Shown: positions 1 to 64,000 of the stretch, in pieces | Layout of the letters: each line of letters begins with the position of its first letter | Numbering within the stretch: position 1 is the first letter of the stretch | DNA from: Eledone cirrhosa | Lineage: Eukaryota | Assembly: GCA_964016885.1 (NCBI GenBank) | Contig: OZ024740.1 | Location: 403,434,001 to 403,498,000, forward strand | DNA length: 64,000 nucleotides | Direction of reading: 5' to 3' | The notes under the pieces: generated by a model | Told to the model about the DNA's origin: nothing | The model's input: the letters and a program-made list of their open reading frames with translations, nothing else | Database searches by the model: none | Translations under genes and position numbers: made by a program

Positions 1-61
1 GTTTAAACAGAAAAAGATGAGAGAATACTGACCGGTTAACTGGACAGACACTATGATGAAA

Positions 62-430
62 GAAATTTCAGACATAACCAATCTATGTTTTATTCAGACA
101 TAGTGTTATGTTGGACTACATTATCCAATGGATTATTCCTTGTAATAAAAATAGAGTGTCCTTTGACTAAGATTTAGGTGCTATTTTTAGCAGGCCAAGT
201 GACCATGTAAAATCTTTCTTATCGAACTGTTTTTCAAACTATGCTGTCCAATGTTTGAAAAACAGTTCGATATGAAAGCTTTTACATGGTCACTTGGCCT
301 GCTAAAAATAGCACCTAAATCTGACTCAAATGATACTCTACAGTTATTACAAAGAATAATCCATTGGATAATGTAGTCCTACATAACACTATGTCTGAAT
401 AAAGCATGGATTGGTCATGTCTGAAATTTC
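62..430. repeat. Long imperfect inverted repeat (foldback): arms 62-239 and 253-430, 13-nt spacer
   Basis: Left arm GAAATTTCAGACAT...GAACTGTTTTTCAAAC is the reverse complement of GTTTGAAAAACAGTTC...ATGTCTGAAATTTC, with about 15 mismatches in 178 bp by eye. Confidence 0.95.
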
Positions 431-844
431 GTCTAAAATTCAAGGTAATTTTAAAATTGAGTGTGCCATTCAGAAAGCCAATTCTTGAAGTCCTTATAAT
501 AATAAATAAGAGATATGAAGAACCAGATAGTGTAAGTACATCTAGTCAATTGGAGTCTAACAAGCTTAGTGTAGTAAACAAAAAAAAAACCCTTTTCTAA
601 TTAAAATTACATCAGTTGTAAATAGAAAAAAAATCATTAGTTTGAATATAATAAAGAAAAACATGGGAGACAACTCTGAAATTCAAATTAATTAAAAATG
701 TAATTGGAGGGCATGTAGTGGAGAGTCATGAAAATAAGTGACTTGAGTTTATGGGAGGTTTAGAGCAGAAATAGTCCAGCAATCCAGTTGAGTCACTTTT
801 TTGTTACAAGAGGGAGAGTGCTTAGATATATACCATTCTCGTTG

Positions 845-1100
845 TCATCATCATCTTTCCCTGCTAGCAAGGGTTGGACAGGACATCAAAAGTCCAGGTT
901 AGTTGTCATGTGGAGCAACTGACCCCTCGGATGGGCTGATGACATACATCTCATGTTTACATATGTTCTTGCACACTACCAGGTACTCAGATGGACTTGA
1001 GGCCAACAACTCACATACAATCCGTCAATCTACCCAGTGCATTTTATAGTGACACCAGCACTAGGGATGTTGTCATTTATTTGACAGAGCTGAAGAGTCC
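845..1100 (-). mobile_element. Decayed RTE 3'-end relic
   Basis: (CAT)n followed by TTCCCTGCTAGCAAGGGTTGGAC, matching the tail junction of the full RTE at 6115-6180. The distal part resembles 16140-16200. Confidence 0.55.
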
Positions 1101-1697
1101 TCCCGACACATTTTTTGGTAGCTTTCTATGGGTCAATATCAACCACTTTGAGGACCCTTGCTTTAAAGTGTCAACCATAATTCTAATTTCTAAAGTGTCT
1201 CATATACCCGAAAATCAATATTATGGATCCCTACTATTATTTCCACAGCCAAATCTGAAACCTACTTTCATCTTATGTAAACGCAAAAAAGTGTTGCTTT
1301 TGTTTTTTTTTAATATCCTCCTGAAATTTATCTAAAAAGAATTTAAAATAAATAAGATGAATTAAAAAGAAAACAAGTAATATTATACAATTATCATCAT
1401 CATTATTTTAACTCTGCTTTTGTCCATGTTAGTATGGGTTAGACAGGCTGTTATGGTCTATGTCAGTTCTTATTCAAAGTTGCTGTCTTACTTAATGTAT
1501 TATGGAGGTGGTGGGGTGCACATTATGCTGATACATCTGAGTTGAGCATGACATGACACCCTGAACAATCATACTTTGTATAAAAACCAAGCTACATTCT
1601 TAAATTGCTTAGATAACACCACAGTAAGAGGAGGAGGAGGATAGAAAATAAAAACGAAAATAAAAGGTTTTGATTAGAGCCCACTAAATAACAGCAA

Positions 1698-1911
1698 TAA
1701 TGTTTTCTACTATAGGCACAAGGCCAGCAATTTGGGGGGAGGGGAAGGTTAATTAAATCAACCCTATTTCATTACTGGTGCTTTATTTTATTGATCCCAT
1801 AAGGATGAAAGGCAAAGCTAACCTCAGCAGGATTTGAACTCACAACATCAAGGGCTGTAACTATATGCCACAAAAAATATTGTCTGTCACTCTACCGATA
1901 CTGCCAATCTA
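1698..1911 (-). mobile_element. tRNA-type SINE (family A, long variant)
   Basis: Shares GGATGAAAGGCAAAG..AACCTC..GGATTTGAACTC and the terminal TTTCTAC...GGCACAAGGCCAGCAAT with copies at 5792, 12576 and 62958. B-box GAGTTCAAATCC is on the minus strand. Confidence 0.85.
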
Positions 1912-1952
1912 CAATAATAATGATATCTTTTGACTAGATACAAGGATGTGGA

Positions 1953-2245
1953 TGCAGTACGGCTCTAATGATTAAGAAGTTCACTTTGCAATCCCACTGA
2001 ATTACATCTTAGGCAAGTGTCATTTACCATAGCTGTGGGTTGACCCTTGCTTTGTGAGTGAAATTTGGCAGATGGAAACTGTTTAAATGCTTGAAGGACA
2101 GACTGTACCTCTAATATCTGTGTCATGCATAATCTCCCTAAGAATTATATTAAGGGTACACATGTCTGGGAAATGCTCAGCCACTTACAAGTTAATTTCA
2201 TGAGCAGGCTTTTCCATTGATTGAACAACTGAAATATTCATCATC
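1953..2245 (+). mobile_element. Decayed SINE (family B, CORE-like)
   Basis: TTAAGAAGTT...CCACTG...CATCTTAGGCAAGTGTC...TGTGAGTGAAATTTGG is homologous to 15183-15320. CTTRGGCAAGT resembles the CORE domain. Confidence 0.6.
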
Positions 2246-2400
2246 AAAACCAACAAAAGAAAGAGGGAAGAGGAGAGGGTGATAGACTCTACACCTAAGT
2301 CAAAGTGGGGTTTTGGCTGTGCCTTGTGAACAAAATGGCAAAGGCATTGCCATGGACAATGGCCAGTGACATGTTCTGCAACAGCCACCCCACTGTGTGA

Positions 2401-3047
2401 GACTCCTTCCTCAGATGCGGTGTTGTCATTTTGTTTTTATGGAGGAGATCAGCTGTATGGGGTCCCAGGATGCCTGAGATATTGGCAGCCAAACAGCAGT
2501 GTGTGGCATATTTCGATGCCCTTCTTATCAACCGGTACCCTTCTTGATGACAATTGTCTTGCATTGGAGTGGCACAATGCCTCTGCCTCCATGGATGTGA
2601 GCCATACAAATGCCATTGTGGATCTGTCACCAATGAGTTAGACCTGCACCATCTATCATGCTACTAGGGAGCAGCCTGGTTTCCCCAACATACTGCTCTG
2701 AATGACATAATGTGAAGGAGCTTCCCATCACAACTGGTGCCAGCAGGCTTTGATTGTGGAAATGGCAAGTGCTCCGGTGGAATTACCCTCTTCCCATTCA
2801 AGGGAGCTAAATCCTTTATCTGAGATATACCATGCCAGGACATTTTCTCCACCATCTTCCTAGTTGCCAAAAACCCTGGTACCACATCCCACAATGTAGA
2901 GGACAGGAAGATAAGCAAATGCCAGGGTTTGTCCTGCTGCTTCCTCTTTACACCAGTTCTTATCAAGACCTCAGGCATCCTTGGCCCCCATACAGTTGAC
3001 CACCACCATAAAATCGGAATGACAGCAACCCTTGTGAGGAAGAGACA
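2401..3047. repeat. Diverged inverted pair of ~80-bp segments (2401-2479 and 2968-3047), probably decayed element fragments
   Basis: Opposite-strand ORFs give SGILGPHTADLLHKNKMT and SGILGPHTVDHHHKIGMT. Nucleotide match is about 75% by eye. Confidence 0.7.
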
Positions 3048-3454
3048 AATGTTTGTAATAGAGATTACTTTTGAATGTATTGATCAAGTATCTTACTTGT
3101 TCTTAATAATTCAGGGAATGACTATTTCAAATGTATTTATATCAAGCTGGCATAAAGACAATGTCCTCTTTTACTCCATTGACTAAAAATGTTCCAGAAT
3201 ATTTGGATCAGCTCAGGCTTTAGGAGTCCTTTCCCTAGCATGCTTCTCATTATCTGAACACCCACAAAGGTAGCTTTGGTCTTGGAATTGTGAGGATAAT
3301 CTCAGGGAATTGAAATATTTTCCTCTTGCCATATTTAAAATCTGGGAGCTTACTCATGTGTATATGTGTGTGTCATCATCATCATCATCATCATTTTACA
3401 CCAATTTATCCATGCAGAAATAGATTGCATATTGTGTGTACATGTGTACACACG

Positions 3455-3462
<8 letters not shown>

Positions 3463-3521
<59 letters not shown>
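3463..3521. repeat. (TA)n microsatellite
   Basis: Direct reading. Confidence 0.98.
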
Positions 3522-3524
<3 letters not shown>

Positions 3525-3527
3525 TAA

Positions 3528-3745
3528 TCATCATCATCACCGTTTTACGTCCATTCTTCCATGCTAGCATGGGTTGGGTGGATTGTCCTGTTGTGGTAGT
3601 GCCAGGTCGGGTGACCTTGTCTTGCTCAAATGGGAACTGATTTTGGCTTGATTTCTACAGCTGGATGCCCTTCCTAACAGCAACCTCATTTACAGTGAGT
3701 GCTGGGTGCTTTTTTCCGTGGCACCTCCATAACCACTTTACAATG
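3528..3745 (-). mobile_element. RTE 3'UTR relic
   Basis: (CAT)n-CGTTTTACGTCC..TTCCATGCTAGCATGGG and TTCTACAGCTGGATGCCCTTCCTAAC match the 3'UTR at 6115-6300. Confidence 0.85.
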
Positions 3746-3832
3746 GGAAAGGGTGTGGTCATATTGTCTATATGCCTCAGCTTCGGCTTGTACCCGTGGG
3801 AAGTTGGGTCTTCTGTATTACTGCATGACGTC

Positions 3833-3900
3833 ATATATATATATACATATATATATACATACACACACACATATCACATATATATTATACATATATATAT

Positions 3901-3971
<71 letters not shown>

Positions 3972-4045
3972 CATATACATATATGCACACATTCATATAC
4001 ACACACATATTGTGTCTGTATATGCATGTATGTGTGTGTATGTGT
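3833..4045. repeat. Compound (TA)n/(TACA)n/(TG)n microsatellite
   Basis: Direct reading; it explains the YI-repeat ORFs. Confidence 0.95.
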
Positions 4046-4509
4046 TGTCTGTATACTTCTCATGTATAGTTTATATTTATAGATATTTTCTCTATTCGTC
4101 AAGTACTGGAGTTGATTTATATTCCTATTATACATTCTAGATGTGAATGAAATTATAACAAAAGAGGAGAATAGAATATCATAATCTGAAGTTCTCAGTC
4201 CCTAAGTACATATAACTTAATATCTCTGTAAAATATAAAAAAAAGCAATATCTGTTATATTTATAGATGTGGAGAAATGATAGATCTCTGAACTTTAATC
4301 TTCTCCATATCTTGTTTGTAGTTTTCTAATTCTGAGTTCATGTGCCATTGGCTTTAATAGCTTAGTCAGAGAGAATGGTTACAAGACTGATAGGATGATG
4401 AGAAGTTATTTTCAAGCCATAGACCTGGCTCAAGTGTTTGCAGTAAAATGGAATTTGTTAAAAATATCCAAGAGCCAGATGGTGATGTTAAACTAGGCAA
4501 TAAAACAAT

Positions 4510-5391
4510 CTAGAATCAAAAGGCCTTAAAATTAACCTGTCTAAGACTAAAGTTCTAGTTTGTAGGAAGGAAAATAGTACACCAGTCCCATCTGGGAAAT
4601 GGCCATGCTCAGTGTGTAGGAAAGGAGTAGGTAGAAACTCCATTTTATGTCCCAAATGCAAAGTATGGGTGCATAAAAGATGTAGTGGGATCACAGGTAA
4701 GCTAACTAAGAACATAGATTTTATATGTGGCCGGTGCTCTGGTGCAATAAGTAGCAGCAAGTGCCCACAGAATAGTAGCTCATTCCATTGCACAGATGGT
4801 TCTATAGAAAAAGTGGACACCTTCCGTTACTTGGGTGACAAAATCAGCAGTGGTGGAGGGTGCTCTGAAAGTACAGTAGCTAAAGTCAGAACGGGATGGA
4901 AAAAGTTCAGAGAGCTTATACCACTATTAGCCGCTAAAGGGTTCTCTCTAAAAATGAAAGGCAGGCTATATGATGCCTGCATACGAACAGCAATGTTACA
5001 TGGCAGTGAGACCTGGGCATTGTGTGCAGAGGATATACGCAGACTGGAGAGGAACAAAGCTTGTATGCTCCGCTGGATGTGTAATAGTAATATACGTGAA
5101 CGGCAAAGCATAAACGAACTAAGGGAAAAATTAGAAATAAGAGGGATCAGATGTTGTTTACTCGAGAGAAGACTACGTTGGTATGGTCACGTGATGCGCA
5201 TGAAAGATGACAGCTGTATAAAAAAGTGCAGGGCAATAAAAATAGACGGTAGCCACGGAGTAGGCAGACCCAGAAAAACCTGGGACGACTTGATAAATTC
5301 CGACCTCACACACTTACACCTCTCCAAGACAATGTCACTGGACCAAGATCTTTGGCGCTACACAGTCATACAGAAGACCCGCCTTGCCTAA
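4510..5391 (+). pseudogene. C-terminal fragment of RTE ORF (end of RT, PHD-like finger, C-terminal domain)
   Basis: LESKGLKINLSKTK...CSVC..CPKC..H..C..CGRC...FRYLG...RLRWYGHVMR...GRPRKTW is nearly identical to the C-terminus of the 1137-aa ORF. Confidence 0.93.
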
Positions 5392-5773
5392 GTACAAAGT
5401 GAAACCTACTACAGTCAGTAGGCACCTCTAACAAAATACACCCCATCCCACTACCTCCACCCCATCCACACCACCCCTTTCAATGTAAAGTTATGTTGGT
5501 ACCACAACATCCAGTCCAAAACAAATGAGGTCGTGTAGGTTTCACGACAAAAAAACACACAGTCCACGCTGTAATGTGGCCGTGTAGATAACACGGTAAA
5601 AACCTCCCAGTCCACACTGTAAACGTGGTTGGTGTTAGGAAGGGCATCCAGCTGTAGAAAACCCGCCAGACAGTCCTATGCGAGCAAGACAACCACTCTT
5701 GCCTCAAGTGGGAAAACTCCCGTCCAAACCCATGCAAGCGTGGAAGATGGACGTTAAACGATGATGATGATGA
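4510..5773 (+). mobile_element. 5'-truncated RTE-clade LINE with 3'UTR and (GAT)n tail
   Basis: Homologous to the reverse complement of 6115-7390, ending in GATGATGATGATGAT. Confidence 0.95.
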
Positions 5774-5791
5774 TTTAATACATAAATGTAT

Positions 5792-5984
5792 AATAATTGT
5801 TTCTACTTTTGGCAAAAGGCCAGCAATTACCCAGTGCATTACTGGTACTTTATTTTATCGACCCTGTAAGGATGAAAGGCAAAGTTAACCTCGGTGGGAT
5901 TTGAACTCAAAGTGGCAAGAGCTGTAACTCTATGCATCAAAGCATGGTGTCCGACCCTTTACCAATACTGCCAATCCACCGCCC
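5792..5984 (-). mobile_element. tRNA-type SINE (family A, short variant)
   Basis: The minus strand begins GGGCGGTGGATTGGCAGTATTGG (A-box-like), contains B-box GAGTTCAAATCC and is closely similar to 12576-12763. Confidence 0.9.
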
Positions 5985-6507
5985 ACTGTACAAATGTTGT
6001 CAATAATGCTGGTAATAGCATTAAACATATTCAATTTTTGGACTCCAAGATTGATATGTCATATATACCAAGATTACTGGATATATGAACCATCATACTA
6101 TCAGGGAAATTGATCATCATCATCATCATCATCATCAACGTTTAACGTCCGTGTTCCACGCTTGCATGGGTTTGGACGGGGGTAGTCCCACTTGAGGCAA
6201 GAGTGATTGTCTTGCTCGCATAGGACTGTCTGGCAGGTTTTCTACAGTTGGATGCCCTTCCTAACACCAACCACATTTACAGTGTGGGTCTGGGAGGTTT
6301 TTACCGTGTTGCCTACACGGCCACATTACAGCGTGGACTGTGTGTTTTTTTGTCGTGACACCTACACGATCTCATTTGTTTCGGCCTCGATGGCGCGGCA
6401 CCAACATAACTTTACATAGAACGGGGTGGTGTGGATCGGGTGGGGGTGGTGGGACGGGGTGTATTTGTTAGAGATGCCTACTGGCTGGAGTAGGTTTTAC
6501 TATATAT

Positions 6508-9500
6508 TTAGGTAAGGCGGGTCTTCTCTGTTACTGAGTACCGCCAAAGGTCTCGGTCCAGTGACATTGTCTTGGAGAGGTGTAAGTGTGTGATGTCGGA
6601 GTTTATCAGCTCGTCCCAGGTTTTTCTAGGTCTGCCTATTCCGTGACTACCGTCTATCTTTATTGCCCTGCACTTTGTTATACAGCTATCGACTTTCATG
6701 CGCATCACGTGTCCATACCAACGTAGCCTTCTCTCGAGTAAACAACATCTGATCCCTCTTATCTCTAATTTATTCCTTAGTTCGTTTATGCTTTGCCGTT
6801 CACGTATATTACTGTTACACATCCAGCGGAGCATGCAAGCTTCGTTCCTCTCTAGTCTGCGTATATCCTCTGCACACAATGCCCAGGTCTCACTGCCATG
6901 CAGCATTGCTGTTCGTATGCAGGCATCGTACAACCTGCCTTTCATTTTTAGTGAGAACCCTTTAGCAGCTAATAGTGGTATAAGCTCTCTGAACTTTTTC
7001 CAACCAGTTCTGACTCTAGCTACAGTACTTTCAGAGCACCCTCCCCCACTGCTGATTTTATCGCCCAGGTAACGGAAGCTGTCCACTATTTCTATAGAAC
7101 CCTCTGCGCAATTGAAAGAGCTAGTAGTTTGTGGGCACTTGCTGCTACTTATTGCACCAGAGCACCGGCCACATGTAAAATCTATGTTCTTAGTTAGCCT
7201 ACCTGTGATCCCACTACATCTTTTATGCACCCATACTTTGCATTTAGGACATAAAATGGAGTTTCTACCTACGCCTTTCCTACACACCGAGCACGACCAT
7301 TTCCCAGAAGGGACCGCCGCCTTGTTTTCTTTCCTACAAACTAGTACTTTGGTCTTAGCCAGGTTAATTTTAAGTCCTTTTGACTCTAGGCCGTGCTTCC
7401 ATGTTTGGAATTTCTTCTCTAGCTCGGCCATTGATTCCGCTATGAGTGTCAGGTCGTCTGCGTATAGGAGTTCCCATGGGCAGCCTGTCTTGAACTCCTC
7501 TGTTATGGCCTGAAGGGCAATAATAAATAGTAGTGGACTGAGAACAGAGCCCTGATGGACGCCGACTTTTACGCTAAACTCTTCACTATATTCGTTGTTA
7601 ATTCTAACCTTGCTGACTGTTTCTTTATACATGGCTTGTATAGCCCTCACAAGCCATTCGTCAACGCCTAGTTTTCTAAGAGCCCACCAGATAATGGAGC
7701 GGGGGACTCTGTCGAAGGCTTTCTCCAAGTCGACAAAAGCTAAGTAGAGGGGTTTACCTTTAGCTAGGTACTTCTCTTGTAGTTGTCGTACTATGAAAAG
7801 AGCGTCTGTGGTACTTTTGCCTGACACAAACCCGAACTGCATTTCATCTAGGTCAATTCTCTCTCTGATTAGTTGCGCTATTACTCTTTCCGTGACCTTC
7901 ATGACCTGGTCGATTAATTTAATGCCTCTATAGTTACTCCTATCTAGGGCGTCTCCTTTACCCTTATAACAGTTAACGATGATGCTGCTATGCCAGTCCT
8001 TCGGAACAACCCCGTTTTGTACGACTTGGTTAACTATGCGGGTGACCATGGTGTGTCCCACCGTGCCAGATGCCTTCAGCATCTCAGCAACTATTTCCGA
8101 AGGCCCAGCCGCCTTACCAGTCTTCATATCCTTGATTGCCTTACTTATTATACTCCCCTCGACTAACACTGCTGGTCCCTCTATTGGGTCGATATGGGGG
8201 AGACTGCCTTTCTCCCAATTATTCTCCTCATTTAGAAGCCTTTCATAGTGACACTTCCAAGCTACCTTCTTATCAGCGTCGGTGATGGCAAGTGTGCCAT
8301 CGTCGTTTAGTACACACTTCTCCCCGACAATATCACGGTTTTCCTTGACGCATTGCCTAGCAATCCTGAACACCTCACGTTTTTGGTCATCGCGTTGTAG
8401 AACATGCTTGAACTTTCTTTCCTCAGCTTCCCTTCTTGCTAAGTACACTTGTCTCCTAGCTTCCCTCCTGGCCACTTGATAGTCCTCTCTACTTCCCCCA
8501 TCCCGCCATACTTTCCAAGCCTGCTTTTTGGCCTTAATTGACCCCTCCACCTTACTGTTCCACCACCATGTTACTCTCCTCCTGCCTACAGGCCTGCTCC
8601 AGCCACAGACCTCGTCTGTCGCCAACAGCAGGTTTGCTTTCAGAAATTCCCACTCTCCCTCTATATTGTCCGACTCTAAATGTTCTTCCTTACTGTCGAA
8701 AGCATCAAGTAATATGCTTTGAAATTTATTCCTGGCTGTGGGGTCCTTTAGCTTCCATATTTTCCTCCTGAGGATAGTCCTCTTCTGTTGTCGAGTACGT
8801 CTCGTCCTGACTATGAGGTCGCTAATTATCAGTCTATGTTGGGAGGTGCATTCTTCATGGGGGAGGGATTTAGTGTTAACAACAGACACTCTGTCACGTC
8901 TTCTGGTAAGGATATAATCTACCTGGCTTGTGTGTTCCCCGGATCTATAGGTGATCAGGTGATTGTCACGTTTTTTGAAGTTAGTGTTACAGATAGTTAG
9001 GTTATTTGCATCACAGAATTCCAGGATTCTGGAGCCTTCCTCATTTCTAGTACCAAACCCATAGCCTCCATGGATTTCGTCGTAGCCGTCACAATGTTGT
9101 CCAACGTGACCATTTAGGTCGCCTGCGATAATTATATAGTCACTGTCGGATATTTGGGAGGTAGTTAGCATCAGTGTCTCATAGAATCTGTCTTTTATAG
9201 TGCCGGGCAGTCCGGATTGGGGTGCGTACGCAGATATTACTGTCACCGTAGTTCTATTGAGGACAAGTCGTATTTTAATTATTCTGTCGTTCACTCTATT
9301 TACGTCTATTATCTTATCTGCCCACTTTTCTGCTACCATGATTCCTACTCCACCCAGCCCATCGTCGTTTCCCACCCAGAAAAGCTTATAACAACGTTTT
9401 TTACCCTCAATGAACCTAGCAGACCCACCCCTCCACCTGGTCTCTTGAATACAACAAACATCGACCTCCTTACGTTCAAGCATTTCTACAACCTCGTTAG

Positions 9501-9921
9501 CGCGACCCTTTAGGGTGCCTACATTTATGGTACCAACTCTGAAGTTTTGGATTGCGTTTGGGGGTTGGGGGCGGTGAGGGGCGGGGGGCGATGGGGTTAT
9601 GTTAGCCGTCCGCGGTCGAAACAATGAGGAGTGCTCGCATTCTCGTCCAAGGGGTGAATTTGTCTTTATCTTTGGCATTGTCGCTGAGCGTCCAGATTTT
9701 TCTCTCTCACCTCCACTCTCCAGGATTCCGCAGTCCATCCATCCATCATATATCGTATATCGAAAGGCAACCAGGCAAGCGATAGTATAGGCCTCTGGTT
9801 TCTGATTGGTCCGCGTAATAATACTGGTGATGCGTGGGGGGGGGGGGCTCTGTTTTATGATTGGTCCACGTAATAGCAATGGTGGTGTGTGGGGGTGGGA
9901 GGGAGGAGTGTTGGGTAACAA
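6508..9921 (-). CDS. RTE LINE polyprotein: APE endonuclease + reverse transcriptase + PHD-like zinc finger
   Basis: APE motifs INVGTL, CIQETRW, AGDLNGHVG, QVDYIL, SQHRLI. RT motifs NYRGIKL, FVDLEKAFDRV, GVHQGSVLSPLLF, LLYADDL, FRYLG. RTE C-terminal motifs RLRWYGHV and GRPRKTW. The listed start is TTG; the true start may be a downstream ATG (MDCG or MPKI). Confidence 0.97.
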   Translation of the reverse strand: MLPNTPPSHPHTPPLLLRGPIIKQSPPPPRITSIITRTNQKPEAYTIACLVAFRYTIYDGWMDCGILESGGEREKSGRSATMPKIKTNSPLGRECEHSSLFRPRTANITPSPPAPHRPQPPNAIQNFRVGTINVGTLKGRANEVVEMLERKEVDVCCIQETRWRGGSARFIEGKKRCYKLFWVGNDDGLGGVGIMVAEKWADKIIDVNRVNDRIIKIRLVLNRTTVTVISAYAPQSGLPGTIKDRFYETLMLTTSQISDSDYIIIAGDLNGHVGQHCDGYDEIHGGYGFGTRNEEGSRILEFCDANNLTICNTNFKKRDNHLITYRSGEHTSQVDYILTRRRDRVSVVNTKSLPHEECTSQHRLIISDLIVRTRRTRQQKRTILRRKIWKLKDPTARNKFQSILLDAFDSKEEHLESDNIEGEWEFLKANLLLATDEVCGWSRPVGRRRVTWWWNSKVEGSIKAKKQAWKVWRDGGSREDYQVARREARRQVYLARREAEERKFKHVLQRDDQKREVFRIARQCVKENRDIVGEKCVLNDDGTLAITDADKKVAWKCHYERLLNEENNWEKGSLPHIDPIEGPAVLVEGSIISKAIKDMKTGKAAGPSEIVAEMLKASGTVGHTMVTRIVNQVVQNGVVPKDWHSSIIVNCYKGKGDALDRSNYRGIKLIDQVMKVTERVIAQLIRERIDLDEMQFGFVSGKSTTDALFIVRQLQEKYLAKGKPLYLAFVDLEKAFDRVPRSIIWWALRKLGVDEWLVRAIQAMYKETVSKVRINNEYSEEFSVKVGVHQGSVLSPLLFIIALQAITEEFKTGCPWELLYADDLTLIAESMAELEKKFQTWKHGLESKGLKINLAKTKVLVCRKENKAAVPSGKWSCSVCRKGVGRNSILCPKCKVWVHKRCSGITGRLTKNIDFTCGRCSGAISSSKCPQTTSSFNCAEGSIEIVDSFRYLGDKISSGGGCSESTVARVRTGWKKFRELIPLLAAKGFSLKMKGRLYDACIRTAMLHGSETWALCAEDIRRLERNEACMLRWMCNSNIRERQSINELRNKLEIRGIRCCLLERRLRWYGHVMRMKVDSCITKCRAIKIDGSHGIGRPRKTWDELINSDITHLHLSKTMSLDRDLWRYSVTEKTRLT

Positions 9922-11160
9922 GCGATTAACAAAAATACAAAATTTGTTCAGTTAAATACGTCCAAAAACCTAAACGTATTTAGCACTTAATAGAAACAGA
10001 AAATGTAGTTTGTTTTAGCGATAGAATGGCTATTTGGACTTGAAATACGAAATGTGGATTGTTTTGAAAATACGCTAGGAGAGAGAGAGAGAGAGATGAA
10101 GTCTGTACATTACGTTTACATGAGAGTTTCGTTTGGACAGCAGGCAAAGAAATGAAATTTGGCGAAGTGAATTCCTATCATATATTTATAGGGAGAGAGA
10201 GAGAGAGAGAGAGTGCGAGGGTAGGGGGCCACATGATGGCTGTGGGTGTTAGGCGTTTGACCGCCCCGTGCCTTCGAAGAAGGAAGAAGGAAAGGATTTT
10301 GCTTTTTTGTTTTGAAGATACGCTAGAATTAGGGATTGGGGTTTGAAAATACGTTAGGAATTAAGGTTTGAAAATAGCTAGCAAGAAGGTAATGATTGAG
10401 ATGGGTCTATGCATTTAACAAGCGATTAACAAAAATACAAAATTTGTTCAGTTAAATACGTCCAAAAACCTAAACGTATTTAGCACTTAATAGAAACAGA
10501 AAATGTAGTTTGTTTTAGCGATAGAATGGCTATTTGGACTTGAAATACGAAATGTGGATTGTTTTGAAAATACGCTAGGAGAGAGAGAGAGAGAGATGAA
10601 GTCTGTACATTACGTTTACATGAGAGTTTCGTTTGTACAGCAGGCAAAGAAATGAAATTTGGCGAAGTGAATTCCTATCATATATTTATAGGGAGAGAGA
10701 GAGAGAGAGAGAGTGCGAGGGTAGGGGGCCACATGATGGCTGTGGGTGTTAGGCGTTTGACCGCCCCGTGCCTTCGAAGAAGGAAGAAGGAAAGGATTTT
10801 GCTTTTTTGTTTTGAAGATACGCTAGAATTAGGGATTGGGGTTTGAAAATACGTTAGGAATTAAGGTTTGAAAATAGCTAGCAAGAAGGTAATGATTGAG
10901 ATGGGTCTATGCATTTAACAAGCGATTAACAAAAATACAAAATTTGTTCAGTTAAATACGTCCAAAAACCTAAACGTATTTAGCACTTAATAGAAACAGA
11001 AAATGTAGTTTGTTTTAGCGATAGAATGGCTATTTGGACTTGAAATACGAAATGTGGATTGTTTTGAAAATACGCTAGGAGAGAGAGAGAGAGAGATGAA
11101 GTCTGTACATTACGTTTACATGAGAGTTTCGTTTGGACAGCAGGCAAAGAAATGAAATTT
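9916..11160. repeat. Tandem 500-bp monomers (two full copies plus 245 bp)
   Basis: TAACAAGCGATTAAC starts at 9916, 10416 and 10916. Only one difference was noticed (G/T at 10636). Confidence 0.97.
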
Positions 11161-12575
11161 TTGATAAATTTATGGTTTGCATAAAAGAACCCCTATAGTT
11201 TGTATTGATTACCAACACGTGGAAGTAATTAAAGATAAAATTGATGCTTTAATAATTTATCTTTAGAATATTACATAAATGTTCAATATATATATGTACA
11301 AATTTCAGGGACAAATGTAGGGTGATAGGAAGGTAAACTTGTTATTGTAGCAATATGACTGTTATAGGAAATGCATTGTATGTATGTCTGCGTGTGTTTG
11401 TGTGTAAACTTTAAAGAGATACAGACACACATATTATTAGGGTTGATCTATTGCACAAATGATTTATTTTAGTCAATTATTGTATTTATTTTCAACTTCA
11501 ACCAGTAACGTTGGTACAAACATTTGGAAATCATTTAGTATTTCAATGGAGATTTTAACACAGGACAAGCTAAAAAAATTATGTTGGGGCCAATTTAATT
11601 AATTGTAACTACACACCACAGATTTCAGGTCAAGGAAAATCATTATTTTTACTTATGCTTATTCATGCTGGTATGGGCTGGATTGAGGTTTTTGTAGCAG
11701 TGTTTAATAGCCTACTGTCTGCTGATTCCAGCCTTATCAGTCATTTCTTACATCATGCATGGATAAATAATATTATGCCAAAGTACAGATGATGGTTGAA
11801 AGAGTAGAAATCACAAACATATACACTACTGTATATAAATGCTCTGAGTTCAAATTCTGTTGTAGGTTGATTTGTCTTTCATCTCTCCAGAATCGCATTC
11901 AATGAAATTAGTAACTTTGTAATAATAGGAGCAATGTAATCGAATTACCCTTCATTCCATATTAAAAATATATTGATTTCTTACAATAGCACAAAGATAA
12001 AGCTGACAATGTGGAGATTTAACCTTAGACTACAGTGGGTCAAAACTAAACACTATAAGGTAGGTTCAGTGCTCAAGTAGTACTACAACTTTATTGCCTT
12101 CTGCTATAGAAATGTTGGCTTCATGCCTGCTCAAAAAGAAGTATTATTTATTCAAGTCATTTTCTTTTTACTTCAGTGAAACTCTAAATCGTTACAAAGC
12201 TCTAATTATTTACTATAGTCAGAGGAAAGAGTATGAAATAGATAAACGCATTTCATTAATATATTGATTTCTAACACTGGCACACAGCCACAAATTTGTA
12301 GGCAAGAGGTATAATAGTCAAATGAATTGACCCTCTGCGAGGGATGAAAGGCGAAATGAACACTGGCAGGATTCAAACTCTCAATGTAAACAGATGTAAC
12401 TAAATGACACCAGCTCACACTTCTGTTTCTACCACACTACAACCATACACATCTTTAATTTATTACCGAATACAAAAGGTTACATGTTTTGCTTTAAATT
12501 GAATGCAGTGATACACATTTTTATGACACAAAGATAATGAGTCAGAAAAGAGAAAATGCAATGAAAAAAAATAAT

Positions 12576-12763
12576 TGTTTCTACTTTTGGCACAAGGCCA
12601 GCAATTATTCCAGTGCATTACTGGTACTTTATTTTATCGACCCCGTAAGGATGAAAGGCAAAGTTAACCTCGGCGGGATTTGAACTCAGATCATAAAGGG
12701 AGGTAACTCTATGCTTCAAAGCATGGCGTCCGACCCTTACCGATACTGCCAATCCACCGTCCT
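12576..12763 (-). mobile_element. tRNA-type SINE (family A, short variant), part of a TSD-bounded insertion running to 12888
   Basis: A-box-like TGGCAGTATCGG and B-box GAGTTCAAATCC on the minus strand. An 18-bp direct repeat lies at 12558-12575 and 12889-12906. Confidence 0.9.
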
Positions 12764-12961
12764 TTATATACAATATTCTGCGAGGCATACACACACATAT
12801 TTCATTTCCTCATCATCACAGTAAACATTATAGTAAGATAATAGCGCAACACAATTTACTTCATCATATAACATACGTGGTTCTACACGCAATGAAAAAA
12901 AATAATGATTGAAGTTTTAATCATCTGTGACTGATCATGAAAGCTATTTATCATCATTTAA

Positions 12962-13168
12962 CCCTTTAGCATTTATATTACTCTATATATACTATTGTAT
13001 TTTTACAGTAAAGGCTTTACCTCACATAATTATTGGATCTACAAGATTTTGTTATTATTTATTTTGAGAACAACATTATTTTGAGAACAACATTATGGTT
13101 ATGGCCAGTTTGAACAGAAAAAGGTGACAGAATTCTGGCCAGATACAGCCGGTTTAAATGCTAAAGAG
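12962..13168. mobile_element. piggyBac-type MITE (family M1)
   Basis: TTAA|CCCTTTAGCATTTA ... TAAATGCTAAAGAG|TTTA, with a paralog at 16381-16720. Confidence 0.8.
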
Positions 13169-13249
13169 TTTAAAAATTATTTTACTCATATTTTCAACTA
13201 GAAATAACCACACCTCAGATTCACCTCATTTTCCATGTACCACCTCTGT

Positions 13250-13471
13250 ATGGTGGATTAGCAGACTCATTAGAGTGTCAGACAAAATGCTTTAGAATAT
13301 TCATTCATGGCTCTTTATGTTCTGAGTTGAAATTCCTATGAGGTCAGCTTTGCCATTTATCTTTCCAGGGTCAATAAAATAAAGCACCACAAAAGTATTG
13401 GCGGTTGATGTATTTTACTTATCCTTTCATATCAAAATTGCAGTCCTTGTGCCTAAATTAGAAACCATTAT
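13250..13471 (+). mobile_element. tRNA-type SINE (family A, diverged)
   Basis: GGTGGATTAGCAG...CTGAGTTGAAATTCC..GAGGTCAGCTTTGCC...CCTTGTGCCTAAATTAGAAAC. Confidence 0.8.
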
Positions 13472-13922
13472 TTTTCTTGTATAAACTGTTCCACAAATTT
13501 TAGATTTCTAGGGCAGCAAAGATGGCTGCGACAAGTATGTCAATGAAAAATGATTTTATTTTACTTCTTCTCAGTTCTTGGTTCTTGGTAAAATCCCATT
13601 CAGGTTTAACCTTTTGTGAGGATAATAGAACTACTAGTAACATATCAGGGTTGATAAATTATCTATAGCATTCCAAATAATGTAGTATTCATGCCCTTCC
13701 AATAAATATTAGTACACAGTTCAAATCACAGTGAGTAACACACTCTTTTGTACTTATCTATCATATTTTTTCTGTTATTCTTTTGCTGGTTTCAGCATAA
13801 AACTATATCCACACTGAAGCATTGCCTTGATTTAGATGACCCCAATACTTATTTTTTAAGTCTTGTAATTATTTCATCAATCCCTTTTGTTGAGACACTA
13901 GATTATGGGACATAAATACAGA

Positions 13923-13978
13923 CACACACACACACACACACGCTCACACTCATATATACACACACATACATACACACA

Positions 13979-14049
<71 letters not shown>

Positions 14050-14060
14050 CACACACACAC
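13923..14060. repeat. (CA)n microsatellite
   Basis: Direct reading. Confidence 0.98.
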
Positions 14061-14126
14061 ATGACTTGTAACCATTTTGATACCAACCTACCCGACACTC
14101 TCTGATTCTATGACACAAAAGTGTTT

Positions 14127-14127
<1 letters not shown>

Positions 14128-14161
<34 letters not shown>

Positions 14162-14198
14162 TTAACATCTGTTTTTCCTGTTAGCAAGGATTGGACGT
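14128..14198 (-). mobile_element. Very short RTE 3'-end relic with expanded (CAT)n tail
   Basis: (CAT)n-TTAACATCTGTTTTTCCTGTTAGCAAGGATTGGACG matches the RTE tail junction. Confidence 0.7.
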
Positions 14199-14581
14199 TC
14201 ATCTTTAAATTAAAATCTTTCAAAATAATGTTATGCAAAAAAGCTTTTGTTAAGTTGTTTTCCACACACCAGTTTCATAAAGAAGTTATTTTACTAAATT
14301 CTTCTAAATACTTTCTTGATTATTTCCAAAATTAAAACACATGAGCTAAGTATTTAATTAGAAATATGGCTGTAAAATGGTTGAGTAAAATAAAAGAAAA
14401 CAAATGGATATGATTTTTTAGATGAACTTATTTGGTAAATGACTTCATCTGAAAACATTTATTGAAACTGAAGTGAACGCAAATGTGTTCTGGTAAGACT
14501 ATTTTAGCCATTTAAGAACACGTGTCAACAACATGAACTAAATAAAAATTGAATATAACATTTTTCTTTTTGTATTCTTAA

Positions 14582-14756
14582 CCCTTTTGTTATATTCCTA
14601 ATAAAATATATTACCTATGATTTTCTATTAGTTTTTTAAATAATCAAGAATTTGGAGGAATTTTACATAATATTATAATGGAAGTTTTAAATTTAAATAT
14701 GAACACTTTAAAACAAATAGTTTGATATCATAGAACTAGTAACAGTATCAAAAGGG
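14582..14756. mobile_element. piggyBac-type MITE (family M2)
   Basis: TTAA|CCCTTTTGTTA ... TATCAAAAGGG|TTAA: intact TTAA TSD and CCC/GGG termini. Confidence 0.75.
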
Positions 14757-14827
14757 TTAAATAGCTAAAAAGGTTCTTCTGTCATGTAAGCAATTATAAA
14801 CTTAAGAAAAGGAAAGTATTCAATTAC

Positions 14828-14886
14828 CTGTGTTTTTCTTTCTTTTCTTTATTTTAATAGCTTTTTGTGTTGTTCTTTTTCTGAGT
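14828..14886 (-). other. Candidate 59-bp internal exon (speculative)
   Basis: TTTTCACTTTTCAAG| acceptor, open Lys/Arg-rich frame LRKRTTQKAIKIKKRKKNT and CAG|GTAATT donor. No homology support. Confidence 0.2.
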
Positions 14887-15182
14887 CTTGAAAAGTGAAA
14901 AGTAAATTTAGGCAGTTATGTTTTTAGTGGCCTTCAGTTAATTTAGCCATCAGCCACTTGGTCAGTTTAGCTGAGAAGTTGATCAATGATGAATGAAATA
15001 GAAAAGTAAATAAACTTGTGATTTCACTAATTGGCAAAGGATGATTATTAGGTTGCTTGGAGACTAAGCTGCAGTCAGTGGAAAAAAACATAAATCCAGC
15101 AGCTGATAGTAATGAGCATGAACTTCTGATGTAGTCGCTTCTTTAGATAGACAGCCTTATGTTTTTGTTATGGTATTATACA

Positions 15183-15320
15183 TGATTGAAGGGTTAAGAA
15201 ATTTGCTTCGCAATCATGAGGTTTCAAGTTCAAGTCCACTGTGTGGCATCTTAGGCAAATGTCTTTATGATAGCCTCAAGTTGATCTGAACCATGTGAGG
15301 GAAATTGTGTAGACAGAGTT
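15183..15320 (+). mobile_element. Decayed SINE (family B, CORE-like)
   Basis: B-box-like AGTTCAAGTCC followed by ACTGTGTGGCATCTTAGGCAAATGTC; homologous to 1953-2080. Confidence 0.65.
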
Positions 15321-15926
15321 CACTCAGTTGTAAGCTTTGAGGTCAGGTCTTTGGCTTAAGAATTACGACCTCCATTTCACAAGTTCCAGAGTTTGTGAAA
15401 AGGATCATGAGCATTGACCTTCTCTGACTAAACAGTACAAAAATACAAAACCAAAAAAAACACTATTGTCCAATTTGTCTTCATTAAAGATGGTAGGGTG
15501 TGATTTGAGGTAAATTTGGCTGTTATTTCAAGCAGGTGGGTCAACCATGCAGAAGCTCCTTCATTTGCTAGTGGTTCTTTTGGAAGGTAATGGTGATGGA
15601 GTGATAGTGAGGATATCAGTGGTGCCAGTTGTGATACCAGTTGTATTGCTAGTTTCTCATTTTAACACAATGCCAACCTTCACACAAAGGATAGTATAGT
15701 TGAATGAATCAGCCCTGTTGTTTCTTGGAGGGACAAAAATACTATGCAACCTCTCATGAGATTGGTAATCAGCATACTGAGGGATAAATACATTGCTGTA
15801 CCTTCTCTAGTATCCTTTATGCAGTTATTCAACCTATTAGAAATAGCACCCAAATCACCCTCAAATTATATCCTGTTATCTTAAAAAAAAAAAAAAGAGC
15901 AAATTCAATAATGTATTCTGGATAAA

Positions 15927-15972
15927 CTCCTCCTCCTCCTCCTCCTCCTCTTCCTCCTCCTCCTCCTCCTCC

Positions 15973-16009
<37 letters not shown>

Positions 16010-16200
16010 TTCATGTCTGTTTTCTGTGCTGGTATGAATTGAACATATTGAACCTAGGTGGGCTGGAGAACCAAATCTTGACCATATATTCCATATTTTG
16101 GCACGGTTTCTATGGCTGGATGCTCTTATGTACTGGGTGAATTTTATTGTGACCCCAATACTAGAGATATTGTCAACTTCTTGACAGGACTAAAGTGTCC
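15927..16200 (-). mobile_element. (CCT)n(CAT)n microsatellite grown on an RTE 3'UTR relic
   Basis: The repeat tract at 15927-16008 is followed by a degenerate tail junction and TTTCTATGGCTGGATGC. Confidence 0.7.
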
Positions 16201-16380
16201 ACTGTACCCTATGCTGTCTTGATAAGAAAAAATGGTATGATCATAGTTGGAATGTCTTTGATCATAGAGTTTGATTGATAAGGGCAGACTGAGGGTTAAA
16301 TAACATCAACAACAACAAAAAACAATACCTTGTCAATTATTTCTCACAATATTTAGAAAATGTGTAGCATAGTTGATTAA

Positions 16381-16720
16381 CCCTTTAGAATTTACATTAC
16401 TCTATATATATACTACTGTATTTTTGTGGTAAAGGCTTTATCTCACATAATTATCTTACATAATATCGAATCTATGAGATTTTGATGTTATTTATTTTGA
16501 ATCCCGCCGAGGTTGACTTTGCCTTTCATCCTTACGGGGTCGATAAAATAAAGTACCAGTAATGTACTGGGTAATTGCTGACCTTGTGCCTAAAGTAGAA
16601 ACAGTTATTTATTTTGAGAACAATAATTTAACGTCAGTATGAGTGGCTGGTTACAGTTAGTTTGAACAGAAAGAAGTGAGAGAGTTCTGGCCAGATATGG
16701 CGAGTTTAAATGCTAAAGGT
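16381..16720. mobile_element. piggyBac-type MITE (family M1) carrying a nested SINE fragment
   Basis: TTAA|CCCTTTAGAATTTA ... TAAATGCTAAAGG. Colinear with 12962-13168 apart from the insert. Confidence 0.8.
16501..16603 (+). mobile_element. 5'-truncated family A SINE with 14-bp TSD
   Basis: GTTATTTATTTTGA at 16487-16500 and 16604-16617; the body matches the 3' half of the SINE. Confidence 0.92.
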
Positions 16721-16905
16721 TTAGTCAATTCCACTTTGTAACTGATATTTATTTTATCAACCCCTGAAGGATGAAAAATAACCTCAACTGTAAAAGGATT
16801 TCAACTCAGAATATAGAAGGACTAGAGATGCAAGACTTTCTTTAGTCCATTACTCTATCATTTATGTTACCCTACAATGCTCTTCTTCACATATACAACC
16901 TAGTT

Positions 16906-18111
16906 TTATATATAGTAGAATGAATATTAATTACATTTATATATAGTAGAATGAATATTAATTACATTTATATATAGTAGAATGAATATTAATTACATTT
17001 ATATATAGTAGAAGGAATATTAATTACATTTATATATAGTAGAATGAATATTAATTATATTTATATATAGTAGAATGAATATTAATTACATTTATATATA
17101 GTAGAAGGAATATTAATTACATTTATATATAGTAGAATGAATATTAATTATATTTATATATAGTAGAATGAATATTAATTACATTTATATATAGTAGAAT
17201 GAATATTAATTACATTTATATATAGTAGAATGAATATTAATTACATTTATATATAGTAGAATGAATATTAATTATATTTATATATAGTAGAAGGAATATT
17301 AATTATATTTATATATAGTAGAAGGAATATTAATTATATTTATATATAGTAGAAGGAATATTAATTACATTTATATATAGTAGAATGAATATTAATTATA
17401 TTTATATATAGTAGAATGAATATTAATTACATTTATATATAGTAGAATGAATATTAATTACATTTATATATAGTAGAATGAATATTAATTACATTTATAT
17501 ATAGTAGAATGAATATTAATTATATTTATATATAGTAGAAGGAATATTAATTATATTTATATATAGTAGAAGGAATATTAATTATATTTATATATAGTAG
17601 AAGGAATATTAATTACATTTATATATAGTAGAATGAATATTAATTACATTTATATATAGTAGAAGGAATATTAATTACATTTATATATAGTAGAATGAAT
17701 ATTAATTATATTTATATATAGTAGAAGGAATATTAATTATATTTATATATAGTAGAAGGAATATTAATTACATTTATATATAGTAGAATGAATATTAATT
17801 ATATTTATATATAGTAGAAGGAATATTAATTACATTTATATATAGTAGAATGAATATTAATTACATTTATATATAGTAGAATGAATATTAATTACATTTA
17901 TATATAGTAGAATGAATATTAATTACATTTATATATAGTAGAATGAATATTAATTACATTTATATATAGTAGAATGAATATTAATTACATTTATATATAG
18001 TAGAATGAATATTAATTACATTTATATATAGTAGAATGAATATTAATTATATTTATATATAGTAGAAGGAATATTAATTACATTTATATATAGTAGAATG
18101 AATATTAATTA
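16906..18111. repeat. 31-bp AT-rich minisatellite, ~39 copies
   Basis: Unit TAGTAGAA(T/G)GAATATTAATTA(C/T)ATTTATATA. Confidence 0.97.
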
Positions 18112-18151
18112 TCTCCAGAATGATACCCTAAAGTGCTTGATATTTAAATAC

Positions 18152-18408
18152 CAGGGGTCACTATGACTACCTAGGGGGTCAACTGTACGTGTGGGTCAAA
18201 TCTGACATTTGTATAAGGAATGAAAATACAGAAAATATAACTTGCTAATACTGGTTTTTGATTAATTTATAATTAGTCTTTATTATCTGTTTATTTTATA
18301 TTATTTACTGATTTATTTATTTACTTATTTTTGTACATACCTGGCGTCAAAGAGGAGGTCAAGGTCTCTATGAAGTGGTCAATGGTCTAACATGTTTGGT
18401 GATCCCTG
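18152..18408. mobile_element. Possible decayed hAT-type MITE
   Basis: CAGGGGTCAC ... TTTGGTGATCCCTG termini; no 8-bp TSD seen. Confidence 0.3.
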
Positions 18409-18566
18409 ATCTACAGTGTCTTGTAATTATTTCCTTTCTTGAATCCCAGAATTTCTGATGGGGTTGTGGGGGGGCACTGTTGTATCATGTGGTCAGTCTT
18501 GAACATTTTAATTTTGGCAGAGTTATCCCTTTTATGGCTTGACCATCGTCAGTTTCTTCCAGAGCC

Positions 18567-18567
<1 letters not shown>

Positions 18568-18649
<82 letters not shown>

Positions 18650-18704
18650 AGAAGAAGAAGAAGAAGAAGAAGAAGAAGAAGAAGAAGAAGAAGAAGAAGA
18701 AGAA
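18568..18704. repeat. (GA)n(GAA)n compound microsatellite
   Basis: Direct reading. Confidence 0.98.
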
Positions 18705-18942
18705 ATTACTCTAGTTATGAACTTCTACTTTATTCTTCAGTAGTACTGACAGGATGAAATGCAAAATTGACCTAAGTAGGATTTGAACTCAAAGTGCAGA
18801 GGACTAAAATAAATAGCGGGAGATATTTGATGTGAGCCAATTTACAACCATATAATTATTTTATCAACTTTGTAAAGACAATGGTTGAATTATTGAATAG
18901 ATGGATAAAGAAGTATTACAGAAGTGTGAAGGTAAGTAGATA

Positions 18943-20487
18943 TGTTTCTTTTATTTGCCACTAGGGCATCAAAAGTGGGACAAGTACAAAGGGGGGAGTT
19001 TACACAAAAAGGCGTCCTCAATAAGGAGGAGGCAATAACAAAATATAAAAATAAAATAAGATATAACAAAAAATAAAATTTTTAACAAAATCCTCAATAG
19101 AGAGGAGGCGCCTTGGGGGGTTGCACACACCCCCGAAAAAAGTGTGCAACCCTTCTCCTCAGGAGCACAGAGAAGGGGTGCTCCCTTGGTCTTTCATCTT
19201 CCTCACCTATAGTCTGATGTAGAGTGAAGGCCCATTCACACGGGCCATTCTCGCCACTTTCACCCATCTTTCATAGAAACGGCTGGGGTGCAGCACCTCT
19301 CTCTCCATCCTGATCCTTCTTCCGAAATGATATCGGAAGAAACGGACCAGTTGTTGGCCAGAGAGAAAGGTGCCTGACCTCAGTCCTTTCAGACGCGTCC
19401 ACCATACAACCTCTTTCGCCATGGCTATTACGCACAGAAACACCGCCTCTGCTTCATCTTTGAAGGGGGGAGGCGGCTTGATCATTACAATAGACTCGGT
19501 GGTCAACCGGATCGGTCCCACCCTTGACAGCAGTTGTTCGACATAGCCCCACAGATCGGCTACGCCCGAGCAGTGTACCAATGCGTGTGCAACGGTTTCC
19601 TCGTCGCACACGCATCTGGGACAGATCTTTTTGGCGGGGTCCCTACCCGGGCGCCCGTGTCTGTAGAGCCTTTCTCGAACGGGTAAAGCCCCTCGGTAGC
19701 ACTGCCAGGCCAGGGATTTCTGGAAGTTGTCCATAGGTCCTGGGCTGAATGTCCTACCGAACAGGCTGGCCAGTTCGTCCTCCTCCATATCTAGGGCTTC
19801 TCCGAGGGCGTCGTCGCACCTGCTGCGTACCAGCCCTCTATAGAATGTTGCGGTGGAGTCTCCACTGATAACCGGATCCGCCTGCCAGAGGGCGGTGAGC
19901 GCCTGGGCACACTCAGTGTGCCAGGCGCCCAGTTTTCTCGGTCTTTGCTTGACCCAGGATTGCAGCTCGGTGAGTGAGACGAGTCTGGGAAAGGTTCGTC
20001 TCACAAACGAGGCCCACACCGGTTGTCCGGTGAGGAATACGTAGAGGTGCCGTAGCCTTAATGCGTGTTTACGCATCATTAGCCACGGCATCCCCAGCCC
20101 TCCTTTCGAAGGGTGTTGACAGCAGATGGATCTCCTCACCATAGGAGCCCGCCTCTTCCAAAGGAATTGGAAGAGCGCGCGCTCCATCTTGGTGAGGGTT
20201 TACCTTGGGCAGGGCACTACGGTCAGGCGGTAGTAGATGACGGACGCTATGTAGGTGTTCGCCACTTCCGCCCGACCTTTCAGGGATAGTTTGCAACTGG
20301 CCCACTTCTGGGTCAGTGCAAACACCCTGTTCGTAACCTCCACCCAGTTTTTCTCCACCTGGAGGTCCGGTCCGAACCAGACCCCGAGCAACTTCACCGG
20401 GCCCTCCGTCCAGCGTCCGACGACGCTATCGGGGGGCATCGGCCTGCCCCTCCACGTGCCGAGTTGCAAACCGATCGACTTGTCCCG
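18943..20487 (-). mobile_element. Tx1/L1-type LINE 3' fragment, copy 1 (5'-truncated, 8-bp TSD)
   Basis: TSD AGTAGATA at 18935-18942 and 20488-20495. The 3' end reads GCAAATAAAAGAAACA with no poly(A). Confidence 0.92.
19207..20469 (-). pseudogene. Tx1-like ORF2 C-terminus (RT thumb to CCHC zinc finger) with premature stop
   Basis: VKLLGVWFG, LSLKGRAEVAN, KGGLGMP, CPRC-x7-H-x4-C. In-frame TAA at 20200-20202 where copy 3 has GAA. Confidence 0.9.
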
Positions 20488-20516
20488 AGTAGATAGGTTG
20501 GTATATAAGTAGGAGT

Positions 20517-20603
20517 GTAGGTAGGTAGGTAGGTAGGTATGTAGGTAGGTAGGTAGGTAGGTAGGTAGGTAGGTAGGTAGGTAGGTAGGTAGGTAGGTAG
20601 GTA
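20517..20603 (+). repeat. (TAGG)n microsatellite at the satellite edge (duplicated at ~29995-30081)
   Basis: Direct reading. Confidence 0.97.
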
Positions 20604-20640
20604 GATGGCTAGGAAGGTGGGATTGTAGGTAGCTAAATGG

Positions 20641-23600
20641 GTAGATTAGTAGGCAGGTGGCTAGAGATGTAGGTATGTAGGTAGGTAGGTAGATTAGTAG
20701 GCAGGTGGCTAGAGATGTAGGTAGGCAGGTAGATTAGTAGGCAGGTGGCTAGAGATGTAGGTATGTAGGTAGGCAGGTATGTTAGTAGGCAGGTGGCTAG
20801 ACATGTAGGTAGGCAGGTATGTTAGTAGGCAGGTGGCTAGAGATGTAGGTATGTAGGTAGGCAGGTAGATTAGTAGGCAGGTGGCTAGAGGTGTAGGGAT
20901 GTAGGTAGGTAGGTAGATTAGTAGGCAGGTGGCTAGAGATTTAGGGATGTAGGTAGGTAGGTAGATTAGTAGGCAGGTGGCTAGAGATGTAGGTATGTAG
21001 CTAGATTAGTAGGCAGGTGGCTAGAGATGTAGGTAGGCAGGTATGTTAGTAGGCAGGTGGCTAGAGATGTAGGTATGTAGGTAGGCAGGTAGATTAGTAG
21101 GCAGGTGGCTAGAGATGTAGGTATGTAGGTAGGCAGGTAGATTAGTAGGCAGGTGGCAAGAGATGTAGGTATGTAGGTAGGCAGGTAGATTAGTAGGCAC
21201 GTGGCAAGAGGTGTAGGTAGGCAGGCAGGTATGTTAGTAGACAGGTAGTTAGAGATGTAGATAGGCAGGTAGATTAGTAGACAGGTGGCTAGAGATGTAG
21301 GTATGTAGGTAAGCAGGTAAATTAGTAGGCAGGTGGCTAAAAATGTGTAGGTAGGCAGGTAGATTAGTAGGCAGGTGGCTAGAGATGTAGGTGGGCAGGT
21401 AGATTAGTAGGCAGGTGGCTAAAGATGTAGGTATATAGGTAGATTAGTAGACAGGTGGCTAGAGATGTAGGTAGGCAGGTATGTTAGTAGGCAGGTGGCT
21501 AGAGATGTAGGTATGTAGGTAGGCAGGTAGATTAGTAGACAGGTGGCTAGAGATGTAGGTAGGCAGGTATGTTAGTAGGCAGGTGGATAGAGATGTAGGT
21601 ATGTAGGTAGGCAGGTATGTTAGTGGGCAGGTGGCTAGGTAGGCAGGTAGATTAGTAGACAGGTGACTAGAGATGTAGGTAGGCAAATAGAATAGTAGGC
21701 AGGTGGCTAGAGATGTAGGTATGTAGGTAGGCAGGTATGTTAGTAGGCAGGTGGCTAGAGATGTAGGTAAGTAGGTAGGCAGGTAGAATAGTAGGCAGGT
21801 GGCTATAGATGTAGGTATATAGGTAGGCAGGTAGAATAGTAGGCAGGAGGCTAGAGATGTAGGTATGTAGGTAGGAAGGTAGAATAGTAGGCAGGTGGCT
21901 AGAGATGTAGGTAGGCAGGTAGATTAGAAGGCAGGTGGCTAGAGATGTAGGTAGGCAGGTAGATTAGTAGACAGGTGTCTAGAGATGTAGGTATGTAGGT
22001 AGGTAGAATAGTAGGCAGGTGGGAAGAGATGTAGAAAGGCAGGTAAATTGGTAGGCAGATGGCTAGAGATGTAGGTAGGCAGGTAGATTAGTAGGCAGGT
22101 GGCTAGAGATGTAGGTATGAAGGTAGGCAGGTATGTTAGTAGGCAGGTGGCTAGAGATGTAGATAGGCAGGTAGATTAGTAGACAAGTGGCTAGAGATGT
22201 AGGTATGTAGGTAGGCAGGTAGATTAGTAGGCAGGTGGCTAGAGATGTAGGTATGTAGGTAGGCAGGTAGATTAGTAGGCATGTGGCTAGAGATCTAGGT
22301 ATGTAGGTAGGCAGGTAGATTAGTAGGCAAGTGGCTAGAGATGTAGGTATAGGTAGATTAGTAGGCAGGTGGCTAGAGATGTAGGTATGTAGGTAGGCAG
22401 GTAGATTAGTAGAAAGGTGGCTAGAGATGTAGGTATGTAGGTAGGCAGGTAGATTAGTAGGCAGGTGGCTAGAGATTTAGGTATGTAGGTAGGCAGGTAG
22501 ATTAGTAGGCAGGTGGCTACAGATGTAGGTATGTAGGTAGGCAGGTAGATTAGTAGACAGGTGGCAAGAGATGTAGGTATCTAGGTAGGCAGGTATGTTA
22601 GTAGGCAGGTGGCTAGAGATGTAGGTATGAAGTTAGGCAGGTAGATTAGTAGACAGGTGGCTAGAGATGTAGGTATGTAGGTAGGCAGGTAGAATAGTAG
22701 GCAGGTGGCTAGAGATGTAGGTATGTAGGTAGGCAGGTAGATTAGTAGGCGGGTGGCTAGAGATGTAGGTAGGCAGGTATGTTAGTAGGCAGGTGGCTAG
22801 AGATGTAGGTATGTAGTTAGGCAGGTAGATTAGTAGGCAGGTGGCAAGAGATGTAGGTATGTAGGTAGGCAGGTAGATTAGTAGGCACGTGGCAAGAGGT
22901 GTAGGAAGGCAGGCAGGTATGTTAGTAGGCAGGTAGCTAGAGATGTAGGTAGGCAGGTGGTTAGAGATGTAGATAGGCAGGTAGATTAGTAGACAGGTGG
23001 CTAGAGATGTAGGTATGTAGGTAAGCAGGTAAATTAGTAGGCAGGTGGCTAAAAATGTGTAGGTAGGCAGGTAGATATGTAGGCAGGTGGCTAGAGATGT
23101 AGGTGGGCAGGTAGATTAGTAGGCAAGATGTAGGTATGTAGGTAGGCAGGTAGATTAGTAGGCAGGTGGCTAGAGATGTAGGTAGGCAGGTATGTTAGTA
23201 GACAGGTGGCTAGAGATGTAGGTATGTAGGTAGGTAGATTAGTAGACAGGTGGCTAGAGATATAGGTAGGCAGGTATGTTAGTAGGCAGGTGGATAGAGA
23301 TGTAGGTATGTAGGTAGGCAGGTATGTTAGTGGGCAGGTGGCTAGGTAGGCAGGTAGATTAGTAGACAGGTGGCTAGAGATGTAGGTAGCCAAATAGAAT
23401 AGTAGGCAGGTGGCTAGAGATGTAGGTATGTAGGTAGGCAGGTATGTTAGTAGGCAGGTGGCTAGAGATGTAGGTATGTAGGTAGGCAGGTAGAATAGTA
23501 GGCAGGTGGCTAGAGATGTAGGTATGTAGGCAGGTAGATTAGTAGGCAGGTGGCTAGAGATGTAGGTATGTAGGTAGGAAGGTAGAATAGTAGGCAGGTG

Positions 23601-26600
23601 GCTAGAGATGTAGGTAGGCAGGTAGATTAGTAGACAGGTGGCTAGAGATGTAGGTATGTAGGTAGGCAGGTAGATTAGTAGGCAGGTGGCTAGATATGTA
23701 GGTATGTAGGTAGGCAGGTAGATTAGTAGGCAGGTGGCTAGAGATGTAGGTATGTAGGTAGGAAGGTAGAATAGTAAGCAGGTGGCTAGAGATGTAGGTA
23801 GGCAGGTAGATTAGTAGGCAGGTGGCTAAAGATGTAGGTAGGCAGGTAGATTAGTAGACAGGTGTCTAGAGATGTAGGTATGTAGGTAGGTAGAATAGTA
23901 GGCAGGTGGGAAGAGATGTAGAAAGGCAGGTAAATTAGTAGGCAGGTGGCTAGAGATGTAGGTAGGCAGGTAGATTAGTAGACAAGTGGCTAGAGATGTA
24001 GGTATGTAGGTAGGCAGGTAGATTAGTAGGCAGGTGGCTAGAGATGTAGGTATGTAGGTAGGCAGGTAGATTAGTAGGCAGGTGGCTAGAGATGTAGGTA
24101 TGTAGGTAGGCAGGTAGATTAGTAGGCAGGTGGCTAGAGATGTAGGTATGTAGGTAGGCACGTAGATTAGTAGGCAGGTGGCTAGAGATGTAGGTAGGCA
24201 GGTAGATTAGTAGACAGGTGGCAAGAGATGTAGGTATCTAGGTAGGCAGGTATGTTAGTAGGCAGGTGGCTAGAGATGTTGGTATGAAGTTAGGCAGGTA
24301 GATTAGTAGGCAGGTGGCTAGAGATGTACGTATGTATGTAGGCAGGTAGATTAGTAGGCAGGTAGCTAGAGATGTAGATAGGCAGGTAGATTAGTAGACA
24401 GGTGGCTAGAGATGTAGGTATGTAGGTAGGCAGATAGAATAGTAGGCAGGTGGCTAGAGATGTAGGTATGTAGGTAGGCAGGTATGTTAGTAGGCAGGTG
24501 GCAAGAGATGTAGGTAGGCAGGTAGGCAGGTAGATTAGTAGACAGGTGGCTAGAGATGTAGGTATGTAGGTAGGCAGGTGGATTAGTAGGCAGGTGGCTA
24601 GAGATGTACGTATATATGTAGGCAGGTAGATTAGTAGGCAGGTAGCTAGAGATGTAGATAGGCAGGTAGATTAGTAGACAGGTGGTTAGAGATGTAGGTA
24701 TGTAGGTAGGCAGGTAGAATAGTAGGCAGGTGGCTAGAGATGTAGGAAGGCAGGTAAATTAGTAGGCAGGTGGCTAGAGATGTAGGTAGGCAGGTAGATT
24801 AGTAGGCAGGTGGCTAGAGATGTAGGTATGTAGGTAGGCAGGTATGTTAGTAGGCAGGTGGCTAGACATGTAGGTAGGCAGGTATGTTAGTAGGCAGGTG
24901 GCTAGAGATGTAGGTATGTAGGTAGGCAGGTAGATTAGTAGGCAGGTGGCTAGAGGTGTAGGGATGTAGGTAGGTAGGTAGATTAGTAGGCAGGTGGCTA
25001 GAGATTTAGGGATGTAGGTAGGTAGGTAGATTAGTAGGCAGGTGGCTAGAGATGTAGGTATGTAGCTAGATTAGTAGGCAGGTGGCTAGAGATGTAGGTA
25101 GGCAGGTATGTTAGTAGGCAGGTGGCTAGAGATGTAGGTATGTAGGTAGGCAGGTAGATTAGTAAGCAGGTGGCTAGAGATATTGGTATGTAGGTAGGCA
25201 GGTACATTAGTAGTCAGGTGGCTAGAGATGTAGGTATAGGTAGATTAGTAGGCAGGTGGCTAGAGATGTAGGTATGTAGGTAGGCAGGTAGATTAGTAGA
25301 CAGGTTGCTAGAGATGTAGGTATGTAGGTAGGCAGGTGGCTAGGGATGTAGGTTGGCATGTATATTAGTAGGCAGGTGGCTAGAGATGTAGGTATGTAGG
25401 TCGGCAGGTAGATTAGTAGGCAGGTGGCTAGAGGTGTAGGTATGTAGGTAGGCAGGTATGTTAGTAGGCAGGTGGCTAGAGATGTAGGTATGTAGGTAGG
25501 CAGGTAGATTAGTAGGCAGGTGGCTAGAGATGTAGGTATGTAGGTAGGCAGGTATGTTAGTAGACAGGCGGCTAGAGATGTAGGTATGTAGGTAGGCAGG
25601 TAGATTAGTAGGCAGGTGGCTAGAGATATAGGAAGGCAGGTAAATTAGTAGGCAGGTGGCTCGAGATGTAGGTATGTAGGTAGGCAGGTAGATTAGTAGG
25701 CAGGTGGCTAGAGATGTAGGTATGTAGGTAGGCAGGTATGTTAGTAGACAGGTGGCCAGAGATGTAGGTAGGCAGGTCGATTAGTAGGCAGGTGGCTAGA
25801 GATGTAGGTATAGGTAGATTAGTAGGCAGGTGGCTAGAGATGTAGGTATGTAGGTAGGCAGGTAGATTAGTAGAAAGGTGGCTAGAGATGTAGGTATGTA
25901 GGTAGGCAGGTAGATTAGTAGGCAGGTGGCTAGAGATGTAGGTATGTAGGTAGGCAGGTAGATTAGTAGGCAGGTGGCTACAGATGTAGGTATGTAGGTA
26001 GGCAGGTAGATTAGTAGACAGGTGGCAAGAGATGTAGGTATCTAGGTAGGCAGGTATGTTAGTAGGCAGGTGGCTAGAGATGTAGGTATGAAGTTAGGCA
26101 GGTAGATTAGTAGACAGGTGGCTAGAGATGTAGGTATGTAGGTAGGCAGGTAGAATAGTAGGCAGGTGGCTAGAGATGTAGGTATGTAGGTAGGCAGGTA
26201 GATTAGTAGGCGGGTGGCTAGAGATGTAGGTAGGCAGGTATGTTAGTAGGCAGGTGGCTAGAGATGTAGGTATGTAGGTAGGCAGGTAGATTAGTAGGCA
26301 GGTGGCAAGAGATGTAGGTATGTAGGTAGGCAGGTAGATTAGTAGGCACGTGGCAAGAGGTGTAGGAAGGCAGGCAGGTATGTTAGTAGGCAGGTAGCTA
26401 GAGATGTAGGTAGGCAGGTGGTTAGAGATGTAGATAGGCAGGTAGATTAGTAGACAGGTGGCTAGAGATGTAGGTATGTAGGTAAGCAGGTAAATTAGTA
26501 GGCAGGTGGCTAAAAATGTGTAGGTAGGCAGGTAGATATGTAGGCAGGTGGCTAGAGATGTAGGTGGGCAGGTAGATTAGTAGGCAAGATGTAGGTATGT

Positions 26601-28420
26601 AGGTAGGCAGGTAGATTAGTTGGCAGGTGTCTAGAGATGTAGGTAGGCAGGTATGTTAGTAGACAGGTGGCTAGAGATGTAGGTATGTAGGTAGGTAGAT
26701 TAGTAGACAGGTGGCTAGAGATATAGGTAGGCAGGTACGTTAGTAGGCAGGTGGATAGAGATGTAGGTATGTAGGTAGGCAGGTATGTTAGTGGGCAGGT
26801 GGCTAGGTAGGCAGGTAGATTAGTAGACAGGTGGCTAGAGATGTAGGTAGCCAAATAGAATAGTAGGCAGGTGGCTAGAGATAATGGTATGTAGGTAGGC
26901 AGGTAGAATAGTAGGCAGGTGGCTAGAGATGTAGGTATGTAGGCAGGTAGATTAGTAGGCAGGTGGCTAGAGATGTAGGTATGTAGGTAGGAAGGTAGAA
27001 TAGTAGGCAGGTGGCTAGAGATGTAGGTAGGCAGGTAGATTAGTAGACAGGTGGCTAGAGATGTAGGTATGTAGGTAGGCAGGTAGATTAGTAGGCAGGT
27101 GGCTAGATATGTAGGTATGTAGGTAGGCAGGTAGATTAGTAGGCAGGTGGCTAGAGGTGTAGGTATGTAGGTAGGCAGGTATGTTAGTAGGCAGGTGGCT
27201 AGAGATGTAGGTATGTAGGTAGGCAGGTAGATTAGTAGGCAGGTGGCTAGAGATGTAGGTATGTAGGTAGGCAGGTATGTTAGTAGACAGGCGGCTAGAG
27301 ATGTAGGTATGTAGGTAGGCAGGTAGATTAGTAGGCAGGTGGCTAGAGATATAGGAAGGCAGGTAAATTAGTAGGCAGGTGGCTCGAGATGTAGGTATGT
27401 AGGTAGGCAGGTAGATTAGTAGGCAGGTGGCTAGAGATGTAGGTATGTAGGTAGGCAGGTATGTTAGTAGACAGGTGGCCAGAGATGTAGGTAGGCAGGT
27501 CGATTAGTAGGCAGGTGGCTAGAGATGTAGGTATAGGTAGATTAGTAGGCAGGTGGCTAGAGATGTAGGTATGTAGGTAGGCAGGTAGATTAGTAGAAAG
27601 GTGGCTAGAGATGTAGGTATGTAGGTAGGCAGGTAGATTAGTAGGCAGGTGGCTAGAGATGTAGGTATGTAGGTAGGCAGGTAGATTAGTAGGCAGGTGG
27701 CTACAGATGTAGGTATGTAGGTAGGCAGGTAGATTAGTAGACAGGTGGCAAGAGATGTAGGTATCTAGGTAGGCAGGTATGTTAGTAGGCAGGTGGCTAG
27801 AGATGTAGGTATGAAGTTAGGCAGGTAGATTAGTAGACAGGTGGCTAGAGATGTAGGTATGTAGGTAGGCAGGTAGAATAGTAGGCAGGTGGCTAGAGAT
27901 GTAGGTATGTAGGTAGGCAGGTAGATTAGTAGGCGGGTGGCTAGAGATGTAGGTAGGCAGGTATGTTAGTAGGCAGGTGGCTAGAGATGTAGGTATGTAG
28001 GTAGGCAGGTAGATTAGTAGGCAGGTGGCAAGAGATGTAGGTATGTAGGTAGGCAGGTAGATTAGTAGGCACGTGGCAAGAGGTGTAGGAAGGCAGGCAG
28101 GTATGTTAGTAGGCAGGTAGCTAGAGATGTAGGTAGGCAGGTGGTTAGAGATGTAGATAGGCAGGTAGATTAGTAGACAGGTGGCTAGAGATGTAGGTAT
28201 GTAGGTAAGCAGGTAAATTAGTAGGCAGGTGGCTAAAAATGTGTAGGTAGGCAGGTAGATATGTAGGCAGGTGGCTAGAGATGTAGGTGGGCAGGTAGAT
28301 TAGTAGGCAAGATGTAGGTATGTAGGTAGGCAGGTAGATTAGTTGGCAGGTGTCTAGAGATGTAGGTAGGCAGGTATGTTAGTAGACAGGTGGCTAGAGA
28401 TGTAGGTATGTAGGTAGGTA
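20641..28420. repeat. TAGG-derived 40/48-bp satellite, block 1
   Basis: Monomer [GTAGGTAT]-GTAGGTAG-GCAGGTAG-ATTAGTAG-GCAGGTGG-CTAGAGAT. Confidence 0.98.
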
Positions 28421-29965
28421 AGTTTCTTTTATTTGCCACTAGGGCATCAAAAGTGGGACAAGTACAAAGGGGGGAGTTTACACAAAAAGGCGTCCTCAAT
28501 AAGGAGGAGGCAATAACAAAATATAAAAATAAAATAAGATATAACAAAAAATAAAATTTTTAACAAAATCCTCAATAGAGAGGAGGCGACTTGGGGGGTC
28601 GCACACACCCCCGAAAAAAGTGTGCAACCCTTCTCCTCAGGAGCACAGAGAAGGGGTGCTCCCTTGGTCTTTCATCTTCCTCACCTATAGTCTGATGTAG
28701 AGTGAAGGCCCATTCACACGGACCATTCTCGCCACTTTCACCCATCTTTCATAGAAACGGCTGGGGTGCAGCACCTCTCTCTCCATCCTGATCCTTCTTC
28801 CGAAATGATATCGGAAGAAACGGACCAGTTGTTGGCCAGAGAGAAAGGTGCCTGACCTCAGTCCTTTCAGACGCGTCCACCATACAACCTCTTTCGCCAT
28901 GGCTATTACGCACAGAAACACCGCCTCTGCTTCATCTTTGAAGGGGGGAGGCGGCTTGATCATTACAATAGACTCGGTGGTCAACCGGATCGGTCCCACC
29001 CTTGACAGCAGTTGTTCGACATAGCCCCACAGATCGGCTACGCCCGAGCAGTGTACCAATGCGTGTGCAACGGTTTCCTCGTCGCACACGCATCTGGGAC
29101 AGATCTTTTTGGCGGGGTCCCTACCCGGGCGCCCGTGTCTGTAGAGCCTTTCTCGAACGGGTAAAGCCCCTCGGTAGCACTGCCAGGCCAGGGATTTCTG
29201 GAAGTTGTCCATAGGTCCTGGGCTGAATGTCCTACCGAACAGGCTGGCCAGTTCGTCCTCCTCCATATCTAGGGCTTCTCCGAGGGCGTCGTCGCACCTG
29301 CTGCGTACCAGCCCTCTATAGAATGTTGCGGTGGAGTCTCCACTGATAACCGGATCCGCCTGCCAGAGGGCGGTGAGCGCCTGGGCACACTCAGTGTGCC
29401 AGGCGCCCAGTTTTCTCGGTCTTTGCTTGACCCAGGATTGCAGCTCGGTGAGTGAGACGAGTCTGGGAAAGGTTCGTCTCACAAACGAGGCCCACACCGG
29501 TTGTCCGGTGAGGAATACGTAGAGGTGCCGTAGCCTTAATGCGTGTTTACGCATCATTAGCCACGGCATCCCCAGCCCTCCTTTCGAAGGGTGTTGACAG
29601 CAGATGGATCTCCTCACCATAGGAGCCCGCCTCTTCCAAAGGAATTGGAAGAGCGCGCGCTCCATCTTGGTGAGGGTTTACCTTGGGCAGGGCACTACGG
29701 TCAGGCGGTAGTAGATGACGGACGCTATGTAGGTGTTCGCCACTTCCGCCCGACCTTTCAGGGATAGTTTGCAACTGGCCCACTTCTGGGTCAGTGCAAA
29801 CACCCTGTTCGTAACCTCCACCCAGTTTTTCTCCACCTGGAGGTCCGGTCCGAACCAGACCCCGAGCAACTTCACCGGGCCCTCCGTCCAGCGTCCGACG
29901 ACGCTATCGGGGGGCATCGGCCTGCCCCTCCACGTGCCGAGTTGCAAACCGATCGACTTGTCCCG
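28421..29965 (-). mobile_element. Tx1/L1-type LINE 3' fragment, copy 2 (chimeric duplicate of copy 1)
   Basis: Offset 9478 from copy 1, with the same 5' truncation, premature stop and right flank. The left flank differs, and there are 4 differences in the first ~300 bp. Confidence 0.92.
28685..29947 (-). pseudogene. Tx1-like ORF2 C-terminus with premature stop
   Basis: Translation is identical to copy 1 except ARMARV versus ARMVRV. Confidence 0.9.
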
Positions 29966-30118
29966 AGTAGATAGGTTGGTATATAAGTAGGAGTGTAGGT
30001 AGGTAGGTAGGTAGGTATGTAGGTAGGTAGGTAGGTAGGTAGGTAGGTAGGTAGGTAGGTAGGTAGGTAGGTAGGTAGGTAGATGGCTAGGAAGGTGGGA
30101 TTGTAGGTAGCTAAATGG

Positions 30119-33100
30119 GTAGATTAGTAGGCAGGTGGCTAGAGATGTAGGTATGTAGGTAGGTAGGTAGATTAGTAGGCAGGTGGCTAGAGATGTAGGT
30201 AGGCAGGTAGATTAGTAGGCAGGTGGCTAGAGATGTAGGTATGTAGGTAGGCAGGTATGTTAGTAGGCAGGTGGCTAGACATGTAGGTAGGCAGGTATGT
30301 TAGTAGGCAGGTGGCTAGAGATGTAGGTATGTAGGTAGGCAGGTAGATTAGTAGGCAGGTGGCTAGAGGTGTAGGGATGTAGGTAGGTAGGTAGATTAGT
30401 AGGCAGGTGGCTAGAGATTTAGGGATGTAGGTAGGTAGGTAGATTAGTAGGCAGGTGGCTAGAGATGTAGGTATGTAGCTAGATTAGTAGGCAGGTGGCT
30501 AGAGATGTAGGTAGGCAGGTATGTTAGTAGGCAGGTGGCTAGAGATGTAGGTATGTAGGTAGGCAGGTAGATTAGTAGGCAGGTGGCTAGAGATGTAGGT
30601 ATGTAGGTAGGCAGGTAGATTAGTAGGCAGGTGGCAAGAGATGTAGGTATGTAGGTAGGCAGGTAGATTAGTAGGCACGTGGCAAGAGGTGTAGGTAGGC
30701 AGGCAGGTATGTTAGTAGACAGGTAGTTAGAGATGTAGATAGGCAGGTAGATTAGTAGACAGGTGGCTAGAGATGTAGGTATGTAGGTAAGCAGGTAAAT
30801 TAGTAGGCAGGTGGCTAAAAATGTGTAGGTAGGCAGGTAGATTAGTAGGCAGGTGGCTAGAGATGTAGGTGGGCAGGTAGATTAGTAGGCAGGTGGCTAA
30901 AGATGTAGGTATATAGGTAGATTAGTAGACAGGTGGCTAGAGATGTAGGTAGGCAGGTATGTTAGTAGGCAGGTGGCTAGAGATGTAGGTATGTAGGTAG
31001 GCAGGTAGATTAGTAGACAGGTGGCTAGAGATGTAGGTAGGCAGGTATGTTAGTAGGCAGGTGGATAGAGATGTAGGTAGGCAGGTATGTTAGTGGGCAG
31101 GTGGCTAGGTAGGCAGGTAGATTAGTAGACAGGTGACTAGAGATGTAGGTAGGCAAATAGAATAGTAGGCAGGTGGCTAGAGATGTAGGTATGTAGGTAG
31201 GCAGGTATGTTAGTAGGCAGGTGGCTAGAGATGTAGGTAAGTAGGTAGGCAGGTAGAATAGTAGGCAGGTGGCTATAGATGTAGGTATATAGGTAGGCAG
31301 GTAGAATAGTAGGCAGGAGGCTAGAGATGTAGGTATGTAGGTAGGAAGGTAGAATAGTAGGCAGGTGGCTAGAGATGTAGGTAGGCAGGTAGATTAGAAG
31401 GCAGGTGGCTAGAGATGTAGGTAGGCAGGTAGATTAGTAGACAGGTGTCTAGAGATGTAGGTATGTAGGTAGGTAGAATAGTAGGCAGGTGGGAAGAGAT
31501 GTAGAAAGGCAGGTAAATTGGTAGGCAGATGGCTAGAGATGTAGGTAGGCAGGTAGATTAGTAGGCAGGTGGCTAGAGATGTAGGTATGAAGGTAGGCAG
31601 GTATGTTAGTAGGCAGGTGGCTAGAGATGTAGATAGGCAGGTAGATTAGTAGACAAGTGGCTAGAGATGTAGGTATGTAGGTAGGCAGGTAGATTAGTAG
31701 GCAGGTGGCTAGAGATGTAGGTATGTAGGTAGGCAGGTAGATTAGTAGGCATGTGGCTAGAGATCTAGGTATGTAGGTAGGCAGGTAGATTAGTAGGCAA
31801 GTGGCTAGAGATGTAGGTATAGGTAGATTAGTAGGCAGGTGGCTAGAGATGTAGGTATGTAGGTAGGCAGGAAGATTAGTAGAAAGGTGGCTAGAGATGT
31901 AGGTATGTAGGTAGGCAGGTAGATTAGTAGGCAGGTGGCTAGAGATTTAGGTATGTAGGTAGGCAGGTAGATTAGTAGGCAGGTGGCTACAGATGTAGGT
32001 ATGTAGGTAGGCAGGTAGATTAGTAGACAGGTGGCAAGAGATGTAGGTATCTAGGTAGGCAGGTATGTTAGTAGGCAGGTGGCTAGAGATGTAGGTATGA
32101 AGTTAGGCAGGTAGATTAGTAGACAGGTGGCTAGAGATGTAGGTATGTAGGTAGGCAGGTAGAATAGTAGGCAGGTGGCTAGAGATGTAGGTATGTAGGT
32201 AGGCAGGTAGATTAGTAGGCGGGTGGCTAGAGATGTAGGTAGGCAGGTATGTTAGTAGGCAGGTGGCTAGAGATGTAGGTATGTAGTTAGGCAGGTAGAT
32301 TAGTAGGCAGGTGGCAAGAGATGTAGGTATGTAGGTAGGCAGGTAGATTAGTAGGCACGTGGCAAGAGGTGTAGGAAGGCAGGCAGGTATGTTAGTAGGC
32401 AGGTAGCTAGAGATGTAGGTAGGCAGGTGGTTAGAGATGTAGATAGGCAGGTAGATTAGTAGACAGGTGGCTAGAGATGTAGGTATGTAGGTAAGCAGGT
32501 AAATTAGTAGGCAGGTGGCTAAAAATGTGTAGGTAGGCAGGTAGATATGTAGGCAGGTGGCTAGAGATGTAGGTGGGCAGGTAGATTAGTAGGCAAGATG
32601 TAGGTATGTAGGTAGGCAGGTAGATTAGTAGGCAGGTGGCTAGAGATGTAGGTAGGCAGGTATGTTAGTAGACAGGTGGCTAGAGATGTAGGTATGTAGG
32701 TAGGTAGATTAGTAGACAGGTGGCTAGAGATATAGGTAGGCAGGTATGTTAGTAGGCAGGTGGATAGAGATGTAGGTATGTAGGTAGGCAGGTATGTTAG
32801 TGGGCAGGTGGCTAGGTAGGCAGGTAGATTAGTAGACAGGTGGCTAGAGATGTAGGTAGCCAAATAGAATAGTAGGCAGGTGGCTAGAGATGTAGGTATG
32901 TAGGTAGGCAGGTATGTTAGTAGGCAGGTGGCTAGAGATGTAGGTATGTAGGTAGGCAGGTAGAATAGTAGGCAGGTGGCTAGAGATGTAGGTATGTAGG
33001 CAGGTAGATTAGTAGGCAGGTGGCTAGAGATGTAGGTATGTAGGTAGGAAGGTAGAATAGTAGGCAGGTGGCTAGAGATGTAGGTAGGCAGGTAGATTAG

Positions 33101-36100
33101 TAGACAGGTGGCTAGAGATGTAGGTATGTAGGTAGGCAGGTAGATTAGTAGGCAGGTGGCTAGATATGTAGGTATGTAGGTAGGCAGGTAGATTAGTAGG
33201 CAGGTGGCTAGAGATGTAGGTATGTAGGTAGGAAGGTAGAATAGTAAGCAGGTGGCTAGAGATGTAGGTAGGCAGGTAGATTAGTAGGCAGGTGGCTAAA
33301 GATGTAGGTAGGCAGGTAGATTAGTAGACAGGTGTCTAGAGATGTAGGTATGTAGGTAGGTAGAATAGTAGGCAGGTGGGAAGAGATGTAGAAAGGCAGG
33401 TAAATTAGTAGGCAGGTGGCTAGAGATGTAGGTAGGCAGGTAGATTAGTAGACAAGTGGCTAGAGATGTAGGTATGTAGGTAGGCAGGTAGATTAGTAGG
33501 CAGGTGGCTAGAGATGTAGGTATGTAGGTAGGCAGGTAGATTAGTAGGCAGGTGGCTAGAGATGTAGGTATGTAGGTAGGCAGGTAGATTAGTAGGCAGG
33601 TGGCTAGAGATGTAGGTATGTAGGTAGGCACGTAGATTAGTAGGCAGGTGGCTAGAGATGTAGGTAGGCAGGTAGATTAGTAGACAGGTGGCAAGAGATG
33701 TAGGTATCTAGGTAGGCAGGTATGTTAGTAGGCAGGTGGCTAGAGATGTTGGTATGAAGTTAGGCAGGTAGATTAGTAGGCAGGTGGCTAGAGATGTACG
33801 TATGTATGTAGGCAGGTAGATTAGTAGGCAGGTAGCTAGAGATGTAGGTATGTAGGTAGGCAGGTAGATTAGTAGGCAGGTGGCAAGAGATGTAGGTATG
33901 TAGGTAGGCAGGTAGATTAGTAGGCACGTGGCAAGAGGTGTAGGTAGGCAGGCAGGTATGTTAGTAGACAGGTAGTTAGAGATGTAGATAGGCAGGTAGA
34001 TTAGTAGACAGGTGGCTAGAGATGTAGGTATGTAGGTAAGCAGGTAAATTAGTAGGCAGGTGGCTAAAAATGTGTAGGTAGGCAGGTAGATTAGTAGGCA
34101 GGTGGCTAGAGATGTAGGTGGGCAGGTAGATTAGTAGGCAGGTGGCTAAAGATGTAGGTATATAGGTAGATTAGTAGACAGGTGGCTAGAGATGTAGGTA
34201 GGCAGGTATGTTAGTAGGCAGGTGGCTAGAGATGTAGGTATGTAGGTAGGCAGGTAGATTAGTAGACAGGTGGCTAGAGATGTAGGTAGGCAGGTATGTT
34301 AGTAGGCAGGTGGATAGAGATGTAGGTAGGCAGGTATGTTAGTGGGCAGGTGGCTAGGTAGGCAGGTAGATTAGTAGACAGGTGACTAGAGATGTAGGTA
34401 GGCAAATAGAATAGTAGGCAGGTGGCTAGAGATGTAGGTATGTAGGTAGGCAGGTATGTTAGTAGGCAGGTGGCTAGAGATGTAGGTAAGTAGGTAGGCA
34501 GGTAGAATAGTAGGCAGGTGGCTATAGATGTAGGTATATAGGTAGGCAGGTAGAATAGTAGGCAGGAGGCTAGAGATGTAGGTATGTAGGTAGGAAGGTA
34601 GAATAGTAGGCAGGTGGCTAGAGATGTAGGTAGGCAGGTAGATTAGAAGGCAGGTGGCTAGAGATGTAGGTAGGCAGGTAGATTAGTAGACAGGTGTCTA
34701 GAGATGTAGGTATGTAGGTAGGTAGAATAGTAGGCAGGTGGGAAGAGATGTAGAAAGGCAGGTAAATTGGTAGGCAGATGGCTAGAGATGTAGGTAGGCA
34801 GGTAGATTAGTAGGCAGGTGGCTAGAGATGTAGGTATGAAGGTAGGCAGGTATGTTAGTAGGCAGGTGGCTAGAGATGTAGATAGGCAGGTAGATTAGTA
34901 GACAAGTGGCTAGAGATGTAGGTATGTAGGTAGGCAGGTAGATTAGTAGGCAGGTGGCTAGAGATGTAGGTATGTAGGTAGGCAGGTAGATTAGTAGGCA
35001 TGTGGCTAGAGATCTAGGTATGTAGGTAGGCAGGTAGATTAGTAGGCAAGTGGCTAGAGATGTAGGTATAGGTAGATTAGTAGGCAGGTGGCTAGAGATG
35101 TAGGTATGTAGGTAGGCAGGTAGATTAGTAGAAAGGTGGCTAGAGATGTAGGTATGTAGGTAGGCAGGTAGATTAGTAGGCAGGTGGCTAGAGATTTAGG
35201 TATGTAGGTAGGCAGGTAGATTAGTAGGCAGGTGGCTACAGATGTAGGTATGTAGGTAGGCAGGTAGATTAGTAGACAGGTGGCAAGAGATGTAGGTATC
35301 TAGGTAGGCAGGTATGTTAGTAGGCAGGTGGCTAGAGATGTAGGTATGAAGTTAGGCAGGTAGATTAGTAGACAGGTGGCTAGAGATGTAGGTATGTAGG
35401 TAGGCAGGTAGAATAGTAGGCAGGTGGCTAGAGATGTAGGTATGTAGGTAGGCAGGTAGATTAGTAGGCGGGTGGCTAGAGATGTAGGTAGGCAGGTATG
35501 TTAGTAGGCAGGTGGCTAGAGATGTAGGTATGTAGTTAGGCAGGTAGATTAGTAGGCAGGTGGCAAGAGATGTAGGTATGTAGGTAGGCAGGTAGATTAG
35601 TAGGCACGTGGCAAGAGGTGTAGGAAGGCAGGCAGGTATGTTAGTAGGCAGGTAGCTAGAGATGTAGGTAGGCAGGTGGTTAGAGATGTAGATAGGCAGG
35701 TAGATTAGTAGACAGGTGGCTAGAGATGTAGGTATGTAGGTAAGCAGGTAAATTAGTAGGCAGGTGGCTAAAAATGTGTAGGTAGGCAGGTAGATATGTA
35801 GGCAGGTGGCTAGAGATGTAGGTGGGCAGGTAGATTAGTAGGCAAGATGTAGGTATGTAGGTAGGCAGGTAGATTAGTAGGCAGGTGGCTAGAGATGTAG
35901 GTAGGCAGGTATGTTAGTAGACAGGTGGCTAGAGATGTAGGTATGTAGGTAGGTAGATTAGTAGACAGGTGGCTAGAGATATAGGTAGGCAGGTATGTTA
36001 GTAGGCAGGTGGATAGAGATGTAGGTATGTAGGTAGGCAGGTATGTTAGTGGGCAGGTGGCTAGGTAGGCAGGTAGATTAGTAGACAGGTGGCTAGAGAT

Positions 36101-39100
36101 GTAGGTAGCCAAATAGAATAGTAGGCAGGTGGCTAGAGATGTAGGTATGTAGGTAGGCAGGTATGTTAGTAGGCAGGTGGCTAGAGATGTAGGTATGTAG
36201 GTAGGCAGGTAGAATAGTAGGCAGGTGGCTAGAGATGTAGGTATGTAGGCAGGTAGATTAGTAGGCAGGTGGCTAGAGATGTAGGTATGTAGGTAGGAAG
36301 GTAGAATAGTAGGCAGGTGGCTAGAGATGTAGGTAGGCAGGTAGATTAGTAGACAGGTGGCTAGAGATGTAGGTATGTAGGTAGGCAGGTAGATTAGTAG
36401 GCAGGTGGCTAGATATGTAGGTATGTAGGTAGGCAGGTAGATTAGTAGGCAGGTGGCTAGAGATGTAGGTATGTAGGTAGGAAGGTAGAATAGTAAGCAG
36501 GTGGCTAGAGATGTAGGTAGGCAGGTAGATTAGTAGGCAGGTGGCTAAAGATGTAGGTAGGCAGGTAGATTAGTAGACAGGTGTCTAGAGATGTAGGTAT
36601 GTAGGTAGGTAGAATAGTAGGCAGGTGGGAAGAGATGTAGAAAGGCAGGTAAATTAGTAGGCAGGTGGCTAGAGATGTAGGTAGGCAGGTAGATTAGTAG
36701 ACAAGTGGCTAGAGATGTAGGTATGTAGGTAGGCAGGTAGATTAGTAGGCAGGTGGCTAGAGATGTAGGTATGTAGGTAGGCAGGTAGATTAGTAGGCAG
36801 GTGGCTAGAGATGTAGGTATGTAGGTAGGCAGGTAGATTAGTAGGCAGGTGGCTAGAGATGTAGGTATGTAGGTAGGCACGTAGATTAGTAGGCAGGTGG
36901 CTAGAGATGTAGGTAGGCAGGTAGATTAGTAGACAGGTGGCAAGAGATGTAGGTATCTAGGTAGGCAGGTATGTTAGTAGGCAGGTGGCTAGAGATGTTG
37001 GTATGAAGTTAGGCAGGTAGATTAGTAGGCAGGTGGCTAGAGATGTACGTATGTATGTAGGCAGGTAGATTAGTAGGCAGGTAGCTAGAGATGTAGATAG
37101 GCAGGTAGATTAGTAGACAGGTGGCTAGAGATGTAGGTATGTAGGTAGGCAGATAGAATAGTAGGCAGGTGGCTAGAGATGTAGGTATGTAGGTAGGCAG
37201 GTATGTTAGTAGGCAGGTGGCAAGAGATGTAGGTAGGCAGGTAGGCAGGTAGATTAGTAGACAGGTGGCTAGAGATGTAGGTATGTAGGTAGGCAGGTGG
37301 ATTAGTAGGCAGGTGGCTAGAGATGTACGTATATATGTAGGCAGGTAGATTAGTAGGCAGGTAGCTAGAGATGTAGATAGGCAGGTAGATTAGTAGACAG
37401 GTGGTTAGAGATGTAGGTATGTAGGTAGGCAGGTAGAATAGTAGGCAGGTGGCTAGAGATGTAGGAAGGCAGGTAAATTAGTAGGCAGGTGGCTAGAGAT
37501 GTAGGTAGGCAGGTAGATTAGTAGGCAGGTGGCTAGAGATGTAGGTATGTAGGTAGGCAGGTATGTTAGTAGGCAGGTGGCTAGACATGTAGGTAGGCAG
37601 GTATGTTAGTAGGCAGGTGGCTAGAGATGTAGGTATGTAGGTAGGCAGGTAGATTAGTAGGCAGGTGGCTAGAGGTGTAGGGATGTAGGTAGGTAGGTAG
37701 ATTAGTAGGCAGGTGGCTAGAGATTTAGGGATGTAGGTAGGTAGGTAGATTAGTAGGCAGGTGGCTAGAGATGTAGGTATGTAGCTAGATTAGTAGGCAG
37801 GTGGCTAGAGATGTAGGTAGGCAGGTATGTTAGTAGGCAGGTGGCTAGAGATGTAGGTATGTAGGTAGGCAGGTAGATTAGTAAGCAGGTGGCTAGAGAT
37901 ATTGGTATGTAGGTAGGCAGGTACATTAGTAGTCAGGTGGCTAGAGATGTAGGTATAGGTAGATTAGTAGGCAGGTGGCTAGAGATGTAGGTATGTAGGT
38001 AGGCAGGTAGATTAGTAGACAGGTTGCTAGAGATGTAGGTATGTAGGTAGGCAGGTGGCTAGGGATGTAGGTTGGCATGTATATTAGTAGGCAGGTGGCT
38101 AGAGATGTAGGTATGTAGGTCGGCAGGTAGATTAGTAGGCAGGTGGCTAGAGGTGTAGGTATGTAGGTAGGCAGGTATGTTAGTAGGCAGGTGGCTAGAG
38201 ATGTAGGTATGTAGGTAGGCAGGTAGATTAGTAGGCAGGTGGCTAGAGATGTAGGTATGTAGGTAGGCAGGTATGTTAGTAGACAGGCGGCTAGAGATGT
38301 AGGTATGTAGGTAGGCAGGTAGATTAGTAGGCAGGTGGCTAGAGATATAGGAAGGCAGGTAAATTAGTAGGCAGGTGGCTCGAGATGTAGGTATGTAGGT
38401 AGGCAGGTAGATTAGTAGGCAGGTGGCTAGAGATGTAGGTATGTAGGTAGGCAGGTATGTTAGTAGACAGGTGGCCAGAGATGTAGGTAGGCAGGTCGAT
38501 TAGTAGGCAGGTGGCTAGAGATGTAGGTATAGGTAGATTAGTAGGCAGGTGGCTAGAGATGTAGGTATGTAGGTAGGCAGGTAGATTAGTAGAAAGGTGG
38601 CTAGAGATGTAGGTATGTAGGTAGGCAGGTAGATTAGTAGGCAGGTGGCTAGAGATGTAGGTATGTAGGTAGGCAGGTAGATTAGTAGGCAGGTGGCTAC
38701 AGATGTAGGTATGTAGGTAGGCAGGTAGATTAGTAGACAGGTGGCAAGAGATGTAGGTATCTAGGTAGGCAGGTATGTTAGTAGGCAGGTGGCTAGAGAT
38801 GTAGGTATGAAGTTAGGCAGGTAGATTAGTAGACAGGTGGCTAGAGATGTAGGTATGTAGGTAGGCAGGTAGAATAGTAGGCAGGTGGCTAGAGATGTAG
38901 GTATGTAGGTAGGCAGGTAGATTAGTAGGCGGGTGGCTAGAGATGTAGGTAGGCAGGTATGTTAGTAGGCAGGTGGCTAGAGATGTAGGTATGTAGGTAG
39001 GCAGGTAGATTAGTAGGCAGGTGGCAAGAGATGTAGGTATGTAGGTAGGCAGGTAGATTAGTAGGCACGTGGCAAGAGGTGTAGGAAGGCAGGCAGGTAT

Positions 39101-42100
39101 GTTAGTAGGCAGGTAGCTAGAGATGTAGGTAGGCAGGTGGTTAGAGATGTAGATAGGCAGGTAGATTAGTAGACAGGTGGCTAGAGATGTAGGTATGTAG
39201 GTAAGCAGGTAAATTAGTAGGCAGGTGGCTAAAAATGTGTAGGTAGGCAGGTAGATATGTAGGCAGGTGGCTAGAGATGTAGGTGGGCAGGTAGATTAGT
39301 AGGCAAGATGTAGGTATGTAGGTAGGCAGGTAGATTAGTTGGCAGGTGTCTAGAGATGTAGGTAGGCAGGTATGTTAGTAGACAGGTGGCTAGAGATGTA
39401 GGTATGTAGGTAGGTAGATTAGTAGACAGGTGGCTAGAGATATAGGTAGGCAGGTACGTTAGTAGGCAGGTGGATAGAGATGTAGGTATGTAGGTAGGCA
39501 GGTATGTTAGTGGGCAGGTGGCTAGGTAGGCAGGTAGATTAGTAGACAGGTGGCTAGAGATGTAGGTAGCCAAATAGAATAGTAGGCAGGTGGCTAGAGA
39601 TAATGGTATGTAGGTAGGCAGGTAGAATAGTAGGCAGGTGGCTAGAGATGTAGGTATGTAGGCAGGTAGATTAGTAGGCAGGTGGCTAGAGATGTAGGTA
39701 TGTAGGTAGGAAGGTAGAATAGTAGGCAGGTGGCTAGAGATGTAGGTAGGCAGGTAGATTAGTAGACAGGTGGCTAGAGATGTAGGTATGTAGGTAGGCA
39801 GGTAGATTAGTAGGCAGGTGGCTAGATATGTAGGTATGTAGGTAGGCAGGTAGATTAGTAGGCAGGTGGCTAGAGGTGTAGGTATGTAGGTAGGCAGGTA
39901 TGTTAGTAGGCAGGTGGCTAGAGATGTAGGTATGTAGGTAGGCAGGTAGATTAGTAGGCAGGTGGCTAGAGATGTAGGTATGTAGGTAGGCAGGTATGTT
40001 AGTAGACAGGCGGCTAGAGATGTAGGTATGTAGGTAGGCAGGTAGATTAGTAGGCAGGTGGCTAGAGATATAGGAAGGCAGGTAAATTAGTAGGCAGGTG
40101 GCTCGAGATGTAGGTATGTAGGTAGGCAGGTAGATTAGTAGGCAGGTGGCTAGAGATGTAGGTATGTAGGTAGGCAGGTATGTTAGTAGACAGGTGGCCA
40201 GAGATGTAGGTAGGCAGGTCGATTAGTAGGCAGTTGGCTAGAGATGTAGGTATAGGTAGATTAGTAGGCAGGTGGCTAGAGATGTAGGTATGTAGGTAGG
40301 CAGGTAGATTAGTAGAAAGGTGGCTAGAGATGTAGGTATGTAGGTAGGCAGGTAGATTAGTAGGCAGGTGGCTAGAGATGTAGGTATGTAGGTAGGCAGG
40401 TAGATTAGTAGGCAGGTGGCTACAGATGTAGGTATGTAGGTAGGCAGGTAGATTAGTAGACAGGTGGCAAGAGATGTAGGTATCTAGGTAGGCAGGTATG
40501 TTAGTAGGCAGGTGGCTAGAGATGTAGGTATGAAGTTAGGCAGGTAGATTAGTAGACAGGTGGCTAGAGATGTAGGTATGTAGGTAGGCAGGTAGAATAG
40601 TAGGCAGGTGGCTAGAGATGTAGGTATGTAGGTAGGCAGGTAGATTAGTAGGCGGGTGGCTAGAGATGTAGGTAGGCAGGTATGTTAGTAGGCAGGTGGC
40701 TAGAGATGTAGGTATGTAGGTAGGCAGGTAGATTAGTAGGCAGGTGGCAAGAGATGTAGGTATGTAGGTAGGCAGGTAGATTAGTAGGCACGTGGCAAGA
40801 GGTGTAGGAAGGCAGGCAGGTATGTTAGTAGGCAGGTAGCTAGAGATGTAGGTAGGCAGGTGGTTAGAGATGTAGATAGGCAGGTAGATTAGTAGACAGG
40901 TGGCTAGAGATGTAGGTATGTAGGTAAGCAGGTAAATTAGTAGGCAGGTGGCTAAAAATGTGTAGGTAGGCAGGTAGATATGTAGGCAGGTGGCTAGAGA
41001 TGTAGGTGGGCAGGTAGATTAGTAGGCAAGATGTAGGTATGTAGGTAGGCAGGTAGATTAGTTGGCAGGTGTCTAGAGATGTAGGTAGGCAGGTATGTTA
41101 GTAGACAGGTGGCTAGAGATGTAGGTATGTAGGTAGGTAGATTAGTAGACAGGTGGCTAGAGATATAGGTAGGCAGGTACGTTAGTAGGCAGGTGGATAG
41201 AGATGTAGGTATGTAGGTAGGCAGGTATGTTAGTGGGCAGGTGGCTAGGTAGGCAGGTAGATTAGTAGACAGGTGGCTAGAGATGTAGGTAGCCAAATAG
41301 AATAGTAGGCAGGTGGCTAGAGATAATGGTATGTAGGTAGGCAGGTAGAATAGTAGGCAGGTGGCTAGAGATGTAGGTATGTAGGCAGGTAGATTAGTAG
41401 GCAGGTGGCTAGAGATGTAGGTATGTAGGTAGGAAGGTAGAATAGTAGGCAGGTGGCTAAAGATGTAGGTAGGCAGGTAGATTAGTAGAGAGGTGTCTAG
41501 AGATGTAGGTATGTAGGTAGGTAGAATAGTAGGCAGGTGGGAAGAGATGTAGAAAGGCAGGTAAATTAGTAGGCAGGTGGCTAGAGATGTAGGTAGGCAG
41601 GTAGATTAGTAGACAAGTGGCTAGAGATGTAGGTATGTAGGTAGGCAGGTAGATTAGTAGGCAGGTGGCTAGAGATGTAGGTATGTATGTAGGCAGGTAG
41701 ATTAGTAGGCAGGTGGCTCGAGATGTAGGTATGTAGGTAGGCAGGTAGATTAGTAGGCAGGTGGCTAGAGATGTAGGTATGTAGGTAGGCACGTAGATTA
41801 GTAGGCAGGTGGCTAGAGATGTAGGTAGGCAGGTAGATTAGTAGACAGGTGGCAAGAGATGTAGGTATCTAGGTAGGCAGGTATGTTAGTAGGCAGGTGG
41901 CTAGAGATGTTGGTATGAAGTTAGGCAGGTAGATTAGTAGACAGGTGGCTAGAGATGTAGGTATGTAGGTAGGCAGATAGAATAGTAGGCAGGTGGCTAG
42001 AGATGTAGGTATGTAGGTAGGCAGGTATGTTAGTAGGCAGGTGGCTAGAGATGTAGGTAGGCAGGTAGGCAGGTAGATTAGTAGACAGGTGGCTAGAGAT

Positions 42101-45100
42101 GTAGGTATGTAGGTAGGCAGGTGGATTAGTAGGCAGGTGGCTAGAGATGTAGGTATGTAGGTAGGCAGTTAGATTAGTAGGCAGGTGGCTAGAGATGTAC
42201 GTATGTATGTAGGCAGGTAGATTAGTAGGCAGGTAGCTAGAGATGTAGATAGGCAGGTAGATTAGTAGACAGGTGGTTAGAGATGTAGGTATGTAGGTAG
42301 GCAGGTAGAATAGTAGGCAGGTGGCTAGAGATGTAGGAAGGCAGGTAAATTAGTAGGCAGGTGGCTAGAGATGTGGGTAGGCAGGTAGATTAGTAGGCAG
42401 GTGGCTAGAGATGTAGGTATGTAGGTAGGCAGGTATGTTAGTAGGCAGGTGGCTAGAGATGTAGATAGGCAGGTAGATTAGTAGGCAGGTGGCTAGAGAT
42501 GTAGGTAGGCAGGTAGATTAGTAGGCAGGTGGCTAGAGATGTAGGTATGAAGGTAGGCAGGTATGTTAGTAGGCAGGTGGCTAGAGATGTAGGTAGGCAG
42601 GTAGATTAGTAGGCAGGTGGCTAGAGATGTAGGTATGTAGGTAGGCAGGTATGTTAGTAGGCAGGTGGCTAGAGATGTAGATAGGCAGGTAGATTAGTAG
42701 ACAGGTGGCTAGAGATGTAGGTATGTAGGTAGGCAAGTAGATTAGTAGTCAGGTGGCTAGAGATGTAGGTATAGGTAGATTAGTAGGCAGGTGGCTAGAG
42801 ATGTAGGTATGTAGGTAGGCAGGTAGATTAGTAGACAGGTGGCTAGAGATGTAGGTATGTAGGTAGGCAGGTGGCTAGGGATGTAGGTTGGCAGGTATAT
42901 TAGTAGGCAGGTGGCTAGAGATGTAGGTGTGTAGGTAGGCAGGTAGATTAGTAGGCAGGTGGCTAGAGATGTAGGTATGTAGGTAGGCAGGTAGATTAGT
43001 AGGCAGGTGGCTCGAGATGTAGGTATGTAGGTTGGCAGGTAGATTAGTAGGCAGGTGACTAGAGATGTAGGTATGTAGGTAGGCAGGTAGATTAGTAGGC
43101 AGGTGGCTAGAGATGTAGGTATGCAGGTAGATTAGTAGGCAGGTGGCTAGAGATGTAGGTAGGCAGGTAGATTAGTAGGCAGGTGGCTAGAGATGTAGGA
43201 AGGCAGGTAAATTAGTAGGCAGGTGGCTCGAGATGTAGGTATGTAGGTTGGCAGGTAGATTAGTAGGCAGGTGACTAGAGATGTAGGTATGTAGGTAGGC
43301 AGGTAGATTAGTAGGCAGGTGGCTAGAGATGTAGGTAGGCAGGTAGATTAGTAGACAGGTGGCTAGAGATGTAGGTATGTAGGTAGGCAGGTGGCTAGAG
43401 ATGTAGGTATGTTTGTAGGCAGGTAGATTAGTAGGCAGGTGGCTAGAGATGTAGGTATGTAGGTAGGCAGGCATGTTAGTAGGCAGGTGGCCAGAGATGT
43501 TGGTACGTAGGTACGCAGGTAGATTAGTAGGCAGGTGGCTAGAGATGTAGGTAGGCAGGTAGATTAGTAGACAGGTGGCTAGAGATGTAGGTATCTAGGT
43601 AGGCAGGTATGTTAGTAGGCAGGTGGCCAGAGATGTAGGTAGGCAGGTAGATTAGTAGGCAGGTGGCTAGGTATGTAGGTAGCAGGTATGTTAGTAGGCA
43701 GGTGGCTAGAGATGTAGGTATGTAGGTACGCAGGTAGATTAGTAGGCAGGTGGCTAGAGATGTAGGTAGGCAGGTAGATTAGTAGACAGGCGGCTAGAGA
43801 TGTAGGTATGTAGGTAGGCAGTTATATTAGTAGGCAGGTGGCTAGAGATGTACATATATAGGTAGGCAGGTATGTTAGTAGGCAGGTGGCTAGAGATGTA
43901 GGTAGGCAGGTAGATTAGTAGGCAGGTGGCTAGGGATGTAGGTTGGCAGGTATATTAGTAGGCAGGTGGCTAGAGATGTAGGAAGGCAGGTAAATTAGTA
44001 GGCAGGTGGCTAGTGATGTAGGTATGTAGGTAGGCAGGTAGATTAGTAGGCAGGTGGCTAGAGATGTAGGTATGTAGGTAGATTAGTAGACAGGTGGCTA
44101 AAGATGTAGGTATGTAGGTTGGCAGGTAGATTAGTAGGCAGGTGGCTAGAGATGTAGGTATGTAGGTAGGTAGGTAGATTAGTAGGCAGGTGGCTAGAGA
44201 TGTAGGAAGGCAGGTAAATTAGTAGGCAGGTGGCTAGAGATGTAGGAAGGCAGGTAAATTAGTAGGCAGGTGGCTAGAGATGTAGGTATGTAGGTAGTCA
44301 GGTAGATTAGTAGGCAGGTGGCTAGAGATGTAGGTATGTAGGTAGGCAGCTAGATTAGTAGGCAGGTGGCTAGAGATGTAGGTATGTAGATAGGCAGGTA
44401 GATTAGTAGGCAGGTGGCTAGAGATGTAGGTATGTATGTAGTCAGGTAGATTAGTAGGCAGGTGGCTAGTGATGTAGGTATGTAGGTAGGCAGGTATGTT
44501 AGTAGACAGGTGGCTAGAGATGTAGGTATGTAGATAGGCAGGTAGATTAGTAGGCAGGTGGCTAGAGATGTAGGTATGTAGGTAGGCAGTTGGCTAGAGA
44601 TGTAGGTATAGGTAGATTAGTAGGCAGGTGCCTAGAGATGTAGGTATTTAGGTAGGCAGGTAGATTAGTAGTCAGGTGGCTAGAGATGTAGGTATAGGTA
44701 GATTAGTAGGCAGGTGGCTCGAGATGTAGGAAGGCAGGTAGAATATTAGGCAGGTGGCTAGAGATGTAGGTATGTAGGTAGATTAGTAGACAGGTGGCTC
44801 TAGATGTAGGTAGGCAGGTAGATTAGTAGGCAGGTGGCTCGAGATGTAGGAAGGCAGGTAGAATAGTAGGCAGGTGGCTAGAGATGTAGGTATAGGTAGA
44901 TTAGTAGGCAGGTGGCTCGAGATGTAGGTAGGCAGGTAGATTAGTAGGCAGGTGGCTAGAGATGTAGGTATGTAGGTAGGCACGTATGTTAGTAGGCAGG
45001 TGGCTAGTGATGTAGGTAGGCAAGTAGATTAGTAGGCAGGTGGCTAGAGATGTATGTAGATTAGTAGACAGTTGGCTAGAGATGTAGGTATGTAGGTAGG

Positions 45101-48100
45101 CAGGTAGATTAGTAGGCAGGTGGCTAGAGATGTAGGTAGATTAGTAGGCAGGTGGCTAGAGATGTAGGTATGTAGGTAGGCAGGTAGATTAGTAGGCAGG
45201 TGGCAAGAGATGTAGGTAGATTAGTAGGCAGGTGGCTAGAGATGTAGGTAGGCAGGTAGATTAGTAGGCAGGTGGTTAGTGATGTAGGTATGTAGGTGGG
45301 CAGGTAGATTAGTAGGCAGGTGGCTAGAGATGTAGGTATGTAGGTAGGCAGGTAGATTAGTAGGCAGGTGGCTAGAGATGTAGGTATGTAGGTAGGCAGG
45401 TAGATTAGTAGGCAGGTGGCTAGAGATGTAGGAAGGCAGGTAAATTAGTAGGCAGGTGGCTAGAGATGTAGGTATGTAGGTAGGCAGCTAGATTAGTAGG
45501 CAGGTGGCTAGAGATGTAGGTATGTAGGTAGGCAGGTAGATTAGTAGGCAGGTGGCTAGAGATGTAGGTAGGCAGGTAGATTAGTAGGCAGGTGGCTAGA
45601 GATGTAGGTATGTAGGTAGGCAGGTATGTTAGTAGACAGGTGGCCAGAGATGTAGGGATGTAGGTAGGCAGGTAGATTAGTAGGCAGGTGGCTAGAGATG
45701 TAGGTATAGGTAGATTAGTAGGCAGGTGGCTAGAGATGTAGGTATGTAGGTAGGCAGGTAGATTAGTAGAAAGGTGGCTAGAGATGTAGGTATGTAGGTA
45801 GGCAGGTAGATTAGTAGGCAGGTGGCTAGAGATGTAGGTATGTAGGTAGGCAGGTAGATTAGTAGGCAGGTGGCTACAGATGTAGGTATGTAGGTAGGCA
45901 GGTAGATTAGTAGACAGGTGGCAAGAGATGTAGGTATCTAGGTAGGCAGGTATGTTAGTAGGCAGGTGGCTAGAGATGTAGGTATGAAGTTAGGCAGGTA
46001 GATTAGTAGACAGGTGGCTAGAGATGTAGGTATGTAGGTAGGCAGGTAGAATAGTAGGCAGGTGGCTAGAGATGTAGGTATGTAGGTAGGCAGGTAGATT
46101 AGTAGGCGGGTGGCTAGAGATGTAGGTAGGCAGGTATGTTAGTAGGCAGGTGGCTAGAGATGTAGGTATGTAGGTAGGCAGGTAGATTAGTAGGCAGGTG
46201 GCAAGAGATGTAGGTATGTAGGTAGGCAGGTAGATTAGTAGGCACGTGGCAAGAGGTGTAGGAAGGCAGGCAGGTATGTTAGTAGGCAGGTAGCTAGAGA
46301 TGTAGGTAGGCAGGTGGTTAGAGATGTAGATAGGCAGGTAGATTAGTAGACAGGTGGCTAGAGATGTAGGTATGTACGTAAGCAGGTAAATTAGTAGGCA
46401 GGTGGCTAAAAATGTGTAGGTAGGCAGGTAGATATGTAGGCAGGTGGCTAGAGATGTAGGTGGGCAGGTAGATTAGTAGGCAAGATGTAGGTATGTAGGT
46501 AGGCAGGTAGATTAGTAGGCAGGTGGCTAGAGATGTAGGTAGGCAGGTATGTTAGTAGACAGGTGGCTAGAGATGTAGGTATGTAGGTAGGTAGATTAGT
46601 AGACAGGTGGCTAGAGATATAGGTAGGCAGGTACGTTAGTAGGCAGGTGGATAGAGATGTAGGTATGTAGGTAGGCAGGTATGTTAGTGGGCAGGTGGCT
46701 AGGTAGGCAGGTAGATTAGTAGACAGGTGGCTAGAGATGTAGGTAGCCAAATAGAATAGTAGGCAGGTGGCTAGAGATAATGGTATGTAGGTAGGCAGGT
46801 AGAATAGTAGGCAGGTGGCTAGAGATGTAGGTATGTAGGCAGGTAGATTAGTAGGCAGGTGGCTAGAGATGTAGGTATGTAGGTAGGAAGGTAGAATAGT
46901 AGGCAGGTGGCTAGAGATGTAGGTAGGCAGGTAGATTAGTAGACAGGTGGCTAGAGATGTAGGTATGTAGGTAGGCAGGTAGATTAGTAGGCAGGTGGCT
47001 AGATATGTAGGTATGTAGGTAGGCAGGTAGATTAGTAGGCAGGTGGCTAAAGATGTAGGTAGGCAGGTAGATTAGTAGACAGGTGTCTAGAGATGTAGGT
47101 ATGTAGGTAGGTAGAATAGTAGGCAGGTGGGAAGAGATGTAGAAAGGCAGGTAAATTAGTAGGCAGGTGGCTAGAGATGTAGGTAGGCAGGTAGATTAGT
47201 AGGCAGGTGGCTAGAGATGTAGGTATGTAGGTAGATTAGTAGACAAGTGGCTAGAGATGTAGGTATGTAGGTAGGCAGGTAGATTAGTAGGCAGGTGGCT
47301 AGAGATGTAGGTAGGCAGGTAGATTAGTAGGCAGGTGGCTAGAGATGTAGGTAGGCAGGTAGATTAGTAGACAAGTGGCTAGAGATGTAGGTATGTAGGT
47401 AGGCAGGTAGATTAGTAGGCAGGTGGCTAGAGATGTAGGTATGTAGGTAGGCAGGTAGATTAGTAGGCAGGTGGCTCGAGATGTAGGTATGTAGGTAGGC
47501 AGGTAGATTAGTAGGCAGGTGGCTAGAGATGTAGGTATGTAGGTAGGCACGTAGATTAGTAGGCAGGTGGCTAGAGATGTAGGTAGGCAGGTAGATTAGT
47601 AGACAGGTGGCAAGAGATGTAGGTATCTAGGTAGGCAGGTATGTTAGTAGGCAGGGGGCTAGAGATGTTGGTAGGCAGGTAGGCAGATAGAATAGTAGGC
47701 AGGTGGCTAGAGATGTAGGTATGTAGGTAGGCAGGTATGTTAGTAGGCAGGTGGCTAGAGATGTAGGTAGGCAGGTAGGCAGGTAGATTAGTAGACAGGT
47801 GGCTAGAGATGTAGGTATGTAGGTAGGCAGGTGGATTAGTAGGCAGGTGGCTAGAGATGTAGGTATGTAGGTAGGCAGTTAGATTAGTAGGCAGGTGGCT
47901 AGAGATGTACGTATGTATGTAGGCAGGTAGATTAGTAGGCAGGTAGCTAGAGATGTAGATAGGCAGGTAGATTAGTAGACAGGTGGTTAGAGATGTAGGT
48001 ATGTAGGTAGGCAGGTAGAATAGTAGGCAGGTGGCTAGAGATGTAGGAAGGCAGGTAAATTAGTAGGCAGGTGGCTAGAGATGTAGGTAGGCAGGTAGAT

Positions 48101-51100
48101 TAGTAGGCAGGTGGCTAGAGATGTAGGTATGTAGGTAGGCAGGTATGTTAGTAGGCAGGTGGCTAGAGATGTAGATAGGCAGGTAGATTAGTAGACAGGT
48201 GGCTAGAGATGTAGGTATGTAGGTAGGCAAGTAGATTAGTAAGCAGGTGGCTAGAGATATTGGTATGTAGGTAGGCAGGTACATTAGTAGTGAGGTGGCT
48301 AGAGATGTAGGTATAGGTAGATTAGTAGGCAGGTGGCTAGAGATGTAGGTATGTAGGTAGGCAGGTAGATTAGTAGACAGGTGGCTAGAGATGTAGGTAT
48401 GTAGGTAGGCAGGTGGCTAGGGATGTAGGTTGGCAGGTATATTAGTAGGCAGGTGGCTAGAGATGTAGGTGTGTAGGTAGGCAGGTAGATTAGTAGGCAG
48501 GTGGCTAGAGATGTAGGTATGTAGGTAGGCAGGTATGTTAGTAGACAGGTGGCCAGAGATGTAGGGATGTAGGTAGGCAGGTAGATTAGTAGGCAGGTGG
48601 CTCGAGATGTAGGTATGTAGGTTGGCAGGTAGATTAGTAGGCAGGTGACTAGAGATGTAGGTATGTAGGTAGGCAGGTAGATTAGTAGGCAGGTGGCTAG
48701 AGATGTAGGTATGCAGGTAGATTAGTAGGCAGGTGGCTAGAGATGTAGGTAGGCAGGTAGATTAGTAGGCAGGTGGCTAGAGATGTAGGAAGGCAGGTAA
48801 ATTAGTAGGCAGGTGGCTCGAGATGTAGGTATGTAGGTTGGCAGGTAGATTAGTAGGCAGGTGACTAGAGATGTAGGTATGTAGGTAGGCAGGTAGATTA
48901 GTAGGCAGGTGGCTAGAGATGTATGTAGGCAGGTAGATTAGTAGACAGGTGGCTAGAGATGTAGGTATGTAGGTAGGCAGGTGGCTAGAGATGTAGGTAT
49001 GTTTGTAGGCAGGTAGATTAGTAGGCAGGTGGCTAGAGATGTAGGTATGTAGGTAGGCAGGCATGTTAGTAGGCAGGTGGCCAGAGATGTTGGTACGTAG
49101 GTACGCAGGTAGATTAGTAGGCAGGTGGCTAGAGATGTAGGTAGGCAGGTAGATTAGTAGACAGGTGGCTAGAGATGTAGGTATCTAGGTAGGCAGGTAT
49201 GTTAGTAGGCAGGTGGCCAGAGATGTAGGTAGGCAGGTAGATTAGTAGGCAGGTGGCTAGGTATGTAGGTAGCAGGTATGTTAGTAGGCAGGTGGCTAGA
49301 GATGTAGGTATGTAGGTACGCAGGTAGATTAGTAGGCAGGTGGCTAGAGATGTAGGTAGGCAGGTAGATTAGTAGACAGGCGGCTAGAGATGTAGGTATG
49401 TAGGTAGGCAGTTATATTAGTAGGCAGGTGGCTAGAGATGTACATATATAGGTAGGCAGGTATGTTAGTAGGCAGGTGGCTAGAGATGTAGGTAGGCAGG
49501 TAGATTAGTAGGCAGGTGGCTAGGGATGTAGGTTGGCAGGTATATTAGTAGGCAGGTGGCTAGAGATGTAGGAAGGCAGGTAAATTAGTAGGCAGGTGGC
49601 TAGTGATGTAGGTATGTAGGTAGGCAGGTAGATTAGTAGGCAGGTGGCTAGAGATGTAGGTATGTAGGTAGATTAGTAGACAGGTGGCTAAAGATGTAGG
49701 TATGTAGGTTGGCAGGTAGATTAGTAGGCAGGTGGCTAGAGATGTAGGTATGTAGGTAGGTAGGTAGATTAGTAGGCAGGTGGCTAGAGATGTAGGAAGG
49801 CAGGTAAATTAGTAGGCAGGTGGCTAGAGAAGTAGGAAGGCAGGTAAATTAGTAGGCAGGTGGCTAGAGATGTAGGTATGTAGGTAGTCAGGTAGATTAG
49901 TAGGCAGGTGGCTAGAGATGTAGGTATGTAGGTAGGCAGCTAGATTAGTAGGCAGGTGGCTAGAGATGTAGGTATGTAGATAGGCAGGTAGATTAGTAGG
50001 CAGGTGGCTAGAGATGTAGGTATGTATGTAGTCAGGTAGATTAGTAGGCAGGTGGCTAGTGATGTAGGTATGTAGGTAGGCAGGTATGTTAGTAGACAGG
50101 TGGCTAGAGATGTAGGTATGTAGATAGGCAGGTAGATTAGTAGGCAGGTGGCTAGAGATGTAGGTATGTAGGTAGGCAGTTGGCTAGAGATGTAGGTATA
50201 GGTAGATTAGTAGGCAGGTGCCTAGAGATGTAGGTATTTAGGTAGGCAGGTAGATTAGTAGTCAGGTGGCTAGAGATGTAGGTATAGGTAGATTAGTAGG
50301 CAGGTGGCTCGAGATGTAGGAAGGCAGGTAGAATATTAGGCAGGTGGCTAGAGATGTAGGTATGTAGGTAGATTAGTAGACAGGTGGCTCTAGATGTAGG
50401 TAGGCAGGTAGATTAGTAGGCAGGTGGCTCGAGATGTAGGAAGGCAGGTAGAATAGTAGGCAGGTGGCTAGAGATGTAGGTATAGGTAGATTAGTAGGCA
50501 GGTGGCTCGAGATGTAGGTAGGCAGGTAGATTAGTAGGCAGGTGGCTAGAGATGTAGGTATGTAGGTAGGCACGTATGTTAGTAGGCAGGTGGCTAGTGA
50601 TGTAGGATGTAGGTAGGCAGGTAGATTAGTTGGCAGGTGGCTAGAGATGTAGGTAGGCAAGTAGATTAGTAGGCAGGTGGCTAGAGATGTATGTAGATTA
50701 GTAGACAGTTGGCTAGAGATGTAGGTATGTAGGTAGGCAGGTAGATTAGTAGGCAGGTGGCTAGAGATGTAGGTAGATTAGTAGGCAGGTGGCTAGAGAT
50801 GTAGGTATGTAGGTAGGCAGGTAGATTAGTAGGCAGGTGGCAAGAGATGTAGGTAGATTAGTAGGCAGGTGGCTAGAGATGTAGGTAGGCAGGTAGATTA
50901 GTAGGCAGGTGGTTAGTGATGTAGGTATGTAGGTGGGCAGGTAGATTAGTAGGCAGGTGGCTAGAGATGTAGGTATGTAGGTAGGCAGGTAGATTAGTAG
51001 GCAGGTGGCTAGAGATGTAGGTATGTAGGTAGGCAGGTAGATTAGTAGGCAGGTGGCTAGAGATGTAGGAAGGCAGGTAAATTAGTAGGCAGGTGGCTAG

Positions 51101-54100
51101 AGATGTAGGTATGTAGGTAGGCAGCTAGATTAGTAGGCAGGTGGCTAGAGATGTAGGTATGTAGGTAGGCAGGTAGATTAGTAGGCAGGTGGCTAGAGAT
51201 GTAGGTAGGCAGGTAGATTAGTAGGCAGGTGGCTAGAGATGTAGGTATGTAGGTAGGCAGTTGGCTAGAGATGTAGGTATAGGTAGATTAGTAGGCAGGT
51301 GCCTAGAGATGTAGGTATTTAGGTAGGCAGGTAGATTAGTAGGTAGGTGACTGGAGATGTAGGTATGTAGGTAGATTAGTAGGCAGGTGGCTAAATATGT
51401 AGGTATAGGTAGATTAGTAGGCAGGTGGCTCTATGTGTAGGTAGGCAGGTAGATTAGTAGGCAGGTGGCTAGAGATGTAGGTATGCAGGTAGATTAGTAG
51501 GCAGGTGGCTAGAGATGTAGGTATGTAGGTAGGCAGGTAGATTAGTAGGCAGGTGGCTAGAGATGTAGGTATGTAGGTAGGCAGGTAGATTAGTAGGCAT
51601 GTGGCTAAAAATGTAGATATGTAGGTAGGCAGGTAGATTAGTAGGCAGGTGGCTAGAGATGTAGGTAGGCAGTTATATTAGTAGGCAGGTGGCTAGAGAT
51701 GTAGGTATGTAGGTATGTAGGTAGATTAGTAGGCAGGTGGCTAGAGATGTAGGTATGTAGGTAGGCAGGTAGATTAGTAGGCAGGTGGCTAGAGATGTAG
51801 GTAGGCAGGTAGATTAGTCGGCAGGTGGCTAGAGATGTAGGTATGTAGGTAGGCAATGTAGATTATTAGGCAGGTGACTAGAGATGTAGGTAGGCAGGTG
51901 GCTAGTGATGTAGGATGTAGGTAGGCAGGTAGATTAGTTGGCAGGTGGCTAGAGATGTAGGTAGGCAAGTAGATTAGTAGGCAGGTGGCTAGAGATGTAT
52001 GTAGATTAGTAGACAGTTGGCTAGAGATGTAGGTATGTAGGTAGGCAGGTAGATTAGTAGGCAGGTGGCTAGAGATGTAGGTAGATTAGTAGGCAGGTGG
52101 CTAGAGATGTAGGTATGTAGGTAGGCAGGTAGATTAGTAGGCAGGTGGCAAGAGATGTAGGTAGATTAGTAGGCAGGTGGCTAGAGATGTAGGTAGGCAG
52201 GTAGATTAGTAGGCAGGTGGTTAGTGATGTAGGTATGTAGGTGGGCAGGTAGATTAGTAGGCAGGTGGCTAGAGATGTAGGTATGTAGGTAGGCAGGTAG
52301 ATTAGTAGGCAGGTGGCTAGAGATGTAGGTATGTAGGTAGGCAGGTAGATTAGTAGGCAGGTGGCTAGAGATGTAGGAAGGCAGGTAAATTAGTAGGCAG
52401 GTGGCTAGAGATGTAGGTATGTAGGTAGGCAGCTAGATTAGTAGGCAGGTGGCTAGAGATGTAGGTATGTAGGTAGGCAGGTAGATTAGTAGGCAGGTGG
52501 CTAGAGATGTAGGTAGGCAGGTAGATTAGTAGGCAGGTGGCTAGAGATGTAGGTATGTAGGTAGGCAGTTGGCTAGAGATGTAGGTATAGGTAGATTAGT
52601 AGGCAGGTGCCTAGAGATGTAGGTATTTAGGTAGGCAGGTAGATTAGTAGGTAGGTGACTGGAGATGTAGGTATGTAGGTAGATTAGTAGGCAGGTGGCT
52701 AAATATGTAGGTATAGGTAGATTAGTAGGCAGGTGGCTCTATGTGTAGGTAGGCAGGTAGATTAGTAGGCAGGTGGCTAGAGATGTAGGTATGCAGGTAG
52801 ATTAGTAGGCAGGTGGCTAGAGATGTAGGTATGTAGGTAGGCAGGTAGATTAGTAGGCAGGTGGCTAGAGATGTAGGTATGTAGGTAGGCAGGTAGATTA
52901 GTAGGCATGTGGCTAAAAATGTAGATATGTAGGTAGGCAGGTAGATTAGTAGGCAGGTGGCTAGAGATGTAGGTAGGCAGTTATATTAGTAGGCAGGTGG
53001 CTAGAGATGTAGGTATGTAGGTATGTAGGTAGATTAGTAGGCAGGTGGCTAGAGATGTAGGTATGTAGGTAGGCAGGTAGATTAGTAGGCAGGTGGCTAG
53101 AGATGTAGGTAGGCAGGTAGATTAGTCGGCAGGTGGCTAGAGATGTAGGTATGTAGGTAGGCAATGTAGATTATTAGGCAGGTGACTAGAGATGTAGGTA
53201 GGCAGGTAGATTAGTAGGCAGGTGGCTAGAGATGTAGGTATATAGGTAGGCAGGTAGATTATTAGGCAGGTAGCTAGAGATGTAGGTAGGCAGGTAGATT
53301 AGTAGGCAGGTGGCTAGAGATGTAGGTAGGCAGTTATATTAGTAGGCAGGTGGCTAGAGATGTAGGTATATAGGTAGGCAGTTATGTTAGTAGGCAGGTG
53401 GATAGAGATGTAGGTAGGCAGGTATATTAGTAGGCAGGTGGCTAGAGATGTAGGTATGTAGGTAGCAGGTATATTAGTAGGCAGGTGGCTAGAGATGTAG
53501 GTATGTAGGTAGGCAGGTAGATTAGTAGGCAGGGGGCTAGAGATGTAGGAAGGCAGGTAAATTAGTAGGCAGGTGGCTCGAGATGTAGGTATGTAGGTAG
53601 GCAGGTATGTTAGTTGGCAGGTGGCTAAAAATGTAGGTATGTAGGTAGGCAGGTAGATTAGTAGGCAGGTGGCTAAAGATGTAGGTATGTAGGTAGGCAG
53701 GTGGCTAGATATGTAGGTATGTATGTAGGCAGTTGGCTAGAGATGTAGGTATGTAGGTAGATTAGTAGGCAGGTGGCTAGAGATGTAGGTATGTAGGTAG
53801 GCAGGTAGATTAATAGACAGGTGGCTAGAGATGTAGGTAGGCAGGTAGATTAGTAGGCAGGTGGCTAGAGATGTAGGTATGTAGGTAGGCAATGTAGATT
53901 ATTAGGCAGGTGACTAGAGATGTAGGTAGGCAGGTAGATTAGTAGGCAGGAGGCTAGAGATGTAGGTATGTAGGTAGGCAGGTAGATTATTAGGCAGGTA
54001 GCTAGAGATGTAGGTAGGCAGGTAGATTAGTAGGCAGGCGGCTAGAGATGTAGGTAGGCATTTATATTAGTAGGCAGGTGGCTAGAGATGTAGGTATATA

Positions 54101-57100
54101 GGTAGGCAGGTATGTTAGTAGGCAGGTGGCTAGAGATGTAGGTAGGCAGGTAGATTAGTAGGCAGGTGGCTAGAGATGTAGGTAGGCAGGTAGATTAGTA
54201 GGCTGGTGGCTAGAGATGTAGGTATGTAGGTAGGCAGGTAGATTAGTAGGCAGGTGGCTAGAGATGTAGGTATGTAGGTAGGCAGGTAGATTAGTAGGCA
54301 GGTGGCTAGAGATGTAGGTAGGCAGGGCGATTAGTAGGCAGGTGGCTAGAGATGTAGGTATGTAGGTAGGCAGGTAGATTAGTAGGCATGTGGCTAAAAA
54401 TGTAGATATGTAGGTAGGCAGGTAGATTAGTAGGCAGGTGGCTAGAGATGTAGGTAGGCAGTTATATTAGTAGGCAGGTGGCTAGAGATGTAGGTATGTA
54501 GGTATGTAGGTAGATTAGTAGGCAGGTGGCTAGAGATGTAGGTATGTAGGTAGGCAGGTAGATTAGTAGGCAGGTGGCTAGAGATGTAGGTAGGCAGGTA
54601 GATTAGTCGGCAGGTGGCTAGAGATGTAGGTATGTAGGTAGGCAATGTAGATTATTAGGCAGGTGACTAGAGATGTAGGTAGGCAGGTAGATTAGTAGGC
54701 AGGTGGCTAGAGATGTAGGTATATAGGTAGGCAGGTAGATTATTAGGCAGGTAGCTAGAGATGTAGGTAGGCAGGTAGATTAGTAGGCAGGTGGCTAGAG
54801 ATGTAGGTAGGCAGTTATATTAGTAGGCAGGTGGCTAGAGATGTAGGTATATAGGTAGGCAGTTATGTTAGTAGGCAGGTGGATAGAGATGTAGGTAGGC
54901 AGGTATATTAGTAGGCAGGTGGCTAGAGATGTAGGTATGTAGGTAGCAGGTATATTAGTAGGCAGGTGGCTAGAGATGTAGGTATGTAGGTAGGCAGGTA
55001 GATTAGTAGGCAGGGGGCTAGAGATGTAGGAAGGCAGGTAAATTAGTAGGCAGGTGGCTCGAGATGTAGGTATGTAGGTAGGCAGGTATGTTAGTTGGCA
55101 GGTGGCTAAAAATGTAGGTATGTAGGTAGGCAGGTAGATTAGTAGGCAGGTGGCTAAAGATGTAGGTATGTAGGTAGGCAGGTGGCTAGATATGTAGGTA
55201 TGTATGTAGGCAGTTGGCTAGAGATGTAGGTATGTAGGTAGATTAGTAGGCAGGTGGCTAGAGATGTAGGTATGTAGGTAGGCAGGTAGATTAATAGACA
55301 GGTGGCTAGAGATGTAGGTAGGCAGGTAGATTAGTAGGCAGGTGGCTAGAGATGTAGGTATGTAGGTAGGCAATGTAGATTATTAGGCAGGTGACTAGAG
55401 ATGTAGGTAGGCAGGTAGATTAGTAGGCAGGAGGCTAGAGATGTAGGTATGTAGGTAGGCAGGTAGATTATTAGGCAGGTAGCTAGAGATGTAGGTAGGC
55501 AGGTAGATTAGTAGGCAGGCGGCTAGAGATGTAGGTAGGCATTTATATTAGTAGGCAGGTGGCTAGAGATGTAGGTATATAGGTAGGCAGGTATGTTAGT
55601 AGGCAGGTGGCTAGAGATGTAGGTAGGCAGGTAGATTAGTAGGCAGGTGGCTAGAGATGTAGGTAGGCAGGTAGATTAGTAGGCTGGTGGCTAGAGATGT
55701 AGGTATGTAGGTAGGCAGGTAGATTAGTAGGCAGGTGGCTAGAGATGTAGGTATGTAGGTAGGCAGGTAGATTAGTAGGCAGGTGGCTAGAGATGTAGGT
55801 AGGCAGGGCGATTAGTAGGCAGGTGGCTAGAGATGTAGGTATGTAGGTAGGCAGGTATGTTAGTAGGCAGGTGGCTAGAGATGTAGGTATGTACGTAGGC
55901 AGGTAGATTAGCAGGCAGGTGGCTAGAGATGTATGTATGTAGGTAGGCAGGTAGATTAGTAGGGAGGTGGCTAGAGATGTAGGTATGTAGGTAGGCATGT
56001 AGATTAGTAGGCAGGTGGCTAGAGATGTAGGTATGTAGGTAGGCAGGTAGATTAGTAGGCAGGTGGCTAGAGATGTAGGTATGTAGGTAGGTAGGTAGAT
56101 TAGTAGGCAGGTGGCTAGAGATGTAGGTAGGCAGGTAGATTAGTAGGCAGGTGGCTCGAGATGTAGGTATGTAGGTAGGCAGGTATGTTAGTTTACAGGT
56201 GGCTAAAAATGTAGGTATGTAGGTAGGCAGGTAGATTAGTAGGCAGGTGGCTAGAGATGTAGGTAGGCAGGTAGATTAGTAGGCAGGTGGCTATAGATGT
56301 AGGTATGTAGGTAGGCAGGTAGATTAATAGACAGGTGACTAGAGATGTAGGTAGGCAGGTAGATTAGTAGGCAGGTGGCTAGAGATGTAGGTATGTAGGT
56401 AGATTAGTAGGCAGGTGGCTAGAGATGTAGGTATGTAGGTAGGCAGGTATATTAGTAGGCAGGTGGCTAGAGATGTAGGTATGTAGGTAGGCAGGTATGT
56501 TAGTAGACAGGTGGCTCTAGATGTAGGTATGTAGGTAGGCAGGTAGATTAGTAGGCAGGTGGCTAGAGATGTAGGTATGTAGGTAGGCAGGTAGATTAGT
56601 AGGCAGGTGGCTAGAGATGTAGGTAGGCAGGTAGATTAGTAGGCAGGTTGCTAGAGATGTAGGTATGTAGGTAGGCAGGTATGTTAGTAGGCAGGTGGAT
56701 AGAGATGTAGGTAGGCAGGTAGATTAGTAGGCAGGTGGCTAGAGATGTAGGTATGTAGGTAGGCAGGTAGATTAATAGACAGGTGGCTAGAGATGTAGGT
56801 AGGCAGGTAGATTAGTAGGCAGGTGGCTAGAGATGTAGGTATGTAGGTAGGCAGGTAGATTATTAGGCAGGTAGCTAGAGATGTAGGTAGGCAGGTAGAT
56901 TAGTAGGCAGGTGGCTAGATTTGTAGGTATGTAGGTAGGCAATGTAGATTAGTAGGCAGGTGACTAGAGATGTAGGTAGGCAGGTGGCTAGAGATGTAGG
57001 TATGTAGGTAGGCAGGTAGATTAGTAGGCAGGTGGCTAGAGATGTAGGTAGGCAGGTAGATTAGTAGGCAGGTGGCTAGAGATGTAGGTATGTAGGTAGG

Positions 57101-60060
57101 CAGGTATATTAGTAGGCAGGTGGCTAAAGATGTAGGTATGTAGGTAGGCAGGTATGTTAGTAGACAGGTGGCTAGAGATGTAGGTATGTAGGTAGGCAGG
57201 TAGATTAGTAGGCAGGTGGCTAGAGATGTAGGTATGTAGATAGGCAGGTAGATTAGTAGGCAGGTGGCTAGAGATGTAGGTATGTAAGTAGGCAGGTATA
57301 TTAGTAGGCAGGTGGCTAAAGATATAGGTATGTAGGTAGGCAGGTAGATTAGTAGGCAGGTGGCTAGAGATGTAGGTATGTAGGTAGGCAGGTATATTAG
57401 TAGGCAGGTGGCTAAAGATGTAGGTATGTAGGTAGGCAGGTATGTTAGTAGACAGGTGGCTAGAGATGTAGGTATGTAGGTAGGCAGGTAGATTAGTAGG
57501 CAGGTGGCTAGAGATGTAGGAAGGCAGGTAAATTAGTAGGCAGGTGGCTTGAGATGTAGGTAGGCAGGTAGATTAGTAGGCAAGTGGCTAGTGATGAAGG
57601 TATGTAGGTAGGCAGGTAGATTAGTAGGCAGGTGGCTAGATATATAGATATGTAGGTAGGCAGTTAGATTAGTAGGCAGGTGACTAGAGATGTAGGTATG
57701 TAGGTAGGCAGGTAGATTTGTAGGCAGGTGGCTAGAGATGTAGGTATGTAGGTAGGCAGGTAGATTAGTAGGCAGGTGGCTAGAAATGTAGGTATGTAGG
57801 TAGGCAGGTAGTTTTGTAGGCAGGTGGCTAGATATGTAGGTATGTAGGTAGGCAGTTAGATTAGTAGGCAGGTGACTAGAGATGTAGGTATGTAGGTAGG
57901 CAGGTAGATTAGTAGGCAGGTGACTAGAGATGTAGGTAGGCAGGTAGATTAGTAGGCAGGTGGCTAGAGATGTAGGTATGTAGGTAGATTAGTAGGCAGG
58001 TGGCTAGAGATGTAGGTATGTAGGTAGGCAGGTATATTAGTAGGCAGGTGGCTAGAGATGTAGGTATGTAGGTAGGCAGGTATGTTAGTAGACAGGTGGC
58101 TCTAGATGTAGGTATGTAGGTAGCCAGGTAGATTAGTAGGCAGGTGGCTAGAGATGTAGGTATGTAGGTAGGCAGGTAGATTAGTAGGCAGGTGGCTAGA
58201 GATGTAGGTAGGCAGGTAGATTAGTAGGCAGGTTGCTAGAGATGTAGGTATGTAGGTAGGCAGGTATGTTAGTAGGCAGGTGGATAGAGATGTAGGTAGG
58301 CAGGTAGATTAGTAGGCAGGTGGCTAGAGATGTAGGTATGTAGGTAGGCAGGTAGATTAATAGACAGGTGGCTAGAGATGTAGGTAGGCAGGTAGATTAG
58401 TAGGCAGGTGGCTAGAGATGTAGGTATGTAGGTAGGCAGGTAGATTATTAGGCAGGTAGCTAGAGATGTAGGTAGGCAGGTAGATTAGTAGGCAGGTGGC
58501 TAGATTTGTAGGTATGTAGGTAGGCAATGTAGATTAGTAGGCAGGTGACTAGAGATGTAGGTAGGCAGGTGGCTAGAGATGTAGGTATGTAGGTAGGCAG
58601 GTAGATTAGTAGGCAGGTGGCTAGAGATGTAGGTAGGCAGGTAGATTAGTAGGCAGGTGGCTAGAGATGTAGGTATGTAGGTAGGCAGGTATATTAGTAG
58701 GCAGGTGGCTAAAGATGTAGGTATGTAGGTAGGCAGGTATGTTAGTAGACAGGTGGCTAGAGATGTAGGTATGTAGGTAGGCAGGTAGATTAGTAGGCAG
58801 GTGGCTAGAGATGTAGGTATGTAGATAGGCAGGTAGATTAGTAGGCAGGTGGCTAGAGATGTAGGTATGTAAGTAGGCAGGTATATTAGTAGGCAGGTGG
58901 CTAAAGATATAGGTATGTAGGTAGGCAGGTAGATTAGTAGGCAGGTGGCTAGAGATGTAGGTATGTAGGTAGGCAGGTATATTAGTAGGCAGGTGGCTAA
59001 AGATGTAGGTATGTAGGTAGGCAGGTATGTTAGTAGACAGGTGGCTAGAGATGTAGGTATGTAGGTAGGCAGGTAGATTAGTAGGCAGGTGGCTAGAGAT
59101 GTAGGAAGGCAGGTAAATTAGTAGGCAGGTGGCTTGAGATGTAGGTAGGCAGGTAGATTAGTAGGCAAGTGGCTAGTGATGAAGGTATGTAGGTAGGCAG
59201 GTAGATTAGTAGGCAGGTGGCTAGATATATAGATATGTAGGTAGGCAGTTAGATTAGTAGGCAGGTGACTAGAGATGTAGGTATGTAGGTAGGCAGGTAG
59301 ATTTGTAGGCAGGTGGCTAGAGATGTAGGTATGTAGGTAGGCAGGTAGATTAGTAGGCAGGTGGCTAGAAATGTAGGTATGTAGGTAGGCAGGTAGTTTT
59401 GTAGGCAGGTGGCTAGATATGTAGGTATGTAGGTAGGCAGTTAGATTAGTAGGCAGGTGACTAGAGATGTAGGTATGTAGGTAGGCAGGTAGATTAGTAG
59501 GCAGGTGGCTAGAGATGTAGGTATGTAGGTAGGCAGGTAGATTAGTAGGCAGGTGGCTAGAAATGTAGGTATGTAGGTAGGCAGGTAGATTAGTAGGCAG
59601 GTGGCTAGATATGTAGGTATGTAGGTAGGCAGTTAGATTAGTAGGCAGGTTACTAGAGATGTAGGTATGTAGGTAGGCAGGTAGATTAGTAGGCAGGTGG
59701 CTAGAGATGTAGGTAGGCAGGTAGATTAGTAGGCAGGTGGCTAGAGATGTAGGTATGTAGGTAGGCAGGTATGTTAGTAGGCAGTTGGCTAGAGATGTAG
59801 GTAGGCAGGTAGATTAGTAGGCAGGTGGCTAGAGATGTAGGTATGTAGGTAGGCAGGTAGATTAGTAGGCAGGTGGCTAGAGATGTAGGTATTTAGGTAG
59901 GTAGGTAGATTAGTAGGCAGGTGGCTAGAGATGTAGGTATGTAGGTAGGCAGGTGGCTAGAGATGTAGGTAGGCAGGTAGATTAGTAGGCAGGTGGCTAG
60001 AGATGTAGGCATGTAGGTAGGCAGGTGGCTAGAGATGTAGGTATGTAGGAGGGCAGGTAG
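30119..60060. repeat. TAGG-derived 40/48-bp satellite, block 2, with nested higher-order duplications
   Basis: Same monomer as block 1; rare-variant markers recur at kb-scale offsets. Confidence 0.98.
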
Positions 60061-60302
60061 GTTAGTTAGAATGTGGATAGGCAGGTAGGTAAGTAACTTG
60101 GTTGTTAAGAAGGTAGGTAGCTAGTTAGGTAGGTAAGTAGGTAGGTAGGTTGGTCTGTATGCATGTAGGTTGGTGGATAGAACGAAAGGTAAGTATTTAA
60201 ATGGAAGTAAATAGATTTTAAGTGGAGGTAGGTAGGTAAATAGAAGAGAAATGAATAAATGAAGATATAGAAGAGATGTCAAGGATGTATTTAATTGAGA
60301 TA

Positions 60303-61755
60303 TGTTTCTTTTATTTGCCACCAGGGCATCAAACGTGGGACAAGTACAATGGGGGAAGTTTACAAAACAAGGCGTCCTCAATAAGGAGGAGGCAATAACA
60401 ATATATAAAAATAAAATAAAATATAACAAAAAATAAAATTTATAACAAAGTCCTCAATAGAGAGGAGGCGCCTTGGGGGGTCGCACACACCCCCGAAAAA
60501 AGTGTGCAACCCTTCTCCTCAGGAGCACAGAGAAGGGGTGCTCCCTTGGTCTTTCATCTTCCTCACCTATAGTCTGATGTAGAGTGAAGGCCCATTCACA
60601 CGGGCCATTCTCGCCACTTTCACCCATCTTTCATAGAAACGGCTGGGGTGCAGCACCTCTCTCTCCATCCTGATCCTTCTTCCGAAATGATATCGGAAGA
60701 AACGGACCAGTTGTTGGCCAGAGAGAAAGGTGTCTGACCTCAGTCCTTTCAGACGCGTCCACCATACAACCTCTTTCGCCATGGCTATTACGCACAGAAA
60801 CACCGCCTCTCCTTCGTTTTTGAAGAGGGGAGGCGGCTTGATCGTTACAATAGACTCGGTGGTCAACCGGATCGGTCCCACCCTTGACAGCAGTTGTTCG
60901 ACATAGCCCCACAGATCGGCAATGCCCGAGCAGTGTACCAATGCGTGTGCAACGGTTTCCTCGTCGCACACGCATCTGGGACAGATCTTTTTGGCGGGGT
61001 CCCTACCCGGGCGCCCGTGTCTGTAGAGCCTTTCTCGAACGGGCAGAGCCCTTCTGTAGCATTGCCAGGCCAGGGACCTCTGGAAGTTATCCATGGGTCC
61101 CGGGCTGAATGTCCTACCAAACAGGTTGGCCAGTTCGTCTTCCTCCATGCCTAGGGCTTCTCCGAGGGCGTCGTCGCACCTGCTAACCACCAGCCCTCTA
61201 TAGAATGACGAGGTGGATTCTCCACTGACAGCCGGGTCCGCCTGCCAGAGAGCCGTGAGCGCCTGGGCACACTCGGTGTGCCAGGCGCCCAGTTTTCTCG
61301 GTCTTTGCTTGACCCAGGATTGCAGCTCGGTGAGTGAGACGAGTCTGGGAAAGGCTCGCCTCACAAACGGGGCCCACACCGGTTGCCCGGAGAGGAATAC
61401 CTGAAGGTGCCGTAGCCTTAATGCGTGTTTACGTATCATCAGCCACGGCATCCCCAGCCCTCCTTTCGAAGGGTGTTGACAGCAGATGGATCTCCTCACC
61501 ATAGGAGCCCGCTTCTTCCAATGGAATTGGAAGAGTGCGCGCTCCATTTTGGCTAGCGTTTCCCTTGGGCAAGGCACCACGGTCAGGCGGTAGTAGATGA
61601 CGGACGCTATATAAGTGTTCGCCACCTCCGCCCGACCTTTCAGGGACAGTTTGCACTCGGCCCACTTCTGGGTCAGTGCAAACACCCTGCTCGTCACCTC
61701 ACCCCAGTTCTTCTCCACCTGGAGGTCTGGTCCGAACCAGACCCCGAGCAATTTC
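60303..61755 (-). mobile_element. Tx1/L1-type LINE 3' fragment, copy 3 (independent insertion, 7-bp TSD)
   Basis: TSD TGAGATA at 60296-60302 and 61756-61762. Different truncation point and many substitutions relative to copy 1. Confidence 0.92.
60567..61751 (-). pseudogene. Uninterrupted 394-aa C-terminal fragment of Tx1-like ORF2
   Basis: Same motifs as copy 1 with no stop; truncated at the RT thumb. Confidence 0.9.
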
Positions 61756-61760
61756 TGAGA

Positions 61761-62120
61761 TAGGTAGGTAGATATGTATGTAGGTAGGTAAGTCGGTAGG
61801 TATGTGGGTAGGTAAGTAAGTAGGTAGGTAAGTAAGGAGGTAGGTAGGTAGGTAAGTGGGTAGGTAAGTAAGTAGGTAGGTAAGTAAGGAGGTAGGTAGG
61901 TAAGTGGGTAGGTAAGTAAGTAGGTAGGTAAGTAAGTAGGTAGGTAAGTAAGGAGGTAGGTAGGTAGGTAGGTAGGTAGTTAGAAAGGTATGCAGGTGGA
62001 TAGGTTGATAGATAGATGGGGAGGCTGGTTGATACTTGGGTACGAAGGTATGTATATATGAATGTAAGTATGAATGTAGATAGGTAGGTAGGAAGGTAGG
62101 TAGGCTAGTAGGTAGGTAGA
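61761..62120 (+). repeat. Degenerate (TAGG/TAAG)n low-complexity tract (continues 60061-60240)
   Basis: Direct reading. Confidence 0.9.
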
Positions 62121-62152
62121 TATTTATGGAGGTGGGTGGTACATATATATGT

Positions 62153-62197
62153 ATGTATGTGCCAACTCTTACCTATTGTCATGAATCCTGGGTAATG
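62153..62197 (+). pseudogene. Tiny fossil of a different RTE (Expander/Rex3-like) ORF
   Basis: YVPTLTYCHESWVM resembles the post-RT motif YVPTLTYGHELWV of Expander/Rex3 elements, recalled from memory. Confidence 0.45.
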
Positions 62198-62957
62198 CCT
62201 GTAGTATCAGAGCTGTCAGCTCACAATTATGGAGAAGTAGTGACTCTACCTGGATCTTTGAACTCTCTGATCTTTGAGCTATGTACTCTATTGAGTAACA
62301 TTACTCCAAAGACCCTTCGGAGGAACCCCATTTTGGCTACTTGTATTTGGGATCATATTTGTTTAGTTATCTCCCCTCCCATTTGCAGCCTTCACTCTAT
62401 CAACCTACTTACTTATGCATCAACCACACTACTTACCATCCTCTACCACATATCTACCAAGATATCAGGCTGAAGTTTGAGAGAAATACTACAGTTGACT
62501 AACTGCATAGAGGTTTCTTAAGAGGATCAGCAGCTGCCTATGTTCAAATCCCATCAAAGTCGACTTTGTTTTTTATTTTCCTTTGGGTGATAAAATAAAT
62601 ACCAGTCAAGCACTGGTATGGACATGATAAATGCTGGGTGAAGAAGTGCCAGGTGTCAGTGGAAGAAAGATGTAGTAGAGAAAGACCAAGAGAAATCTTA
62701 GTGGTAGTCGGGAGGATTGATAGTGGTGGTGGAAGTAATAGAAAATGTAATACAAGGGAAAGGCAGAGTCCAATAAACTGAGAAAGTTAAGGGCAGAAAG
62801 AAATTCTGCAAGGCATCATGTCTGATGTTCTAACAATTCTGTAAACCATCCTAGGTAGGTAAGTAGGTAGGTATGATGAAAGGCAAAGTTGAATTCAATG
62901 GTATCTACCAAGTAATCATTGATATCTGATGAATGGGCTTCATATGTTGGATAAGGT

Positions 62958-63165
62958 AATGATTTCTACTATAGGCACAAGGCCAGCAATTTTGGGGGAG
63001 GGGAAAGTCGATTAAATCAACCCAGGGCATTATTGGTGCTTTATTTTATCAACCCCATAATGATGAAAGGCAAATCTTAACCTCAGTGGTATTTGAACTC
63101 AGAACGTAAATGACCGTAACTCGATGTCACGAAGCATGTTGCCAGTGCTCTAGCGATACTGCCAA
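62958..63165 (-). mobile_element. tRNA-type SINE (family A, long variant)
   Basis: Colinear with 1698-1911, including the GGGGGAGGGGAA segment. Confidence 0.85.
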
Positions 63166-63178
63166 GGTAGTGTAAGCT

Positions 63179-63385
63179 ATCATCATCATCGATTAACGTT
63201 TATCTTCCATGCTAGCATGGGTTAGACGGGTTTGTCCCATTTAGAGACAAGCTGGTGACCGTGTCTCGCTCATATAGGAGAGTTTCTGGCTGGTTTTCTA
63301 CGGCTGGATGCCCTTCCTAACACCAATCACATTGACAGTGTGTGCTGGGTGTTTTTTGTCGTGGCTTTTACACGTCCACTTTACA
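63179..63385 (-). mobile_element. RTE 3'UTR relic
   Basis: (CAT)n-..TTAACGT..TTCCATGCTAGCATGGG and TTCTACGGCTGGATGCCCTTCCTAACACCAA are colinear with 6115-6330. Confidence 0.88.
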
Positions 63386-64000
63386 TGAAATAGTGGAACA
63401 GTCAATTCATTTTGCGAAGGCAAATGATGACAATCTTCATATGCAGACTTCTCAAGTGAAACTGCAACAATGTGGGACGATGTTTAGTTTAAATTTAACA
63501 GTCGTCAACAGATATTCACGATTCACGATTCTTAATCCATTTATAAATTGTGTCTTTTAAGTAAGCTGCATAGGCTGTTGATAGCACACGAAAATGACGA
63601 TTTAAAATTATTATTTCTGATCAAACGCGAGAGGTGTCTAAATCTGTGAAACTCCAAAGGTCTTTTCGCCCCCTTTCACCCTCCTTTTTCTATAAATCTA
63701 GTCGTTTCCGACTGGTTTAGAGGTCATATTTGTTGATATCACGCGGAAAAAAAATCGTAGAGAAAATTTCGAGGATGGCGGTTATCCGGGGAGGAGAGGG
63801 GAGGGGGCGATACACCCAACCCCCTCCCTTTTTATGGGGAAAAATCGATTGCGGGCATCTTGGAGGTTAGATTAGCTGATAGTACACGAAAAAAACGAGG
63901 AAAAAATTGTTTTCCCCACTGAAATCGAGGGGGGTGTTCTTCTATAAAATTACCCTGCATCGTTACAGTTTTCTATTACTTTCTAATTTATTTACATTTA

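Follow-up and report, generated by a model that had tools for sequence, protein, structure and literature searches.

Organization of the minisatellite locus

We analysed a 64,000-nt stretch of the Eledone cirrhosa genome (GCA_964016885.1, contig OZ024740.1, positions 403,434,001-403,498,000 of the forward strand), hereafter the window, in which positions are counted from the first base. It contains a minisatellite array interrupted by copies of a LINE, in the order flank-E1-S1-E2-S1'-S2. The features are as follows.

18935..18942, plus strand: left TSD copy of E1, 8 bp, seen from the sequence; the same 8 bases stand at 20488-20495
18943..20487, minus strand: E1, a 5'-truncated L1-group (Tx1-like) LINE of 1,545 bp with zf-RVT and a T-type terminus; its 3' end is at 18943
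20488..28420, plus strand: S1, made up of the right TSD copy, an (AGGT)n run and a compound minisatellite of 40/48 bp; it also contains an internal repeat of 1,723 bp
28411..28421, plus strand: junction of the satellite end TAGGTA with an A-type element 3' terminus, without TSD
28421..28722, minus strand: 3' portion of E2 in which it departs from E1 (28421, 28589, 28600, 28722), likely derived from a new insertion
28723..29194, minus strand: interval in which the new copy would give way to E1, with no informative site before the first E1-private allele at 29195
29195..29965, minus strand: probably E1-derived part of E2, with private alleles, stop codon and truncation point in common with E1
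29966..41139, plus strand: S1', which repeats S1 but has lost 8 bp, has gained a 3,249-bp tandem repeat and differs by 2 substitutions, at 31872 and 40234
41134..41142, plus strand: uninterrupted (empty) counterpart of the 28420 break, which departs from the family target TAGATA^GAT at one position
41140..60180, plus strand: S2, the remainder of the array, whose repeats of 1.3-5.7 kb contain no element
60303..61755, minus strand: E3, a further truncated member of the family, older (~94%) and flanked by a 7-bp TSD; it lies at the array's far end, outside the duplication

The initial annotation had described a tandem duplication of E1 plus S1 with a period of 9478 bp. This structure was confirmed: the unit at 18943-28420 starts again at 28421, and at an offset of 9478 the segment 28723-31079 matches 19245-21601 exactly. 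The second block, at 12,719 bp, however differs in length from the first (9,478 bp), because 3,249 bp are repeated in tandem within it (30586-33847 / 33835-37096) and because it has lost 8 bp, a deletion found in both copies of the 3,249-bp repeat. As had also been proposed, the satellite that is cut at 28420 picks up again from 41140, which was evident from sequence identity past that point: the 320 bp after 41139 are the continuation of the upstream internal copy at 26698-27017.

The LINE family and its insertion sites

Full-length copies of the family are 5.7 kb long, with ORF1 upstream of ORF2, and encode an Exo_endo_phos (APE endonuclease) domain, RVT_1 and a C-terminal zf-RVT, as in elements of the L1 group. 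The best solved relative was L1 ORF2p, with an E value of 6e-44 compared with 1e-18 for R2. Also as in the L1 group, copies are 5'-truncated and flanked by TSDs, of 8 bp in E1, 7 bp in E3 (60296-60302 / 61756-61762) and 16-17 bp at other loci. ORF1 gave a weak zf-CCHC match (E 0.051) that fell below the cut-off, and look-alike clusters gave zf-CCHC at 0.92. From its overall architecture, the family of E1, E2 and E3 is provisionally labelled Tx1-like. It is young, with over 1,000 near-identical 3' ends.

Among the flanks of 60 family copies, AGATA was found in 44/60, ATATA in 12/60 and AGGTA in 0/60, so that the genome-wide insertion target is (GATA)n / (TA)n-like sequence and the family is target-specific by the threshold of one repeat type in >20% of flanks (PMC4494074). 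A search of largely open-access literature, outside Repbase, returned no (GATA)n target for a Tx1-type element. The break at 28420 is one of 11 among 7,820 scored positions that lie within one mismatch of TAGATA^GAT, perfect sites numbering zero; 10 of the 11 are of the AGGTA type, as against 419 AGGTA ends in S1 (2.4%). The earlier observation that the breakpoint coincides exactly with the 3' end of an element at a target-like site was thereby upheld, since the A-type terminus is flush with the satellite and the site, off-consensus for the family, departs from it by one mismatch. AGGTA sites make up ~1% of the use of this LINE: GGTA precedes family copies in 23 hits (about 11 of the ~1,043 young copies), and a run of pure (AGGT)n precedes them at two further independent sites. 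Note that G:U wobble pairing at such sites was illustrated with RNA-RNA energies only and was not counted as evidence.

A probable hybrid element at the duplication breakpoint

E1 and E2 have the same 5' truncation point and right flank, and both carry a TAA stop (20200-20202 in E1, 29678-29680 in E2) whose allele occurred in 0 of 54 other copies tested. To these shared marks, all noted in the initial annotation, we can add private alleles, as the allele pair at 29195 and 29219 was found within the assembly in E1 and E2 only. The private 19122 allele of E1 is missing from E2. As previously noted for the terminal ~300 bp, the differences between E1 and E2, four in number (28421, 28589, 28600 and 28722), all lie in the 3'-terminal 302 bp, and the remaining ~12.4 kb of the compared blocks contain 2 substitutions. 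Of the five between-block substitutions, three are in the first 302 bp (P 1.3e-4, with a 302-bp boundary that was picked post hoc); for the same clustering, P was 0.002 for a 774-bp donor tract and 0.015 for the whole element. The last base of E2 is the A-type family terminus, represented by 353 exact 36-mers versus 690 of the T type. Because E1 has a TSD, it is the original insertion; E2 has none.

Because of the 3'-clustered differences, the family-type terminus and the target-like break, E2 is likely a chimera, in which a fresh insertion was resolved onto E1. Specifically, our comparison of the copies makes it probable that a new insertion of the (GATA)n LINE inside the minisatellite was captured by E1, 9.5 kb away, giving E2 and the tandem repeat. 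A new copy would have started to insert at the near-target site 28420, with target-primed reverse transcription from the plus-strand end at 28420 and a cDNA of perhaps 302-774 nt. This strand would then have invaded E1 by homology, either on its own chromatid or on the sister, and synthesis across S1 as far as the cut would have produced the hybrid E2 together with a repeat of E1's body and 7.9 kb of satellite. An identical product would have arisen if the insertion had just been completed and had immediately recombined by crossover with E1 on a chromatid without the insertion. Within the second block, the 8-bp deletion came first and the 3,249-bp repeat after it. The capture is supported by the hybrid alleles, by a family terminus that abuts the satellite, by the lack of a TSD, by the uninterrupted site at 41139 and by the target preference. 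Against it count the off-consensus site, as AGGTA ends 0 of the 60 flanks, and the absence of a matching donor (see below).

By contrast, it is highly improbable that plain microhomology joined the end of S1 to the left flank of E1 at AGGTA (18930-18934), with a later 8-bp loss and three point changes. A 5-bp match and a flanking GT repeat are present there, and another part of the array does show an 8-bp slip. However, 3 substitutions in 302 bp versus 2 in 12.4 kb are not expected from this course (P 2e-5 to 8e-4), the deletion must by chance have rebuilt a common family terminus, and the break lies at one of the best target-like sites.

The initial annotation had further pointed to the agreement between E2 and E3 at 28600. 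The agreement is real, but C stands in 72/72 family copies with a base at that position, and a base carried by the majority of the family does not single out E3 as source. E3 was also rejected as donor because it differs at 12 sites within 301 bp. Taken together with its neighbours, the 28589 allele matched E2 alone (1 hit). The 28722 allele was found in 15 copies that belong to different subfamilies and range from about 80 to 99% identity, and in 0/72 copies chosen irrespective of allele; it reads as a recurrent mutation. A copy at C2:303.7 Mb matches three of the four E2 sites yet lacks the 28589 allele; it was not accepted as proof of a source, as its search had favoured copies with E2 alleles, the 28722 allele recurs in unrelated subfamilies, and its ORF has no detected endonuclease domain. 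A search of the assembly copies thus found no donor carrying the 3' alleles of E2, and on these sequences 28589 and 28722 would have to be put down to a donor outside the sample, to errors in copying or to subsequent mutation, the last alone having P 0.001-0.08. That a separate insertion gave E2 its 3' end, as had been suggested, accordingly remains likely from terminus, clustering and break site, with no source element identifiable.

Over the 7.9-kb path, a single substitution separates S1 from S1', whereas about 41-105 (lower bounds 5-13) would be expected had the incoming copy aged in place long enough to acquire its two private changes; the incoming copy was therefore probably new when the duplication formed. 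This bears on an unlikely alternative, unequal crossover between two long-resident copies, namely a TSD-flanked insertion at 28420 and E1, with the second block taken from a haplotype without the insertion or the insertion lost later. The two private changes in the 3' part of E2 would suit a resident A-type copy (3/23 scored have at least 2 in the same 301 bp), but besides the near-identity of the satellite copies there is no element or TSD scar at 41139, so that an extra seamless loss would be needed.

We also considered an assembly artefact, in which the contig of a heterozygous animal jumps between haplotypes inside the element. The product would look identical, and the blocks do differ by allele-like indels. 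Four public read runs over 28393-29232 gave short contigs only, none listed across 28420/28421, and showed the family base at 28589 in >99.9% of depth. Three of the four are one sample, which is probably not the assembled animal because it contains 66-67% of the words and has other majority alleles (e.g., at 28560). An artefact nevertheless appears quite unlikely, given that the window has 0 N gaps and that the same hybrid pattern recurs at a second locus with a 996-bp period. Long reads, if used for the assembly, would moreover span a 1.5-kb element.

Other loci, array growth and known systems

At that second locus (G000:C1:194,754,495-194,757,472), the copies have a common truncation and flank, and the second copy has 5 differing sites in its 3' 342 bp and 0 beyond. 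This second hybrid speaks for the capture at our locus. However, a resident neighbour has a 3' part identical to that of the hybrid, and going by these alleles it could be the donor; ordinary unequal exchange explains the pattern equally well, and the case thus lends something to crossover between resident copies at our locus also. Of 13 clusters of neighbouring copies, one was a clear hybrid duplication, one a passive duplication that took in both flanks, and two were unclear; the others look like serial insertions. A duplicated junction was found at 0 of 20 other truncated copies (10 kb checked on each side), drawn from 42 whose 5' junction could be seen.

Inside a minisatellite at C4:196.53-196.56 Mb, a copy has been duplicated along with the flanks on its two sides. 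This would fit a further course of events for E2, in which an earlier, larger tandem duplication included E1 and an insertion at 28420 then annealed to the downstream copy and deleted the sequence between, the LINE having shrunk the array. In a tumour study, L1-linked deletions likewise outnumber duplications (66 vs 14 of 152; bioRxiv 10.1101/2024.08.27.596794). We regard this course as very unlikely, as it needs two events, the first without trace, and a breakpoint in unique DNA left of E1.

The duplication added about 8 kb to a 40-kb array. The initial annotation had seen here a feed-forward system in which a LINE amplifies its own target satellite, and this did not hold. The target is (GATA)n genome-wide, AGGTA is absent from the 60 flanks, and the satellite probe matches this locus alone (92/92 hits inside the 64-kb window); the array unit, with no perfect site in the positions scored, is not the specific target of the element. 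The other large array repeats (1.3-5.7 kb) have no element at their junctions, the 20 truncated copies checked elsewhere were not duplicated, and one element-linked gain was found here rather than recurrent ones. The four derived satellite changes all seem to belong to the second block, a number too small to make a case for error-prone copying. No self-amplifying LINE-satellite system is shown; the duplication is an isolated accident, and the array expands mostly by its own unequal exchanges.

The locus would thereby offer, resolved to the base, a natural instance of a rearrangement described chiefly in human tumours and cultured cells, in which a LINE is captured by a resident copy and 9.5 kb is duplicated. 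As such elements stack, hybrid duplications can be counted genome-wide, which would give a rate for this route outside mammals. A broader reading, that the family routinely resolves insertions onto stacked neighbours, seems doubtful; if true, hybrids and tandem duplications of kilobase size would keep arising from it in the germline, and it would drive array growth in this genome to a measurable extent. That reading also takes in (AGGT)n as second-choice targets through G:U wobble.

Microsatellite-specific Tx1 elements, as far as PMC4494074 describes them, include Kibi in (TC)n, Koshi in (TTC)n and crocodilian Tx1 in (TTCC)n/(TTTC)n; like the present family, they are APE-type LINEs of the L1 group that insert into short tandem repeats with TSDs and stack in tandem. 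Unlike in those elements, the target here is (GATA)n. R2-driven expansion of rDNA copy number in Drosophila (PMC10266012) similarly couples the cut of a site-specific retrotransposon to a homology-based gain of a tandem array, and there the array unit is itself the target and the process is regulated, recurrent and beneficial to the host. In contrast, the array here is a single-locus minisatellite with no perfect site in the scored block, and one event is seen.

Gilbert et al. in 2005 reportedly obtained chimeric L1 elements with intrachromosomal duplication from an engineered L1 in cultured human cells. As in chimeric L1 formation, the cDNA would here have paired with a resident copy, giving a hybrid and a duplication or deletion between; unlike in that reported work, the event is natural and a minisatellite was duplicated. 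Pairing of cDNA with nearby homologous DNA is also described in bioRxiv 10.1101/2024.08.27.596794.

The closest known case is L1-mediated tandem duplication, known from human tumours and L1-induced cells (PMC7058536; bioRxiv 10.1101/2024.12.14.628481), the latter treating 1-10 kb tandem duplications as large TSDs. In both settings, going by those texts, the element's 3' end at an endonuclease-type site marks one of the breakpoints, the repeat is direct and tandem, and an ordinary TSD is missing. However, in the cases described there, the far end joins a break with little homology, whereas here it meets a resident family copy with hundreds of bases in common; and unlike the tumour cases, ours is in an invertebrate reference assembly, is likely inherited, and involves a sequence-specific element. 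The duplication would be a one-off case of this known type of rearrangement.

Organization of the duplicated array

The window is free of Ns and spans C1:403,434,001-403,498,000 of a 3.0-Gb assembly. It contains a minisatellite that is interrupted once by a truncated LINE of the L1 group (Tx1-like). Two further copies of this element flank the minisatellite, and each of the three is on the minus strand:

18943-20487, minus strand: E1, with an 8-bp target-site duplication (TSD)
about 20,490 to 60,180: 40/48-bp compound AGGT-rich minisatellite
28421-29965, minus strand: E2, the sole interruption of the minisatellite
60303-61755, minus strand: E3, about 94% identical to E1, with a 7-bp TSD

The initial annotation described E1 and the adjoining satellite (S1, 20488-28420) as tandemly duplicated with E2 at the junction, and block matches together with the satellite resuming after 41139 confirmed this anatomy. 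Specifically, 19245-21601 is identical to 28723-31079, and 34320-41139 matches 21601-28420 save for one substitution. The second block is 12,719 bp long, after loss of 8 bp and gain of a 3,249-bp tandem repeat; the deletion is present in both repeat copies, indicating that the repeat came later. Position 33834 marks the junction of this repeat and does not count as a substitution. The 320 bp past 41139 are identical to the continuation of the array after an internal twin site, 26697, indicating that 41139 is the true empty site corresponding to the 28420 break.

The window also holds a 500-bp unit (9916-11160; 2.5 copies, 99% identity), an AT-rich minisatellite (16905-18111; 31-bp unit, 39 copies), and another LINE (6508-9951, minus strand) with an open 1,147-aa frame encoding an endonuclease, RT and then a PHD finger. 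An inverted partial copy of the latter (4504-5774, plus strand) adjoins it, with 91% identity between 4510-5774 and 7389-6125.

The LINE family and its target

Complete copies are about 5.7 kb, with an ORF1 carrying a weak CCHC knuckle and an ORF2 carrying APE, RT and zf-RVT domains. Among named proteins, the closest relative of the element's product comes from Argonauta hians (62% identity), and the best solved relative is L1 ORF2p; the putative Tx1 label fits this organization. Exact 36-mer probes of the 3' terminus matched 353 copies ending in A (A-type) and 690 ending in T (T-type). Young copies divide about evenly into two subfamilies at 11 linked sites (232-334 from the 3' end), and both termini seem to be present in each, so that the terminal base may not mark lineage.

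Among the first 30 listed A-type and first 30 listed T-type copies on contig C1 (OZ024740.1), the five preceding bases were AGATA in 44/60, ATATA in 12/60, others in 4/60 and AGGTA in 0/60. GGTA preceded the element in 23 matches, of which 11 belong to the young type, or about 1% of ~1,043 with slightly unequal probe lengths, and two other independent insertions lie behind pure (AGGT)n. Judged from these flanks, the family specializes in (GATA)n microsatellites, though not strictly; G:U pairing would account for AGGT use if the element RNA ends in read-through target repeats. Another compound-array insertion is a full-length copy within a 69-bp TA/GATA-rich minisatellite (C4:76.77-76.78 Mb), where no duplicated element was seen in 10 kb.

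Origin of E2

E2 shares with E1 its truncation, flank and four alleles including a stop codon, which were found in 0/54 other scored copies, and a probe spanning two E1 alleles matched E1 and E2 only. The first 302 bp of E2 carry an A-type terminus, two changes of its own (28589 and 28722), and at 28600 the family base C (72/72 copies) where E1 has a private T. The probability of three of the five substitutions falling in the first 302, 774 or 1,545 bp is 1.3e-4, 0.002 or 0.015, respectively, 774 being the fairest bound because the first E1-private allele defines it. Of 7,820 positions scored, 11, the break at 28420 included, depart from TAGATA^GAT by no more than one base, and none matches it perfectly. 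E2 is thus likely a chimera, as the initial annotation proposed, with the switch from incoming copy to E1 placed between 28723 and 29194.

We consider it fairly probable, from the sequence, that a new insertion started at 28420 and was resolved onto E1. A nick in the plus strand after 28420 would prime cDNA synthesis, the cDNA of 302-774 nt would pair with E1 on the same or sister chromatid, and synthesis would continue along E1's body and then S1 back to the cut site; a completed insertion that at once crossed over with a chromatid lacking it would give an identical product. Crossover between long-resident copies is unlikely, since S1 and its second-block copy S1' (29966-41139) differ at a single position, against about 41-105 differences expected (lower bounds 5-13) had the incoming copy aged on site to two private changes. 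This suggests that the incoming copy was new at the time of duplication, so E2's two private changes probably arrived with it or arose during copying. An assembly jump between haplotypes is slightly less probable than such a crossover, and an earlier duplication followed by an insertion-linked deletion is improbable. A plain microhomology duplication can be read on paper from the AGGTA 8 bp left of E1, but requires several coincidences and is very improbable.

The main loose end of the new-insertion reading is the donor: the anticipated source element was not borne out, as none for E2's 3' part was found in the assembly and the 28589 probe matched E2 alone. The 28722 probe matched 15 copies of mixed subfamilies, and the allele occurred in 0/72 copies chosen without regard to it. 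A copy at C2:303.7 Mb agrees with E2 at 3/4 difference sites and is at most a candidate source.

Related arrangements and published systems

The initial annotation further proposed a feed-forward system in which the LINE amplifies its own target array, which our results do not support. All 92 matches of a 48-bp satellite probe lay inside the window, and a 25-bp satellite core was absent from all examined loci except those overlapping it. None of the remaining large repeats in the array (offsets 1,308, 1,481, 1,585, 1,723, 3,249, 5,590 and 5,710 bp) has an element at its junctions, and a survey for duplications elsewhere, covering 10 kb on each side, found a second 5' junction in 0/20 truncated copies (upper 95% bound 14%).

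The E2-like hybrid pattern recurred in 1/13 clusters of neighbouring copies. At C1:194,754,495-194,760,930, three copies are stacked. The first two have their truncation and flank in common and repeat with a period of 996 bp; they differ at 5 sites in the 3' 342 bp and 0 beyond. Within those 342 bp the middle copy agrees with the third one and with the majority of the family. The resident neighbour, identical over the hybrid's 3' part, could be the donor, and just 16 bp of non-element DNA are duplicated. At 37/111 family loci, another same-strand family member or older relative lies no more than 1.5 kb from the 3' end, which supplies the neighbours required for hybrid formation. The reverse case, a minisatellite passively amplifying the element, is found at C4:196,536,000-196,559,000, where three near-identical older copies have both flanks duplicated (offsets 15.4 and 4.2 kb).

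Two other arrangements were observed. At C28:34,177,000-34,188,300, a full-length copy's 5' end and 16-bp flank are repeated at a distance of 1.5 kb, where they are joined to a short 3' fragment from a different copy; another template jump or retrotransposition of read-through RNA may have produced this. At C14:33,539,000-33,542,500, two truncated copies 968 bp apart have 333 exact bases in common (3' flank and 3' end), with unlike 5' ends.

Gilbert et al. reportedly obtained hybrid L1s and duplications in cultured cells in 2005. Tandem duplications bridged by L1 are described in tumours (PMC7058536), those of 1-10 kb are treated as large TSDs in one account (bioRxiv 10.1101/2024.12.14.628481), and duplications make up 14/152 L1-bridged rearrangements in another (bioRxiv 10.1101/2024.08.27.596794). 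Tx1 families that insert specifically into microsatellites have been described for the repeats (TC)n, (TTC)n, (TTCC)n and (TTTC)n (PMC4494074; PMC4640811), and an octopus repeat annotation lists 13 recently active L1-Tx1 families in passages that name no targets (PMC13282606); the literature searched outside Repbase yielded no (GATA)n-specific family. R2-driven rDNA expansion is the true feed-forward case (PMC10266012), and the Eledone locus lacks two of the defining features of the R2 system. The E2 duplication would be a further instance of a known rearrangement type, and the evidence does not support a self-amplifying system.
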